Shown: piece after piece, positions 1 to 64,000 of the stretch
How the letters are laid out: each line of letters begins with the position of its first letter
Position numbering within the stretch: position 1 is the first letter of the stretch
NCBI GenBank assembly: GCA_937121175.1
Contig: CAKZKD010000037.1
Location: 32,000-95,999 of the forward strand
Origin: an uncultured Flavobacteriales bacterium
Lineage (GTDB): Bacteria > Bacteroidota > Bacteroidia > Flavobacteriales_G > Salibacteraceae
Length of the DNA stretch: 64,000 nucleotides
Direction: 5' to 3'
Translations under genes and position numbers: made by a program
The notes under the pieces: generated by a model
Told to the model about the DNA's origin: nothing
Seen by the model: the letters and a program-made list of their open reading frames with translations, nothing else
The model's database searches: none

Positions 1-239
1 TAGAATTCTTAATTCTCGTGGTGTTGGCTATAAGTTGGTGTTAAGCGAATAAAGCCTTAATTCCGGTCCTATAGTTTGCTTTTAAGAACTACCAAAATTC
101 ATTTTTAAAATTCGTTTTAAAGTCTTTAAATGCCCAATTGTGAAGGTTCTTGTTAGCTTTAGTTTGAAGAATTTAATTTTAGCCTAGAAGCTTCACTATT
201 TCTACATTTGCCGAATGCAGAGATTATTGAATTGAGAAG

Positions 240-695
240 GTGAAGAGTGCTGAAAACACCAAATTTATTGGTCGAGTTGATAGGGCAGATTTTTCTGAGT
301 TGGAATTGGAAGACATTTCAATTAAAATAGATACAGGTGCATATACTTCTTCTATTCATAGCCACCACATTGCGGAAATAATAGAGAGTGAAGGCAAATA
401 CCTTGAATTTGAAATATTAGACCCTGAACACGAACAATACGTTTCTAAAAAAATCCGTACTAAAAACTACGAAGTAAAAGCAGTGAAAAGCTCTAATGGA
501 CTAACTGAAGAACGATTTTTTATAGAAACAACCATTACCTTATTTGAACAAGAATACCCTATAAAACTATCCCTAACGGATAGAGGGCAAATGAAACACC
601 CAATACTTATTGGAAGACGTTTTTTAAGTTCCAAATTTGTGGTGAACACAGACTTGAAAAATCTTTCCTATAAACAAAAGCAAAAAAATCACTAA
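240..695 (+). CDS. RimK-associated retropepsin-like / 'ATP-dependent zinc protease' family protein (RimB-like)
   Basis: 151 aa ORF with a GTG start, immediately upstream of rimK. It has the family-typical motif [13 protein letters not shown] and the conserved position next to rimK. Confidence 0.6.
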
Positions 696-709
696 CACTA
701 TATCAGTAC

Positions 710-1582
710 ATGAAAATTGCCATTTTATCCCGAAACCCTAATCTTTACTCTACTCAGCGTCTTTATGAAGCTGCAAAAAAAAGAAAACATGAAGTGATTG
801 TTCTCGACCACTTAAAATGCGTAATTGAATTGGAAAAAAAGAAACCGCGTATTTTTTATAATGGAACCTATATTGATGGAATTGATGCAATTATTCCAAG
901 AATTGGGGCTTCGGTTACGTTTTATGGAACGGCTGTGGTTCGTCAGTTTGAAATGATGGGTGTTTTTTCTTCCGTAAAATCACAATCCTTAGTAAACTCC
1001 AGAGATAAGCTGAGAAGTTTACAGATTATGGCAAGAGCGGGAGTGGGGTTACCTAAAACGGTTTTTACCAATTATACCAAAGATGTAAACCATGTAATTG
1101 ATTCGGTTGGTGGGGCACCTTTGATAATCAAATTACTTGAAGGAACCCAAGGATTAGGTGTGGTTTTGGCAGAAACGCAGAATGCTGCGAGTTCTGTTAT
1201 TGAGGCATTTAATGGATTAAAAGCTAGAGTAATTGCGCAAGAATTTGTGAAGGAAGCTGGTGGTGCTGATATTCGTGCATTTGTGGTTGATGGTCACGTA
1301 GTTGGCGCCATGAAAAGACAGGGTAAAAAAGGGGAGTTTCGATCTAATTTGCACCGCGGAGGAAGCGCCGAGGTTATTGAATTAACTGACGAAGAGGAAC
1401 TTACTGCAATTAAAGCCGCGAAGGCAATTGGACTAGGAGTTGCTGGAGTAGATATGTTGCAATCATCCAAAGGACCTTTGGTTCTGGAGGTAAATTCATC
1501 TCCAGGATTAGAAGGCATTGAAGGAGCCACAAAAAAGGACATAGCACGAGAAATAATAAAGTTTATTGAGCGCAATGTATAG
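710..1582 (+). CDS. rimK: Ribosomal protein S6 L-glutamate ligase RimK (ATP-grasp)
   Basis: 290 aa. The N-terminus [18 protein letters not shown], the ATP-grasp core ([25 protein letters not shown]) and the C-terminal [13 protein letters not shown] are typical of RimK. Confidence 0.9.
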
Positions 1583-2534
1583 TTCTGAATTGGTAATTCT
1601 TGGCAATGAAATAAAACCCGGCCAAAGTGTGAGCTTGGAAATGGAAGTTGCCAAATTACATACGCGCAACAGCCTTAGAATTCCTGTTATTGTTGAACGT
1701 TCAAAGATTAGCGGTCCAACTTTGTTGTGCATGGGAGGAGTACACGGTGATGAAATGAACGGTGTTGCTATAGTCCGCGATATTATTCGGAAGAAGTATA
1801 ACAAGCCTCTTATTGGTACTATTATTTGTATTCCTGTATTTAATGTATTTGGCTACTTAAATCAACAACGGGAATTCCCTGACGGAAGAGATTTAAATCG
1901 AATGTTTCCTGGGTCAAAAGATGGATCCCTGGCGAGTCAGTTTGCACATGCTTTTACTAAGGAAATTGCTCCAAAAGTTGATTACGTAATGGATTTTCAT
2001 ACTGGTGGTGCAGAACGGTTCAATTACCCTAATGCACGTTGCGACCTCAAAGATCCTAAACTGGTGAAATTAGCTATGGTTTTTGGTGCTCCATTCATAG
2101 TTAACTCAACGTATATTCCTAAATCTGTTCGAGATTTGTTTCATAAAATGGGAACACCTATCTTATTGTTTGAAGGTGGTAAATCTCTTGAATTGGATCC
2201 AGAAGTGGTGGAGTGTGGAGTGCAAGGTGCGTATAACGTAATGAAGCATTTGGGAATGCAACAAGGAGAACCTGATGGTGATTCAAATCCAATTGTAATC
2301 AAAAAAAGCAAATGGATAAGAGCGCAATATTCTGGAATATTTGAAACGAGAGTGAAAAACGGAACTTGTGTTAAGAAAAAATCTGTTATTGCGAGAATAT
2401 CAGATCCTTTTGGTGATTTTGAAAAGCGAATTTTAGCCCCTTTCGATTGCTATATTTTTGGTCTAAATACCACCTCAATTGTAAATAAAGGTGATGCAAT
2501 TTTTCACGTTAGCGTAGAAACCGAAAATGATTGA
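1566..2534 (+). CDS. Succinylglutamate desuccinylase/aspartoacylase (AstE/AspA) family zinc hydrolase
   Basis: 322 aa with the zinc motif [10 protein letters not shown] and a later DFHTGG. It overlaps the rimK stop by 17 nt. Confidence 0.8.
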
Positions 2535-2561
2535 TAATAAAGGTGGAGGCTGAAATTATTT

Positions 2562-3383
2562 CTAGTTTCCAGCCGAACCATAGTTATTGTGGAACGCATT
2601 GGAAATCATTCCGAAGCCAATAGCTGTTATCATTTGTGTGCGCACTGCTTTACCGTCTTGCTGTCCAGGTATCCAGTCTACATTTTTAATCAATCGCAAT
2701 GCCTCTTGCGTGCAACCGCCATTCATTGCTTTTCGAACGTCAATGTTGCTAATTTTTCCGCTAGGTTCAATTACGAAGGCAACGACCACTTCGCCTTTTA
2801 AATTCAGTTTTAGGGCCGCTTCTGGATATCGCATTTTCTTAGATATGTAGTGATTGAAGCTGTTGTAATTGCCATCTTTAAACACAGGTTCAGGTTTCAC
2901 TTCCACCATTTTAATAAAATAAACTTTTGCCGTAGAGTCAATTGGAATTACAGGGTAGGCAATGGATTGATATCCGCGTTTTTTGTAAAGCTTTACCCAC
3001 TTTTTTAAATTGAATTCAACGGTGAACTCATCACGAACGTTCATGTGGGTAGGGCGGTTGTCGTTTTTTGACCATTGAATTTTTTTGAAAACCCGCGTTG
3101 CTTCCTCATTGAAAATGGGGGAGCTGCTCGATTTGATTTTTAGGTCAGAAATTTCACCATTAGGATGTAAAATGAACGCAAATGTTACGCTTCCTTCGGT
3201 ATGACTCTTTATTGCTTTAGAAGGATATTGAAACTCATTAAAAAACAAACGTTCTACATCTTTTTCACCGCCAACTGGTTGATTGGTTACTTTGCTGTAA
3301 GGTTTGTAATAAAAGGTTTGTGCATTCGCCGAAAAGGCCGAAAACAGAAATACGGTAAGAATAAAAGTTAACAACCTAATCAT
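2562..3383 (-). CDS. TonB C-terminal domain protein (two TonB_C-like modules), secreted
   Basis: Signal peptide MIRLLTFILTVFLFSAFSANA. It has two modules of the type PSKAIKSHTEGSVTFAFILHPNGEISD and YPEAALKLNLKGEVVVAFVIEPSGKISN. Confidence 0.7.
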   Translation of the reverse strand: MIRLLTFILTVFLFSAFSANAQTFYYKPYSKVTNQPVGGEKDVERLFFNEFQYPSKAIKSHTEGSVTFAFILHPNGEISDLKIKSSSSPIFNEEATRVFKKIQWSKNDNRPTHMNVRDEFTVEFNLKKWVKLYKKRGYQSIAYPVIPIDSTAKVYFIKMVEVKPEPVFKDGNYNSFNHYISKKMRYPEAALKLNLKGEVVVAFVIEPSGKISNIDVRKAMNGGCTQEALRLIKNVDWIPGQQDGKAVRTQMITAIGFGMISNAFHNNYGSAGN

Positions 3384-3455
3384 AACAACTGCTGAATTAA
3401 TTAATGGGTTAAAACTAGTGCAAAGCTACATTTGTGACAAGAAAAGGTCAACTTC

Positions 3456-4010
3456 ATGATTAAAAGGAAGCACGAATTAATATTGATGAATAAGGGAAAC
3501 CTAATTCTAGCTCTGTTCACCGCTATGGTCTCAATTATTTCCTGTGCTGAAAATGAAACGAATCCAACGAAAAAAGAAAAAAAACCACCTACTCAAGAAG
3601 AGTTGTTCGATATGAATCGAAGGCTTATGAACGAAGAAAAAACTCGGATTGGACATTTCATTAAACGCAAGCGTTGGCCGGTACAAAATTCTGGCACTGG
3701 ATTAAAATATTGGATTTACGAAGAAACTAGTGGAGACACCATTTCACAAAAAGATTTGGTTAAAGTTCGATACGTTATCACCTTAATGACGGGTGATACC
3801 TGCTACAATCGCTGGAATAATCCGGAAGAGTTTACCGTTGATTATGATCAAGTAGAATCAGGACTGCACGAAGGAATAAAATACATGAGAAAAGGGGAGA
3901 GAGCCAAATTGATTTTACCACCGCATTTAGCACATGGACTAGTTGGTGATATGAATAAAATACCGATGAACGCAACACTTATTTACGATATTCAAGTACT
4001 TGACGAATGA
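3456..4010 (+). CDS. FKBP-type peptidyl-prolyl cis-trans isomerase lipoprotein (GldI-like position, not verified)
   Basis: Lipobox-like SIISC and an FKBP core (GLKYWIYEETSGD, VKVRYVITLMTG, LILPPHLAHG). The true start could be Met11 at 3486. Confidence 0.85.
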   Translation: MIKRKHELILMNKGNLILALFTAMVSIISCAENETNPTKKEKKPPTQEELFDMNRRLMNEEKTRIGHFIKRKRWPVQNSGTGLKYWIYEETSGDTISQKDLVKVRYVITLMTGDTCYNRWNNPEEFTVDYDQVESGLHEGIKYMRKGERAKLILPPHLAHGLVGDMNKIPMNATLIYDIQVLDE

Positions 4011-4867
4011 GAGTCTGGTTAATCATTTGTTGTTTTTTTCTCGTTTCATGCGATCAAAAATTGATGGATGGCTGGTCAGAATTGGAGGACAATGTGTATT
4101 TCAAAATTCACACCTTGGGCGATGGAGAGCAAAAGGCAGGTGATGGAGATAAGATTTTTGCTCAATTAGACATTTACGGTGCTTCTGGTAAATTGATTTA
4201 CCGGAATAATCTTTCGAGTGGTGCTTTGCACAGATTCAACGTTTCTAGTTCTAATAGCATTTGGAACAAAATGTTTATGGTGATGCATGAAGGTGACTCT
4301 GCAACGTTTTCAATGAATGGCAATAAATTAGATTTGGCAAAACTTACGCAAGATAAGGTGGTGTCTTATCCGGAAGAACTTACCCTAGCTGTAAAAATAT
4401 GGCGTTTGGAAACACATCGAGATCAATTGGCTAACAATATGAAGGAGGCTCCCGCAGATTTGGAGTTATTGGAACTGAACAACTTAAAAACCTATTTAGA
4501 TTCCAATAATTTGACTGATAAATTCCATTTTGTGGATGGTATTTTCGTTCAATATATAAAACGTGGAAATGGCGCTAAAGTCCAGTCTGGACAGAGCATT
4601 TGGATAAATTATAAAGGTCAATTTCTGAATGGAAAAGAGTTTGATAACACGTACAAGAGAGGGCAAATGCTCGATTTTCAGTTGGGTAAACCCGATCAAG
4701 TCATACGGGGTTTTGAGATTGCCTTGAGCAAAATGAATGAAGGTGATAAGGTTAGGTTGTACCTCCCTTCTAGTTATGCCTTTGGGGGACAAGGGTCATC
4801 GAACGGACAAGTTCCTCCGTTTACTTCCGTGATGTACGAATTAGAATTATATAAGATTAGTTCCTAA
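4007..4867 (+). CDS. FKBP-type peptidyl-prolyl isomerase lipoprotein
   Basis: Lipobox FLVSC and a C-terminal FKBP domain (WINYKGQFLNGKEFDNTY, RLYLPSSYAFGGQG). An ATGA overlap links it to the preceding FKBP gene. Confidence 0.85.
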   Translation: MRVWLIICCFFLVSCDQKLMDGWSELEDNVYFKIHTLGDGEQKAGDGDKIFAQLDIYGASGKLIYRNNLSSGALHRFNVSSSNSIWNKMFMVMHEGDSATFSMNGNKLDLAKLTQDKVVSYPEELTLAVKIWRLETHRDQLANNMKEAPADLELLELNNLKTYLDSNNLTDKFHFVDGIFVQYIKRGNGAKVQSGQSIWINYKGQFLNGKEFDNTYKRGQMLDFQLGKPDQVIRGFEIALSKMNEGDKVRLYLPSSYAFGGQGSSNGQVPPFTSVMYELELYKISS

Positions 4868-5264
4868 TTACTAGCTTTCCGCCTAGGATTGCCATGGGAA
4901 TGTAGGCTACAATTATGTCCAGTGCGGTAAACCAAACGGGTCCAGGTAACATCATGTTTACCATAATTCCACCCAAAAGAAACAAACCGCCAATTGCATA
5001 AGCAAATTTCATTTTATGAGAGGCTGCAATAACCGCTGCCAAACTTGCTCCAACCAAGGTTCCTAAAGCGTGCGCTAAAAAAGGAAAAACAAAAGATTCC
5101 GGACCTAACGTAGGCATTACTTCCGCAAGTGCCTTCATGTCGTTAGGGTCAATACCTTCGAGTGGAAAAATAGAATATCCAACCTGAATAAGGCCCATGT
5201 TTACAATTGAACCTCCTAGCCAACCACCAACAACGGCGAGTACATTTCTTAAAATAGGGTGCAT
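4857..5264 (-). CDS. Hypothetical small integral membrane protein
   Basis: 135 aa with about four hydrophobic Gly/Ala-rich segments. I recognise no family. Confidence 0.5.
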   Translation of the reverse strand: MHPILRNVLAVVGGWLGGSIVNMGLIQVGYSIFPLEGIDPNDMKALAEVMPTLGPESFVFPFLAHALGTLVGASLAAVIAASHKMKFAYAIGGLFLLGGIMVNMMLPGPVWFTALDIIVAYIPMAILGGKLVIRN

Positions 5265-5361
5265 AATTTTTGTTTTAGAATTGCAATGAATAGAAGAATC
5301 TAAAGTACTGAGATTTTAATAAGCTACAAATTTGAATACAAACGCATTGGTTTGTGTTGGT

Positions 5362-6441
5362 TTATAAGGCAGCAATCTCTTCACTCAAACCGTCAATCCC
5401 ACCTGTAACTGAAAAAGCCTTTCGATTTAAACCCACAGAAAACAATTGCGCAGCCTTTAAACTCCTCCCGCCTTTTTGGCAAATAAAAATTGGAGTGGAG
5501 CCCTCATGTATTTGATTAGTTTCAAAAGTGCTTAGTGGTAAATTTTTTCCGCCAACATTGTGGTTTTTAAATTCATCCGCCTCACGAACATCAATCAATT
5601 GGGAGTTTTCTTTATTCAAGAGTATTTGGGCTTCCTTGAAAGAAATCTCTTTAACCAATGGATTGAACCCACAGAAAATCTCATAACTTTCTAGTAATTC
5701 AGAAATCGAGGCATGCGTTTCGTTTCGGTCGAACTCCAATATTTGCTGAGTGTTATTCAGAGTATTTATGCACAGTAGCTTTCCAGTTAAAGGTTCACCG
5801 ATTCCGGTTATCACTTTAATGGTTTCCATGGCTTGGTAGTTTCCAATAATTCCAGGTAAGACACCAATCACACCAATTTCACTGCAAGAAGGCACGCTGC
5901 CCAGCGCGGGAGGTTCTGGGAACAGACAACGATAAGTCGATCCATTTTTGTAATTAAACACACTTACTTGCCCTTCAAACTTGAAGATACTTCCATGAAT
6001 CAATGGTTTGTTGCAAATAACCGCCGCATCGTTGCACAAATAGCGTGTGGCAAAATTATCTGTGCCGTCAAGGATTACATCGTATTCAGAAAAGAGTACA
6101 ATTGCATTTGCTGTAGTTAGAAACTCAGGAATTGCATCAATGGAAACAAAAGGATTTTGTTTGGAAAGCTTTTCAGCGGCAACTTCAGCCTTACTTTTTC
6201 CAATGTCTTCAGAACCAAATAATACTTGTCGTTGAAGGTTTGACTCTTCAATGTTATCTCCGTCAACTATACCAATAGTTCCAACGCCAGCAGCAGCTAA
6301 ATAGAGTAGTGCCGGACAACCAAGACCGCCGGCACCAATTACCAACACCTTGGCATTCTTTAATTTAAGTTGTGCTGCTTCACCAAATTCAGGCAAAATG
6401 AGGTGGCGGTCGTAACGCGTTCTTTCTTCTGCGCTAAGCAT
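5362..6441 (-). CDS. thiF: ThiF/MoeB-type adenylyltransferase with C-terminal rhodanese domain
   Basis: RYDRHLILPEFG and the nucleotide-binding VLVIGAGGLGCP. The C-terminal rhodanese loop is ICQKGGRS. It is the last gene of the thi operon. Confidence 0.85.
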   Translation of the reverse strand: MLSAEERTRYDRHLILPEFGEAAQLKLKNAKVLVIGAGGLGCPALLYLAAAGVGTIGIVDGDNIEESNLQRQVLFGSEDIGKSKAEVAAEKLSKQNPFVSIDAIPEFLTTANAIVLFSEYDVILDGTDNFATRYLCNDAAVICNKPLIHGSIFKFEGQVSVFNYKNGSTYRCLFPEPPALGSVPSCSEIGVIGVLPGIIGNYQAMETIKVITGIGEPLTGKLLCINTLNNTQQILEFDRNETHASISELLESYEIFCGFNPLVKEISFKEAQILLNKENSQLIDVREADEFKNHNVGGKNLPLSTFETNQIHEGSTPIFICQKGGRSLKAAQLFSVGLNRKAFSVTGGIDGLSEEIAAL

Positions 6442-7576
6442 GTTCTTTTTCGCTAGTCTTTATAGTATTCCAAAGCGATGCATCCCAATCCTTCCAAACG
6501 GGTTCGTAACCAGCATTAGAAATCATTTCAGCTATTTCTTTTGGGCTTCGGTCGTCGTCTATTTCGAATTGTTCTAAAGATTGTGGTTCTACGGCATAGC
6601 CGCCAGGGTTCGTTTTAGAGCCTGCGCTAGTACTTGTTATTCCTAGTTTGATAACATGGTCTCGGAACTTGGGCGCTTCTCGTGTAGAAAGGCTCAATTC
6701 GACTTCTTCATTAAAAATTCTGTACGCACAAATGAGTTGTACCAATTCACGGTCACTTATTTCCACTTTGGGTTGCAGTTCGCCTTCGTGCGGTCGGAGT
6801 CTTGGGAATGAAATGGAATATTTCGTTTGCCAATAGTTACGCTCCAAATAATCGAGGTGAAGGGCAGTAAAGAAGCTATCTACTCGCCAGTCTTCTAAAC
6901 CTATTAAACAACCCACCCCAATTTTGTGGATTCCTGCTTTGCCCAATCGGTCTGGGGTATCCAGTCTATAATCAAAATTCGATTTCTTTCCTTTTGGATG
7001 ATGTTTTTTATAATCTGCTCGGTGATACGTTTCTTGATAAACCAAAACGGTGTTCAACCCTGAAGGAATCAGTTTTTCGTAATCATTTTGGTCTAAGGGC
7101 TGAACCTCAATGGCTATGTGAGAGAAATGTTCTTGCACTAATTTTATCGCATTATTGATGTAGTCAACACCTACAGTGGTATTGGCTTCTCCCGTTACCA
7201 ATAACAAATGGTCAAAACCCAATTCTTTTATTGCTTTTACTTCGTCTAGAATCTCTTTATCGGTAAGTGTTCTACGAGCTATTTTATTCGTGAAACTAAA
7301 ACCACAGTAAGTACAAATGTTTTGGCATTCGTTCGAGAGGTACATTGGTACATACATCTGAATCGTTTTTCCAAAACGCTTTTGGGTGAGTTCGTGACTC
7401 AACTTTGCCATTTGCTCCAAGTAAGGCGCGGCGGCAGGGGAGATTAACGCCTTGAAATCTTCAATATCTCGGGTTGGTTTATTTAAAGTACGTTCAACAT
7501 CAGCCGAAGTCTTCGAGTAAATCGAAGTCTTGGTGGTTTCCCAATCGTAAGTATCAAAAAGCGCTTTGAAACTCAT
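6434..7576 (-). CDS. thiH: 2-iminoacetate synthase ThiH (radical SAM)
   Basis: Radical-SAM cysteine triad CQNICTYCGF, a length of 380 aa, and a position between thiG and thiF. Confidence 0.9.
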   Translation of the reverse strand: MSFKALFDTYDWETTKTSIYSKTSADVERTLNKPTRDIEDFKALISPAAAPYLEQMAKLSHELTQKRFGKTIQMYVPMYLSNECQNICTYCGFSFTNKIARRTLTDKEILDEVKAIKELGFDHLLLVTGEANTTVGVDYINNAIKLVQEHFSHIAIEVQPLDQNDYEKLIPSGLNTVLVYQETYHRADYKKHHPKGKKSNFDYRLDTPDRLGKAGIHKIGVGCLIGLEDWRVDSFFTALHLDYLERNYWQTKYSISFPRLRPHEGELQPKVEISDRELVQLICAYRIFNEEVELSLSTREAPKFRDHVIKLGITSTSAGSKTNPGGYAVEPQSLEQFEIDDDRSPKEIAEMISNAGYEPVWKDWDASLWNTIKTSEKEHA

Positions 7577-7577
7577 G

Positions 7578-8345
7578 TTACAATTCGTCTAAAAATGAAG
7601 TAAGCGGACTACTAGCATTTGCGCCAGAGCTTACCGCTCCCAATTTTGCTTCATAAGCCATTCTACCGGCTTGTGTCGCCAATTTGAATGCCTTTGCCAT
7701 TTCAATCGGATTGTCAGCGACGGCAATTGCGGTGTTTACCAATACAGCATCTGCGCCCAATTCCATGGCTTTTGCCGCGTCAGAAGGTGCGCCAATTCCA
7801 GCATCCACCACAACGGGAACGTTGGATTGCTCAATGATAATTTCTAAAAAGTCAATGGTTTTAATGCCTTTATTACTGCCAATTGGAGCGCCCAAGGGCA
7901 TTACAGCAGCCGTACCGACTTCTTCCAGTCGTTTGCACAAAACTGGGTCTGCGTGAATGTATGGTAAGACAACAAAGCCCAACTTTACCAATTCCTCAGC
8001 TGCGGCTAAGGTTTCAATGGGGTCAGGCAATAAATACTTTGGGTCGGGGTGAATTTCTAGTTTTAACCAATTGGTTTCTAGGGCCTCACGAGCTAATTCA
8101 GCTGCAAAGACAGCCTCTTTGGCGTTTCGGACACCAGAAGTGTTGGGCAGCAGCGAAATGTGATTAGCAGAAAGGTGTTGAAGCATTTTGTCCTGCTCGT
8201 CGTTTAAATCAACGCGTTTCAATGCTACGGTTACCAATTCAGAGCCTGATGCTACAATGGCTTCGCCCATATTCTCAGACGAACGGAACTTGCCCGTACC
8301 CGTGAATAAGCGACTTTCGAATTGTTTATCAGCTATTTGTAACAT
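7578..8345 (-). CDS. thiG: Thiazole synthase ThiG
   Basis: 255 aa with [28 protein letters not shown] and [12 protein letters not shown], which are typical ThiG blocks. Confidence 0.95.
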
Positions 8346-8985
8346 CTACTTTTTGCTTTGAAATTGTCAATTCGTTTTGAAAAGCCGAAACCTTTTCGTG
8401 CCAGTTTTCTGAGTTGATTATTGCTCCAGAAATAGCTATTCCAAACACTCCAGTATCGGTAAGTGATTTTACGTCCTCGGTTTCAATTCCACCAATGGCA
8501 ATGATAGGAGTGGTGATGTTTTTAGTGCGCATTTGGTCAAGAATTGACCGATAACCCTTAACGCCCAATTCTGGACTCAGCTTTTCTTTTGTTGTCGTAA
8601 AACGATAAGGGCCTAGTCCAATGTAATCCGCGCCAGCTTCATAAGCTTTGTAGATATCTTCAATGGTATTGCAAGTGGCACCAATCAATAATTTGCCTTC
8701 AGTGAGTGCTTTTGCAGATAGAATAGGCATATCGTCTTTACCCAAATGACAAGCGTCGGCTTTGCATTGAATGGCAACGTCTAAATGGTCATTGATACAC
8801 AGCTTTACGTTGTGTTCGGAAGTTATTGCACGAGCTTCTTTTGCTAGTTCTTTAATCTCTTCCTTGCTTTTTGCTTTAATACGCACTTGAATCCATTCAA
8901 CGCCTGCTTCGCAAGCCTTACGAACCTGTTCGAGTTGTTCCTCGGGTTCATTTGAATGGGTAATAAAATGTAGGTTCTTAATCAT
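8329..8985 (-). CDS. thiE: Thiamine-phosphate synthase ThiE
   Basis: 218 aa TMP-synthase (TIM barrel) signature: [41 protein letters not shown]. Confidence 0.9.
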
Positions 8986-8991
8986 GGTATT

Positions 8992-9771
8992 TTATTGATA
9001 GTGATAGGCTAGGAGCGACTTATTGCTCTTTAAAGCCCGTTCTATATAGCGTTTACTTTTTAATAGTGACTGATGCATCGGATATCCCAATGCCAAATGG
9101 CAAGCTAGGGCAGTTGACAAAATGCAACCCGAGCCGTGTTTTTCGGAGTAAGTTCCTGGCTTAGGATTTAGTTTTTTGATTCCGCTGGAATCGGCAAAAT
9201 AATCGACCCCAATTTTATCATCCTGACGACTCCCGAAAGCTATCGGGACAGGATGCCCTCCAGTTAAGTAAACGTTTGTTTTAGTTCTTAATATTTCTAG
9301 TGATTTTTTTGAGTTTTCAATTTTAGATAAAACACTCAATTCATTTGAGTTAGGTGTGATTACCGAAACTTTTGATAGAATTGAATCGTAATCTGTTTTT
9401 GAATCGAAATTGAAGAAAGTAGTACTGTCACTTGCTTTTAAAACGGGGTCCCAAATAAGTAATGCATTCGGCCATAATTTTCCAGCAGTTTCAACAATAA
9501 TTTCCAGCATTTCCACGCTTTGAACGATACCGATTTTAATCGCTTTAAAATCAACATGAGCCAACGCTTCGCATTGTTCTACTATGTATTCGTTCGAAAG
9601 CCAATTTACATTCAGTACTTTGTCTTCGCGTTGAACAGTATTAGCCGTTAATACAGACATACCGTAACACCGCAAGCGTTCCGTTGTTTTGATATCTGCC
9701 AATACACCAGCTCCGCCAGTGGGGTCAAAGCCACCAATAGTCAAAACGTATGGACGTGCAGGTTTTAGCAT
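8992..9771 (-). CDS. thiD: Hydroxymethylpyrimidine/phosphomethylpyrimidine kinase ThiD
   Basis: VLTIGGFDPTGGAGVLADIKT at the N-terminus and a GSGCILSTALA anion hole, placing it in the ribokinase-like family. Confidence 0.9.
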   Translation of the reverse strand: MLKPARPYVLTIGGFDPTGGAGVLADIKTTERLRCYGMSVLTANTVQREDKVLNVNWLSNEYIVEQCEALAHVDFKAIKIGIVQSVEMLEIIVETAGKLWPNALLIWDPVLKASDSTTFFNFDSKTDYDSILSKVSVITPNSNELSVLSKIENSKKSLEILRTKTNVYLTGGHPVPIAFGSRQDDKIGVDYFADSSGIKKLNPKPGTYSEKHGSGCILSTALACHLALGYPMHQSLLKSKRYIERALKSNKSLLAYHYQ

Positions 9772-10355
9772 GCTTCAGCTTTCTCTTGAATTGCTCTTTG
9801 AATTTCCTTAAAACTCTCCAATGGACTCTTCTTGGAATGCCAAATAGCACCCAATGCGGCCGCACCATTGAAGTTTAAGTCTTTCGCCTTGATAATGGTT
9901 TGCACATCAACACCTCCGAGAGCAAGTACTCTGGTTGTTCGTTCTCTAGGAATACGGTCTAATTCTGGATTAGCAGCGTAATTCTCTTTCGAGATACTTT
10001 CGAAAATAGGGCTGAGGGTGCAAGAGTCAATATGTCCGTCAATTTGCTCGAACTCCTCCAAACTATGTACAGAAACAGAATCACAAGGTTGAACTTCACC
10101 TTGAATTACGGAGAACTTAAATTGCAAATGCAATTTGCAACCGAATTGTTCCGCTAATTTTCTGTGGTAATGCACGTAAATACGACTCCGATATTTTTCT
10201 GGAATAGAGGAGAGGTACACCTTCAACTCTGCTACGCTAGCGTCAGGCTTTCGTAGATGAAAACGCTGTAAGCCAGCGTCTAATAATCCTACAACGTGCT
10301 CTGTTTCATTCGGATAAGTCCCTTCGTGGGAGAATACAGCTACTTCGAACGACAT
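9765..10355 (-). CDS. Second, divergent ThiE-family protein (possibly a TenI-like thiazole tautomerase)
   Basis: 196 aa with ThiE/TenI-like blocks (RFHLRKPDAS, LSPIFESISKENY, VLALGGV). It is much more diverged than the 8329-8985 copy. Confidence 0.65.
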   Translation of the reverse strand: MSFEVAVFSHEGTYPNETEHVVGLLDAGLQRFHLRKPDASVAELKVYLSSIPEKYRSRIYVHYHRKLAEQFGCKLHLQFKFSVIQGEVQPCDSVSVHSLEEFEQIDGHIDSCTLSPIFESISKENYAANPELDRIPRERTTRVLALGGVDVQTIIKAKDLNFNGAAALGAIWHSKKSPLESFKEIQRAIQEKAEAC

Positions 10356-10356
10356 A

Positions 10357-12219
<1,863 letters not shown>

Positions 12220-12423
12220 TTATCCTCCTTGAGTAGCTTTTATTATCGTGATTTTATCGTTGTTCGAAAGGGTAGTAGCCGCCCACTTGGATTTGGTAAC
12301 TACCTTGTTGTTTAGGGCAATCGCAATACCTTTTTGTTCTGTCATATTCAAATCGTTAAGCAAGTCAAATAATGGACTGTTCTCCTCGATTTCTTTTGCA
12401 GTATTGTTTACGATTACCTCCAT
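12220..12423 (-). CDS. thiS: Sulfur-carrier protein ThiS
   Basis: 67 aa ending in the diglycine ...KATQGG. It is the first gene after the TPP riboswitch. Confidence 0.85.
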   Translation of the reverse strand: MEVIVNNTAKEIEENSPLFDLLNDLNMTEQKGIAIALNNKVVTKSKWAATTLSNNDKITIIKATQGG

Positions 12424-12481
12424 ATTTATTCTTCTAAAGTTGTTTTGGAGGAAAAGCTACGAATTGTAGCTCAATGAATGA

Positions 12482-12552
12482 CTTTTCCCTCCGCCGGTAC
12501 TAACCGAATCAAGTTATAAGGGTATTTCTCAGTCGCAAAATGGACACCCCTA
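12482..12552 (-). promoter_or_regulatory. TPP (THI-box) riboswitch aptamer
   Basis: The minus-strand RNA reads ACTTTAGGGGTGTCCATTTTGCGACTGAGAAATACCCTTATAACTTGATTCGGTTAGTACCGGCGGAGGGAAAAGT. It contains the conserved GGGGUG, CUGAGA, ACCCUU, CUGAU-like, UAAUACC-like and GGAGGGA elements, and a P1 helix ACTTT/AAAGT. It lies about 60 nt upstream of the thiS ATG. Confidence 0.9.
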
Positions 12553-12563
12553 AAGTCTGGTTT

Positions 12564-12571
12564 CAAATGTA
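12564..12571 (-). promoter_or_regulatory. Candidate Bacteroidota sigma-A -7 box (TAnnTTTG) for the thi operon
   Basis: The minus strand reads TACATTTG about 12 nt upstream of the first riboswitch nucleotide. No clear -33 TTTG was seen. Confidence 0.35.
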
Positions 12572-12649
12572 GGGTAAAGGTTTGGGATAGTTAGGGTGAA
12601 GGGTTGTTAAAATGTTTATCCTTTCGTTAAGTAATGAACTTTCTGGTTA

Positions 12650-12940
12650 GTCATGCTGAACATATTGATGAACTCGTTTCAGTATCTTAGCATTTCAGCA
12701 TCTCAACCAGGTTTTATGGTAGTACTATTTTTTGCTATTGGATAATGTAGGTAGAGACCCTGAAACGAGTTCAGGGTAACTAATTATATAGATTGGTACA
12801 GTATGGTACTACATGTTATGCTGAATTTATTTCAGCATCTCAACCTGTACTTTCTTGTAGTTAATGATGTGACTATTTGAGCATTTTGGACGAGACCCTG
12901 AAACGATACTGAATCAAGTTCAGCACATGTTTCGGGTAAG
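12650..12940. repeat. Tandem array of two ~137-bp units built from hairpin modules
   Basis: TTTCAGCATCTCAACC occurs at about 12694 and 12830. GAGACCCTGAAACGA occurs at about 12754 and 12892. Hairpins include ACCCTGAA-cgag-TTCAGGGT (12757-12777), ATGCTGAA-tttat-TTCAGCAT (12818-12838) and a nested hairpin at 12895-12937. Confidence 0.7.
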
Positions 12941-12989
12941 AGGGAATGTTAGAAAAATATTTGCTAGTGTTTGTTGATTCGGAATCCGG

Positions 12990-13283
12990 TTAAATCTCCT
13001 CAAACAAATCTCTCATCTCAGGATTAAATTCTCGAATCAAATTCAACTTCCAATCGCGATGCCAGTTCTTGAGTTGTTTTTCTCTGGCGAGTGCTTGCGC
13101 TCTAGTTTGAAAACCATCATAATAAAGCAGTCTATTAACATTATATTTCGTGGTGAATCGAGCTCCAGCACCTTCCTTGTGCTCAGAAATTCTTCTACGT
13201 AGATTATTGGTCATTCCTACATAAAGTACCGAATTGTCCTTGTTTCCAAGAATGTATGCCCAGAATTCTTCCATGCAATTCAA
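12990..13283 (-). CDS. GIY-YIG nuclease family protein (small stand-alone type)
   Basis: 97 aa with YILGNKDNSVLYVGMTNNLRRRISEHK (the GIY...YVG core with a conserved Arg and Glu) and EKQLKNW. Confidence 0.85.
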   Translation of the reverse strand: MNCMEEFWAYILGNKDNSVLYVGMTNNLRRRISEHKEGAGARFTTKYNVNRLLYYDGFQTRAQALAREKQLKNWHRDWKLNLIREFNPEMRDLFEEI

Positions 13284-13358
13284 AGTTAATAAATACGCAC
13301 AGTGAGATTTGGAATCAGTATGGTCCTCATTTTAGTAATAGATTTTATTTTAGCTCCG

Positions 13359-14120
13359 ATGCAAAAGTTCATTTTCTCGGTAATCAGTTTGCTATATGCT
13401 TTTACTTCTATCGGTCAGGGAGATACTTCAACAGTTTTGCCAACCTACACAGAAGGTGAGAAAGCAATTTACGGGCATTTAGGCCAAAAAGTCAGGAATT
13501 TAGCCAAGGAAAAGAATATTAGAAACGCTGAAGTTTATTTGGCTATTCACCTATCTAAGTTCGGAGCAATTGATTCTATTGAAACGGTTCATAATCCAAA
13601 AAAGTTAAATGTGTCCAAATTGAAACCCGTAATAGAGGAATTGGCTGATTGGAATCCTGGGATTATTAATGGAACACCCCAATCGTCTGTAATTGGAATG
13701 TGTTTCGGGTTTTATACTGGCGAGGAATATGCTGGGTATCGTGGAAAAGTAGATTCTACCCTTTTTAAAAGGTTCGAGAACAACGTGCTTCGAATTATGG
13801 AAATGTACACGGTCACCAGTTATAAAATGGGATTGGGTAGTACTTCTCCTAGTTTGTATTTGTCTGGAAGTGCAGGCCCAAGTCACGAGGAACGATACAA
13901 AACAGCAGTTACACATTTGGATAATGAGGAATATGAATCGGCCGAAAAACTTCTGTCAGAATTGTATCGTGGTGATCCTTCCAATGGTCGGACAGTTTAT
14001 TTGCGTGGACTTTGTAAATACAAACAAGGAAATCAAAAAGGGGCTTGTAAGGATTGGGTTAAAGCAACTAAGCTTGGTTCGAAGCAGAGTCAGGAAATGC
14101 TGAATCAATTTTGCAACTAA
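13359..14120 (+). CDS. Hypothetical secreted protein with a TonB_C-like N-terminal part and a TPR-like C-terminal motif
   Basis: The start is moved to the Met giving the signal peptide MQKFIFSVISLLYAFTSIGQ. The C-terminal Cys-flanked helix-repeat motif CKYKQGNQKGACKDWVKATKLGSKQSQEMLNQFC is common in Bacteroidota. Confidence 0.5.
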   Translation: MQKFIFSVISLLYAFTSIGQGDTSTVLPTYTEGEKAIYGHLGQKVRNLAKEKNIRNAEVYLAIHLSKFGAIDSIETVHNPKKLNVSKLKPVIEELADWNPGIINGTPQSSVIGMCFGFYTGEEYAGYRGKVDSTLFKRFENNVLRIMEMYTVTSYKMGLGSTSPSLYLSGSAGPSHEERYKTAVTHLDNEEYESAEKLLSELYRGDPSNGRTVYLRGLCKYKQGNQKGACKDWVKATKLGSKQSQEMLNQFCN

Positions 14121-14132
14121 AAAGGAGAGAAA

Positions 14133-14465
14133 ATGACAGATGAATTCAAAATAAACCTTGAGCATTATGACAAGGCTGTAGTTAAACTAGATCACATTCA
14201 GCGTAAAGGAAAAACGAGTCCATATACCTCGCATAATGGACATATGTTTTCAATTCTAAGGAAAGATGCCGTTTTAGGAATTCGGATATCGGATGAAGAA
14301 CGGGTTGATTTTGAAGCGAAATTTGGCAAAGCAGAGTTTAAAAATAGTGGCGCGGTGCTAAAGAATTACGTAACTATCCCTCAGGAGTTACTAGAGGAAA
14401 CTGAGGCATTAGCTGGTTACATCCAAAAAGGGTTTGAGTATGTTTCAACATTTAAACCTAAGTAG
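14133..14465 (+). CDS. Hypothetical protein
   Basis: A 110 aa ORF with coding-like composition. I recognise no family with confidence. Confidence 0.45.
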   Translation: MTDEFKINLEHYDKAVVKLDHIQRKGKTSPYTSHNGHMFSILRKDAVLGIRISDEERVDFEAKFGKAEFKNSGAVLKNYVTIPQELLEETEALAGYIQKGFEYVSTFKPK

Positions 14466-15112
14466 TGTATTGTGTTATTTACAAATTCATTGTTCATTCA
14501 TCTAAAGCTGAGGACTTCATTGCCGGTTGGAAAGGTCTAACCCAAGAAACCTATAAAAATGAAAGAAGCTTAGGCTCTCGATTGCATAAAGTAAGTGAAA
14601 TGGAATATTTGGCTTATGCTCAATGGCCTTCTAAAGAAGTTTATGAAAACGCGAACAATATGAGCGAAGCTGCTCATCGGTATAGAAATCAAATGCGTGA
14701 GAGCTGTGTTTCAATTGAAGTGTTGAATGAAATGCAAGTTGTAGAAGATTTATTGGATAACAACCCCCAAAGAAAAACCCCAACATCAGAACTGCATTTT
14801 GTGATTTATGGCGCTCACATTAAGTCAGAAAAGCAAAAAGAATACATTGAGGGTTGGAAAGGGTTAACCGAATTAATTCGTGAGTTTGAGAATGGGCTTG
14901 GTTCAAGATTGCATAAAGTGTCAAATGAACTGTATATCGCCTACGCGCAATGGCCTTCTACAAGTGTGTTTAAAAACGCTGGAGGAAACATGCCTACAGA
15001 GGCCGATAATTATCGAAACCTTATGAATGTGGGTTGCACAAAGTTTGAAACTTTGTATGAAATGGAGTTGATTTCCGATGTATTGAAAACTAGCCCTTAT
15101 AAGCCTCAATAG
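14465..15112 (+). CDS. Tandem-duplicated ABM (antibiotic biosynthesis monooxygenase)-like domain protein
   Basis: GTG start. The two halves align clearly: GWKGLTQETYKNERSLGSRLHKVSEMEYLAYAQWPSKEVYENA against GWKGLTELIREFENGLGSRLHKVSNELYIAYAQWPSTSVFKNA. Confidence 0.55.
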   Translation: MYCVIYKFIVHSSKAEDFIAGWKGLTQETYKNERSLGSRLHKVSEMEYLAYAQWPSKEVYENANNMSEAAHRYRNQMRESCVSIEVLNEMQVVEDLLDNNPQRKTPTSELHFVIYGAHIKSEKQKEYIEGWKGLTELIREFENGLGSRLHKVSNELYIAYAQWPSTSVFKNAGGNMPTEADNYRNLMNVGCTKFETLYEMELISDVLKTSPYKPQ

Positions 15113-15902
15113 CCTTCCGAACAGAACCATGCTTTTCTAAAAGCGATTTCGCTGCTTCGTAATCAACTCCTGTTCCTTCCAATACCATTTTCGTTCCACG
15201 GTCCACCAGTTTATCATTACTCAATTGCATATCTACCATTCGATTGCCTTTTACTTTTCCTAGTTGAATCATACAGGCAGTGGAAATCATATTGAGTACC
15301 AATTTTTGCGCAGTACCAGATTTCATGCGTGTACTCCCAGTAACGAATTCTGGCCCTACAATGACCGAGATTGGGAAGTCCGAGACTTTGCTCAGTAGTG
15401 AGTTAGGGTTGCAGGTAATACAACCTGTTGGAATGTTATTCTCTTGGCAAGTTTTTAATGCACCAATCACATAAGGAGTAGTGCCGCTGGCTGCTATTCC
15501 AATTATAAAATCCTTTGAATTAATATCGTATTCCATTAAGTCTTTCCAACCTTGTTCGGTATCGTCCTCGGCAAATTCAACAGCTTTTCGGATTGCGGAA
15601 TCACCACCTGCAATAAGTCCGACTACCAAATCATGGTCAACTCCAAAGGTTGGAGGACACTCAGAAGCGTCAACAATTCCCAAACGACCACTTGTACCAG
15701 CACCCATGTAAAACAAACGACCTCCGGATTTAAGTTGCTCGCTTGCTTTTTGGATTAATGTTTCAATCGAGTTTAGTTCTTTTTCAATTGCTTTAGGCAC
15801 ACTGTGGTCTTCATCGTTAATTCCTTGAATCAATTGTTTAATCGAAAGTTGTTCTAGATTGTTGTGGTTAGAAGATGATTCAGTAATTCTGTCGTTTGCC
15901 AT
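15090..15902 (-). CDS. murQ: N-acetylmuramic acid 6-phosphate etherase MurQ (SIS domain)
   Basis: 270 aa with the typical MurQ blocks RLFYMGAGTSGRLG, DASECPPTFG and GSTRMKSGTAQK. Confidence 0.9.
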   Translation of the reverse strand: MANDRITESSSNHNNLEQLSIKQLIQGINDEDHSVPKAIEKELNSIETLIQKASEQLKSGGRLFYMGAGTSGRLGIVDASECPPTFGVDHDLVVGLIAGGDSAIRKAVEFAEDDTEQGWKDLMEYDINSKDFIIGIAASGTTPYVIGALKTCQENNIPTGCITCNPNSLLSKVSDFPISVIVGPEFVTGSTRMKSGTAQKLVLNMISTACMIQLGKVKGNRMVDMQLSNDKLVDRGTKMVLEGTGVDYEAAKSLLEKHGSVRKAIEAYKG

Positions 15903-15973
15903 AAGTGTCCAATTTCTATCAAAATCAAAGTTAGAATACGCTTACTTTTAGCTTTCGATTCTAAAAAATCTTT

Positions 15974-18565
15974 ATGCAATACATAATGTTAAGAGTACTT
16001 GGTTTTATAGGCGGGTTAGTGCTTATGGTAAATGTCTGTGCGCAGGAAACTATGAGTACGAAGCTCAATAATTGGGCAAGAGGAGCTGAAAGAAATGCCA
16101 CAGAACAAGTTTGGTTGCAGTTCGAAGCTCAGTTGGATTATGAAGCGCTGGATTTGGAGTTTCGTAGAAAAAAGTATTCGAACGAACAGCGAGCTCAGGC
16201 GGTGATTCAGGCTTCGCAAAATATGCATAACAGGTCTATAGAGGAATTGCACAAAACGTTTGGTAAGGTTTCTATTCAAGAAGATTTCTGGTTGGGCAAT
16301 TCTGTAATTATTGAATTGGATAAAAAACAGGCACTCGAACTAGCTAATAATTCATTGGTGCGTTGGATGGAACTTACCAGTGAAAATCAAATTGGGGTAG
16401 AAGATACCGAAATAGAGCAGTCGGATGAGGGTAAAGAATCAATTAACGGCGCAGAACCTGGATTGAAAGCCATTAACGCGCATAAAATGTGGGCGCGAGG
16501 CTACACTGGAAAAGGTAGAAAGGCGTTGATAATTGATACAGGCGTTTGGCCAAACCACCCTTCAATTGCCGATGCATGGGTGGGTAATAGAGAGCCAGCA
16601 AGTCACAGTTGGTTTGGGTTTGATAGTCCTGTACCAATTGATAAAACAGGTTCGCACGGAACACATGTTACTGGAACTGTATTGGGATTGGACCCTGCTA
16701 ACAATGATACCGTTGGAGTTGCTTTTGATGCAACTTTTATGGCTGCTGACCCTGTAGCTACTCAAACAGGTGAACGAAAAGGACTCTATTCAACGATTCG
16801 TGCCTTTCAATGGGTTTTAGACCAAGATAACTTTTCTCCTGGTTTGCCCTACGTGAGACCAGATGTAATCAATAATTCTTGGGGGCGTTCCATTGAAGAT
16901 TCTCCGGATATTTGTACGAGTCCGTTTGGTGATGCAGTTGCTGCTTGCCAACTAGCTGGAATTGCTGTGGTTTGGAGTGCGGGAAACAATGGACCGGGTC
17001 AAAGAACAATTGGTGCCCCAGCAACCATTACCAGAAATCCATATTTGGTGTTTACGGTTGGTGCTATTAATGGAAACACACCAAGTTACCCTATCGCCAG
17101 TTTTAGCAGCCGAGGCCCGAGTTATTGCGCACAAGCTGGAATTGATAGCATTAAGCCAGAGGTTGTTGCTCCCGGTGTTGCAGTGCGTTCAGCGGTTGGA
17201 CATGACGGTTACGAAAACAAACAAGGAACGTCGATGGCTGGTCCACATGTTGCGGGAGCCTTGTTGCTGCTTAAAGAAGCTTTTCCGAATTTGCCGGGTC
17301 AAGATATCCTTGAGGCCTTGTATTTAACTGCTACCGATGTAGGCCCGTCAGGAGAGGATATTGCATACGGAAATGGGTTGATAGATGTGGATAGTGCTTT
17401 TTTGTGGTTATCGACTCAGCATACCGCAAGCTTACCACAGGATTACTCACAAGATGTAAGTATTGAATTGGTTTCTATTTCTGATAATGGGATAAGTTGT
17501 TTGGATGAAGTTGAAGCCGAGTTTAAAATCATAAATCACAGTGATTCGATTATTGATATGGATTCGCTCGTTATTGTCCCTTTTGTAGATTATGGGCAAG
17601 GTGCAAGCGTTGATGGGACGAAAAGCTTATCTCAGAATTTAAATCCAGGTGACTCGGTTTTGATAAAAATGAAATGTTTCAATGCGAATAAGCAGAACAC
17701 AGAATTTGGAATGCAAATTCGTTTGGGTTTACCTAAAAGCAATAATCCCTTCAATGATAAAGCGTACGCAAAATGGAAGAATATTGGAGAGGAGAATATT
17801 CCTTTCTCTGATGATTTTTTCTTTCACAAAACCGAGAAATGGATAGTCGATAATCCAGACAATGATCATACTTGGAGTGTACGGGTTTGGGAGGATAATG
17901 GGATTCGAAATGAAGCGCTCCAATTGGATTTTTACAACATGAGGGTGCGTAATAATCAACAAGATTTCCTTGTTTCTTCAAAGCTTATGGTCAACGGGAA
18001 TCAATTACTTCAAATGAGTTTCGATTATTCTTACACTTCTAAAAAGTCTGATTTGTTTGCAGATTCATTGTCTGTAGAGGTAACAACAAGTTGTAATACG
18101 AACTGGAAGTCAGTTTGGTCTAAAAGTGGAGCTGATTTGGCAACGACTGGCGATTCAGTTGTATTGTTTGTTCCCAAACAGAATCAATGGGAAAGTGCAA
18201 TTATCGATTTGTCGGATTATGATGATTCCGAGTACATCCAAGTCCGACTCGTGGGCACGAATGCTTTCGGAAACAATTTGTATGTGGATAATATTGCCAT
18301 TACATCCTTGCAACCAGCTGGTGTTGAAGATATAATTGATAACGATGTACTTCAGTTTTTTCCAAATCCAAATACAGGATTGCTGAATATTTCTGGCGAT
18401 TTGAATTCTTACACCACTTTAAGAGTGATAGATATTACTGGTAAAACCATAATTGAATCACCCATCAGTGGAGTTGTCGATATTTCTGAATTGGAGAATG
18501 GAGTTTACATTATAGAAGCCAAAGGTTCTGCAGGAATCTCAAACGCAAAAATCGTAAAGGAATAA
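15974..18565 (+). CDS. S8 (subtilisin) family serine peptidase with a type-A T9SS C-terminal sorting domain
   Basis: The catalytic triad contexts are ALIIDTGVW (Asp), GSHGTHVTGTV (His) and GTSMAGPHVAG (Ser). The C-terminus FFPNPNTGLLNISGD...GVYIIEAKG...KIVKE is a Por secretion tail. Confidence 0.9.
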   Translation: MQYIMLRVLGFIGGLVLMVNVCAQETMSTKLNNWARGAERNATEQVWLQFEAQLDYEALDLEFRRKKYSNEQRAQAVIQASQNMHNRSIEELHKTFGKVSIQEDFWLGNSVIIELDKKQALELANNSLVRWMELTSENQIGVEDTEIEQSDEGKESINGAEPGLKAINAHKMWARGYTGKGRKALIIDTGVWPNHPSIADAWVGNREPASHSWFGFDSPVPIDKTGSHGTHVTGTVLGLDPANNDTVGVAFDATFMAADPVATQTGERKGLYSTIRAFQWVLDQDNFSPGLPYVRPDVINNSWGRSIEDSPDICTSPFGDAVAACQLAGIAVVWSAGNNGPGQRTIGAPATITRNPYLVFTVGAINGNTPSYPIASFSSRGPSYCAQAGIDSIKPEVVAPGVAVRSAVGHDGYENKQGTSMAGPHVAGALLLLKEAFPNLPGQDILEALYLTATDVGPSGEDIAYGNGLIDVDSAFLWLSTQHTASLPQDYSQDVSIELVSISDNGISCLDEVEAEFKIINHSDSIIDMDSLVIVPFVDYGQGASVDGTKSLSQNLNPGDSVLIKMKCFNANKQNTEFGMQIRLGLPKSNNPFNDKAYAKWKNIGEENIPFSDDFFFHKTEKWIVDNPDNDHTWSVRVWEDNGIRNEALQLDFYNMRVRNNQQDFLVSSKLMVNGNQLLQMSFDYSYTSKKSDLFADSLSVEVTTSCNTNWKSVWSKSGADLATTGDSVVLFVPKQNQWESAIIDLSDYDDSEYIQVRLVGTNAFGNNLYVDNIAITSLQPAGVEDIIDNDVLQFFPNPNTGLLNISGDLNSYTTLRVIDITGKTIIESPISGVVDISELENGVYIIEAKGSAGISNAKIVKE

Positions 18566-19653
18566 TGGAGCCACTTAAAAATTTAGTCAATAAAGATGTT
18601 GTTAAAGCTTATTCTAATGAGCTAGAGAAACACATTGTAAATTTTGATTCTGAACAGTTCATTAAGATTATCTTAAATGAAGATTGGGAACAACGTGAGC
18701 TTATGGATAGAATCCACCATATAGCTGCTGTAATCAATGAATCCACTGAATGTTCTTTTGATGAAGTTGTTTCTGGTTTAGAAAAAGCAGCCCCCAATTT
18801 ACCTTCAGGGTTTGAGCAAATCATCTTCCCCGCCTACGTTAAACTTTTTGGGTTAAATCATTTTGAGCGTTCAATGAAGTCCTTGGAGCAGCTTACTCAA
18901 TATTCAACAGGTGAATTTGCTATTCGACCTTTTATTAAAAAGTATCCTGAGAAAACAATGGAGCAAATGTTGCTATGGGCAAATCATGAAAATGAACATG
19001 TTCGTAGATTATCGAGCGAAGGTTGCAGGCCTAGATTACCATGGGGAGGTAACTTACCAGAGTTCATAAAAGACCCGGAACCAATTTTTTCAATTTTAAA
19101 GAAATTGAGAAATGACAATAGCCTATACGTCAGGAAAAGTGTAGCCAATAACCTGAACGATATTTCAAAAGACCACCCAGAAACGGTGTTACGTATTGCA
19201 AAATGCTGGTTGGATGAAAACAAACAACACAGTTCTTGGATTGTAAAACATGCGCTTCGAACATTACTAAAACAGCCACACCCTAAAGCATTGGAATTGT
19301 TTGGCTATGGTGACCCTGAATCGGTCAATCTGAACAATCTAACTATTTCTGTGGATGAACTTTGTATTGGAGAATCATTACAATTTGAGTTTGATTTGAC
19401 CAACAAAAGCGAGCAATCGCAAAAATTGCGGTTGGAGTACTTAGTAGATTTTAAAAAGAAAAAGGGTTCGGCCAAAAAAGTCTTTCAGATTTCAGAGTTT
19501 GAGATAGAGCCAAAAGAATTAAAAAGCTTTTCCAAAAAGCATTCGTTCAAAGAATTAACCACAAGAAAGCATTATCCGGGTGAGCATTCTATAATTATTC
19601 GAATAAACGGAGTGGAGAAGGAGTCTCTTAGTTTTCTATTATTGGAAGCGTAG
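18565..19653 (+). CDS. DNA alkylation repair (HEAT-repeat, AlkD-like) family protein with a C-terminal extension
   Basis: It carries blocks typical of the DNA alkylation repair enzyme family: HENEHVRRLSSEGCRPRLPWG and LYVRKSVANNLNDISKDHPE. The ATG overlaps the peptidase stop (TAATG). Confidence 0.65.
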   Translation: MEPLKNLVNKDVVKAYSNELEKHIVNFDSEQFIKIILNEDWEQRELMDRIHHIAAVINESTECSFDEVVSGLEKAAPNLPSGFEQIIFPAYVKLFGLNHFERSMKSLEQLTQYSTGEFAIRPFIKKYPEKTMEQMLLWANHENEHVRRLSSEGCRPRLPWGGNLPEFIKDPEPIFSILKKLRNDNSLYVRKSVANNLNDISKDHPETVLRIAKCWLDENKQHSSWIVKHALRTLLKQPHPKALELFGYGDPESVNLNNLTISVDELCIGESLQFEFDLTNKSEQSQKLRLEYLVDFKKKKGSAKKVFQISEFEIEPKELKSFSKKHSFKELTTRKHYPGEHSIIIRINGVEKESLSFLLLEA

Positions 19654-19654
19654 T

Positions 19655-22600
19655 TTAGTAAATTACCTTTATTCTGTCGATAGAGTCTTCATTGCTATCC
19701 AGTAATTCAAGAATATAGGTTCCTCTTTCCAATTCAGATATTATCTGTTTAGAAGTTTCATTTTCGATATGCATAGCTTCAACGAGCTGACCACTTGTAC
19801 TGAAAATCTTCAGTTGACTTGCATTTTTATGGCTAGTCCAATAAATGACTCCTTCAGCTAACCAAAATTCAGTTACTTCTTGATTTTCTGAGCTAAGTGC
19901 AGTAGCATTATCAGGCGGGCCTACGGTGAATTCAGTTTTATATACATTTTTACAGTCTCCATTTACAGCTTCCAAGGACAATTCATAAGTACCTTCTTTT
20001 TCGAGCTTAAAAGTTGGAAAGGCTTCATTGGAAAACGCAACTTCATCAATCAACCAGTTATAACTTGTTGCTCCTGTAGTAATGTTATTCGGGCTTAGCT
20101 CGTCACCACTTTTAAGAATGGAGCTAATCTCGTATTTGGGCTTGATTTCTTGTGGTTGCGAAATTATTACGTTCTCACTGAAACTTCCGCAGTGAGTGGC
20201 AGACCAATTGATAGCATATAATCCTGCTGCTAACCCTTTCACACTTACAAATTCATCGTTTCCAGCAGAAACGACTTCTTTGTGGAAGTTTGTTAATGTC
20301 CAGTTACCCGTAAAATTTAAAAATTCAGCTTCTAATTTTCCATTGTCATATTCAAAACAGGATTCATTGGTAGTTTCCATAACATCAATTCCATTTAATA
20401 CTTCAATTTCAAATCTACTTTGAAGTGTGTCGTTGGCATTTACTGTTACGATAAAACTGGAACTATCTTCAACCGGATAGTAAGCTCCAGTTTTTAAATC
20501 ATGAATCATTAAACAACCTTTAATTTCTGGAGTTTCTTCAATCCAAATTCTCATTTGAGTTGTTTGAGTACTGGTCAGGTTTAGTAAAATTGGAGAATTT
20601 AAATCTTGTTCAGAAATCGTATTGATTTGAAATTCTTTTTGGTTCTCACTAATATAAAAGTTCGGAAAGTTATAAGGGTTATCAATCTTGTAAGCATCAT
20701 ACGCGGGGTCAAAGTTTCTAGTTGCATACTGAGAAAAATCAAGGGCTACCAATGCCTTTTTATCTGAAGTTAGATTATAAGCACTTAGTTTAAGTCGATT
20801 TTGCTTTTGCTGAGAACGTACAAAATCAACGTCAATATCAGATTTGTCACTTTCTCTAAAGGTGATTGAATTGCTGGAATTGTTTACATGAACAAAGAAC
20901 CCTTGGTAGCTGCTGATAATATTTGGATTGGGTAGGAGGGAAGTTGCTATGTAACCGCCTTCAGTTTGTTCGAAAACATAAGCAACAGCATCTACACCGC
21001 TTTTTGATACCGAACTCCAGTTTATAGGAGAGGCATACGGGTTTCCTATTAAATGCCAACCAGCATTGACATTTGAACCGCCGTATGTCAGATTAGAAAT
21101 CGGTTGATTTCCAACATTTGGAATTCCCGAACAATTTAAAAGATATGAAGGATACGAAACACCACCTGAATAAAATGTATACGCATTATCATACGAAATT
21201 GATTCTGATGTGCTTGCAGCTGCTACCCAACCTAGGTTGAAATCACTGCTACTAGCAGCGGCACTCTCAGAAAAGGCGTATGTTGAATTTAAACCTCCAG
21301 CAGAAACCTTGTTCGAGCCAGTAAAGCCATACGTATATACCCCGCCTGGATTGGAACTTGGATTGTACTGGAAAGTGGCCAAAGTAGAGTTGGAGAAAGG
21401 TGTTGTGAAATGTCGGTAACCAATATCATTGCCCATTCCTGAAATATGTCGTTGAATAGTCATGGTTCCAGATATATTACCAAAAACTTCAGCTATACGA
21501 GCAGTTCTTGAAGCCGTTGATAGTAAAGTCGTTTTATTGTTTGGTTGGAAAATTCCATCATTTACTTGCAATTCGTTTTCAATAGAAAGTCTCCCCGCTT
21601 GGACAAGTAATAAACCACTTTCTGTCTTATTCACTTCTAAGTTATAAACGCTGTATGAACCAGTAGAATAAGATGGTTGATTTCCGATAAAAGAAATTCT
21701 TCCTGCACGTTCGTTTAACGTTCCTTGAATATTAAAATGTTCTGAAATACTCATTGTGAAATTACTGGAAGACAAGTCTAAACTTCCACCAGAACTTACA
21801 TTCAAATCTCTTGCTCCCGAATTTCCAGCAAGGGTCACAGTATGGCTGGAATTAATACTAATATCATAAGTATCCAACGGTACGCAATTGCAATCCCATG
21901 TTGTAGGATCATTCCACATTCCTGTTTTAACAGATTGTATCGACGAAATTTGACTAGCCACCTGTTGAATGGTATCTGCACTGTATTTTTTATTGTAGAA
22001 AATAACTTCGCCAATTAAACCGTCCCAACCAGAACCACCACCAAGTCCACCACCAGAGTCTTTTGGTCCTTTTCCAATAATAATTTTATTTATCCCAGCA
22101 AGTGGTGCAGCAATAGTAGCATTTGATGAATCGTTCAATACTCCATTTATGTACACTAGTAATCGCTCACCATCTTTCCAAACCAGAGTTAATGTTTGGA
22201 CAGTAGTGGTTTGAGTATTAGATTGTGTCTCAACCTGATTGACGGAGCTATTTCCGTTCAATCCAGTTTTGAGAAGGTTTGATCTTCCAGTATTCGCACC
22301 CCTTCGGTCATAACGGAGGCAGAGCTTGTTATCAGAGCCGTTTGGATTCTCAGAATCCATAAACCCCTTGTCGGTATTGATTCGGTCCGATTTAATAGTC
22401 ATGAATATTGAGAACTCATCCAACCCATTGATTGAGTCTCGAATTGCTGTATTTTCAAAGAAGTCACCTGAAGTAAAATCTAAAAATCGTTTTGAGTTAT
22501 AAGTAGTAAGAACTGGTCGCCTGTTGGTGAATGAATTGGTGAAATTAAAGCCATTCCCAGAAATATCTCGCCATTCAGCCACGTCTTGTCCAATTGATGC

Positions 22601-22762
22601 AGCACCTCCAAACGAATTAACAACTCCAGAATCGGGGTGTAACCACAAAATGATGTTGGCATCGCTTCCCACAGCTGATGGAGGGTTAATAGCAAAAACG
22701 TTTTGGGTTAACCATAACAATATTGCAATTGAAAGTAGGTGTTGAACTGGATTTCTTGACAT
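19655..22762 (-). CDS. Large secreted LamG/concanavalin-like domain protein with a T9SS C-terminal domain
   Basis: 1035 aa with a signal peptide. The N-terminal LamG-like jelly-roll includes LTLVWKDGERLLVYINGVL and GLIGEVIFYNKKYS. The C-terminal tail is LKIFSTSGQLVE...GTYILELLD...IKVIY. Confidence 0.75.
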   Translation of the reverse strand: MSRNPVQHLLSIAILLWLTQNVFAINPPSAVGSDANIILWLHPDSGVVNSFGGAASIGQDVAEWRDISGNGFNFTNSFTNRRPVLTTYNSKRFLDFTSGDFFENTAIRDSINGLDEFSIFMTIKSDRINTDKGFMDSENPNGSDNKLCLRYDRRGANTGRSNLLKTGLNGNSSVNQVETQSNTQTTTVQTLTLVWKDGERLLVYINGVLNDSSNATIAAPLAGINKIIIGKGPKDSGGGLGGGSGWDGLIGEVIFYNKKYSADTIQQVASQISSIQSVKTGMWNDPTTWDCNCVPLDTYDISINSSHTVTLAGNSGARDLNVSSGGSLDLSSSNFTMSISEHFNIQGTLNERAGRISFIGNQPSYSTGSYSVYNLEVNKTESGLLLVQAGRLSIENELQVNDGIFQPNNKTTLLSTASRTARIAEVFGNISGTMTIQRHISGMGNDIGYRHFTTPFSNSTLATFQYNPSSNPGGVYTYGFTGSNKVSAGGLNSTYAFSESAAASSSDFNLGWVAAASTSESISYDNAYTFYSGGVSYPSYLLNCSGIPNVGNQPISNLTYGGSNVNAGWHLIGNPYASPINWSSVSKSGVDAVAYVFEQTEGGYIATSLLPNPNIISSYQGFFVHVNNSSNSITFRESDKSDIDVDFVRSQQKQNRLKLSAYNLTSDKKALVALDFSQYATRNFDPAYDAYKIDNPYNFPNFYISENQKEFQINTISEQDLNSPILLNLTSTQTTQMRIWIEETPEIKGCLMIHDLKTGAYYPVEDSSSFIVTVNANDTLQSRFEIEVLNGIDVMETTNESCFEYDNGKLEAEFLNFTGNWTLTNFHKEVVSAGNDEFVSVKGLAAGLYAINWSATHCGSFSENVIISQPQEIKPKYEISSILKSGDELSPNNITTGATSYNWLIDEVAFSNEAFPTFKLEKEGTYELSLEAVNGDCKNVYKTEFTVGPPDNATALSSENQEVTEFWLAEGVIYWTSHKNASQLKIFSTSGQLVEAMHIENETSKQIISELERGTYILELLDSNEDSIDRIKVIY

Positions 22763-22882
22763 TGTTAAATTCAGATTGTGCGAGCAAATTTACTGTCTCT
22801 TACTTTGCAACGGCACAATAAGTTACACGCTAATTCAAGAAATCGATAAGTTGCGAATCTATCTGTCTAGTGGTTGAAATTA

Positions 22883-23581
22883 CTACAAGTAAAAAACCGT
22901 TGGTTTTTTAGCTAAGTCTGGCTTTCGGTTTTTTAATTTTTCGATAGGTAGGTTTATGATTTTTTGCTTCGAGGTTTGCAAATTTGTAGCGATGGTAAGA
23001 ACGGATTGATTAGACAAAACCGCGATTAGGTCGTCCAATAATCCATTGTTGCGAAATGGTGTTTCCATAAAGATTTGAGTCTGACCCTTTCTCGAATCCG
23101 ATTCCATTCGCTTGATTTTGTGCATTCGGTCCGATTTGTCTTTAGGAAGATAGCCATGAAACACAAACGATTGTCCCGATTTGCCAGAGGCCATTAAGCC
23201 CAATAAAATAGAGGAGGGGCCAACTAAAGGAATTACTTCAATGTTTTTTTTGTGAGCTAACTCAACAACTACAGCTCCTGGGTCAGCTACAGCTGGGCAT
23301 CCTGCTTCAGATATCAATCCAATATTTCGACCTTCAAGGGCATTGTTCAAGTACAAAGGCGTTGCGGCTTCGTCGGAGTGTTTGTTCAGTGGATGTAAAA
23401 TCAAGTCATTTAAAGGGTGGGGATAGCCAATTCGTTTTAGGAAATGGCGTGCCGTTTTTTCCTTTTCTACAATGAATTCAGTTAGGGAGTGAGCTGCTTC
23501 TATTGTTTCACGTGGTAAAATTTCCGATTCGTTATCTCCACCTAATCCACAAGGAATAAGGAATAGTTTTCCGTTAGCCAT
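22883..23581 (-). CDS. SAM-dependent methyltransferase, tetrapyrrole-methylase fold (RsmI/YraL-like)
   Basis: LFLIPCGLG, GLISEAGCPAVADPG and IPLVGPSSILLGLMASG are typical of this family. Confidence 0.75.
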   Translation of the reverse strand: MANGKLFLIPCGLGGDNESEILPRETIEAAHSLTEFIVEKEKTARHFLKRIGYPHPLNDLILHPLNKHSDEAATPLYLNNALEGRNIGLISEAGCPAVADPGAVVVELAHKKNIEVIPLVGPSSILLGLMASGKSGQSFVFHGYLPKDKSDRMHKIKRMESDSRKGQTQIFMETPFRNNGLLDDLIAVLSNQSVLTIATNLQTSKQKIINLPIEKLKNRKPDLAKKPTVFYL

Positions 23582-24038
23582 TTTTGATGTTTTTCGCTAC
23601 CTTAGCGCAGGCTTCGTTTATCATTTGATACACATTTTCAAAACCTTGCTCACCGCCGTAATAGGGGTCGGGTACTTCCAAAAATTGGTCTGGATTTGAA
23701 ACATTCAGCAACAATTCAACCTTGGCTTTATCGTCTTCGCCTCGGGCCAATTCCAAAACGTTTCGGTAATTGCTTTTATCCATGACATAAATAAGGTCGA
23801 AGTTGTCGAAATCGGCTACTCCAAATTGTCGGCCACGCAAACCAGATATGTCAATATTGTGTCTTGCTCCGGACTCAACACTGCGAGGGTCAGGAGATTG
23901 GCCAATGTGAAAATGAGCCGTTCCAGCGCTGTCAACCATTGCATCGAGATTATACTCTTCGATATTTTTACGCATGATTCCTTCTGCTAGAGGCGAACGA
24001 CAAATGTTGCCCAAACACACCATTAGAATTTTAGTCAT
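23574..24038 (-). CDS. Low-molecular-weight protein-tyrosine phosphatase
   Basis: The P-loop CLGNICRS (CX5R-S) lies at the N-terminus and DPYYG near the C-terminus. Length is 154 aa. Confidence 0.9.
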   Translation of the reverse strand: MTKILMVCLGNICRSPLAEGIMRKNIEEYNLDAMVDSAGTAHFHIGQSPDPRSVESGARHNIDISGLRGRQFGVADFDNFDLIYVMDKSNYRNVLELARGEDDKAKVELLLNVSNPDQFLEVPDPYYGGEQGFENVYQMINEACAKVAKNIKNG

Positions 24039-24809
24039 CTATTTCTTCTTAAAAGCATTAATGGCATTTCTTGTAAAATCGCTCAAGACCAATTTTCCGC
24101 TCATGGCTGCTCGCTCACTCAGTAAAGTGTCCCAGTGCTCGGTGCCTTCCCAAAATACCTTTTTGAGTAACTGCATAGCTTCAGGATTTGATTTCGCTAG
24201 TTTATTGGCTAAAGTTTCAATTCCTGCATCCAAGTGTTCAATCGAATCAAATATTTCGGCATACAAACCTTGTTGTTTTGCCCATTCAGCAGAGTAGAAT
24301 TCTGATGCGTTAATAGCCATCATACTCATAGCGCTGGTTCCAACTTTGCGTTCTACAGCTGGGCCAACTACAAATGGTCCAATACCAACAGCTAATTCGC
24401 TTAACTTGACTGATGCAAACTTGGTCGCATAGCAGAAGTCAACAGCACTGGCCATACCAACGCCACCGCCAACTGCCTTTCCTTGAACACGTCCGATAAT
24501 GAATTTCGGGCATTTCCGCGCTGCATTTATCACATTCGCAAATCCAGAGAAAAAGACTTTTCCTGTCTCTAAATTGTCAATGGAAATTAATTCATCGAAT
24601 GACGCTCCAGCACAAAATGCACGGTCACCAGCCGATTTTAGAATGATTACGGAAATATCGTTATTGTTTCCTGCATCGGTTATGGTATCTGCTAATTTCG
24701 TCAATATCTTACCGGGTAAGCTGTTGCTCAATGGGTGAAAAAATTCTATTGTTCCTATTCCGTCTTTAACGGTAAGTTCTACTGAACCTTGATGTATTGC
24801 TTCGTTCAT
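24039..24809 (-). CDS. Enoyl-CoA hydratase/isomerase (crotonase) family protein
   Basis: Crotonase-fold blocks are FCAGASFDEL and GKAVGGGVGMASAVDFCYA. It lies next to paaZ. Confidence 0.85.
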   Translation of the reverse strand: MNEAIHQGSVELTVKDGIGTIEFFHPLSNSLPGKILTKLADTITDAGNNNDISVIILKSAGDRAFCAGASFDELISIDNLETGKVFFSGFANVINAARKCPKFIIGRVQGKAVGGGVGMASAVDFCYATKFASVKLSELAVGIGPFVVGPAVERKVGTSAMSMMAINASEFYSAEWAKQQGLYAEIFDSIEHLDAGIETLANKLAKSNPEAMQLLKKVFWEGTEHWDTLLSERAAMSGKLVLSDFTRNAINAFKKK

Positions 24810-24834
24810 TTTTTGTTATTCATTAAGTACCAAA

Positions 24835-24860
24835 CCGTCATTCCCGCGAAGGCGGGAATC
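24835..24860. repeat. REP-like hairpin element CCGTCATTCC-CGCGAAGGCG-GGAATC
   Basis: An 8-bp stem, ATTCCCGC/GCGGGAAT. It belongs to the same family as the element at 25157. Confidence 0.8.
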
Positions 24861-24882
24861 TGTTTAGCGATATAATAGTTTA

Positions 24883-25131
24883 TTAATCTTTCTCGGTTAT
24901 TGCGTCAACAAGATTAATATTCATTCCATCATTTTTAAAACCAAGTTGCATTGAAATTGCTTCGAGTGAACTCGGGTGTTTGCCGGAAGGGCTAATTTTT
25001 AATCCTTTAATTAATATTTCATTTCGTTGCTTTTCAACTGCTCTTGATAAAAGTTCATAATGCGTCAATTTAGGATAATCTAATTTCAAACCTTCTACAA
25101 TTGCAGCAATACTACTAACTGCTTCGTTCAT
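24883..25131 (-). CDS. Hypothetical small protein (orphan) flanked by REP-like hairpins
   Basis: An 82 aa ORF that fills the gap between two copies of the CCGTCATTCC hairpin. I recognise no family. Confidence 0.4.
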   Translation of the reverse strand: MNEAVSSIAAIVEGLKLDYPKLTHYELLSRAVEKQRNEILIKGLKISPSGKHPSSLEAISMQLGFKNDGMNINLVDAITEKD

Positions 25132-25156
25132 TGCCTTTTTTTTCTGTTCATCTATT

Positions 25157-25267
25157 CCGTCATTCCTGCGAAGGCAGGAATCTATTCCGTAATTGTTTTA
25201 GATTCCATATAGAAGCTTCTCTAAAACTCCTTCGTCGTTATGCTCAGCTAATCTTACGGAATGACGT
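25157..25267. repeat. Composite MITE-like element: short hairpin copy plus an inverted long-core copy
   Basis: 25157-25182 reads CCGTCATTCCTGCGAAGGCAGGAATC, and 25201-25267 reads GATTCC...CTTACGGAATGACG. The outer termini CCGTCATTCC and GGAATGACG are inverted repeats. Confidence 0.75.
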
Positions 25268-25286
25268 TAATTAAAAGAATTTTTAT

Positions 25287-27335
25287 TTATTTACTCTGGT
25301 CAATTTTCTTAACCATGGTCAAAATTGTAGCTATTGCTACCGTTTCACCAGTTTCATCATAAACATCCACTAAGAACTTTACGATGCCTTTTGCAATATC
25401 GTCATCGCTACGTTTTTCTTGATCTATTTTTTCTTTAACTGTGAATTTTACTCCAATTGTAGCGCCAGCATAAACGGGTTTTACAAATCGACATTCTTCT
25501 AATCCGTAATTCAACAATACAGGTCCTTTTGCAGGATCGACAAACAATCCAGCAGCGGCAGACAGAATAAAGTATCCGTGTGCAACGCGATCTTCGAAGA
25601 TTGTTTCGTCTAATGAAGTAACATCAGTATGCGCATAGAAGTGATCCCAACTTACGTTAGCAAAGTTCACAATATCGCCTTCTGTAATGGTTCTTTTGGC
25701 CGTGATTACAGTTTCTCCCACTAATAGTTCTTCAAAATGCTTTCTGAAAACATGTTTTCCTGGATCCAAGAATTTACCACCAACTTGATATTGTTGCGTA
25801 ATATTCGTTAGGGTGGTAGGGGAGCCTTGAATTGCAGTACGTTGCATATAATGCAAAACGCCTCGTTTACCGCCCATTTCTTCACCGCCACCAGCTCTTC
25901 CTGGTCCGCCGTGAGTTAAAAGTGGCATTGGTGAGCCGTGGCCTGTGCTTTCAGCGGCGCAATCGTTGTTCAATACTAAAATACGTCCGTGCATATTTGC
26001 TGCACCAACCACATATTCTCTAGCTAGGTCGTCATTTGCCGTTATAATAGATGAGACGAGTGAACCTTTACCCATTTGTGCAAGGCGAATTGCTTCGTCC
26101 ATATTCTTGTAAGGAAGTATAGAGGAAACCGGTCCAAATGCCTCCGTTTCATGGACGTCAGTTTTATTGAATGGGTCGTCGTTTCTGAAAAGAATAGGAC
26201 CCATGAATGCACCTTTATCTTTATCCGCGCCCATAACGTCAAATTGGTTTAAGTCACCGTAAACAATATATTGACTATCAGATAATTGTAAAACCTTTTC
26301 CTTAACCTCGGTTACTTGAGTTTCGCCAGCTAATGCGCCCATTCGAACACCTTCCACTTGAGGGTCGCCAATTGTAGTTTTTGCTAATGCTTTACCCAGT
26401 TCAATTTGAACATCTTCTACCAAGTTTTCTGGAACAATTATTCTTCGAATAGCGGTACATTTTTGACCCGCTTTCACAGTCATTTCTTTTCGAACTTCCT
26501 TGATAAACAAATCGAACTCTGGAGTACCTGGTTTTGCGTCTTCTCCAAGAACTGAGCAGTTCAATGAATCTGCCTCCATATTAAACGGAACAGCTTCTTC
26601 AATTAGCCTTGGGTGAGCTTTAAGCATTTTTCCTGTGCTTGCAGAGCCGGTGAAGGTAATAACGTCTTCAGATTCTGCATAATCTAGAATTCCGTTGGCA
26701 GAACCACAGATTAACTGCAAAGAACCTTCAGGAAGTATTCCAGAAGCCACAATGTCTTTAACTACCAATTCTGTCAAGAATGAAGTGATGGTCGCAGGCT
26801 TAACAACCGCGGGCATTCCTGCCATCAGGTTAACTGCAATTTTCTCCAACATTCCCCAAACTGGAAAGTTGAATGCATTGATATGTACGGCCACTCCTTG
26901 TTTTGGTACCATAATGTGGTGACCAATAAAAGAACCGCCTTTACTTAGTGGAGCGGCTTCTCCATCGACGTAATAGGGTAAATCTGGAAATTGTTTTCTG
27001 AGACTTGCATTGGCAAACAAGTTCCCGATTCCGCCTTCAATATCTATCCAAGAATCGACCTTAGTTGCGCCAGTCGCCCAACTCAATTCATAGTAGGATT
27101 TCTTTTTTGTCATTAGGTGGAGTGCTAATGCCTTGAGCATTAGTCCACGTTCTTGGAAAGTCATTTTTCTTAAGGCTTGACCGCCTTTGGTTCTTCCGTA
27201 ATGGAGAATATCGCCAAAGTTTAATCCCGCACTAGTCGCCGTAGCCACTTTTTCTCCTGTAATAGCGTGGAAAAGTGGTTTGCCTTCATCTGTGCCTTCA
27301 TGCCAACTGCCTAAAACATAGTTTCCTAACTTCAT
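25287..27335 (-). CDS. paaZ: Bifunctional aldehyde dehydrogenase / MaoC-type hydratase, PaaZ-like
   Basis: 682 aa. The N-terminal ALDH fold includes FTGSASTG and KAGQKCTA (catalytic Cys). The C-terminal hot-dog MaoC domain includes DHFYAHTD and RVAHGYF. Confidence 0.85.
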   Translation of the reverse strand: MKLGNYVLGSWHEGTDEGKPLFHAITGEKVATATSAGLNFGDILHYGRTKGGQALRKMTFQERGLMLKALALHLMTKKKSYYELSWATGATKVDSWIDIEGGIGNLFANASLRKQFPDLPYYVDGEAAPLSKGGSFIGHHIMVPKQGVAVHINAFNFPVWGMLEKIAVNLMAGMPAVVKPATITSFLTELVVKDIVASGILPEGSLQLICGSANGILDYAESEDVITFTGSASTGKMLKAHPRLIEEAVPFNMEADSLNCSVLGEDAKPGTPEFDLFIKEVRKEMTVKAGQKCTAIRRIIVPENLVEDVQIELGKALAKTTIGDPQVEGVRMGALAGETQVTEVKEKVLQLSDSQYIVYGDLNQFDVMGADKDKGAFMGPILFRNDDPFNKTDVHETEAFGPVSSILPYKNMDEAIRLAQMGKGSLVSSIITANDDLAREYVVGAANMHGRILVLNNDCAAESTGHGSPMPLLTHGGPGRAGGGEEMGGKRGVLHYMQRTAIQGSPTTLTNITQQYQVGGKFLDPGKHVFRKHFEELLVGETVITAKRTITEGDIVNFANVSWDHFYAHTDVTSLDETIFEDRVAHGYFILSAAAGLFVDPAKGPVLLNYGLEECRFVKPVYAGATIGVKFTVKEKIDQEKRSDDDIAKGIVKFLVDVYDETGETVAIATILTMVKKIDQSK

Positions 27336-27492
27336 ATGTTCGTTTTGTTTCTGTTTTGAATAATTGACGTCTAAATTAGTAAATAGCTTGTAGTTATTAG
27401 GTGTCAGGGACCAGTAACTAGTTATTAGTTTGTTAAGTGCTGTATTATTATTCGCGGCGGTAGTTTAAAGTGTAGAATGAGGTTTTCTTATT

Positions 27493-27645
27493 CCGTCATT
27501 CGGGAAGATAGATGAAAAGCTTGAAGAATGAGAGCAATTTGAATCATCTATCTGGAATCTATATATCAGTGATTGAACAGATTCCTTACAGAAGGTTCTC
27601 TAAACTCCTGTGTCGTTAGGTTCACCTAATCGTAAGGAATGACGG
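27493..27645. repeat. Composite MITE-like element of the same family as 25157-25267
   Basis: 27493-27559 reads CCGTCATTCG...GGAATC and encloses the 10-bp stem AGATAGATGA/TCATCTATCT. 27580-27645 reads GATTCCTTAC...GTAAGGAATGACGG in the inverted orientation. Confidence 0.75.
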
Positions 27646-27926
27646 TAGTAAAGCTATAAATGCAATAGAATTCTTTGTTCATTCTTATAACTATCAGAAC
27701 AAATACTAATTTCAAGAAAGAAGGTTTTTCAGAGTTAGTGTGTATTGTTCGTAATCGCATCCGTGTAACGGAAAAAGCGTGAAGAACAAAAGACACACGT
27801 TGCTTGCAAACTCCTTAAAACCTTCAAAAGCATTTTGGTTCACCTTTGCGGCTTTGGGCAAAGGTGAAAGCCTAGCCGGCTTGAGGCGAAGAAAACATGA
27901 CTAGAGCGAGAAATAGTTCTAAAGGA

Positions 27927-27992
27927 GATTCCGTACAGAAGGTTCTCTAAACTCCTGCGTCGTTAAGTTCACCTAATCTTACGGAATGACGG
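27927..27992. repeat. Third copy of the ~66-nt long-core element
   Basis: GATTCCGTACAGAAGGTTCTCTAAACTCCTGCGTCGTTAAGTTCACCTAATCTTACGGAATGACGG is near-identical to 27580-27645. Confidence 0.8.
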
Positions 27993-28052
27993 TAGAGTTG
28001 GGTTGATATTCGCAGGTAAAAATCTAAACGGGTACTAGTTGGCATTCAACGC

Positions 28053-28186
28053 GTCCTTCCCTTTCGGGAAGGTGCTGAGGCACAAAGCGGAAGGGGTTTA
28101 TATGCTCTCTAGGTCAAATACGCTTTGTCTGTAATGCTGAAACCCCTTCCGTCGCTGCGCGCTACCTTCTCAAAATAGGGAAGGAC
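28053..28186. repeat. GC-rich structured element bounded by the inverted termini GTCCTTCCC / GGGAAGGAC (copy A)
   Basis: The termini lie at 28053-28061 and 28178-28186. An internal perfect 12-bp stem joins CGGAAGGGGTTT (28088-28099) and AAACCCCTTCCG (28140-28151). Confidence 0.7.
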
Positions 28187-28325
28187 TGGCTGAGTGCTTG
28201 CTTCCAAATGTGTGCTGAAAAGACTGATTACCTATGACAATTACCAGTGATCGAATTTTTTAATGAAAAGAGTTTCTAAAAAAAATCACCATAACTACAA
28301 AAGGAGGTTATGTTGAGAGGTGTTC

Positions 28326-28483
28326 GTCCCTTTCGGGAAGGTGGGCTTTTCCTTAGAAAAGGTCGGAAGGGGTTTGTATGCCCTCTAGGTCAATTACGTT
28401 TTGTTTGTAATGCTGAAACCACGCGCCCCACGCACATACCCGCTCCAACCTCCAAAGGAGGTTTGCGGTCAGTAGGGAAGGAC
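28326..28483. repeat. GC-rich structured element, degenerate copy B
   Basis: It shares CCCTTTCGGGAAGGTG and CGGAAGGGGTTTNTATGCYCTCTAGGTCAANTACGYTTTGTYTGTAATGCTGAAACC with copy A, and has the 3-prime terminus GGGAAGGAC at 28475-28483. The 3-prime arm of the 12-bp stem is lost. Confidence 0.65.
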
Positions 28484-28604
28484 CTAATGAGACTAGTTGG
28501 TGTAGTGATGAGAATTAGATATTGAAAACTATGTCACTCGTTACTAATCAATACTAACTTAGACTTAAAACTCCTATATTTCGCCTTTCATTTTAAAGCA
28601 GATT

Positions 28605-29312
28605 ATGGCTTCAGCAGAAAGTAAACTTTGGTACCTAGAACAGATAAATATTTTTCGGGATTTAGAGCCAGAAGATATGCAACGTATAGACGACCATACT
28701 AGCATGCGTTCTATGGAAAAAGGGAAATATATCTATTTCCCAGACGACCCTTCAAAGGTTGTTTTCTTACTCAAAAAAGGAAAGGTAAAGATTGGAACTT
28801 TTAGTGATGATGGAAAGGAAATCATAAAGGCAATTCTTGAGCCTGGAGAAATTTTTGGGGAACTGTCTATTATGGGTCAGGATAAACGAAAAGATTTTGC
28901 GCAGGCGTTGACCACCGATGTGCGCTTTTGCGCAATTGGTGTAGAGGAGATGAAAGAGATTTTGATGTCTAGCCCAAAGTTGAATTTTGAAGTAATAAAA
29001 ACTATTGGGGACCGCCTGCAAAAGGTTGAGCGGAGGTTAGAGTCTCTAGTTTTTAAAGATGCAAGACAACGTATTTTGGAATTTATTCACACCAATGCAA
29101 CCGAAAGAGGAACAAAAGTAGGTTATGGTCTAAAGTTTAAACACGATCTTACCCATCAGGATATTGCAAATCTGACTGCTACATCAAGGCAAACTGTTAC
29201 AATTGTCCTCAATGAACTGAGAGAAATGGAACTTATAAACTTTGATAGAAAGAGCGTTTTGGTGCATGACATTACTGATTTTGATAAAGAAATCAGCAAA
29301 TACAACCAGTAG
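28605..29312 (+). CDS. Crp/Fnr family transcriptional regulator
   Basis: The cNMP-binding fold includes GEIFGELS. The C-terminal HTH is THQDIANLTATSRQTVTIVLNEL. Confidence 0.85.
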   Translation: MASAESKLWYLEQINIFRDLEPEDMQRIDDHTSMRSMEKGKYIYFPDDPSKVVFLLKKGKVKIGTFSDDGKEIIKAILEPGEIFGELSIMGQDKRKDFAQALTTDVRFCAIGVEEMKEILMSSPKLNFEVIKTIGDRLQKVERRLESLVFKDARQRILEFIHTNATERGTKVGYGLKFKHDLTHQDIANLTATSRQTVTIVLNELREMELINFDRKSVLVHDITDFDKEISKYNQ

Positions 29313-29313
29313 T

Positions 29314-29571
29314 ATGAAGTATCAATTATTTGTAGGTGAAAATTGCCACGATTGTCAAAAAGTTCAGAAAACCATTATTGAGTTAGGATTGAAGATGGAC
29401 ATTAAGAATTTGGATAAAGGAGATGTGGCTCCAATGGACTTGTTTATTCTACCAGCACTGTTAACGGAGTCTGGTGAATTGAAAGCTTATGGAATCGACA
29501 TCGTCGAATACCTTAAGGAACAAGAAAACGAGAAACCCAATAAATCCTGGTGGCAGAGGTTGTTTGGCTAG
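29314..29571 (+). CDS. Small thioredoxin/glutaredoxin-fold protein (CxxC)
   Basis: The start is taken at MKYQLFVGENCHDCQKV, a CHDC redox motif at the position typical of glutaredoxin-like proteins. It begins 2 nt after the crp stop. Confidence 0.55.
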   Translation: MKYQLFVGENCHDCQKVQKTIIELGLKMDIKNLDKGDVAPMDLFILPALLTESGELKAYGIDIVEYLKEQENEKPNKSWWQRLFG

Positions 29572-29686
29572 TTGATGTCAGCTCCAAGAGACTAGCGGCA
29601 TAGCTATTAGTTGGAGCGGCTATTTTCTAAAGTTGAAACTTCTAATTTGAAAGCTTGTGTTTCCAATCAATCTCTAATTTTGCCCT

Positions 29687-30223
29687 ATGCTCGAACAATT
29701 GCGAATGGCTTATGGGAAGCGTGTTCTAAAAAACGCGGTGACAAGACCTAAAAAGGTGCAATCCATATCGCTTGAAAGCATTCGTAAATGTGTTGTAGTT
29801 ATTGACGAGCAGGCAATAAAGCAAAAGCGATTGCAGAATGCTCATTTGATATTGGAAAACGCCAACCCAGCGTTGAACATTCATTTTATTAGTTACTCTA
29901 AAAAACCGAACGATAAAACCACAACACCTTTCGAGAAACTTGAAATACTTTACCGGAAAGACCTCAATTGGTATTACCGACCAAAAAACATGTCTGTTGG
30001 AGTTTGTGATTTATTGATTGACTTAACGCTAAAACCAGTCTTGCCATTGCAGTTTTTGACTGCAATGTCAAACTCAACTTTTAAGGTAGGGATAGACCAG
30101 ATGTGGAATAAAGAAGTGTTGAGTTTAATGATTCAGTCTAAAGAACCAGAAAAACTTGACGACACGATTGAGCAATTGGTGAAGTATATAAATATGATTA
30201 ATAAAGAAAAAGATGCAGCATAA
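29687..30223 (+). CDS. Hypothetical protein upstream of dapA
   Basis: A 178 aa ORF that overlaps the dapA start by 11 nt. I recognise no family. Confidence 0.5.
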   Translation: MLEQLRMAYGKRVLKNAVTRPKKVQSISLESIRKCVVVIDEQAIKQKRLQNAHLILENANPALNIHFISYSKKPNDKTTTPFEKLEILYRKDLNWYYRPKNMSVGVCDLLIDLTLKPVLPLQFLTAMSNSTFKVGIDQMWNKEVLSLMIQSKEPEKLDDTIEQLVKYINMINKEKDAA

Positions 30224-31094
30224 ATTCGGTGGTTTAGGAATAGCAATGGTTACTCCTTTTTTAATTAGTGGTAACGTTGACTTTGATGGATTAACTGCAT
30301 TAACGAATCATTTGATTGATGGAGAAGTAGATTTTTTGGTAGTACAAGGTACTACTGGAGAACCAGCAACAATGAGTTTATCCGAAAAGCAAGCGGTTCT
30401 TGAGCATGTGAAGAAAGTAAATGCTGGCAGATTGCCTTTGGTTTTTGGTCAAGGAGGAAACAATACCCAAGCTATTATTGATGGCTATCAAGATTTTGAT
30501 TTTACGGGAGTTGACGCCATTTTATCAGCAAGTCCATACTATAATAAACCAACACAAGAAGGAATATACCAGCATTACAAAGCTTTGGCTGAAAATAGCC
30601 CTGCAGATATTATTTTATACAATGTACCTGGCAGAACGGCTTCGAATATGTCTGCCGAAACAACACTTAGGTTAGCTCATGAATTCGATAATATTATTGC
30701 TGTAAAAGAGGCGAGTGGTGATTTAGGCCAAGTTGGGCAAATTATTAAATCTAAACCAGCTGGTTTTGCGGTTATATCTGGTGATGACCCACTAGTTACA
30801 CCACATATTTCTATTGGTGGTGACGGAGTCATTTCAGTAATTGGAAATGCCATTCCAAAGGATTTTGGAACGTTGACCCATAATGCGATGAACGGAGATT
30901 ATAAGTCAGCATCTGCAATGCACTTGAGATTACTGGATTTGATTGATTTGCTGTTTGTGGAAGGAAATCCTGCTGGAATAAAATCTGCACTTAAAACCAA
31001 AGGTGTTTGTGGTGATTATGTGCGCTTGCCTTTAGTTCGAGTATCTGATGCTACAAAAGAAGCAATCAGAAGTGAGCTTGAAGGACTACAATAA
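30213..31094 (+). CDS. dapA: 4-hydroxy-tetrahydrodipicolinate synthase DapA
   Basis: It has the typical DapA blocks GLGIAMVTPF, VVQGTTGEPATMS, YYNKPTQEG, LYNVPGRT and AVKEASGD. Confidence 0.95.
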   Translation: MQHKFGGLGIAMVTPFLISGNVDFDGLTALTNHLIDGEVDFLVVQGTTGEPATMSLSEKQAVLEHVKKVNAGRLPLVFGQGGNNTQAIIDGYQDFDFTGVDAILSASPYYNKPTQEGIYQHYKALAENSPADIILYNVPGRTASNMSAETTLRLAHEFDNIIAVKEASGDLGQVGQIIKSKPAGFAVISGDDPLVTPHISIGGDGVISVIGNAIPKDFGTLTHNAMNGDYKSASAMHLRLLDLIDLLFVEGNPAGIKSALKTKGVCGDYVRLPLVRVSDATKEAIRSELEGLQ

Positions 31095-31111
31095 ATACGA
31101 AAAGATTTTCT

Positions 31112-33790
31112 ATGAAACATTTTATCATTCTTTTATTAATTCTCCCACTAGGTTTATGGTCGCAGAACGGGTCATTTAAATGGGCAAAATCATTTGGTGG
31201 TATAGCTGATGGAAATACAGCAAGATGCATAAAAACGGATAAGGCGGGAAATGTTTATACAGTAGGGGATTATACGCACACTGTTGATTTTAATCCAGGA
31301 ATTGGCTTGTTTAACCTTACCGCTAACCATGTGCCTAATCGTCCAAAGAAAGATGTGTTCATTCAAAAATTAGACAGTAATGGAAACTTTCTATGGGCAA
31401 AATCTTTTGGAGGACCAGATCATGATAATTCGAGTTCATTAGCAATCGATACAGCTGGAAACATTTATATTACTGGAAACTTTAAAGCAATTGCGGATTT
31501 TGACCCAGGAGCAGGCACAGCAAATTTCACTTCAATTGACGGTACCGATCTCTACATACTAAAATTAAATTCGAATGGTCAGTATATCTGGGCTAAAACT
31601 GTTGGAGCAAGGAATAACAATGTAGCTGGTAATGCTATTGATATCGACCCTAATGGAAATGTACTTGTTACAGGTCGATTTAACCCATTTAGTAACGGCG
31701 GAAGTGTGGATTTTGACCCAGGTCCAGCAACAAACAACATAGTAAACTCTAAAGCTAGTGACGCCTTTGTCTTAAAATTAAACGCTAACGGTCAATATGT
31801 TTGGGCAAAATCTTTTGGTGGTGACTTTTCAGTTATTGGATTCGGAATAGCCACTGATGAATTTGGAAATTGTTATACTACTGGCACTTTTTCTGATCGA
31901 GTAGATTTCGATCCAGGTGCAGGAATATTTTCAAGAAAATCAAAGGGAGGTGATGATTTCTTTGTCCAGAAATTGGACTCGAACGGAAATTTTGAATGGA
32001 CGGCACTTATGGGTGGAACAAGCTATGAAAAAAGTAATGACATAGCTATAGATGATTCTGGAAACGTATTGGTAACTGGATATTTTCAATTAACAGTAGA
32101 TTTTGATCCTTCGATTTCCACCCTTAATTTGACTTCAAATGGACTTCATGATGCGTTCGTTCAAAAAATTTCTCCAACCGGAAGTTTGTTGTGGGCGAAA
32201 TCTTTCGGAAGTACCAGTTATGATGGAGGGACTTCTATTACCACTGATACTACAGGAAATATATATGTGGCGGGTGACTATTGGTATAGTGTAGATTTCG
32301 ATCCTAATTCTGGGGTTTATAATTTAACGTCTAATGGTAGGTCCGATGTTTTTGTGCAAAAATTAAGTGGCGGTGGTAATTTTATTTGGGCCAAATCCGT
32401 TGGAGGAAAATTTGATGATGGAGGGGGTCCATCCATTGCAAATAATGGTCCTTCAGTTCATATTTCTGGTAGCTTTACAGATACAGCTGATTTCAATCCT
32501 GAGACCGGCATATTTAATCTCATAGATTCTGGACGCTCAGACCTTTTTATTCTAAAACTTGGTGCTTGTATTCCTGTTGCGTATGATGATACGATTATTG
32601 CTTGCGATTCTCTCACCTGGATCAACGGCATAACTTATAAGAGTGACACAACTGCAAACGATACTAATTTAACTTCCGGAGGTTGCAGCTCCATTGTTAC
32701 GCTTCGACTAACTGTTTTAAACTCAAACCATTTTATTGATACGGTTGTGGCGTGTGATTCATTTACATGGATAAACGGAATTACTTATACAGCTAGTAAT
32801 ACGATAGCTACAGATACATTTAAAAATGTAGTAGGTTGTGATTCAATAGTGAGACTTCAATTAACTATTCATGGTTCGTCATCAGCGGTTGATACTGTAT
32901 TGGCATGTGATTCTTATACATGGATTGACGGAAAAACATATACTTCCAATAACAATACTGCTAAAGACACTTTAAAAAATAGTCTCGGTTGTGATTCAAT
33001 TTTAACTTTGAATCTAGTAATACTTCAACCTAGTTCTAGTGTAGATTCGGTTAAGGCATGTTCTTCATATACATGGATAAATGGAACTACTTATACCACT
33101 AGCAATAATACTGCTCAGTTTACTCTCAAAAATACTTTGGGTTGCGATTCTGTTGTATCCCTGCGTCTTACGATAGTTGATGTAACTTTCGGGATAGATT
33201 CTATAACAGCTTGTGGTTTTTACAACTGGAATGGTGTTAAGTTCACAGCCAGTAATTTCATTGCTACAGATACCCTAACAAATTCAAAGGGTTGCGATTC
33301 TATTGTCACATTGAACTTAACCATAAATTCTGTCGATACCTCTGCAACAGTATCAAATGGAAGCATTTCTTCTAATGCAACTTCAAGCTCTTATACTTGG
33401 ATAGATTGTTCTGATGGGAAAATCATTTCTAACGCTAATTCGAAAAGCTATACTCCTGAAGTTGATGGAAGTTACGCAGTGATAATTACTACCAATGGTT
33501 GTGTTGATACTTCAAAATGTTTTGATATTTCAACACTTAGTTCGGTTGTACCTCACTTTTTTAGTAAAGTACTAGTTTACCCTAACCCGAGTACAGGAGT
33601 AGTAAATGTCAATCTTGGGGACTTAACTGCCGATATAAGGATTTATAATACTCTTGGTGCTGAGGTCTATTCTGAAAAATCCAATTCGGGAATTGTTCAA
33701 ATCGAGTTGCCAAATGCACCTGGGGAATATTTTATAGAGGTAACATCTAATTCCGAAACAGCTAGTTATAAGATAATTAGGCAGTACTAA
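31112..33790 (+). CDS. SBBP beta-propeller-repeat protein with five Cys-containing ~48-aa modules and a type-A T9SS C-terminal domain
   Basis: It has about 9 repeats of the form D..GN.Y.TG.....VDFDPG........G..D.F..KL...G...WAK. Next come five ACDS.TWING.TYT.SN....DT..N..GCDSI..L.LTI modules. The C-terminus is VYPNPSTGVVNVNLGD...GEYFIEV...KIIRQY. Confidence 0.8.
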   Translation: MKHFIILLLILPLGLWSQNGSFKWAKSFGGIADGNTARCIKTDKAGNVYTVGDYTHTVDFNPGIGLFNLTANHVPNRPKKDVFIQKLDSNGNFLWAKSFGGPDHDNSSSLAIDTAGNIYITGNFKAIADFDPGAGTANFTSIDGTDLYILKLNSNGQYIWAKTVGARNNNVAGNAIDIDPNGNVLVTGRFNPFSNGGSVDFDPGPATNNIVNSKASDAFVLKLNANGQYVWAKSFGGDFSVIGFGIATDEFGNCYTTGTFSDRVDFDPGAGIFSRKSKGGDDFFVQKLDSNGNFEWTALMGGTSYEKSNDIAIDDSGNVLVTGYFQLTVDFDPSISTLNLTSNGLHDAFVQKISPTGSLLWAKSFGSTSYDGGTSITTDTTGNIYVAGDYWYSVDFDPNSGVYNLTSNGRSDVFVQKLSGGGNFIWAKSVGGKFDDGGGPSIANNGPSVHISGSFTDTADFNPETGIFNLIDSGRSDLFILKLGACIPVAYDDTIIACDSLTWINGITYKSDTTANDTNLTSGGCSSIVTLRLTVLNSNHFIDTVVACDSFTWINGITYTASNTIATDTFKNVVGCDSIVRLQLTIHGSSSAVDTVLACDSYTWIDGKTYTSNNNTAKDTLKNSLGCDSILTLNLVILQPSSSVDSVKACSSYTWINGTTYTTSNNTAQFTLKNTLGCDSVVSLRLTIVDVTFGIDSITACGFYNWNGVKFTASNFIATDTLTNSKGCDSIVTLNLTINSVDTSATVSNGSISSNATSSSYTWIDCSDGKIISNANSKSYTPEVDGSYAVIITTNGCVDTSKCFDISTLSSVVPHFFSKVLVYPNPSTGVVNVNLGDLTADIRIYNTLGAEVYSEKSNSGIVQIELPNAPGEYFIEVTSNSETASYKIIRQY

Positions 33791-33994
33791 AATCTAATTT
33801 GACAACATAGTTTTTAAAATTCAAAAATTCCTTCCAAATTGATGAAGAAATTTATTCTGATTCATACAATTGTATCTATTGAGAAAACGAAATGTCCTTT
33901 GAAGTTTCTATGGCCACACTTTCTTCTGAATACTAGCAATAATCAACATTGTACAAAGCCTATTCCTGTTACCTTTCTTTCTAAAAAAGAAGGA

Positions 33995-34215
33995 TAGAAC
34001 CGTAGAGTTAACAAATTGGTTAAAGAAAGTGCTTCGGCCATGCATTTGAGGTTGCTGGATTTTATTGATTTATTGTTTGTTGTAGGCCATCCTGCTGGAA
34101 TTAAGTTAGCACTGAAAACAAGAGGTATTTGTGGTGATAATGTTCGCTTAACTTCTGTTACGGTATAAGAAAAACGGCAAATGCTATTGTTGAGGAGTTG
34201 GAAGGATTGAGCTAT
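33995..34215 (+). pseudogene. Diverged fragment of a dapA 3-prime end (remnant)
   Basis: The plus strand translates to ...LTNLVKESASAMHLRLLDFIDLLFVVGHPAGIKLALKTRGICGDNVRLTSVTV*. The intact DapA C-terminus reads SASAMHLRLLDLIDLLFVEGNPAGIKSALKTKGVCGDYVRLPLVRV. The fragment has no start and a premature stop. By eye, nucleotide identity is roughly three quarters. Confidence 0.8.
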
Positions 34216-34244
34216 TTTGTACAAAAAAATTATCTCTTAGCACC

Positions 34245-34919
34245 CTACCTCGGTAGATTCGCATAATCTAACGTTATTTCTGTTGTGTCATTTTTTGAAA
34301 GTGTATAGTTGAACGAGGTATCTGAAGTGGAGTTGGAATTATCTACTTCTCCTTCACAGCTGTTCAGTCTAACGTCAAGTCGAAAGGTGGATTGTGTGCT
34401 CGGTATCTGATAATATATACTGCTTGAATCTTGTGAGAAAAGTGTCCAATCCGAAAAGGACTCACATGATTTTTCTCCAAAATATCCGTTCATGCAATAC
34501 TTTTTATCTAAAGGTTTATTTACTTGATTGATTTTTAATGTTTTTCTCTTAGAGCAGTTGACAATCTCAATGGGTTGTTGGACATATATATAAATTTCAT
34601 TTGTTCCAGCACAATAAATATCCCCATCAACAGCCATGTAAGGCCTGTCGTAAAAGGTTACTGTTACTGTCTTTTCATCAAGGTTTCTACCTGAAAAAGT
34701 AATTTGGCCATTTTTATCCGAAACCTCATAAATAGTGCTGGGGTTGGCGGGTATTAAAATACCATTAGCTTCTAAATAATGTGCTTGTATTCCTTCTATA
34801 CCTTCACCAGTTGCTACATCAATAAATTGAATTGTAAGTGGATTGATTTGTTTTTTACAACTAACCGTGAGTATTGCAAGAATTGCAAGTACCAGCGGAT
34901 ATTTTAGAACGATATTCAT
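34245..34919 (-). CDS. Hypothetical lipoprotein
   Basis: The start is moved to Met10, giving MNIVLKYPLVLAILAILTVSC (lipobox) and removing the overlap with the upstream gene. Confidence 0.5.
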   Translation of the reverse strand: MNIVLKYPLVLAILAILTVSCKKQINPLTIQFIDVATGEGIEGIQAHYLEANGILIPANPSTIYEVSDKNGQITFSGRNLDEKTVTVTFYDRPYMAVDGDIYCAGTNEIYIYVQQPIEIVNCSKRKTLKINQVNKPLDKKYCMNGYFGEKSCESFSDWTLFSQDSSSIYYQIPSTQSTFRLDVRLNSCEGEVDNSNSTSDTSFNYTLSKNDTTEITLDYANLPR

Positions 34920-34920
34920 T

Positions 34921-35310
34921 TTATTGATTTCTAATCGATGAATCATTCAACAGCAAAAAACATTCACATTTTTCATCTAATAAACCACCTTTATGGGTGA
35001 GGTTAAAATACCAATAATCGGAATTTCTAATATCGAATGAAATTTCAAAATCCTTTGAGTTTAGCGTAATAGATTCAAATAACATTGGGCAATTTTGATA
35101 TCGTTGATATCCACCTCTCTCATGTCTTCTTCCAATAATAAAGCTGCTATTTGGCTCAAGTATGACCATTTGCTTATCTAACTCTTCTGGGTATGTGATT
35201 TTCAATTTGTGTGTAGAGTTGTTGTTGATGATTTGTTTGTATTCTGTTTTAGAACTGCAAGCACATAAGATTATCAAATAGGAAATAATGATTGGGATTT
35301 TGGAAGTCAT
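34921..35310 (-). CDS. Hypothetical lipoprotein
   Basis: A signal peptide and lipobox, IPIIISYLIILCAC. Length is 129 aa. Confidence 0.5.
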   Translation of the reverse strand: MTSKIPIIISYLIILCACSSKTEYKQIINNNSTHKLKITYPEELDKQMVILEPNSSFIIGRRHERGGYQRYQNCPMLFESITLNSKDFEISFDIRNSDYWYFNLTHKGGLLDEKCECFLLLNDSSIRNQ

Positions 35311-35316
35311 TCGAAT

Positions 35317-35523
35317 TTATTTTTCAATACTCAACGCCCCAGAAGGGCATTTGTTAACTTGGTCAATTATTGCTTGTTTGCTGGCTCCATCCGGTTGAAT
35401 CCATGGTTTTTCTTTGGGTTTAAAAACCGATGAAAGTCCTTTTGCACAGTTTGCAGAATGGATACATTTTTCGTTTTGCCAAACAATTTTCACGTCTTCT
35501 TTTTCGTATTTCTTAATAGCCAT
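35317..35523 (-). CDS. Small divergent (4Fe-4S)-binding protein
   Basis: 68 aa with Cys spacing CIHSANC ... CPSGAL, typical of the divergent 4Fe-4S mono-cluster family. Confidence 0.65.
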   Translation of the reverse strand: MAIKKYEKEDVKIVWQNEKCIHSANCAKGLSSVFKPKEKPWIQPDGASKQAIIDQVNKCPSGALSIEK

Positions 35524-35581
35524 AGGAGTAGATTTTACATTCTAAAAATACTATTTTCATTGCTCAATTATATTTTAATAA

Positions 35582-37594
<2,013 letters not shown>

Positions 37595-37658
37595 TAGTTG
37601 GTTTTAAATTGCCAACTTAAGAAACCCATTACTTTTGCAGCTTGAAAAAAATATAATC

Positions 37659-38510
37659 ATGAAAAATACGATTCTAACATTCTGTTTATTAGTTGTTTGT
37701 ATGCTTTGCGCAGCACAAACTAAAACCTACCAAAGCTGGAATAAAGTGGCTAGTCAACGGGCTGGAGTGCTGAATATAAACTACTTCGAAAATTTCCCTT
37801 ATGCGTTTGCAGATCCGAACGGAAATCATATGGGAATTGAAATCGATATTATCAAAGAATTTCAACATTGGTTAGCCACCTATAAAGGTGTGGAAATAAC
37901 ATTGAATTATCAGAAGTACGATAACTTCAACACTTTTTATACAGGAATAAAAGATGGAGGAAATGGTCAAATTGGTCTAGGTTCAGTCACTATTCATGAA
38001 GAACGCGAAAAATGGGCGAAGTTTTCTGAACCCTACCTCAAAAATGTAGCAGTTTTAGTTTCTGCTTTGGAAGTAAATAACTTGAGAAGTATGTCGGAAT
38101 TTGCGGAGGTGTTTCAAGACCGAGTTGCGTTGGTGGTAAAAGGTTCTTCGCATGAAGAACAGTTATTGGACATAAAGAAAAAGTACTTTCCAGAAATGAC
38201 AGTTAGTTATGCAGAGAACCCGAAGGAAATGCTAATGCGTATGAAGGAAGACCCGCATTACTTCGGTTATGTAGATATTATAACGTACATGGCATTCACC
38301 GAAGAACAAGGTGGGTTGTTACGTGTGCACAGAACTGCCGATATTGATGGAGAGCGTTTTGGATTTGTATTTCCTCCCAATAGCGATTGGAACACGATTT
38401 TCAATGAATTTATGGTAGGCGGATTTGGGTTTTCTGCAACCGCGGAGTACCATGCTATTTTGGACAAATACCTCGAGCTAAATGTTATCCAAGAAGTTCA
38501 AATGCAATAA
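37659..38510 (+). CDS. Periplasmic solute-binding protein family 3-like protein
   Basis: The start is taken at the ATG giving the signal peptide MKNTILTFCLLVVCMLCAAQ. It has the SBP_bac_3-like pattern (GIEIDIIKEF, GLGSVTI, EREKWAKFSEPY). Confidence 0.6.
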   Translation: MKNTILTFCLLVVCMLCAAQTKTYQSWNKVASQRAGVLNINYFENFPYAFADPNGNHMGIEIDIIKEFQHWLATYKGVEITLNYQKYDNFNTFYTGIKDGGNGQIGLGSVTIHEEREKWAKFSEPYLKNVAVLVSALEVNNLRSMSEFAEVFQDRVALVVKGSSHEEQLLDIKKKYFPEMTVSYAENPKEMLMRMKEDPHYFGYVDIITYMAFTEEQGGLLRVHRTADIDGERFGFVFPPNSDWNTIFNEFMVGGFGFSATAEYHAILDKYLELNVIQEVQMQ

Positions 38511-39383
38511 TTGCAATTGAATTTATCGGACAATACATACAAAGGCGTAGCCGAATATGTTACGAAAAAACTGACGAATGACTTTTCGTTTTCGGAAATT
38601 CAAAGTCTTACTAATGTAATATTCACGGAGCTGCTCAAAGTTTCAAAGGAAGAACGATTTCTAAATCCTGTTTCGCTGATTACTGAAGGTGATTTGCTTT
38701 TGGTTATTCGAGCGGTAAATCGGTTACTTAAATCAGAACCTATTGAGTACATCATTGGTAATGCGGAGTTTTATGGCCGTACTTTTAAAACAAATTCTAA
38801 TGTACTTATTCCAAGACCTGAAACAGAAGAGCTATGTGAATGGATAATTGCTGATTTTAAAACTGCAAATAGTTTGTCAATTTTAGATATTGGAACAGGT
38901 TCAGGTTGTATTCCAATTACTCTGGCCCACGAATTACCCCAAAGTTCGGTTTTGGCATGTGATGTGTCTTTGGATGCTTTAGAAATTGCAAAGCAAAATG
39001 CTGAATTGAATGGAGTATCGGTTGAGTTTTTCCAATGCGATATTCTGAAGGAACTTCCAGTTACAATAAAGTTAGATGTAATTATTTCGAATCCACCGTA
39101 TGTGTTGCAAAGCGATAAAGCCGAAATGGAAAGTAATGTGTTGGATTACGAACCGCACATAGCCTTATTTGTTGATGACAATGATCCACTTATTTTTTAT
39201 AAAAAAATTGCCAAACACGCACTAGATACTCTTACCGAAAATGGCAAGTTGTATTTTGAAATTCATGAACGATACTCGAATGAGGTTCTGCAATTGTTAG
39301 AATCCATGAATTTCGTAAATATTGAAGTTCGGAAAGATGCGCAAGGAAAGGAAAGAATGGTGAAGGCTAGCATTCAAAAATGA
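38511..39383 (+). CDS. prmC: Release-factor glutamine N5-methyltransferase PrmC/HemK
   Basis: It has the SAM motif ILDIGTGSGCI, the catalytic ISNPPYV, and PIEYIIGNAEFYG plus LIPRPETE. The start is TTG. Confidence 0.85.
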   Translation: MQLNLSDNTYKGVAEYVTKKLTNDFSFSEIQSLTNVIFTELLKVSKEERFLNPVSLITEGDLLLVIRAVNRLLKSEPIEYIIGNAEFYGRTFKTNSNVLIPRPETEELCEWIIADFKTANSLSILDIGTGSGCIPITLAHELPQSSVLACDVSLDALEIAKQNAELNGVSVEFFQCDILKELPVTIKLDVIISNPPYVLQSDKAEMESNVLDYEPHIALFVDDNDPLIFYKKIAKHALDTLTENGKLYFEIHERYSNEVLQLLESMNFVNIEVRKDAQGKERMVKASIQK

Positions 39384-39517
39384 GCAGGCAATACTTTCGA
39401 ATAATAATTCAGAATTAGGTTGCTGTAGAGATTTGTTTAATTTTAGAATTAATTTCAAATCAAGTGAAATAACCTCATTGTAATTTCCCTATTGCCGTTT
39501 TTATAACCTTTCTGATT

Positions 39518-40156
39518 GTGTATTCGTGCAAAAAATCAGAACCTCAAATTGTGGAAATTCGGACAGAAGGCTTTGAGCCAATCGAAACACGGTTTCCATT
39601 TGAAGATATAGTACCTGCCCAGGGAGTTACTTATTGGGAACTAGGGTACATTCAACCAGAGTATTACGATAGTAGGAAAGATACAATAATTGATACCACC
39701 CAAATCGTGTTATTTGGAGGGGATTTATGTCGAAATAGTTCGAATAAAGATTCTTGTATCGGAGTGTTCAATGCTCATAAAGTTCCAGGAACTGGATTTG
39801 CGCCAGGTTGTTTTCCAGATTATTGCTATCACTTAATTAAATATCGGCAAAACGATGAAATACGTATTGCGAATGATTCGGAGAGTATTGTTGTTTTTTT
39901 AGCAGATATTGACTCTGAAAGTGACGCCATATTGTTAGCCCTGGTTTCGGGATACAATTATCAGATAAATAATGTTGAATTAGGCGGAATAAAGCCATCT
40001 AAAAATGGTTATTTCCTAATTGTAAATCAAGCCACTGGTGGTTGTGGAGAGCCATACTTTACATGGCAAATTCTAATTCATATTTCCACAGAAGGTAATA
40101 TTGAAGAACTCAGGAGAGTAGTCCATTCTAGGGAAGAGGTTTCACCTTGTGTCTGA
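39518..40156 (+). CDS. Hypothetical protein (probable lipoprotein with an unresolved start)
   Basis: The ORF begins at a GTG with MYSCKK. In-frame codons upstream encode NFPIAVFITFLIVYSC, a signal-peptide and lipobox-like string, but there is no canonical start codon. Confidence 0.4.
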   Translation: MYSCKKSEPQIVEIRTEGFEPIETRFPFEDIVPAQGVTYWELGYIQPEYYDSRKDTIIDTTQIVLFGGDLCRNSSNKDSCIGVFNAHKVPGTGFAPGCFPDYCYHLIKYRQNDEIRIANDSESIVVFLADIDSESDAILLALVSGYNYQINNVELGGIKPSKNGYFLIVNQATGGCGEPYFTWQILIHISTEGNIEELRRVVHSREEVSPCV

Positions 40157-40272
40157 TTAAAACTTGGGAATTTGTTAGTTCATTTCGTGGACCATTCAAT
40201 TCTCAATGTTTCTTATTTAGATACAGTTTATATCAACAAGAAGGTTATTTTCGGTAACTCTAAAATATTAGT

Positions 40273-41598
40273 ATGCAAGAACAAACTATTCTAGGTCACC
40301 CGAAGGGTTTATTTATATTGTTTTTTACCGAAATGTGGGAGCGTTTCTCATTTTATGGAATGCGGGCCATGTTGGTTCTGTACTTAACTAGGGCAACAAG
40401 CGAAACCTTTAACCCTGGTATGGGGTGGACAAGTGCAGAGGCACTATCGCTTTACGGAACTTATGGAATGATGGTTTATTTTATGGGGATTTTTGGCGGA
40501 ATTGCAGCCGATAAATGGCTGGGGCAAAAGAAGGCCGTTATTGTTGGTGGAGTACTTATTATTCTTGGACAATTTGCCTTAGCTATCGATTCGTTAACCA
40601 TGTTTTATTCCGGATTAACGTTATTAGTTTGCGGAGTTGGCCTGTTAAAGCCAAACATTAGCACCATGGTAGGTGGGTTGTATAAAAAAGGAGATGCCAA
40701 ACGAGATGCAGGTTTTACCTTGTTTTATATAGGAATAAATATCGGTGCGCTTGCTGCACCATTCATTATTGGTACAGTAGGCGAAACTATTGATTGGCAT
40801 CTCGGGTTTTCATTAGCCGGTTTTGGGATGATTTTAGGCCAGGTAGTTTTTGTGTTTGGAGGGAAGCACCTAAAGCACGTAGGAAATCTGTTGAAACATT
40901 CAGAAACTGAAAGTCATTTGGCTACTCAACCCTTGTCTAAGGTTGAAAAAGACAGAGTTATTGTTCTTTTACTTTCGTTTCTAATTGTAATTGTGTTCTG
41001 GGCTGCTTATGAGCAGGCAGGTGGTCTAATGAGTTTATACGCTAGAGATAGTGTTGACAGATTTGTGTTTGGTTATGAAATACCAACCAGCTGGTTTCAA
41101 TCGTTGCATGCTTTCTATGTAGTACTAATTGGCGCTCCTATGGCGTGGTTGTGGCTCAAGTGGGGTAAAATGGGTAGAGAATCCTCTGCAATTTTCAAAA
41201 TGGCCGCAGGTATGATTATCATGTGTATTAGTTTTTTGGCCTTAATGGGCGCAGTGTATGATGCATCAGTAAATATGTTGGGAAAAGCACCAATCTATTG
41301 GTTGTTGTTCTCCTATTTCTTGCACGTTGTTGCGGAGTTAAGTATATCTCCGGTTGCGCTTTCATTTATTACAAAATTGGCTCCAGTTAAGTACGCTAGT
41401 TTGATGATGGGAGCCTATTTTGCCATTACGGGGCTAGGAAATAAAGCAGCAGGAATGTTGGGCGAGTATGCACAAGAAGCTGGAGAAATGGCCGCATTTT
41501 CCATTATTGCTGTAGCTTGTTTACTAGTTGGCATTCTATTATTCTTCTTGGTGAAAAAGCTAAAAGAATTGTCTCATGGGGCGGAAGATTTAGTATAA
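40273..41598 (+). CDS. POT/PTR2 family proton-dependent oligopeptide transporter
   Basis: It has the signature FFTEMWERFSFYGMRAMLVLYL (ExxERFxYY) and multiple TM segments. Confidence 0.9.
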   Translation: MQEQTILGHPKGLFILFFTEMWERFSFYGMRAMLVLYLTRATSETFNPGMGWTSAEALSLYGTYGMMVYFMGIFGGIAADKWLGQKKAVIVGGVLIILGQFALAIDSLTMFYSGLTLLVCGVGLLKPNISTMVGGLYKKGDAKRDAGFTLFYIGINIGALAAPFIIGTVGETIDWHLGFSLAGFGMILGQVVFVFGGKHLKHVGNLLKHSETESHLATQPLSKVEKDRVIVLLLSFLIVIVFWAAYEQAGGLMSLYARDSVDRFVFGYEIPTSWFQSLHAFYVVLIGAPMAWLWLKWGKMGRESSAIFKMAAGMIIMCISFLALMGAVYDASVNMLGKAPIYWLLFSYFLHVVAELSISPVALSFITKLAPVKYASLMMGAYFAITGLGNKAAGMLGEYAQEAGEMAAFSIIAVACLLVGILLFFLVKKLKELSHGAEDLV

Positions 41599-41627
41599 AA
41601 AAAAGCCGCTTTTAGCGGCTTTTTTTA
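41597..41627. terminator. Rho-independent, potentially bidirectional terminator
   Basis: AAAAAAGCCGCT-TTT-AGCGGCTTTTTTT lies between the convergent POT gene and the lipoprotein gene. Confidence 0.8.
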
Positions 41628-41644
41628 TTTATTTCGAATTCAAC

Positions 41645-41968
41645 TTACTTCAAAGAGCAAGTTGTAACTGCAGACTCAGTATAGGTTACCACAACTTCTC
41701 TATCTTTCTCATAATCATACTCAGTAGAGGTATAGCTTGATGAAGCTTCCGTTTCGTAAGATTTACACCAATCTTCGCTTTCTTTTTTCTTTTTTGACGA
41801 AGTGAATGAATATGTTTCGGTGTAACCTGGCCATGTATATTCTTCAAAAGCAGGGTCAGATGCAGTTTGATCGTACTTCTCTACACAGTCGCATGTGTAA
41901 CTTTTGGAACAAGAACTTAAGCCTGCCATCATTAATCCTGCAGCAGCAATTGATAATAATTTTTTCAT
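41645..41968 (-). CDS. Small Cys-containing lipoprotein (paralog 1)
   Basis: The start is taken at MKKLLSIAAAGLMMAGLSSC (lipobox). It shares the motifs YTCDC, KKKESEDWCKSYE and TTCSLK with 42166-42459. Confidence 0.55.
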   Translation of the reverse strand: MKKLLSIAAAGLMMAGLSSCSKSYTCDCVEKYDQTASDPAFEEYTWPGYTETYSFTSSKKKKESEDWCKSYETEASSSYTSTEYDYEKDREVVVTYTESAVTTCSLK

Positions 41969-42120
41969 TGTATTGTAGTTTTTAAGTTGTGACAATAATA
42001 CAGATTATATGGATTAATTTCAAAATGAACTTCTGGATTTGGGAATTAATTGTTTGCTATCAAATGGAAAGTATTAATTCAAGAAGAAAAGTATTTTCAA
42101 CACCGTTATGCATTAAACGA

Positions 42121-42146
42121 AAAAAGCCGCTAAAAAGCGGCTTTTC
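42121..42146 (-). terminator. Rho-independent terminator for the paralog-2 lipoprotein gene
   Basis: AAAAAGCCGCT-AAAA-AGCGGCTTTTC has a stem near-identical to the terminator at 41597. On the minus strand it is followed by a T-run. Confidence 0.75.
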
Positions 42147-42165
42147 AATTAATACTTTAGCGAAG

Positions 42166-42459
42166 TTATTTCAACTCACACGTAGTTTTGTCGGTTACTG
42201 TATAGTTGAAAAATCCACCACCTGAATTGTATGTAGATTCAGATTCAAATCCTTTACACCAATCTTCACTTTCTTTTTTCTTCATGCTTTTTGAGAGAGA
42301 AGAAGTTGTAGTACTCGGAGCTGGGAGAATGCTTTGCAAGTCTGGATCTGTTGAAGAGCTTGTTGAAGTTGAAGTACACTCACATGTATAATCTTTTTTA
42401 CAAGAAGTGAATCCGAAAGTTAAAAGAGCACCGGTTGCAATAATTAATACCTTTTTCAT
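42166..42459 (-). CDS. Small Cys-containing lipoprotein (paralog 2)
   Basis: The start is taken at MKKVLIIATGALLTFGFTSC. It has the motifs YTCEC, KKKESEDWCKGFE and TTCELK. Confidence 0.55.
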   Translation of the reverse strand: MKKVLIIATGALLTFGFTSCKKDYTCECTSTSTSSSTDPDLQSILPAPSTTTSSLSKSMKKKESEDWCKGFESESTYNSGGGFFNYTVTDKTTCELK

Positions 42460-42625
42460 TTTTACTGTTTTTTTAAGTTGTTGCAATGATAATACTTTAT
42501 TGCGAAGTGATATTCCTTAATCTAGTGCTCCCCAAAAAAAACAGACGTGGTTCTAATAATAAAAACCATAAAAAGCCCCAAGCAATTCCTTGCTTAGGGC
42601 TTTCCAATTTTATTGTGAAAAACGG

Positions 42626-43198
42626 CTATCTATTCTCCATTTTTTCCATTTCCTTATCAAATGTTTCTTTGAATTTTTCGTAATTGTAATCGATTTTCAA
42701 GTTTTCGTCTTTCTTCAGAGTTTCATTGTACTTACCAACTAACTCGTCACCAGACAATTCAATAGCCACGTAGTATTTAAATTTCCCTTCTGAGGTCTTA
42801 GTAACTTTTTCGCAGATGGTTTTAGTTCCACTTAAGGATTGGTTTACCACAGTTCTGGCGTTAGATTCGAATCGCTCTAAAACTTCTTCTTTATTATTGA
42901 ACTCGGAAGATTTTACGTAGTTATCTCCAACAACTTTCATGGTTGTATTAATGTCACCTGCTAATTGTTCCTTTGCTGCAGACATTGCTTTTTTTCGAGC
43001 AGTCATTTGATCTAAGCTTTCGCCAATAGCATTTGCTCTGAAATATTTTTTGTTCGAGAAATAATCTGGACCTGAGCAGTATTGAGTTAATAGAACTTCT
43101 CCTTCCTTCTTTGGGGTAGATTTCTTGTTTTTACAAGAAGTTACCGAAATAGTCATTGCTAATAATGCTAATGATGCAATTGAAAATACTCGTTTCAT
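42626..43198 (-). CDS. Hypothetical lipoprotein upstream of the MMPL transporter region
   Basis: It has the signal peptide and lipobox AMTISVTSC and a 190 aa charged helical body. Confidence 0.5.
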   Translation of the reverse strand: MKRVFSIASLALLAMTISVTSCKNKKSTPKKEGEVLLTQYCSGPDYFSNKKYFRANAIGESLDQMTARKKAMSAAKEQLAGDINTTMKVVGDNYVKSSEFNNKEEVLERFESNARTVVNQSLSGTKTICEKVTKTSEGKFKYYVAIELSGDELVGKYNETLKKDENLKIDYNYEKFKETFDKEMEKMENR

Positions 43199-43254
43199 AA
43201 TGTATGCTTTAGTGTTAAATTTTTTTTACTAGGTTACCAATTTCAATGCCAAAG

Positions 43255-45558
43255 TTAGGCAGAAATACTTTTTTTGCCGAAAAGCTTACGTTTCTTTTTT
43301 GGTTCTTGAAAGAATAATAATATTAGGACAGGTAAAAAGAACAAATCACTCAGTACAGCAAACAACAATGTTAGACTTACTAATAGTCCAATGTAAAATG
43401 TACTCGAAATAGCTGAACCTACTAAAATTAAGAAGCCACTGCATAGGATTAGGCTAGTAACAACTATTGCCTTTCCTGTCGAAAGGTAGGTCCGTTTTAG
43501 GGCGTAAATTATTGACTTTCCTTTGTTCAATTCAATTCTAAGTTTACTCATAAAGTGAATCGTATCATCAACGGCAATACCAAACGCAATCGCAAAAATT
43601 ATTGAAGTGGAAATCTTAATATTTATGCCTGATAGCCCCATAAACCCTGCAATTACCAACAATGGAAGTAAATTGGGTAATACGGCAATAATTATCATTC
43701 TAAAGGACTGAAACAAAATACCCATAATAATAGCAATAATTATAAAAGCAATAGTGAGACTATAGACAATATTACTCGCAAGAAATTCATTGGTTTTATC
43801 TACTAAAAATGGCATTCCGGTTATTCTGTATTCAATAAGGTCATGGTTCAAATTTGAACGCATGTAATCTTTAAACTCTTGATTGAGTACACGCATCTGT
43901 TTTCCACCTACGTCTTTTACCTTGGCGTTAATTCTACCTTGATAGCCGTTATCGGTAACAAAACTTCTTACATTAACTTTGGGCAATCGACGTAAATTGC
44001 GCTTTACCTTTTTTAGTTCTTTTTCGTCTTTTGGCAACACGTACTCTTCGTTTTTGCCACCTTTTAGAGCTCTTCTAGTTCCTTTAATGAATGTGTTCGG
44101 AGAAACCATGAATCCTGCCCCAAAAACTTTTTCAATGCCTTTTTCAATTTTATCAACCTCTTGCATGACCTCAAAATCGTAAAATGATTTTGTTGTGTCT
44201 TTTAAAGTAAGTGACATTTCAAATGGTCTGAACCCAGAAAAGTTATCCTCAAAGAACCTATAGTCATTCCGCATTTCCTCGCCGCTAGCATAGTCCTCCA
44301 AGAATTTATTATTGAATTCTAATTCGTGAATTCCAATGAAAGAAATACACATGGTTACCAAAACTGTCAAGAAAATTTTTTGCCGTTTTGGAATAAGCCA
44401 CAGAAACAAACGATGTAGTTTTAATGTCCAAAACGAATCATCTCCATGTGCTCCCTTTACCTTAGGCTCTTTGAGTAAGTATAGTAGTGCAGGCAATAAA
44501 GAAAAGGACAAAAAGAAAGCTACATAAACTCCAATTGCAGTTACCCAACCAAACTCCTTTATAGGAACTATCATGGCGGTGTATAGAGACAAAAAGCCAA
44601 CCGCAGTTGTAAAGGCAGTGAAGAATGTTGCTAATCCAATTTCTTTAAAGGCAGTTGTGAGTGCTTCTATTTTTGACTTTTTCTTTCGAAGTTCATCAAG
44701 GTATTTTTCAACAATATGAACAACATTGGAAATACAAACCACAAACAGAATGGTAGGCAATAGGGTGGTCATAAAGTTGATTGGCTTACCAATAAGAGTC
44801 ATAAAGGCAATCATCCATAAAATGGTAATACCAACAACTGCCATAGGAACCCATACACCCCAAAATGAACGAAACGAAACATAGAGAAACGAAATAAGCA
44901 AGAGGCAAGTAATGGACATAAATAGAATCAGCTCAAATTCCATTTTTTTAATGAAGTAGAATGCTCCTTTGATTTTTCCAGCAACGTGTGCCTCATCAAA
45001 ACTAAAACCTTCGATTACTGCTTCAATATCTTGAATGGTTTTATCATTCGCTTTTCGGTCGTCAGATGGTTTTATTTTTAAGAATAAACTCACCTTTTTA
45101 CCATCCTCAGAAAACAAAGACCCTACTAACCCAGGGGCACCAAAAATTCTTACCGAATCTTTTTCATAAAGTTCAGGGCTGTCAATATGTATATAAGCAC
45201 TTTTAATGACTCCAAATGGGCCAATTATTGGGTTGTTAATATTGGTTGGTGAAGCAACTTTTTCAACATAATCTTTTGCTTCAAAGACCTTAGTTAGACT
45301 ATCAATTTGGGTTAAAAACTCTTGATTAAATATACCCGTTTTATTTTCAAGTCCGACCAGTAAAAAATCGTTGTCGGACTCAAACCTATTCGTATGCTCC
45401 CAGTAAAATCGTAAATCCTCGTCGGAAGGAGGAAGGAATTTCTCGAATTTATAGTCGAATTTTACCTGAGGTAAAATGGTAAGCGCTGCCATTGTAATTA
45501 ATCCTACACAGAAAATAATTACTATGGAAAATGTCTTTCTTAACTTGTGATTAAACAT
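43255..45558 (-). CDS. MMPL/RND-superfamily (SSD-type) membrane transporter
   Basis: There are two blocks of about 6 TM helices, each preceded by a large loop, matching the predicted-exporter architecture. The start is moved to the first ATG (MFNHKLRK), since the ORF track uses a TTG at 45576. Confidence 0.8.
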   Translation of the reverse strand: MFNHKLRKTFSIVIIFCVGLITMAALTILPQVKFDYKFEKFLPPSDEDLRFYWEHTNRFESDNDFLLVGLENKTGIFNQEFLTQIDSLTKVFEAKDYVEKVASPTNINNPIIGPFGVIKSAYIHIDSPELYEKDSVRIFGAPGLVGSLFSEDGKKVSLFLKIKPSDDRKANDKTIQDIEAVIEGFSFDEAHVAGKIKGAFYFIKKMEFELILFMSITCLLLISFLYVSFRSFWGVWVPMAVVGITILWMIAFMTLIGKPINFMTTLLPTILFVVCISNVVHIVEKYLDELRKKKSKIEALTTAFKEIGLATFFTAFTTAVGFLSLYTAMIVPIKEFGWVTAIGVYVAFFLSFSLLPALLYLLKEPKVKGAHGDDSFWTLKLHRLFLWLIPKRQKIFLTVLVTMCISFIGIHELEFNNKFLEDYASGEEMRNDYRFFEDNFSGFRPFEMSLTLKDTTKSFYDFEVMQEVDKIEKGIEKVFGAGFMVSPNTFIKGTRRALKGGKNEEYVLPKDEKELKKVKRNLRRLPKVNVRSFVTDNGYQGRINAKVKDVGGKQMRVLNQEFKDYMRSNLNHDLIEYRITGMPFLVDKTNEFLASNIVYSLTIAFIIIAIIMGILFQSFRMIIIAVLPNLLPLLVIAGFMGLSGINIKISTSIIFAIAFGIAVDDTIHFMSKLRIELNKGKSIIYALKRTYLSTGKAIVVTSLILCSGFLILVGSAISSTFYIGLLVSLTLLFAVLSDLFFLPVLILLFFQEPKKKRKLFGKKSISA

Positions 45559-45697
45559 ATAATTCGTTGGCGACAAAATTAATCGAATTCAAATTTTGAC
45601 CCCTGTAAGATTTAAAAATTGTGTTGTAATTCGATGTTGACATTTTAGCATTAATCGAACCAAATCTATTCCGATTGAAAGCTTAGCTTTTTAGAAT

Positions 45698-46063
45698 ATG
45701 GCTATTTTTGATAATCTAAAATCGAAGTCTATGAAGATGCTAAAACACACCCTAATTATTTTTATTTGTTCGTTGTCTTTTTCTATTGCGGCTCAGGAAT
45801 CTGATTATGTGGTAGTTAAAATCTATGAGCCAATAAATAAAAGTGGAGAAATCGTCATTGCCTACGGAAATGATAAGTCGGAAAGTATTCCAATTGAAAA
45901 ACTAAATTCAGACCATCATGAGCATAACTCCAATAAATTAGTTGATGTTTTTAATCGATTAAAGGAGGAAGGCTACGAATTAAAAACTTCAGCATCTTCT
46001 GCTCATGGTAATCCAGCATCAATATTACATGTAGATACTTTTGTTTTTGGTCGTAAGGACTAA
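45698..46063 (+). CDS. Hypothetical secreted protein
   Basis: There is a signal-like segment, MKMLKHTLIIFICSLSFSIAAQ, so the start may be at 45731. I recognise no family. Confidence 0.45.
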   Translation: MAIFDNLKSKSMKMLKHTLIIFICSLSFSIAAQESDYVVVKIYEPINKSGEIVIAYGNDKSESIPIEKLNSDHHEHNSNKLVDVFNRLKEEGYELKTSASSAHGNPASILHVDTFVFGRKD

Positions 46064-46863
46064 TGGGGAAATTCACGAATAAAATTTGTTGGATTACAGG
46101 AGCTTCCTCTGGAATTGGTGAAGCTTTGTGTTATGAATTATCGAAGCAAGGTGCCGAGCTGGTGCTATCTGCCAGAAATGAAAAAAACCTGATTAAAGTA
46201 GCTGGTAATTGTATTAAAATCGGTGCAAAAAAAACTACCGTAGTCCCAATGGATTTAGGCAAAGAAGAAAGTATTGATAATGCTTTTTCTGCATTTTCTT
46301 CGCACTATTCAACCATAGATTTATTGGTGAACAATGGCGGATTGAGTCAGCGAGCAGTTGCATTGGAAACTAGTTATGAAGTCGAGCGAAACTTGATGCA
46401 GATTAACTTTTTTGGAACTATTTACCTGACAAAAAAAGTACTTTCAATAATGACCGCGCAAAAAGATGGAATGATTGCCGTGACTTCTAGCATCGCCGGT
46501 AAATTCGGCTTTCCTCTAAGAACTACCTATTCCGCTACAAAGCACGCTGTGCAGGGGTATTTCGAATCGTTAAGAGTAGAGTTGCTCCCGTACAATATCA
46601 AAATAAATATTATTATTCCGGGTAGAGTGCGAACTGAAATATCAAAGCACGCATTGAATGGTTCTGGAACAGCAACCGATTCTATGGACAAAGGGCTAGA
46701 TGAAGGAATTTCACCTGAAAAAGCTGCAAAGGATATTGTAAAAGGATTTGAGAAAGAAAAAAAAGAAACTTTAGTTGGAGGCAAAGAGCTACTGATGGTT
46801 TATTTCAGACGCTATGCACCCTGGTTATATTATAGAATAGTAAGTAAAATTAGTCCGACGTAA
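46063..46863 (+). CDS. Short-chain dehydrogenase/reductase (SDR)
   Basis: It has the cofactor motif ITGASSGIGEA, NNGG, and the catalytic SS...YSATKHA. Confidence 0.9.
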   Translation: MGKFTNKICWITGASSGIGEALCYELSKQGAELVLSARNEKNLIKVAGNCIKIGAKKTTVVPMDLGKEESIDNAFSAFSSHYSTIDLLVNNGGLSQRAVALETSYEVERNLMQINFFGTIYLTKKVLSIMTAQKDGMIAVTSSIAGKFGFPLRTTYSATKHAVQGYFESLRVELLPYNIKINIIIPGRVRTEISKHALNGSGTATDSMDKGLDEGISPEKAAKDIVKGFEKEKKETLVGGKELLMVYFRRYAPWLYYRIVSKISPT

Positions 46864-46866
46864 ATT

Positions 46867-47925
46867 ATGGGAGTTGTAATAAGTGGAATCCAACAAATTG
46901 GAATAGGCATTCCAAACGTTCAGGAAGCGTTTGATTGGTATAGAAAGCATTTTGGTATGGATATTAAGGTGTTTGAGGAAGCTGCCGATGCCGCTTTAAT
47001 GTTGCCTTATACCCAAAATGAAGTGAGAAGCCGACACGCCATTCTTTCCTTAAACAATCAAAGTGGAGGTGGATTTGAAATTTGGCAATACACAAGTAGA
47101 ACTCCAGTGATGCCAGATTTTAAAATCGCAATGGGCGATTTAGGTCTAAATGCTTGTAAAATAAGAACATACAACGTTAAAAAAACTTTTGAGAAATTTA
47201 AGGCTTTAGATGTTCGCGTACTAACTGAGGTGGTAACAGATCTAAAAGGCAACCCAACGTTTTATATAATGGACCCTTATGAAAATATGTTTCAAATGGT
47301 CCAAGACGATTACGTTTTTCGAGATACCGGTGACGATACTGCGGGACCAATGGGTTGTACCATAGGAGTAGCGGATATTGATAAGGCACTAACACTTTAT
47401 CGCGATATTTTAGGTTATGATAAGGTTTTAGCCGATAAAGAGGGTGGTTGCGAGGAGTACAAAGGATTGAACGGTTCTGGAAACGGCTATAGAAGAGTAC
47501 TGCTCACTCACAATGAGCCTCGTAATGGTTCTTTCAGCAGAATGATGGGGCCTTCAGAAATTGAATTGATTAAAGTAATCGACAGAAAACCTCGAAAGAT
47601 ATTTGACGGGAGAGATTGGGGAGATAGGGGATATATTCACCTTTGTTTCGATATTAACGGAATGGATGAACTGAAAGAACTGTGCGCATCCAAAGGATAT
47701 CCGTTCACGGTAGATAGTGCCAATAGTTTTGATATGGGTGAGGCAGCAGGACGGTTTAGCTATATTGAAGACCCAGATGGTACATTAATTGAATTTGTAG
47801 AAACGCACAAATTACCAATCATGAAAAAACTGGGTTGGTATAAAAACCTGAAAAACAGAGACCCCAAAAAACCATTACCGGATTGGATGTTAAAAGCAAT
47901 GTGGTACACAAGAGTAAAAAATTAA
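46867..47925 (+). CDS. VOC/glyoxalase-fold family protein (two-domain)
   Basis: By eye it shows repeated beta-alpha-beta-beta-beta-like modules (ISGIQQIGIGIPNV..., TIGVADIDKALTLY...). The family call is moderate. Confidence 0.55.
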   Translation: MGVVISGIQQIGIGIPNVQEAFDWYRKHFGMDIKVFEEAADAALMLPYTQNEVRSRHAILSLNNQSGGGFEIWQYTSRTPVMPDFKIAMGDLGLNACKIRTYNVKKTFEKFKALDVRVLTEVVTDLKGNPTFYIMDPYENMFQMVQDDYVFRDTGDDTAGPMGCTIGVADIDKALTLYRDILGYDKVLADKEGGCEEYKGLNGSGNGYRRVLLTHNEPRNGSFSRMMGPSEIELIKVIDRKPRKIFDGRDWGDRGYIHLCFDINGMDELKELCASKGYPFTVDSANSFDMGEAAGRFSYIEDPDGTLIEFVETHKLPIMKKLGWYKNLKNRDPKKPLPDWMLKAMWYTRVKN

Positions 47926-48037
47926 TGTAGCCTAACCTTATTGGAGTTTGACCGTTAATATTTAATAATAAGGTGATTTTAGCGACACATACTTCGCGTA
48001 GAATAGCCTTATTCTTAACCTCGATACAATAAACTTA

Positions 48038-51000
48038 ATGAACGTTTTGCGCAAGCTGTTTATTTCCTTTCTGTTTTTGCTTTTTCAGGCAACAGTATTT
48101 GCGCAGTGCCTTCAAATTATTGATGGAAATGGAATAGCCAGCAACAACCCTAGGTGGGTGCATTGTAATGGCACAGCATACACCTTATTTATTCAAACTA
48201 GCCGAGCAACTGGACCTTATACGATTGATTGGGGTGATGGCACAACAACGAATGGAGCATCCTTTATTCCACCCGCGACTATATCACATAATTATCCGGC
48301 TACCCTTCAAAATTATACCGTAACTTTTACCGAACCGGGTGTCAATTGTATTGTTACGGGTCAATTAGTTGTTGAGCGACCAGTGAATGCCAGTATTACC
48401 AGACCTGTGGGTTCTGGTGGAGCAACAACCATTTGTGCTCCAGGTTCATTAGACTTCATAAACTCCAGCACGGATGCATCAGTGAATACTGTGTTTCGGT
48501 GGGATTTTGGCGATGGTTCACCAATTGTAATAAAAGCAAGCAACGATTCCGGAGTTACTACTTCGCACACCTACCAACGGAATACTGTGAACTGTAATAC
48601 TGTCGTAACATTAGAGGCGGAGAATTTTTGTACCACGGTTCCATCATTTGCATCTGTAGGACCAATCAATATATACGATTTGGATGATGCTGCAATTACT
48701 CCTACTGCAACGTTGTTGTGCTATCCTGATACGTTAGTAGGATTTTTAAACACTTCAGATTTGAATTGTCGTCCAGAGGGAAACACGACACAGCGCTTTG
48801 AGTATTGGAACTTTGGAAATTATTGGGGCGGGGGAGACTCTTTGTTGGGATGGATTCCGTTTGCAAATCCACCTTCGCAAACGTACCCACTGAGTTTTCC
48901 TGGAAAAGGAAGCTATACTATAACCATGGTAGATAGTAACTTGTGTGGAAGAGACACAACTACAACCACCATTGTTATTGGCGATCCGCCAGTTGCACTT
49001 TTTACAACCGACAAAGACACGGTATGCGCAGGAAATCGCATTCGATTTTTCAATAATACTACGGGTGTTGCCAATCAGTCAAGATGGAATTTTGGAGACG
49101 GTGTATGGCGAACACGAGGAATGGGCACCCAAAATAGAACTTTTAATACTCCAGGAACTTTTACCATTCAGCTGGCTGTGTTTAATACAAATGGAAGTGG
49201 AGCATGTACCGATACGGTAAGTCGTCAAATTCATGTTTTGGCAGGACCAACTTCTTCTTTTACTGTAACCCCAGACCAAGGTTGTGACAGTTTACTTGTA
49301 AACATTACAGAAAACAGTGCTGATGCAGCTAAATGGTTATGGGATTATGATGATGGGACAACCGATACTATTTCAAATCCGCTTACACATTTTTATGATA
49401 CCACTGGAAATTTTGATTTAACATTAACTGTAACTCATGCGAATGGTTGTACCGACGCATCAACTGAAACGATAGAAGTATTTAGCTCTCCAATTGTTGG
49501 TTTTACGCCAAAAAATGTGTGCGAAGGTATATTGGCTTCTTTCACCGATAACACAGTAGTTCCTTCGGGTCAGGCATTAACAACTTGGTCGTGGAACTTT
49601 GGAGATGGCGGAACGAGTACCGCTCAAAATCCAAATTACACTTATATAGCCTCAGGAACTTACAAAGTTACCTTAACAGCAAGCACTGCTAATTGTAGTT
49701 CTTTAGATTCATTTAATGTGGTGGTTGAGCCAAAACCAACAGCAGATTTTACCATGTCTGATACCATTGGTTGTTCACCTTTAGGTGTAGTATTTACTAA
49801 TAACTCGCTGGTTTCATCAAATTACGTTTGGGATTTCGGGGATGGAGATACTTCGCACCAAACTTCACCCTCTCACACTTTCACCAACACAACCTCTGCA
49901 ACGGTAAGCTACGATGTAATTCTTTACGCAAATACTGCATTTGGTTGTAGTGACACTCTTCAAAAACGAGTACAAGTTTATGATGTTCCTAATGCTACAT
50001 TTACCAGTAGTGCTGTGCCAGAGTGTGGCCCTTATAATGTTGATTTCACTAATACAAGTACCGGGGGAGTTTCTAATATTTGGGATTTTGATGATGGTGA
50101 CACCAGTCACGCTTCTAACCCAAGTCACACCTTTGAGAATAAAACCCTTTTTATTGAAGTTTTTGAAGTGAAGCTAATAGTGACTTCAACAAATGGTTGT
50201 ACCGACACCGCTTTTCAAAATGTAGTTATCTATCCAGAACCAATATTTACTTTTCAAACATTACCTGATACAGGTTGTAGCCCGCTTAACGTACAATTTC
50301 CGTCCATAACTGGTGCTGTAGCTTACAAATGGTATTTCGGAGATGGAGACAGTACTTTTGGTCCCTCACCTTCGCATGTTTATACCAATTCGACAACCAA
50401 CAATGTTCTATACACTGCAACGTTAATCGCCACTTCAAGTTTTGGTTGTAGCGATACTAATTTGGCTACAATTCTTGTTCACCCGAATCCTTCTGCAGAT
50501 TTTACCGTTAGCGATTCTGTAAGTTGTCAACCGCACAATGTTGTATTTACTAATAATTCAACGGGTTCAATATCCTACGATTGGGATTTCGGAGATGGAA
50601 ATACGAGCACTTCACCTTCAGGTACAGTAAACAATCAGTTTAGGCATAATTTGAGTACAACTCAGAATTATCAAGTGCGGCTTATTGCCGAAACGCAAGA
50701 CGGTTGTTTCGATACGCTTGTAAAACAGGTATCCACATACCCTAAAGTAATAGCCGATTATCAACCAACAGATACTGCGGGTTGCACTCCATTTAGTTTG
50801 ACGTTTAACGACAATTCTACTGGAGGACAGTTCTACACTTGGTCTTTTGGTGATAACAATACTTCGGCCACTACGTCGCCCACACACACCTACAGAAACA
50901 GTACATTGGTTGACCAAATTTACAATCCCAAATTAGTTATTTCATCTCAGTTTGGTTGTATCGATAGTTTACAAGACACCATTATTGTTCACCCATTACC

Positions 51001-53071
51001 AGTTGCGCAGTTTACTCATCCAGTGGTTCGAGGTTGTCATGAGTTGGTGGTAAATTTCATCAACAGTTCTTCTATTGCAGATACCAATATTTGGACTTTT
51101 GGAGACGGGACTATCTTAGGTTCGAACAATAGCAACATTTCCCATACGTATTTAAATACAGGTGCGACCAGTATTTTTAGAGATGTTAAGTTGGATGTAG
51201 AAACGCAGCACGGTTGTCAAGATTCAGCGAAATCTGTTGTGGAGGTTTTTCCTGAGATTATATCAAAATTTGAACATACCGATACAGTCGGGTGCACCGA
51301 TTTGTTTGTTGAGTTTACCGATAGCTCTAAAGGAGCACAATTTTACAATTGGGATTTTGGAGATAACATTAATGCTGGTTCTAAAAGCACGTCCCATGTT
51401 TTTGTAAATCCGTTACTTAGAGACACTACTTATACAGTACAGCAAAAGGTTAGAAGTCCTTTTGGATGCGAAGACTCCAGTACCATTGTTGTTCGTGTTC
51501 ACCCATTACCGATAGCTAGTTTTAATACCAACGTACTCCGTGGGTGCCAACCATTAGACATTACCTTCACCAACAATTCTCAGATAAATGCGAAAAGCTT
51601 TTGGGACTTTAACGATGGAGACACTTCGTTGAGTAATGGAGACCCAACACACACTTTTGAGCACAATGATGTGGTGAGCAAAAACTTCGTGACAAGATTG
51701 ATAGCCGAAACCGATAAAGGCTGTAGAGATACAGTCAGTAGAAGTATTGAGGTGTTTCCGAAAATAACAGCAGACTTTACAATTTCGGACACAAGTGGTT
51801 GCTCGGATCATGAGGTTCAGTTTACGAATACGAGCAGTGGAGAAAACCAATATGCGTGGAGTTTTGGCGATGGAAACTCTGATCGAGTAAGTGACCCACG
51901 AAACATTTTTACCAATACCGATACGGTAGATCGCCAATTTAGAATTCGACTGTTAGTGACTTCCCTTTACGGTTGTGAAGATTCGGTTTTTAAAACTGTA
52001 ACTGTGTATCCGCAGCCACAAGCATTATTTACTCCAAATCCAGTAAATCAAAAGTATCCGAATGCAACGGTAGCGTTAACTAACAATAGTTCTTCAGGAC
52101 CTTGGAATTTTGGCTGGACCTTTGGCGATGGTGCAACATCAACACAAAAGTTCCCAAATTCAAAATTGTACGCAACTTGGGGTGAATACAAGATTCAATT
52201 GATTGCATCAACGAGCAATTGTAGCGATACAGCTGCTCAAACCATTAAAATAGAACCTCCGAAAGCAGTCATTGATTTTAACGCCAGTATTGAAGGATGC
52301 TCACCATTGACATTGGAAATAAAAAACCAAACGATTTTTGGTAAACAATTTCTATGGAATTTTGGTGACGGAGGAACGAGTAGTGCAGAAATACCAGCAC
52401 CATACACCTACAATAGACCTGGCATATATACGGTGACCCTTACCGTAATTGGCGAGGATAATGACATTGTGGAAGAAATAAAAAAAGATAGTATCGTAGT
52501 TTTTGCAGAAGCACGTTCATTTTTTGATTACAGACCAAATGAAGTAAGCGTGCCGAATGATCCATTGATTTTATTCAACCTTTCGGACGATGCTGATACC
52601 TATTTGTGGGATATGGGAGATGGAACCATTTCGACCGAATTAAACCCAGAGCATACCTATCAAGAAGAAGGCGTTTATACCATTTCTTTAATTGCAAATA
52701 ATGAATTTGGTTGTGCTGATACCTTTGAAATAGAGAATGCAGTCACTGCTATTTCTAGTGGTTCACTTGTTTTTCCTACTGCGTTTACTCCAAACTCAGG
52801 GGGACGTACCGATGGCAGTTACGACCCACGCACGTTAGATAATTCTGTGTTTTTTCCAATTTTTGAGGGAGTTGTAGATTATCAACTGCTTATTTTTAAC
52901 CGCTGGGGCGAAATTGTTTTTGAAACAGATGATGTAAATACAGGTTGGGATGGATATTATCGAGACCGAGATGAAATGTGTGCACAGGACGTATATGTTT
53001 GGAAGGCTACTGGAAAATTTGCAAATGGAAAAACCTTTGAAGAAGCAGGGGAAATTACGCTCTTGAAATAG
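48038..53071 (+). CDS. Giant PKD-repeat surface protein with a type-B T9SS (gliding-motility-associated) C-terminal domain
   Basis: 1677 aa with about 17 repeats carrying the W.FGDG....S....H.Y core. The C-terminus is FPTAFTPNSGGRTDG...LLIFNRWGEIVFET...GWDGYY...DVYVWKATG...GEITLLK. Confidence 0.9.
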   Translation: MNVLRKLFISFLFLLFQATVFAQCLQIIDGNGIASNNPRWVHCNGTAYTLFIQTSRATGPYTIDWGDGTTTNGASFIPPATISHNYPATLQNYTVTFTEPGVNCIVTGQLVVERPVNASITRPVGSGGATTICAPGSLDFINSSTDASVNTVFRWDFGDGSPIVIKASNDSGVTTSHTYQRNTVNCNTVVTLEAENFCTTVPSFASVGPINIYDLDDAAITPTATLLCYPDTLVGFLNTSDLNCRPEGNTTQRFEYWNFGNYWGGGDSLLGWIPFANPPSQTYPLSFPGKGSYTITMVDSNLCGRDTTTTTIVIGDPPVALFTTDKDTVCAGNRIRFFNNTTGVANQSRWNFGDGVWRTRGMGTQNRTFNTPGTFTIQLAVFNTNGSGACTDTVSRQIHVLAGPTSSFTVTPDQGCDSLLVNITENSADAAKWLWDYDDGTTDTISNPLTHFYDTTGNFDLTLTVTHANGCTDASTETIEVFSSPIVGFTPKNVCEGILASFTDNTVVPSGQALTTWSWNFGDGGTSTAQNPNYTYIASGTYKVTLTASTANCSSLDSFNVVVEPKPTADFTMSDTIGCSPLGVVFTNNSLVSSNYVWDFGDGDTSHQTSPSHTFTNTTSATVSYDVILYANTAFGCSDTLQKRVQVYDVPNATFTSSAVPECGPYNVDFTNTSTGGVSNIWDFDDGDTSHASNPSHTFENKTLFIEVFEVKLIVTSTNGCTDTAFQNVVIYPEPIFTFQTLPDTGCSPLNVQFPSITGAVAYKWYFGDGDSTFGPSPSHVYTNSTTNNVLYTATLIATSSFGCSDTNLATILVHPNPSADFTVSDSVSCQPHNVVFTNNSTGSISYDWDFGDGNTSTSPSGTVNNQFRHNLSTTQNYQVRLIAETQDGCFDTLVKQVSTYPKVIADYQPTDTAGCTPFSLTFNDNSTGGQFYTWSFGDNNTSATTSPTHTYRNSTLVDQIYNPKLVISSQFGCIDSLQDTIIVHPLPVAQFTHPVVRGCHELVVNFINSSSIADTNIWTFGDGTILGSNNSNISHTYLNTGATSIFRDVKLDVETQHGCQDSAKSVVEVFPEIISKFEHTDTVGCTDLFVEFTDSSKGAQFYNWDFGDNINAGSKSTSHVFVNPLLRDTTYTVQQKVRSPFGCEDSSTIVVRVHPLPIASFNTNVLRGCQPLDITFTNNSQINAKSFWDFNDGDTSLSNGDPTHTFEHNDVVSKNFVTRLIAETDKGCRDTVSRSIEVFPKITADFTISDTSGCSDHEVQFTNTSSGENQYAWSFGDGNSDRVSDPRNIFTNTDTVDRQFRIRLLVTSLYGCEDSVFKTVTVYPQPQALFTPNPVNQKYPNATVALTNNSSSGPWNFGWTFGDGATSTQKFPNSKLYATWGEYKIQLIASTSNCSDTAAQTIKIEPPKAVIDFNASIEGCSPLTLEIKNQTIFGKQFLWNFGDGGTSSAEIPAPYTYNRPGIYTVTLTVIGEDNDIVEEIKKDSIVVFAEARSFFDYRPNEVSVPNDPLILFNLSDDADTYLWDMGDGTISTELNPEHTYQEEGVYTISLIANNEFGCADTFEIENAVTAISSGSLVFPTAFTPNSGGRTDGSYDPRTLDNSVFFPIFEGVVDYQLLIFNRWGEIVFETDDVNTGWDGYYRDRDEMCAQDVYVWKATGKFANGKTFEEAGEITLLK

Positions 53072-54090
53072 TGAAGTTTTTTTCTACCATATTAATCGGT
53101 TTTGCACTCTTCATAGTTGGAGGTGGTAAGGCGCAAGATGCTCAGTTTTCGCAGTTTTATGCCGCTCCGTTAATAATAAACCCTGCACTTACCGGCAATA
53201 CCGTGCAAAGCAGGTTTAGTCTAAACTACAGAAATCAATGGCCTGCGGTGCCAAACTCTAAAGCGTTTTCTACTTACGCATTTTCTTACGAACACAATTT
53301 TGAAGATTACAATAGTGCAATTGGTGGAATGGTTTATCACGATAGAGCAGGATTGGCGGGCCTACGAACAACAAATGTTTTGTTCAGTTACGCCTATCGT
53401 GTGCGAGTAACTAGGAAATTTTCCTGGAAACCAGCATTACAAATTGGTGTTGCAAACCGTCACTTAGATTTTGGTGAACTTATTTTTAATGACCAGTTGC
53501 AAACAGGGGCAACTACATCTGCGTCACAGCAAGATTATATTGCACGTTCTAAGTACACCATGGATATTAATGCCGGTGCTATTGGGTTTTCATCCAATTA
53601 TTGGTTTGGCGTGTCAGTGCATCATCTCAATAGACCAGACGTTTCATTAGTTGGGAATGGAGCAAGGGTTGAGCCTAAGTTAGCCCTTCAAGGGGGTTGG
53701 AATATTCCCGTTAAAAAAGATATTAAAAAAAGAGTAGTTTCTCAGGTAATGCTGGCTGCTAACTACAAACATCAAGGTACACGCGACCAATTGGACATAG
53801 GTGGATATTTCAACTATGTTCCTTTTTTTATGGGTGTTTGGTACCGTGGAATTCCACTAAAAAAGTCGGACGTGGAACTGAATAATCACGATGCAATCAT
53901 TTTTGTGCTTGGTTACAAAAAAGATGGAATGTCTATAGGCTATTCGTATGATGTAACGATTTCAAAACTAACTGCTGGAACCTCTGGCGGCGCACATGAA
54001 ATTAGTACGACTGTAGAATTTGCTTCACGAAAAAACTTAAGAAAGAGGAGAAGACGAAGTCGATTTATGATTCCTTGTCCAAAGTTTTAA
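53071..54090 (+). CDS. PorP/SprF family type IX secretion system membrane protein
   Basis: It has the N-terminal signature AQDAQFSQFYAAPLIINPALTGN and a 339 aa beta-rich body. The GTG start overlaps the stop of the type-B CTD cargo gene by 1 nt. Confidence 0.85.
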   Translation: MKFFSTILIGFALFIVGGGKAQDAQFSQFYAAPLIINPALTGNTVQSRFSLNYRNQWPAVPNSKAFSTYAFSYEHNFEDYNSAIGGMVYHDRAGLAGLRTTNVLFSYAYRVRVTRKFSWKPALQIGVANRHLDFGELIFNDQLQTGATTSASQQDYIARSKYTMDINAGAIGFSSNYWFGVSVHHLNRPDVSLVGNGARVEPKLALQGGWNIPVKKDIKKRVVSQVMLAANYKHQGTRDQLDIGGYFNYVPFFMGVWYRGIPLKKSDVELNNHDAIIFVLGYKKDGMSIGYSYDVTISKLTAGTSGGAHEISTTVEFASRKNLRKRRRRSRFMIPCPKF

Positions 54091-54601
54091 GCGCTTTTGT
54101 TGCACGATTTTTTTCTCCGGCACTGCCATTTTCTATTACTGCTTTTAATGAAATTTCCAATTCACGTTTAATTTCGGGGTAACGGACTAAAAATTTACAT
54201 AGAATATCGATGCACCAAGCGCGCACGGCTATTGCGCTTTGAGGATTATTCAATAAAGAAAAACACTCATCCATTAAAACTCCTTCGTTCTCAGGCGGCA
54301 ATGAGTACTGACCGATAATCTTGAGGTACGTTCTGCGTAAAGAGTCATTTTGAGTTTTGGGAAGAAACGTAATAATGCGGTTGAGGAATGGCTCTACTTT
54401 ATCAGAATTAAGTTGATTTAAATGGTCCAGTACCCAAGCGGCTCTCCAATTGAATTTATTGGTTTCCAATTCAATAAGTTCAAAAATGAAGTCGAGGCTA
54501 ATTTTGTTTTGGTTGGCAAGGGTTGCAATTCGGATGACATTTTCTTTGGAACGGTCGGTAATCAACTCATTCTCCAACCAGTCTTTGGAATACGTACTCA
54601 T
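54065..54601 (-). CDS. Hypothetical helical-repeat (HEAT-like) protein
   Basis: The start is moved to the internal Met (MSTYSKDW), which gives an ATGA overlap with the upstream gene's stop. The body is all helical repeats (AAWVLDHL, AIAVRAWCIDIL). Confidence 0.45.
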   Translation of the reverse strand: MSTYSKDWLENELITDRSKENVIRIATLANQNKISLDFIFELIELETNKFNWRAAWVLDHLNQLNSDKVEPFLNRIITFLPKTQNDSLRRTYLKIIGQYSLPPENEGVLMDECFSLLNNPQSAIAVRAWCIDILCKFLVRYPEIKRELEISLKAVIENGSAGEKNRATKALKTLDKES

Positions 54602-55158
54602 GGGGGAGGGAATCCTGCGTTTGTAATGCATGGCACTGGGCCTTCCCAACCACATTTTGGTTTGTATATGAAAGAAACCAGTGCGTTTTTGTCATTGGTA
54701 ACTGAAAATTCGTGATTACACGTGGCGTTCCATTCCGATATGCATTCTTTATCAAATTCCCAATTACTGTCCTCCAATTCTTTTTTCATTTCAGGATCGG
54801 CTTTATACCCCTCCTTTACGCAATATTCGCCAGGTTCAAGTTCAATAGAAACCACACCCACTTCATTGGTAATAACCCTCTTCGAAACTCCATTGTTGTT
54901 CTCGATGTAAAAAACAAATTTATTAGCCATCTCACCTTTCATTCTCATTTGTTCCATTTCCTCTGATGGGGCCGCTCCACCACAATAAGGTCTAATAACC
55001 CGAACAGAGAAATCTACTTTTCTGGCAGTTGGTTGGCTGTTTTCAACCACATCAGTGGCCGTTTTAATTGGCTTCTCTGTTTCTGTAGAAGTGCTTTTTT
55101 CCTTGTTTTTGCATGCAAATAAGGCTATAACTAAAAATAATAATAAGACTTTATTCAT
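54598..55158 (-). CDS. Hypothetical Cys-rich lipoprotein
   Basis: It has the signal peptide and lipobox LVIALFAC and several Cys residues in the mature part. Confidence 0.5.
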   Translation of the reverse strand: MNKVLLLFLVIALFACKNKEKSTSTETEKPIKTATDVVENSQPTARKVDFSVRVIRPYCGGAAPSEEMEQMRMKGEMANKFVFYIENNNGVSKRVITNEVGVVSIELEPGEYCVKEGYKADPEMKKELEDSNWEFDKECISEWNATCNHEFSVTNDKNALVSFIYKPKCGWEGPVPCITNAGFPPP

Positions 55159-55224
55159 GCAACAAATCTAGCATTTCAACTTATATCTTTGGCTTTATTC
55201 ATTGAATACTAAGAGAAAGAGTAT

Positions 55225-56937
55225 ATGGTTAATTATGGACTCACAATTTTTTTCGGACTGACGGTTTTATTATCCAATGCTCAGATTAAATACCCTCATT
55301 TGAAAGGGGAGAGTTTTACCTACGAACAAAGTATAGATGTACTTAATAAGTTGGCAAAAGGTAGTCCGTATATATCTATTGCCGAACAGGGTAAAACTGA
55401 TGTAGGAAGACCTTTGCATACTGTTGTTTTTAATATCGATAAAGAATTTAATCCTGATAGTATCAACAGAGAAGAAAAGGCAATTCTCTTTATCAATAAT
55501 GCTATTCATCCTGGAGAATCTTGTGGTGTTGATGCTACCGTAAAGTTGTTCGAGTACCTTTCGATGCACCGAAAGGAGTTTTCAAACTTAATTGTAGTAG
55601 CTATTCCGGTGTATAATATTGGAGGAATGCTTAATAGGTCGAAATACAACCGGTCTGGGCAAGCTGGACCTGCCGAATGTGGCTTTCGAGGTAACTATCA
55701 ACACCTCGACTTGAATCGCGACTTTATTAAGTCTGATGCATTGAATACGGTATCCTTTCAGGCAATTTTCCATGCTTGGAAACCACATTTATTTATGGAT
55801 ACGCACACCACTAATGGTAGCGACCACCAATATCCGCTTACTTTAATAGTATCTCAACAAAATAAAATGAATCCCATTCTTGCCGATTTTACCTACACTA
55901 AACTAGAAGGTTATCTGTACCGAAAAATGGCGGAAAAAGGAAAGGAGATAACTCCTTATGTCCACTTAGTGAAGAATACACCACAGGAAGGAATTAAAGA
56001 TTTTTTGGAAACTCCCAGGTATTCAAGTGGTTATGTGAATTTATTTAACACGATTGGGCTAATTAGCGAAGCACACAAATATGCCACCTATTTTGACCGA
56101 GTTGAATACACATACGAATTGTTGCGCACGCTTTGCTTGTTTTCCAATGGTAACAACAATGAGCTGGTTCGAATAAAAAAATTAGCCGATGAATCCGATA
56201 GAAACCAGTCGCAGTTTGCGTTGAATTGGACTTTGGATACCAATACTGCCGAAACTTTGAATTTTATGGGATTCGAGTTTTCTATGATTGAAAGTGAAGT
56301 CACTGGCTTACCAATGCGAAAATTCAATAGAGTAAAAAAGCAAACTTTTCAAATTCCCTTTTACAGAAATTACATTGCAACTCAAGGAGTAAGCGTACCT
56401 AAGTTTTACGTTATTCCACAGTGCTACCCTAAAGTTATTTCAATGCTGAAAAGGCAAGGAACCGAATTCATTCCGTTATCAAAAGACTCTACGATTCTAG
56501 GAGCAATGTACTACGTAGATGTTGTAGAAACGTCTAAAACTCCTTACGAAAAGCACTTTTTACACAAAATTGTACAAGTTTCGGAGCAATATCAGCAAGT
56601 GCGTTTTTACAAAGGAGATTACCTAGTTGCTTTGGACCAACCTGTAAGGCGTTTTTTAGTAGAAACACTAGAACCTACTGCGGCTGATGCGTTTTTTAGA
56701 TGGAATTTTTTCGACAATGTCCTGCAACAGAAAGAATGGTTTTCAGATTTCGCTTTTGAACCTATTGCTAAAGAACTACTCGGGAGTAACCCTCAATTGA
56801 AAAGTGAATTTGAGGAAGCCAAAGAAAATGATAGTGCACTGCGCAATAATCACATGGCTCAACTATTTTGGGTTTTCAAACGTTCACAATTTTATGAACC
56901 CGAGCACAAACGGTATCCAATAATGCGTGTATTTTAG
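55225..56937 (+). CDS. M14 family zinc carboxypeptidase-like protein
   Basis: It has a signal peptide, the zinc motif NNAIHPGESCG (HxxE) and a later MDTHTTNG. Confidence 0.75.
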   Translation: MVNYGLTIFFGLTVLLSNAQIKYPHLKGESFTYEQSIDVLNKLAKGSPYISIAEQGKTDVGRPLHTVVFNIDKEFNPDSINREEKAILFINNAIHPGESCGVDATVKLFEYLSMHRKEFSNLIVVAIPVYNIGGMLNRSKYNRSGQAGPAECGFRGNYQHLDLNRDFIKSDALNTVSFQAIFHAWKPHLFMDTHTTNGSDHQYPLTLIVSQQNKMNPILADFTYTKLEGYLYRKMAEKGKEITPYVHLVKNTPQEGIKDFLETPRYSSGYVNLFNTIGLISEAHKYATYFDRVEYTYELLRTLCLFSNGNNNELVRIKKLADESDRNQSQFALNWTLDTNTAETLNFMGFEFSMIESEVTGLPMRKFNRVKKQTFQIPFYRNYIATQGVSVPKFYVIPQCYPKVISMLKRQGTEFIPLSKDSTILGAMYYVDVVETSKTPYEKHFLHKIVQVSEQYQQVRFYKGDYLVALDQPVRRFLVETLEPTAADAFFRWNFFDNVLQQKEWFSDFAFEPIAKELLGSNPQLKSEFEEAKENDSALRNNHMAQLFWVFKRSQFYEPEHKRYPIMRVF

Positions 56938-56944
56938 TTGGAAG

Positions 56945-59137
56945 ATGTTGAATAAATTTTACCTATTTGTTTTTACGCTTTTGGCTTCTAGTACAGTCTT
57001 AGGCCAGTACGGAAAAGTGGATCACTGGGAAACGGCAATTTTTGCATCGGAAGAATGGAGATACCACGTTGGTACAACTGAACCCGATACCAATTGGAGA
57101 GAGCGAACTTTTGATCATAGTGCTTGGTCGGTTGGTAAAGGAGGTTTAGGTTTCGGCTATAGTAATTTGAAGACTGTTATTCCAACAAGTCGTTCCCTAT
57201 TTCTGAGAAAAACGTTTACCATTTCTGACATCTCTAAAATTGAAGCTGCGATTTTGCTGTTTGATTATGATGCTTCGTTTGTAGCATACATAAATGGTTA
57301 CGAATTCAGAAGAGTTAACATAGGTAAGGCATGGGATAAAACGCGACATAGCGAGGTAGCAGATTTGGAACGTAAGGCTCAGTTGGTCGATAATGGATCA
57401 TACGAGGAGTATATTCTTAAAGATTTCCAACTCAATAATCGTATTATAAATGGCGACAATGTTCTAGCCATCCAAGTTCATGGTAACTCTACAATGCCAA
57501 TTCGACTTGCAGCCTTTTTCAATTTACTATTTGGTATGGAGGACGATTCTACTCAATTTTCTCCAGCTCCGTCTTGGTATTCACCTCCGCCAATGTATGC
57601 AGAGTACTCTACACTGCCTATTGTTCGAATTACTTCACCTAGATTAAACGATTCGTTAAAGATTCCAGGTGCCATGGAAATTACGTGGCATGGAAAAGGT
57701 GAGAAGCATTACTTTGACGAAGCACCTAACCATTATAATGGCCCAATAACAATTAAAAATAGAGGAAATAGTACGCTTGAGTTTCCAAAAAAATCAATGC
57801 GCATCGAAACTCAGGATAGTTCTGGCGAAAACCTTAACATGCGTCTTTTAGGATTACCTTCTGAAAACGATTGGGTCCTATATGCTCCTTATACGGACAA
57901 AAGTTTGTTGCGGAATTATGTCATGTACGACATTGCTCGAAATATGCTGGAATGGGCACCAAGAACGCAGCTGTGTGAAGTGTTTCATAATGGATATTAC
58001 TTAGGGGTTTATGTATTTACAGAGAAAATAAAGCGAGATAGAAACCGTGTGAATATTAGAGAACTTAGGAAAAAGGACACTACAGGTAATTTTATTTCTG
58101 GAGGATACATGACTAAAGTAGATTGGCAATACGGTGCAAATCCGGCTGCCTTCACATTGTCTCACAATACCAGTTACCAATATTATTCGGATATAACTTT
58201 TGAGCATGTTTACCCAGAAGTTGACTCGCTTCACCCCAAGCAAAAACAATACATAGAAGACTTTTACTTCAAATTTCAAGAGAATTTATTAAGTGATAGC
58301 TATACAGATTTAAATGTTGGTTATCGACAATTTGTTAGCACCGCAAGTTTTGCAGACTACATGATTCTTAATGAATTATCAAAAGATATTGACTCGTATC
58401 GATACAGCACATATTTCTACAAAAATCATGTAATCGATGATGGTTTAATTCATTTGGGACCAGCTTGGGACTATAACTTAGGATTTGGAAATGTGGATTT
58501 TGGAACAGAAGGGGCGCAGTTTCCCATTAAATGGATGTATAACAAGGAGGGGAGTCGTATTTGGTGGTTTGCGCGGTTGTTAGAAGACCCAAATTTTGCT
58601 GAAATATTAAACTGCAGATGGAACTATTATCGGTCTAGTCGAGGCACAATTTCTAAGAATTATCAATTTAGTCTAATAGATGATGCTATTGCTGAAATGG
58701 GTGAGGCTGTAACTCGAAATCATTATCACTGGAAAACATTAGGCCGATATGTATGGCCCAATAATTTTGTTGGAGAAACGTATCAAGAAGAAATTGATTT
58801 CCTCAAAAAATGGATCGAAGAACGCATAGCTTGGATTGATATAAATGTTCCGGGGGATTGTAATACGCCCGTTAACGTTAATGAAATTAAGGAGTTTGAA
58901 GAAGATGGACTTTTAGTTTTTCCAAACCCTGCAACTTCACAAGTACAAATAGTTTCTGAGGAAAGAATGAGTAATTTGGAGTTATTTGATATTTCGGGTC
59001 AGAGCGTTTTTGAAATGGAATTGAACGACGAATTTCAAGTATTTATTAGCGCAGATGAATTGAATACAGGCCTGTATTTTCTTCAAATAACAACGGAAAC
59101 GGGAAACTTGAAAAATTCCAAATTAATAAAACAATAA
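56945..59137 (+). CDS. CotH kinase family protein with a type-A T9SS C-terminal domain
   Basis: The start is taken at MLNKFYLFVFTLLASSTVLGQ. The CotH-like core includes LLRNYVMYDIARNM, GVYVFTEKIKRD and LGPAWDYNLGFGN. The C-terminus is LVFPNPATSQVQI...GLYFLQITT...KLIKQ. Confidence 0.8.
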   Translation: MLNKFYLFVFTLLASSTVLGQYGKVDHWETAIFASEEWRYHVGTTEPDTNWRERTFDHSAWSVGKGGLGFGYSNLKTVIPTSRSLFLRKTFTISDISKIEAAILLFDYDASFVAYINGYEFRRVNIGKAWDKTRHSEVADLERKAQLVDNGSYEEYILKDFQLNNRIINGDNVLAIQVHGNSTMPIRLAAFFNLLFGMEDDSTQFSPAPSWYSPPPMYAEYSTLPIVRITSPRLNDSLKIPGAMEITWHGKGEKHYFDEAPNHYNGPITIKNRGNSTLEFPKKSMRIETQDSSGENLNMRLLGLPSENDWVLYAPYTDKSLLRNYVMYDIARNMLEWAPRTQLCEVFHNGYYLGVYVFTEKIKRDRNRVNIRELRKKDTTGNFISGGYMTKVDWQYGANPAAFTLSHNTSYQYYSDITFEHVYPEVDSLHPKQKQYIEDFYFKFQENLLSDSYTDLNVGYRQFVSTASFADYMILNELSKDIDSYRYSTYFYKNHVIDDGLIHLGPAWDYNLGFGNVDFGTEGAQFPIKWMYNKEGSRIWWFARLLEDPNFAEILNCRWNYYRSSRGTISKNYQFSLIDDAIAEMGEAVTRNHYHWKTLGRYVWPNNFVGETYQEEIDFLKKWIEERIAWIDINVPGDCNTPVNVNEIKEFEEDGLLVFPNPATSQVQIVSEERMSNLELFDISGQSVFEMELNDEFQVFISADELNTGLYFLQITTETGNLKNSKLIKQ

Positions 59138-59141
59138 CAGC

Positions 59142-59618
59142 ATGAATAAATTACTAATAACAATATTCTGTGCTGCGATTTGTGCACAGATACAAGCACA
59201 AGAGTTAGATTCTGCTTCGTATTTTGATTCTGAAATGAAGCTTGAGAAGCGAAAAATTGTTGAATTGGCTATGCAGCTCAATGAGTTTGAAAGTCCGAAC
59301 TTTTGGCCCTTATATATTGAATTCAATAGTAAATTAGACAAGTTGGATGAAAACTGGCTTTTTCTTTTGAGTGAAGCTGAGAAACAAACTGGTTCTTTAA
59401 ACGACGAGAGAGCTAATCTGATTTGGAGAGAGTTCAACAAGTATATGACAGAAAGACAAAGACTTTTTAATACCTACTATTCAGAGTTCTCCAAAGTAAT
59501 TCCTTCTTCAAAAACCTTCAGGTATTTTATGATAGAAAATAAAACCGATGCGGTTGTGAATGCTGAATTGGTTAAGGAATTAGAAGTAAAAGAATTAAAT
59601 TCTCCAGCTGAGCACTAG
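59142..59618 (+). CDS. Hypothetical secreted helical protein
   Basis: It has the signal peptide MNKLLITIFCAAICAQIQAQ and begins 5 nt after the cotH stop. Confidence 0.45.
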   Translation: MNKLLITIFCAAICAQIQAQELDSASYFDSEMKLEKRKIVELAMQLNEFESPNFWPLYIEFNSKLDKLDENWLFLLSEAEKQTGSLNDERANLIWREFNKYMTERQRLFNTYYSEFSKVIPSSKTFRYFMIENKTDAVVNAELVKELEVKELNSPAEH

Positions 59619-60310
59619 TCTATCTTCAACGAATAACCGATTCCAAAAATATACTCTTGGCCAGGCCTAGCTTGGTTTATTTCACCTTGATAACGATAGA
59701 AAATATCAAAACTGTTGTTTTTAGTAAACTCGAATTCTAAACCACCCGTATAGCGCTGTCTGCTCCAATTTCTAAAACCCTCTGCATATTCCCAAGTGTA
59801 CCAATATTCGGCCGCAGCATAGGATTTTAGTTTTTTTGAAAACTTATGCTGAAACTGAAACTTGAATCTTAAGTTATCTTCAGACAATTCGCCTCTATCA
59901 AACTCCCTCTGAGCTCTAGCTCTGAAATCTATACGATTGTTGTCCATTTTTATTCGAAAAGTATTGTCTAGGTCAACGCGCTGTTCTGCACCAAGACCAT
60001 CTCCCCATCTGCTTAATCGGTAATTGATGCCTGGCCTATACCACTTCGTTATTTCGTATTTTCCAGAGAGTTCTGTGAAGTAATTGTTGAGCTGAGAAAC
60101 GTTGTTTTCAAAACGAGATTGCAGTTCCGCACCTAAAGTAAATTTCTTGTTGTATTCTTTGCTCACAGCTGCACTTGTCCATATTTGAAAGTCTTTTTGT
60201 TGACTTTTTAGTGCAACAGGAAGCCAAATTAGACACGAAATAATTAATATGTTAATCGCTTTGTTCAACTCAGTCTTATTTTTTGAAATAGACTCTGATT
60301 CTTGCTGCAT
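59615..60310 (-). CDS. DUF2490-family outer-membrane beta-barrel-like protein
   Basis: It shows the alternating beta-strand pattern with aromatic ends (DFQIWTSAAVSKEY..., FRIKMDNNRIDFRARAQREF, IFGIGYSLKID) that is characteristic of DUF2490. Confidence 0.65.
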   Translation of the reverse strand: MQQESESISKNKTELNKAINILIISCLIWLPVALKSQQKDFQIWTSAAVSKEYNKKFTLGAELQSRFENNVSQLNNYFTELSGKYEITKWYRPGINYRLSRWGDGLGAEQRVDLDNTFRIKMDNNRIDFRARAQREFDRGELSEDNLRFKFQFQHKFSKKLKSYAAAEYWYTWEYAEGFRNWSRQRYTGGLEFEFTKNNSFDIFYRYQGEINQARPGQEYIFGIGYSLKID

Positions 60311-60914
60311 CCTTCAAATAATCGGCCTCCAATAATTCAACTTTTTCTATCGGACGGCCAGTTCGTTCCTCTAAATCAGCAATTAATATTGGCTCGTTTT
60401 GCGGTTTAATATTTTCAATTCTTTCATACATGATGGTTTGAATCTCAATTCCCGAGTTTAGAATGTACCGTTCTAGAATGTACATGAGTCCAAGCACAAA
60501 TAGATTGGTGAACATTAGCTCTACGTAACTCACTTTTTTTGTACTAATGGCATTGATTACCGAGACCCCAATAATAACAAACATATAGGTCATTTCTTTT
60601 ACAGGGATAGTAGTGGTGCGGTACCTGAGAATTGAGAAAACAGCAAAAAGGCCAAAAGCAAAACCAATACTGAGCTTGGTTGATGCAAATAAATGACAGA
60701 TGAAAAATACCATTGGACTGAACACCAAATAGCTAAATAGGTACTCGCTGTCTTTTCTAGTTGCCTTATATACCTTAAGGATAATTGTGTATGAAATAAC
60801 CAAGTTCAATCCTAATCGAAAGAGTAGCTCAAATAAATCTTCGTTGAATAGTTTAATTCCAAAAAGTCGTAACGGTTCGGATTTTAATAAAATGACGTCG
60901 AATAGTAATTCCAT
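60276..60914 (-). CDS. DUF4956 domain membrane protein
   Basis: It has 3-4 TM helices, the family-typical FGLFAVFSILRYRT motif and a soluble C-terminal tail. Confidence 0.7.
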   Translation of the reverse strand: MELLFDVILLKSEPLRLFGIKLFNEDLFELLFRLGLNLVISYTIILKVYKATRKDSEYLFSYLVFSPMVFFICHLFASTKLSIGFAFGLFAVFSILRYRTTTIPVKEMTYMFVIIGVSVINAISTKKVSYVELMFTNLFVLGLMYILERYILNSGIEIQTIMYERIENIKPQNEPILIADLEERTGRPIEKVELLEADYLKDAARIRVYFKK

Positions 60915-60918
60915 GCTT

Positions 60919-61668
60919 TTAACTAAAGGAGTGAATGTTTTTTAAAAACGGTTTAAAATTATTGTGTTTAATGTCCGGTCTATGAACTAGTACTGCGGCG
61001 CAATATTTAGAAAAGCTACTTGGATAAGCATTTATACCTCGTAACGCACTTACAAACATGCTTTTATTCGAGAATCGTTTTTGCTTTATTTCAGCAATTG
61101 CAATATTTTTAAATGCGTGAGATTTTCCATTGTAGGTGGCCTCAAGGTCTATATCCATGGTAAACTTCTCGGTCATCTGCACATCAGAGATAGTTATTCT
61201 GCTGTAGTTAATTCCAATTGTTTCTACCAAATCGTTGAATCCGATGCCTAATTGCTCGTTAAGGTATTTTTCTGTCAAATCACTTTTGCTATCTGCAAAG
61301 GAAGGAAGTGATATTCTTTTTTTCTCGGTTTTCGATTTGTTGTTCTTTTTTTTGATTTCGAAAACAAAAGGTCCGTTTTCGCTGTATTGTCTCGAGCGAA
61401 CTTTTATTCTATTCAGGTAGCCGGCATGGTGTTTTCTGAAAAATTCAAAATTTGAATAATCGAAATACAGATTTTTATAGTGAAATTGGCGTTTTTTACC
61501 TAGTTCTAAAACACAAACCTGACCTTTAAGAGCCTCTAAAAATAAAGGCAATTTATCGACTGAAAACATGAATTTTGTATCCACACGAGCGTCAAAATCA
61601 ACTTTTGAAAGTTCCTTTAAATCAATTCCTTGGTAAGAATTTACGATATTTTCAATGGTTGAATTCAA
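60919..61668 (-). CDS. VTC domain (polyphosphate polymerase, triphosphate-tunnel) protein
   Basis: 249 aa with RVDTKF, YKNLYFDY, RIKVRSRQY and FEIKKK. The alternating basic strands are typical of the VTC/CYTH-like tunnel. Confidence 0.75.
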   Translation of the reverse strand: MNSTIENIVNSYQGIDLKELSKVDFDARVDTKFMFSVDKLPLFLEALKGQVCVLELGKKRQFHYKNLYFDYSNFEFFRKHHAGYLNRIKVRSRQYSENGPFVFEIKKKNNKSKTEKKRISLPSFADSKSDLTEKYLNEQLGIGFNDLVETIGINYSRITISDVQMTEKFTMDIDLEATYNGKSHAFKNIAIAEIKQKRFSNKSMFVSALRGINAYPSSFSKYCAAVLVHRPDIKHNNFKPFLKNIHSFS

Positions 61669-62432
61669 GGGTTTCTGAAATCAAGAATTTTTATTTCTGT
61701 GGAAACATTAGTGTCCTCATCGTCAAGCGTAATCGAATTAATGACCGCCTTTTCACCAGAAGGACAGTTTAAGGTTCTACACTCAGACATTGCGTAAACT
61801 TGGTATGAGCCTGCTGTAAGACCCTTGAATTGAAAGGAACCGTCTGCACTAGAGCGCACATTGTCGTTTTGTTGATTCCCATCACCATAGATAATATACA
61901 CACGAGCATCTGCATGTCCTCTAGTGTCTATAGTATCGTAATCGTTTTCATTGATATAGATACCTACTAAATTCCCGCTTATTGTCTTGTTTCCACCTTC
62001 GCCTGGGCCACCAGAGTTTTCGCATCCTCTGCCAGTTATTTGGGTAATTGGAATATCCTCAAGAATAACCTCATCCTCTTTCTTCGCAATTTCCACATTA
62101 GTAACTACTTCTTCTAAACCTGTTGCGCACGAGAGACATTCGGAGTAAGTAATAATGGAATAAGCACCCGGTTGTAGAAATTCGAATTTAAATTCTCCGT
62201 CAGCGTTCGTTCGTGTATCGTCGTCAATTTCTCCGGTTGCGTCGTAACTTATATACACTCGTTGGTCTGGAATTCCGATGTTTTCCTCGAGTACATTGCC
62301 GTTATCCTCGCATAAGTAGGTGCCTAATAACTTTCCTTTTAATGTTGTTTTTCCACCTTCTCCAGGTACTTTTTTGCAAGAAGAAACTAAGCCTATTATA
62401 GCAATGAATAAAATGAGTTTTGAAATGCGCAT
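61665..62432 (-). CDS. Lipoprotein with two carboxypeptidase-regulatory-like (Ig-like beta-sandwich) modules
   Basis: Lipobox GLVSSC. The internal duplication aligns RVYISYDATGE..TNADGEFKFEFLQPGAYSIITYSEC with RVYIIYGDGNQ..SSADGSFQFKGLTAGSYQVYAMSEC. Confidence 0.6.
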   Translation of the reverse strand: MRISKLILFIAIIGLVSSCKKVPGEGGKTTLKGKLLGTYLCEDNGNVLEENIGIPDQRVYISYDATGEIDDDTRTNADGEFKFEFLQPGAYSIITYSECLSCATGLEEVVTNVEIAKKEDEVILEDIPITQITGRGCENSGGPGEGGNKTISGNLVGIYINENDYDTIDTRGHADARVYIIYGDGNQQNDNVRSSADGSFQFKGLTAGSYQVYAMSECRTLNCPSGEKAVINSITLDDEDTNVSTEIKILDFRNP

Positions 62433-62435
62433 AAT

Positions 62436-63173
62436 CTATTTTTTAAGAATTCTGTAACGGTCTTTTCCAATAATGAGATTGTATTTTCCGGCTGGGTAGG
62501 TTGCAAAGTGTATGGTCGCAGAAGTGTTTTCCAATTTGGTTCGATAAAGAATTTTATCGGTTTTATTGTCTTCTATTTTTACCAAGTATGTTTTGCTGTC
62601 AGGATTTTTTAGAAGAACAGAAAAACTATTTTTATTTAATGTAATAGAAACCTCATTGGTTGTTTTTCCCTTTAAATCACCTGCGAATATCCGACCTGTT
62701 TTATTCGCGGAATTTGGTGTTGGAATTTGATAGTCATTCGAAGTACTGCCATCTGGTAGAAGGCCAAACGCAACATTAGTAAATTGTCTTTTGTATTTCA
62801 GTTTGTGGCATAAAGTGCCGTTCGGAAAGCTCAAATAAATGGACTCGCCTTTTTGATTGAGTTTGAAATTGGTATTTAATTCCTTAGAGTTTCCATTTCC
62901 ATTTGCCCAAAATAGAAGATGATTTTTCGGCCCAATTGCAGTTCCACTTGGAATCGGGTACATTTTTAGCGTGTCTTTATCGTCTGATAAAAAGAATCCT
63001 GACAAATCCACCGTTTTGCTTGAAGCATTATACAACTCAATGTAGTCGTACGATTTTCCATCTTCACTTTTAAGAAGGCCTTTATTTTGAGTAAGCACCT
63101 CGTTTATAAAGACATCTTGTGCAGATGAAAAGCCAAGAAAAAGAGTGAACAATATGGTGATGAATCCTTTCAT
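62436..63173 (-). CDS. Lamin-tail-domain (LTD) protein, secreted (possible T9SS tail)
   Basis: It has a signal peptide. The LTD signature is VFINEVLTQNKG...DYIELYNASSKTVDLSGFFLSDD. The C-terminal beta-rich ~70 aa resemble a sorting domain, but this is uncertain. Confidence 0.7.
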   Translation of the reverse strand: MKGFITILFTLFLGFSSAQDVFINEVLTQNKGLLKSEDGKSYDYIELYNASSKTVDLSGFFLSDDKDTLKMYPIPSGTAIGPKNHLLFWANGNGNSKELNTNFKLNQKGESIYLSFPNGTLCHKLKYKRQFTNVAFGLLPDGSTSNDYQIPTPNSANKTGRIFAGDLKGKTTNEVSITLNKNSFSVLLKNPDSKTYLVKIEDNKTDKILYRTKLENTSATIHFATYPAGKYNLIIGKDRYRILKK

Positions 63174-63273
63174 AATTAGCAGTGCGCTAAATTAATTCTT
63201 TGGACGATTAATAATTCGCTTTCCTTTTCCGAACCCGAAAAATCTTTTAATCTTACCAAAGCTTTTAATTTTA

Positions 63274-63954
63274 GTGAATATGAATAGTGCCGAATCTATA
63301 ATTGAGTTTTTTAATAAATTAAACTCCCCAGTAGTTCAAACAAAAGGAGTAGAGGTACTAAACCCTTTACTACTTGACGAAACAAGAAATATTATCTCCA
63401 CTTTTTACTATAAATATTACAACGACAACCGCAAGAGAATAGCATTTATTGGTATCAATCCTGGACGTTTAGGTTCTGGTCTTACTGGAATTGGATTTAC
63501 AGACCCGGTAAACTTGAAAGAGAAATGTGGAATCGATAATTCTTTTCAACAAAAGCACGAACTGTCTTCTCGTTTTGTTTACGATGTCATTGAAGCTTAT
63601 GGGGGAGTAGAAGCTTTTTATCAAGACGTATTTATTTCCAGTACTGTGCCACTTGGATTTGTAAAAGATGGAATAAATCTGAATTACTACGACATTAAAG
63701 AATTAGAAAAAGAATTAACTCCGTACATAAAAACGCAATTTGAGCGTCAATTGAAATTTCTGCGCCGAGACGTGGCTTTTGTTGTCGGAAAAGGTAAAAA
63801 CTTAAAGTTTTTGGAGAAATTGAATAAATCGGAAGGCTATTTTGAGAAATTAGAAGTTTTGCCACACCCTAGATGGGTTATGCAATATCGACTGAAACAA
63901 AAACAAGAGTTTATTGCTGAGTTTGTACAAAAGATATCTAGTTGGGTCAAATAG
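63274..63954 (+). CDS. Uracil-DNA glycosylase superfamily protein (DUF4918/SMUG2-like)
   Basis: It has the UDG-superfamily motif-A-like FIGINPGRLGSGLTGIGFTD and a C-terminal HP..W block (LPHPRWVMQY). Confidence 0.6.
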   Translation: MNMNSAESIIEFFNKLNSPVVQTKGVEVLNPLLLDETRNIISTFYYKYYNDNRKRIAFIGINPGRLGSGLTGIGFTDPVNLKEKCGIDNSFQQKHELSSRFVYDVIEAYGGVEAFYQDVFISSTVPLGFVKDGINLNYYDIKELEKELTPYIKTQFERQLKFLRRDVAFVVGKGKNLKFLEKLNKSEGYFEKLEVLPHPRWVMQYRLKQKQEFIAEFVQKISSWVK

Positions 63955-64000
63955 CAAATTTTCCATTCTTTACGAACTCGCGTGAGAAATGTGACTCAAT

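Follow-up and report, generated by a model that had tools for sequence, protein, structure and literature searches.

The minus-strand operon of a convergent gene cluster in a marine Bacteroidota genome may encode a trans-envelope module for the synthesis and export of polyphosphate (polyP), with CotH and LTD proteins as partners at the cell surface. We put the probability of this reading at about 50%. The cluster lies at positions 55225-63173 of the window, the 64,000-nt stretch of DNA analysed here.

Organization and conservation of the locus

All eight open reading frames of the cluster are found where the earlier note, made from the sequence alone, had placed them. Seven family calls score above the Pfam thresholds, including VTC, DUF4956 and CotH, whose assignments are thereby supported; the M14 call is weak. 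The features are:

55225..56937, plus strand: secreted protein, possible M14-like metallopeptidase, 570 aa (Peptidase_M14 E=1.2e-3, HPGE motif)
56927..59137, plus strand: T9SS-exported CotH kinase-fold protein, 736 aa (Pfam CotH 3.8e-47)
59142..59618, plus strand: small acidic protein of 158 aa, secreted, whose gene closes the plus-strand operon (open reading frame)
59615..60310, minus strand: DUF2490 protein, 231 aa, with signal peptide, putative small outer-membrane beta-barrel (Pfam DUF2490 2.1e-16)
60276..60914, minus strand: DUF4956 inner-membrane protein, 212 aa, proposed translocator (Pfam DUF4956 3.1e-45)
60919..61668, minus strand: VTC-domain protein, putative polyphosphate polymerase, 249 aa (Pfam VTC 9.1e-19)
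61665..62432, minus strand: lipoprotein of 255 aa carrying a pair of CarboxypepD_reg/transthyretin-like domains (CarboxypepD_reg 4.8e-13, two stretches)
62436..63173, minus strand: secreted LTD protein, 245 aa, basic (pI 9.4) (Pfam LTD 4.2e-19)

The two tightly packed operons converge at about 59.6 kb, as the earlier note had described, and their stop codons overlap at 59615-59618. On the plus strand, the junctions are an 11-nt overlap followed by a 4-nt gap. The minus-strand junctions are, in order, a 3-nt gap, a 4-nt overlap, a 4-nt gap and a 35-nt overlap. Junctions of 5 nt or less had been claimed throughout this operon, which is correct for the first three but not for the last; as called, the DUF4956 and DUF2490 genes overlap by 35 nt, a value that may shrink if another start codon is used.

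Relatives were sampled as the 80 most similar loci, mostly Bacteroidota MAGs, and are therefore not fully independent. Linkage was counted in 40 fully flanked loci and, after de-replication at 70% identity, in 35 fully flanked VTC lineages. DUF4956 directly follows VTC in 34 of these lineages; DUF2490 occurs in 28 of them, the lipoprotein with CarboxypepD_reg domains in 22, CotH in 16 and LTD in 11. The module is found in Bacteroidota, Planctomycetota, Marinimicrobia, Chloroflexota, Verrucomicrobiota, Deinococcota and Proteobacteria. The linkage of the VTC, DUF4956, DUF2490 and CotH genes is well beyond chance, in related and unrelated phyla, which bears out the expectation that they would recur together.

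The VTC-domain protein

The VTC protein is basic and cytoplasmic, with no signal peptide, SPX domain or transmembrane domain. Its AF2 model (pLDDT 89.7) shows the triphosphate-tunnel (TTM) fold, and the top Foldseek matches are Vtc4 structures (8i6v_E at 6.7e-12, 3g3r and 3g3q). These Vtc4 matches, with E from 7e-12 to 5e-11, rank ahead of ygiF, triphosphatases and CYTH cyclases. The non-catalytic Vtc2 and Vtc3 come close to Vtc4 in their match to the model, so polymerase activity is not proven from the fold alone.

HMM alignment to 3G3Q pairs K32, R91, R93, K106 and K116 of the window protein with Vtc4 K200, R264, R266, K281 and K294, and R118, Y155, R157 and K168 with R296, Y359, R361 and R373. 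Across 81/81 homologues, which elsewhere share 30-77% identity, the mapped basic residues are invariant, with Arg or Lys at position 168; position 155 holds Tyr or Phe. E193/K195 and S220/K221 are likewise invariant in all 81, and their putative equivalence to Vtc4 E426 and S457/K458 is drawn from strand position and local motif rather than from alignment. R264, R266 and E426 are the positions mutated to inactivate VTC in yeast (PMC9911596). The searchable literature holds no biochemical data on any bacterial VTC-domain protein. We consider polyP the probable product of the module.

The DUF4956 membrane protein

DUF4956 is directly downstream of VTC in 77/81 loci, and the two proteins are very probably working partners. 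The protein has five predicted helices and a C-terminal beta-alpha-beta-beta, ACT-like domain that gives weak ACT matches; its AF2 model is of moderate quality (pLDDT 72.9). An invariant motif, GFAFGLFAVFSILRYRT..VKE, is present. The model has no fold match in the PDB, and neither fold nor sequence relation to the Vtc1/DUF202 channel or to any solved transporter is detected. The search for fusions did not find VTC joined to DUF4956; together with the missing likeness to Vtc1, this leaves the channel role of DUF4956 as an inference. The pair had been put forward as an analogue of the eukaryotic synthase and its channel, for which the Vtc4-type fold, the invariant residues and the strict linkage argue, but the channel half of the analogy lacks a Vtc1-type likeness.

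A natural fusion of DUF4956, one extra transmembrane helix and CotH occurs in two proteins (P0151 and P0163), and CotH is therefore physically tied to DUF4956. By its predicted topology, the fusion has CotH on one side of the membrane and the C-terminal domain of DUF4956 on the other.

Periplasmic and outer-membrane components

The DUF2490 protein is basic, with conserved alternating Arg/Lys residues, and is found in 33/40 fully flanked loci. Its profile has only weak matches to NanC, KdgM and OmpG (E~0.08 for NanC and KdgM), and the window protein has no significant similarity to Porin_O_P. In two phyla, proteins of the phosphate-selective porin family Porin_O_P hold the place of DUF2490 beside VTC-DUF4956 (9e-14 in L035 and 2.4e-47 in the Pseudoalteromonas locus L084). 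In L081 the same place is taken by a TPR protein with a YaiO barrel (1.4e-47), an arrangement reminiscent of the TPR-porin export proteins in synthase-dependent systems for polysaccharides. The suggested role of DUF2490 as an outer-membrane conduit thus gains from its exchange for phosphate-selective porins or TPR-YaiO elsewhere, while the barrel profile matches remain weak.

The CarboxypepD_reg lipoprotein, a putative periplasmic or outer-membrane-anchored accessory, is acidic and carries the lipobox LVSSC. Of the 40 fully flanked loci, 27 encode a homologue upstream of VTC.

Secreted and surface proteins

The CotH protein comprises a signal peptide, an N-terminal domain of ~240 aa of no assigned family, the CotH domain (aa 276-636) and a type A T9SS C-terminal domain at aa 664-736. 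The last of these had been recognized in the earlier note and is confirmed by Por_Secre_tail (2.8e-11) and TIGR04183 (3.7e-11). The profile matches B. cereus CotH (5JD9) at 4e-40, and D489 and D515 correspond to D228 and D251 of B. subtilis CotH (PMC7821199) and are conserved in 37/38 sequences. The catalytic residues that the proposal called for are thus in place in both enzymes, VTC and CotH.

In each of its 16 lineages, CotH is no more than 5 kb from VTC, mostly on the same strand and directly upstream; beyond 5 kb, a single CotH occurs in 472 kb of flanks. Many loci carry the VTC-DUF4956-DUF2490 core with no CotH nearby, and CotH-anchored loci contain VTC or DUF4956 in only 19/80 cases. 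CotH is a facultative partner of the VTC module. The CotH-VTC-DUF4956 triad is also present in Deinococcus.

Of the 40 fully flanked loci, 13 have LTD in the vicinity of VTC, for the most part as a fusion with CotH. In the window, the C-terminal ~70 aa of the LTD protein are weakly T9SS-tail-like (Por_Secre_tail, E=0.035 only) and do not match the local tail HMM. The CotH proteins and most LTD proteins of the sampled loci have signal peptides and T9SS tails, and hence act where ATP is absent. The LTD, DUF2490 and VTC proteins and a MORN-like accessory family are all basic.

The 570-aa protein had been named an M14 peptidase. The gene and its HPGE motif are present, but the Pfam match falls below the cut-off (18.9 versus 21.6 bits) and the PDB contains no sequence match. 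It is a lineage-specific addition, common only to the closest relatives (L001, L088 and L089). The 158-aa protein belongs to no Pfam, NCBIfam or PHROG family and has no homologue in the 80 related loci.

Other partners join the module elsewhere: a PhoD-like enzyme in L061, a phytase-like enzyme in L086 and, in L092, a membrane-fusion protein of the HlyD type, encoded alongside a DUF4956-like gene, LTD and CotH. Judged by their families, these are putative extracytoplasmic phosphate enzymes or transport adaptors. Carbohydrate-binding Cthe_2159 proteins recur beside the module (L012, L047 and L053), and in L061 and L016 its flanks contain GT2, epimerase and dTDP-sugar genes.

Proposed mechanism and alternatives

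In the proposed module, the soluble cytoplasmic Vtc4-type enzyme would polymerise polyP from ATP and pass the chain to an inner-membrane oligomer of DUF4956, whose ACT-like C-terminal domain and invariant basic LRYRT..VKE loop would face the cytoplasm. The CarboxypepD_reg lipoprotein may assist the polymer across the periplasm, and the basic DUF2490 barrel would let it exit through the outer membrane. Once outside, it may be bound or used by the basic LTD protein and by CotH, which T9SS exports to the cell surface. Since ATP is lacking there, polyP would most attractively serve as phosphoryl donor or substrate of CotH, an idea that we regard as doubtful. For polyP export across the envelope as such, the odds are about even. 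The earlier proposal of an export system draws strength from the family assignments, linkage, residues, porin exchanges and the fusion; it is weakened by the missing channel likeness and by the facultative presence of CotH.

Alternatively, the VTC-like enzyme could make or hydrolyse cytoplasmic polyP or short (tri)phosphates, with DUF4956, whose layout is MgtC-like, as an anchor, regulator or ligand sensor and the envelope proteins co-regulated without ever contacting the product. The authors of the S. intermedius work propose that polyP stays cytoplasmic, since other VTC subunits are missing, and liken the DUF4956 homologue to MgtC, a regulator rather than a channel (10.1101/2024.04.20.589940; PMC12345266). 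The missing transporter-like fold in DUF4956 and its ACT-like domain, typical of ligand sensors, agree with this, as does the hydrolase activity of other TTM enzymes (the ygiF and CYTH matches). We nevertheless find it unlikely: it leaves unexplained the outer-membrane barrel of 28/35 lineages, the porin and TPR-porin exchanges, the HlyD-type adaptor and the DUF4956-CotH fusion. Moreover, hhalign of the DUF4956 profile with E. coli YhiD, of the MgtC family, returns nothing (probability 0.14%), and the VTC model is nearer to Vtc4, Vtc2 and Vtc3 than to hydrolase TTMs. The transport direction could also be reversed, an anion-selective barrel (DUF2490, or Porin_O_P in other loci) admitting environmental polyP or pyrophosphate, periplasmic and surface proteins binding or trimming it, DUF4956 importing it and the tunnel enzyme degrading or using it in the cytoplasm. 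Porin_O_P proteins are classically phosphate/pyrophosphate uptake porins, the PhoD-like and phytase-like phosphatases stand beside the module in some genomes, and many TTM enzymes hydrolyse tri- or polyphosphates (PMC4641920). Uptake is rather improbable given an enzyme of the VTC branch with the polymerisation residues kept, a kinase-fold CotH with no obvious scavenging role, and the export-type TPR-porin of L081 and HlyD adaptor of L092; the conserved neighbours include neither Pst, PhoU or PhoB/R genes nor any phosphate-binding protein of the periplasm.

The polymer or its phosphoryl groups might instead modify an exopolysaccharide, surface glycan or protein, with CotH (and the Cthe_2159-like beta-helix proteins elsewhere) as a glycan or matrix kinase, and no polyP set free. 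The triad lies inside pel operons of Firmicutes and Actinobacteria. Pel-dependent aggregation drops when the homologues of CotH and DUF4956 are deleted, and the Cthe_2159 and sugar-metabolism neighbours, like the additional N-terminal domain of the window CotH, fit this idea. However, polysaccharide synthesis genes are neither conserved beside the Bacteroidota module nor present in the 30 kb upstream within the window, and every CotH enzyme characterised so far is a protein Ser/Thr kinase (PMC7821199). Glycan modification, quite unlikely in our estimation, is in part a sub-case of the export explanation and not fully exclusive of it. That two unrelated operons converge by chance, their envelope flavour being coincidental, is extremely improbable, even though CotH and the minus-strand operon are on different strands in the window, the genes for the M14-like and 158-aa proteins are restricted to one lineage or unique, and most CotH genes of the clade have no module nearby. 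The clustering of CotH within 5 kb of VTC, the recurrence of the triad in Deinococcus and Gram-positives and the DUF4956-CotH fusion all oppose it, and for the core operon chance juxtaposition is refuted.

Comparison with known systems

The eukaryotic VTC complex (Vtc4/Vtc3 or Vtc2/Vtc1; PDB 7YTJ, 8I6V; PMC9911596) couples a polyP polymerase to a membrane channel. Its catalytic domain has the TTM tunnel fold of the window protein and matches it best in structure, and the basic tunnel residues that could be mapped, K200, R264 and R266 among them, are kept in the window protein. Because the genes of the soluble polymerase and a membrane protein are linked, the natural model is one in which synthesis and translocation are coupled. 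Unlike its yeast counterpart, the window polymerase has no SPX sensor and is not fused to a membrane domain; DUF4956 has five helices and an ACT-like domain and bears no relation to Vtc1/DUF202 with its three helices, and the proposed target is the periplasm or the outside instead of the vacuole. The barrel, lipoprotein, CotH and LTD proteins have no equivalent in yeast VTC.

Synthase-dependent exopolymer systems (alginate, cellulose, PNAG and Pel), in which an inner-membrane synthase/translocon works with a TPR protein and an outer-membrane porin, follow a like operon logic of cytoplasmic polymerase, inner-membrane partner, periplasmic lipoprotein and outer-membrane barrel, and in L081 the barrel is itself a TPR-YaiO protein. 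Here, however, the polymer would be inorganic polyP, and there is no glycosyltransferase, c-di-GMP receptor or homologous component. OprP and OprO, the phosphate/pyrophosphate porins of the Porin_O_P family that replaces DUF2490 in L035 and L084, differ from the window barrel, a much smaller DUF2490 protein (~195 aa mature). Bacillus CotH (PDB 5JD9/5JDA) shares its Pfam family and catalytic D228/D251 with the window protein, but acts in the mother-cell cytoplasm, whereas the latter leaves the cytoplasm via Sec and T9SS for a compartment that lacks ATP, has extra N-terminal and C-terminal sorting domains and shows no evident CotB/CotG-like substrates.

The closest precedent is the triad of CotH, polyP polymerase and DUF4956 beside Gram-positive pel operons (10.1101/768473; PMC12345266) and in C. 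perfringens NELoc-2 (PMC11677781, PMC2879425). The S. intermedius homologues are SIR_1592-1594; deletion of these three genes gave only modest phenotypes, and no mechanism was proposed (10.1101/2024.04.20.589940; PMC12345266). The same three families stand side by side in both settings, with a secreted CotH, a cytoplasmic VTC protein and a multi-transmembrane DUF4956 bearing a cytoplasmic ACT-like domain. The window differs in having no DUF4832 hydrolase, in its CotH on the opposite strand, and in its diderm complement of DUF2490 barrel, lipoprotein, T9SS-exported CotH and separate LTD protein. It also has no pel genes nearby, which contradicts the view that the triad is confined to pel loci (PMC12345266). 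The earlier note knew of no functionally characterised bacterial system of this composition; the mechanism is indeed not given in these reports, but the triad itself had already been described in Gram-positives (10.1101/768473; PMC12345266; PMC11677781). The window set is a diderm variant of this noticed but uncharacterised CotH-VTC-DUF4956 system and, if the export model is true, phosphoryl transfer by CotH outside the cell could draw on exported polyP in place of ATP.

Organization of the cluster

The gene layout described in the earlier note is reproduced by a mechanical ORF listing, which returns all eight genes of the two converging operons:

55225–56937, plus strand: M14-like secreted protein, 570 aa
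56927–59137, plus strand: CotH protein, 736 aa
59142–59618, plus strand: small protein of no family, 158 aa
63173–62436, minus strand: LTD protein, 245 aa
62432–61665, minus strand: CarboxypepD_reg lipoprotein, 255 aa
61668–60919, minus strand: VTC protein, 249 aa
60914–60276, minus strand: DUF4956 protein, 212 aa
60310–59615, minus strand: DUF2490 protein, 231 aa

As called, the minus-strand junctions are, in order, a 3 nt gap, a 4 nt overlap, a 4 nt gap and a 35 nt overlap, and those of the plus strand an 11 nt overlap and a 4 nt gap. At the 3' ends of the convergent 158-aa and DUF2490 genes, the two stop codons overlap in a CTAG palindrome (59615–59618), which leaves no intergenic room for terminators. 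Promoter and terminator scans stayed at chance level, the promoter models being ones that do not cover Bacteroidota.

Pfam and NCBIfam support the families previously read from the sequence for CotH, LTD, CarboxypepD_reg, VTC, DUF4956 and DUF2490, and leave the M14 peptidase call weak. Peptidase_M14 scores 18.9 bits against a Pfam cut-off of 21.6 (E = 1.2e-3, profile positions 4–136 only); an HPGE motif is visible in the protein, and a PDB sequence search gave no match. The LTD domain covers residues 16–128 of its protein (69.4 bits, cut-off 34.3, E = 4.2e-19), and the lipoprotein matches CarboxypepD_reg in two stretches (Pfam, 4.8e-13). No family is found for the 158-aa protein in Pfam, NCBIfam or PHROGs, and a 186-aa lipoprotein has only a marginal PHROG match of unknown function. 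The closest homologues are from Salibacteraceae, which marks the window as DNA of a marine Flavobacteriales-like bacterium.

On the LTD side, the cluster is flanked by a divergent gene for a uracil-DNA glycosylase superfamily protein (63274–63954, plus strand, 5.4e-15), with no apparent relation to the module. On the other side, a few kb before CotH, the gene of a 1677-aa secreted protein, apparently repeat-rich, has a start/stop overlap with a downstream PorP/SprF family gene (8.7e-60; the two span 48038–54090, plus strand). Cargo of T9SS type B is usually paired with a PorP/SprF outer-membrane partner, and the two genes look like a large cargo of this type with its own partner. Just upstream of the cluster lies a 196-aa ORF (54065–54655, minus strand) with a weak HEAT/Adaptin-like match (E = 0.0025). 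The NELoc-2 locus of C. perfringens, which carries CotH and VTC genes, includes a HEAT-repeat/PBS-lyase protein (PMC11677781); the resemblance may be coincidence.

The VTC protein and its tunnel

The VTC protein is a 249-aa single domain with neither signal peptide nor TM segment, matching Pfam VTC (PF09359) over residues 28–227 (68.4 bits, cut-off 23, E = 9.1e-19). Its AF2 model (pLDDT 89.7, pTM 0.85) is an eight-stranded triphosphate-tunnel β-barrel. The top 13 Foldseek matches of this model are all TTM domains of Vtc4, Vtc3 or Vtc2 (E 6.7e-12 to 3e-9, TMq 0.53–0.64), followed by the E. coli ygiF triphosphatase (2e-8) and then CYTH enzymes.

Tunnel residues were mapped by HMM profile alignment to 3G3Q with a chain offset of 185, accepted because R264, R266 and K200 fall in the correct places.

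Tunnel residues of the window VTC protein and their Vtc4 equivalents, from the HMM alignment to 3G3Q
K32: Vtc4 K200
R91: Vtc4 R264
R93: Vtc4 R266
K106: Vtc4 K281
K116: Vtc4 K294
R118: Vtc4 R296
Y155: Vtc4 Y359
R157: Vtc4 R361
K168: Vtc4 R373

PDB sequence searches with the VTC profile gave only marginal matches to Vtc4 and Vtc2 (E~0.04), and the C-terminal half-profile gave nothing useful and no alignment against PDB sequences; E426 and K458 are for this reason not directly aligned. Strand position and motif indicate that E193, in the last strand (AEIK; compare MEIK in Vtc2), is likely the equivalent of E426, and S220–K221 those of S457/K458. The mapped positions, together with E193 and S220/K221, are invariant in 81/81 homologues, with R or K at position 168 and Y or F at 155. 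Invariance among sequences whose identity falls as low as 30% speaks for a conserved catalytic tunnel and bears out the expected conservation of its Lys and Arg residues. The published dead mutant of Vtc4 is R264A/R266A/E426N (PMC9911596). By sequence and model, the protein is thus a Vtc4-type TTM and a putative polyphosphate (polyP) polymerase.

DUF4956 and its fusion to CotH

The DUF4956 protein matches its Pfam family over its full length (154.4 bits, cut-off 30.6, E = 3.1e-45) and has 5948 relatives with E ≤ 1e-3, typically at 50–88% identity. It is far more conserved than VTC, with an invariant stretch GFAFGLFAVFSILRYRT..VKE. The model, of moderate confidence (pLDDT 72.9), shows five helices together with a βαββ domain at the C-terminus. 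A fold search against the PDB returned no significant neighbour and no Vtc1 match, with weak ACT-like matches for the C-terminal domain. In the proposed analogy to the VTC synthase–channel pair, VTC, the putative synthase, matches Vtc4 in fold and residues; DUF4956 bears no likeness to the Vtc1 channel. The distribution of charge suggests that the N-terminus lies outside and the C-terminus inside (N-out/C-in), and that the basic KATRKD and LRYRT..VKE loops face the cytoplasm.

Membership of the MgtC/SapB family, as proposed for the S. intermedius homologue, was considered and rejected at the sequence level: there is no Pfam MgtC match at E ≤ 1, and hhalign against E. coli YhiD gives a probability of 0.14%. 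The two families are alike only in layout, combining multiple TM segments with an ACT-like domain.

A concatenated VTC–DUF4956 query found no fusion of these two proteins and recovered instead P0151, a single protein in which DUF4956 is followed by one extra TM helix and CotH. Its operon (locus L081:5997-11372) reads TPR-YaiO barrel, VTC, DUF4956::TM::CotH, second CotH. The sole further representative, P0163, is a full-length relative with 52% identity, which makes the fusion rare but real. The extra TM helix would place CotH and the C-terminal domain of DUF4956 on opposite sides of the membrane, an arrangement that agrees with a predicted cytoplasmic docking of VTC and an extracytoplasmic CotH.

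Outer-membrane barrels and other partners

The DUF2490 protein (Pfam, 60.6 bits, cut-off 29.8, E = 2.1e-16) is basic (pI 9.2), with conserved alternating Arg/Lys, and is a putative outer-membrane β-barrel. Its profile gives weak matches (E 0.07–0.5) to OmpG and to NanC and KdgM, both small channels for acidic sugars. Where DUF2490 is missing, other barrels occupy its slot: Porin_O_P in a Bacteroidia MAG (9e-14), a TPR-YaiO barrel in L081 (1.4e-47), and again Porin_O_P (2.4e-47) in a Pseudoalteromonas locus (L084:6210-8588, NZ_CP142031) with the order LTD, VTC fragment, DUF4956, porin. Only the C-terminal end of the VTC domain is matched by this fragment, an ORF of 104 aa; the gene for the polymerase appears to be truncated or frameshifted there, with its partners intact.

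Between the lipoprotein and VTC, 39/81 loci (within L002–L077; e.g. L008:9405-9974) encode a basic secreted protein of ~185 aa with MORN_2/YwqK-like repeats and no Pfam family above threshold. The window has no such protein; its lipoprotein bears a second CarboxypepD_reg domain instead. Recurrent partners include a PhoD-like phosphatase and a phytase-like esterase. Cthe_2159-family β-helix carbohydrate-binding proteins (E 1e-69 to 1e-92) stand beside VTC–DUF4956 in Bacteroidota and Chloroflexota (L012:4216-5910, L047:12216-13769, L053:11766-13229). A VTC-less operon (L092:5084-11380) encodes a double-LTD protein, a DUF4956-like protein (TM part only), an HlyD-type membrane-fusion protein, a 410-aa protein of no assigned family and a CotH with a T9SS tail. 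Polysaccharide-synthesis genes are absent from the conserved neighbours of VTC in the 80 loci, and only two loci (L016, L061) have sugar-nucleotide and GT2 genes at the flanks of the module.

CotH and LTD proteins

The window CotH matches its Pfam family with 161.8 bits (cut-off 23.8, E = 3.8e-47), and a profile built from 15 CotH proteins of such clusters hits 5JD9, the CotH of B. cereus, at 4.1e-40. In the alignment to 5JD9, D489 (DIDSY) falls on NFD and D515 (AWDYN) on WDYD; both are conserved in 37/38 proteins. They correspond to D228 and D251 of B. subtilis CotH, the catalytic and metal-binding Asp residues whose mutation inactivates the kinase (PMC7821199). With both catalytic Asp present, the protein is a putative kinase.

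A signal peptide and a type A T9SS tail at residues 664–736 (PF18962, 2.8e-11; TIGR04183, 3.7e-11), which also matches the C-terminal domain 8GLJ_D in the PDB, confirm the tail reported earlier. T9SS tails are found on CotH and on most LTD proteins of VTC loci, and not convincingly on the window LTD protein, which has a Por_Secre_tail-type match of E = 0.035 and none with a local tail HMM. For the N-terminal ~240 residues of CotH (26–265; window 56927–57720), relaxing the Pfam search to E ≤ 10 yields no family, and NCBIfam gives only a weak rhamnosidase-like match; this region recurs in six other loci and may be a substrate-binding module. Exported through the T9SS, the kinase-fold CotH proteins work where there is no ATP. 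Chiefly for this reason one may suspect, speculatively, that the linked polymerase supplies the donor or substrate of CotH.

Conservation of the cluster across genomes

A scan of the genome collection with a 17-sequence VTC alignment gave 573 relatives, and the best 80 loci were examined; these are the most similar ones, not a random sample, and are mostly Bacteroidota MAGs, with Planctomycetota, Marinimicrobia, Chloroflexota and Verrucomicrobiota also represented. Neighbours were called with HMMs iterated from the window proteins, the family HMMs being built from the same loci. The typical order on one strand is CotH(-LTD), CarboxypepD_reg lipoprotein, (MORN-like secreted protein), VTC, DUF4956, DUF2490. 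Forty loci have 5 kb or more on either side of VTC; of these, DUF4956 is found in 39, DUF2490 in 33, the lipoprotein in 27, CotH in 19, LTD in 13 and all five in 14. De-replication at 70% VTC identity leaves 35 lineages, with DUF4956 in 34, DUF2490 in 28, the lipoprotein in 22, CotH in 16 and LTD in 11. Beyond 5 kb from VTC, CotH occurs once in 472 kb. Further instances come from annotated replicons of Deinococcus (CotH, polyP polymerase, DUF4956), Aminobacter and Pseudoalteromonas.

In the window, the CotH, VTC and DUF4956 genes all lie within 4.8 kb, CotH on the opposite strand. The close relatives L001, L088 and L089 share this arrangement: a convergent CotH, an LTD protein of its own and an M14-like gene. 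Seen from the other side, 80 metagenomic loci anchored on the clade of the window CotH have VTC or DUF4956 in the available flank in 19 cases; where fully flanked, VTC is present in 3/21 and DUF4956 in 5/21. Co-occurrence, for which the earlier note proposed a check, is well beyond chance around VTC, CotH included; from the CotH side the link is weaker. Taken together, the two sets of counts define VTC–DUF4956 as an obligate pair, the outer-membrane barrel as near-constant, and CotH/LTD as frequent but facultative.

In 15–18 loci (L008:12021-17118, L028, L041, L042, L052, L062, L069, L074), opposite-strand ispF, porV and porU follow VTC–DUF4956(–DUF2490), with cytidine deaminase upstream. We set this aside as a functional link to the T9SS and regard it as probable clade synteny, because the housekeeping ispF and cytidine deaminase genes are kept alongside; the module nonetheless adjoins T9SS core genes.

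Proposed function and alternatives

The best-supported reading, to which we give a probability of about 0.5, has four steps. VTC would make polyP in the cytoplasm, the polymer would pass the inner membrane through DUF4956 and cross the outer membrane via DUF2490 or porin substitutes, and LTD and CotH would bind or use it at the surface. The family, linkage and residue parts of the earlier interpretation are upheld, and it is strengthened by the barrel replacements and the DUF4956–CotH fusion; we infer the product, its direction and the role of CotH.

A product that stays in the cytoplasm, with DUF4956 as a regulator, is unlikely, since the barrels, porins, adaptor and fusion would be left without explanation. 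The Gram-positive Pel link and the Cthe_2159 partners would suit phosphorylation of a surface glycan or matrix, which partly overlaps the synthesis-and-export reading; as an explanation of its own we consider it improbable. Uptake of environmental phosphate or polyP would suit the porin and phosphatase partners; however, a polymerase-type enzyme and the absence of Pst/Pho genes among the conserved neighbours of VTC in the 80 loci make this direction distinctly improbable. For the core, chance juxtaposition is refuted; for CotH it is unlikely, and as an account of the whole it is very hard to credit.

The synthesis-and-export reading can be extended to a dedicated and widespread bacterial polyP secretion system, evolutionarily independent of PPK1/PPK2 and built from a VTC-type polymerase, DUF4956 and an anion-selective outer-membrane barrel, whose product would be high-energy phosphoryl donor or substrate for extracytoplasmic CotH kinases. 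We regard this extension as doubtful. If true, it would amount to a polyP-powered pathway of extracellular phosphorylation; the VTC-type enzyme wired to the envelope would be a third, export-oriented polyP route beside PPK1/PPK2 and would open a genetic way into the question of how polyP reaches the bacterial surface or the medium. Secreted CotH kinases keep their catalytic residues, yet nothing obvious would power them outside the cell; the module offers a testable answer to this puzzle. DUF4956, DUF2490 and the MORN-like family each gain a specific, falsifiable hypothesis of function. The system is common and experimentally tractable, and bears on both polyP export and the power supply of extracellular CotH kinases.

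Relation to known systems

In reviews of polyP, the VTC machine is eukaryotic and synthesis in bacteria is assigned to PPK1/PPK2 (PMC10657179); our literature search turned up no functional work on a VTC-domain protein from bacteria. The catalytic subunit of the eukaryotic complex carries an SPX sensor and a C-terminal three-helix DUF202 membrane domain, both absent from the window protein. In contrast to the Vtc1-type channel subunits of that complex, the membrane partner here is DUF4956, which has no fold match to any VTC chain.

Gram-positive pel operons are known to have CotH, polyP polymerase and DUF4956 (with DUF4832) among their accessory genes (10.1101/768473), and the same three occur in C. 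perfringens NELoc-2 (PMC2879425, PMC11677781). According to the available text of an S. intermedius study (PMC12345266), deletion of the three genes had modest effects on Pel-dependent aggregation, and its authors were unable to locate the triad anywhere but at pel loci; that text mentions no polyP measurement. The pel-associated triad is joined to the pelDEAFG operon and a DUF4832 hydrolase, whereas the window module has neither: pel-like and DUF4832 families are absent from the window genes at 34–64 kb and from the conserved neighbours in the 80 loci. Our loci show that the triad is widespread without pel, against the published claim, and the Gram-positive genes should be read differently as a result. 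The TPR-barrel protein of L081 recalls exporters of the PelB/BcsC/PgaA type. In B. thetaiotaomicron, the homologous DUF4956–DUF2490 pair BT3498–BT3499 appears only in a transcriptome table (PMC10434189). The window cluster is a variant of a module noticed before but mechanistically uncharacterised, in a diderm form with an outer-membrane barrel, a lipoprotein, a T9SS-exported CotH and a separate LTD protein.
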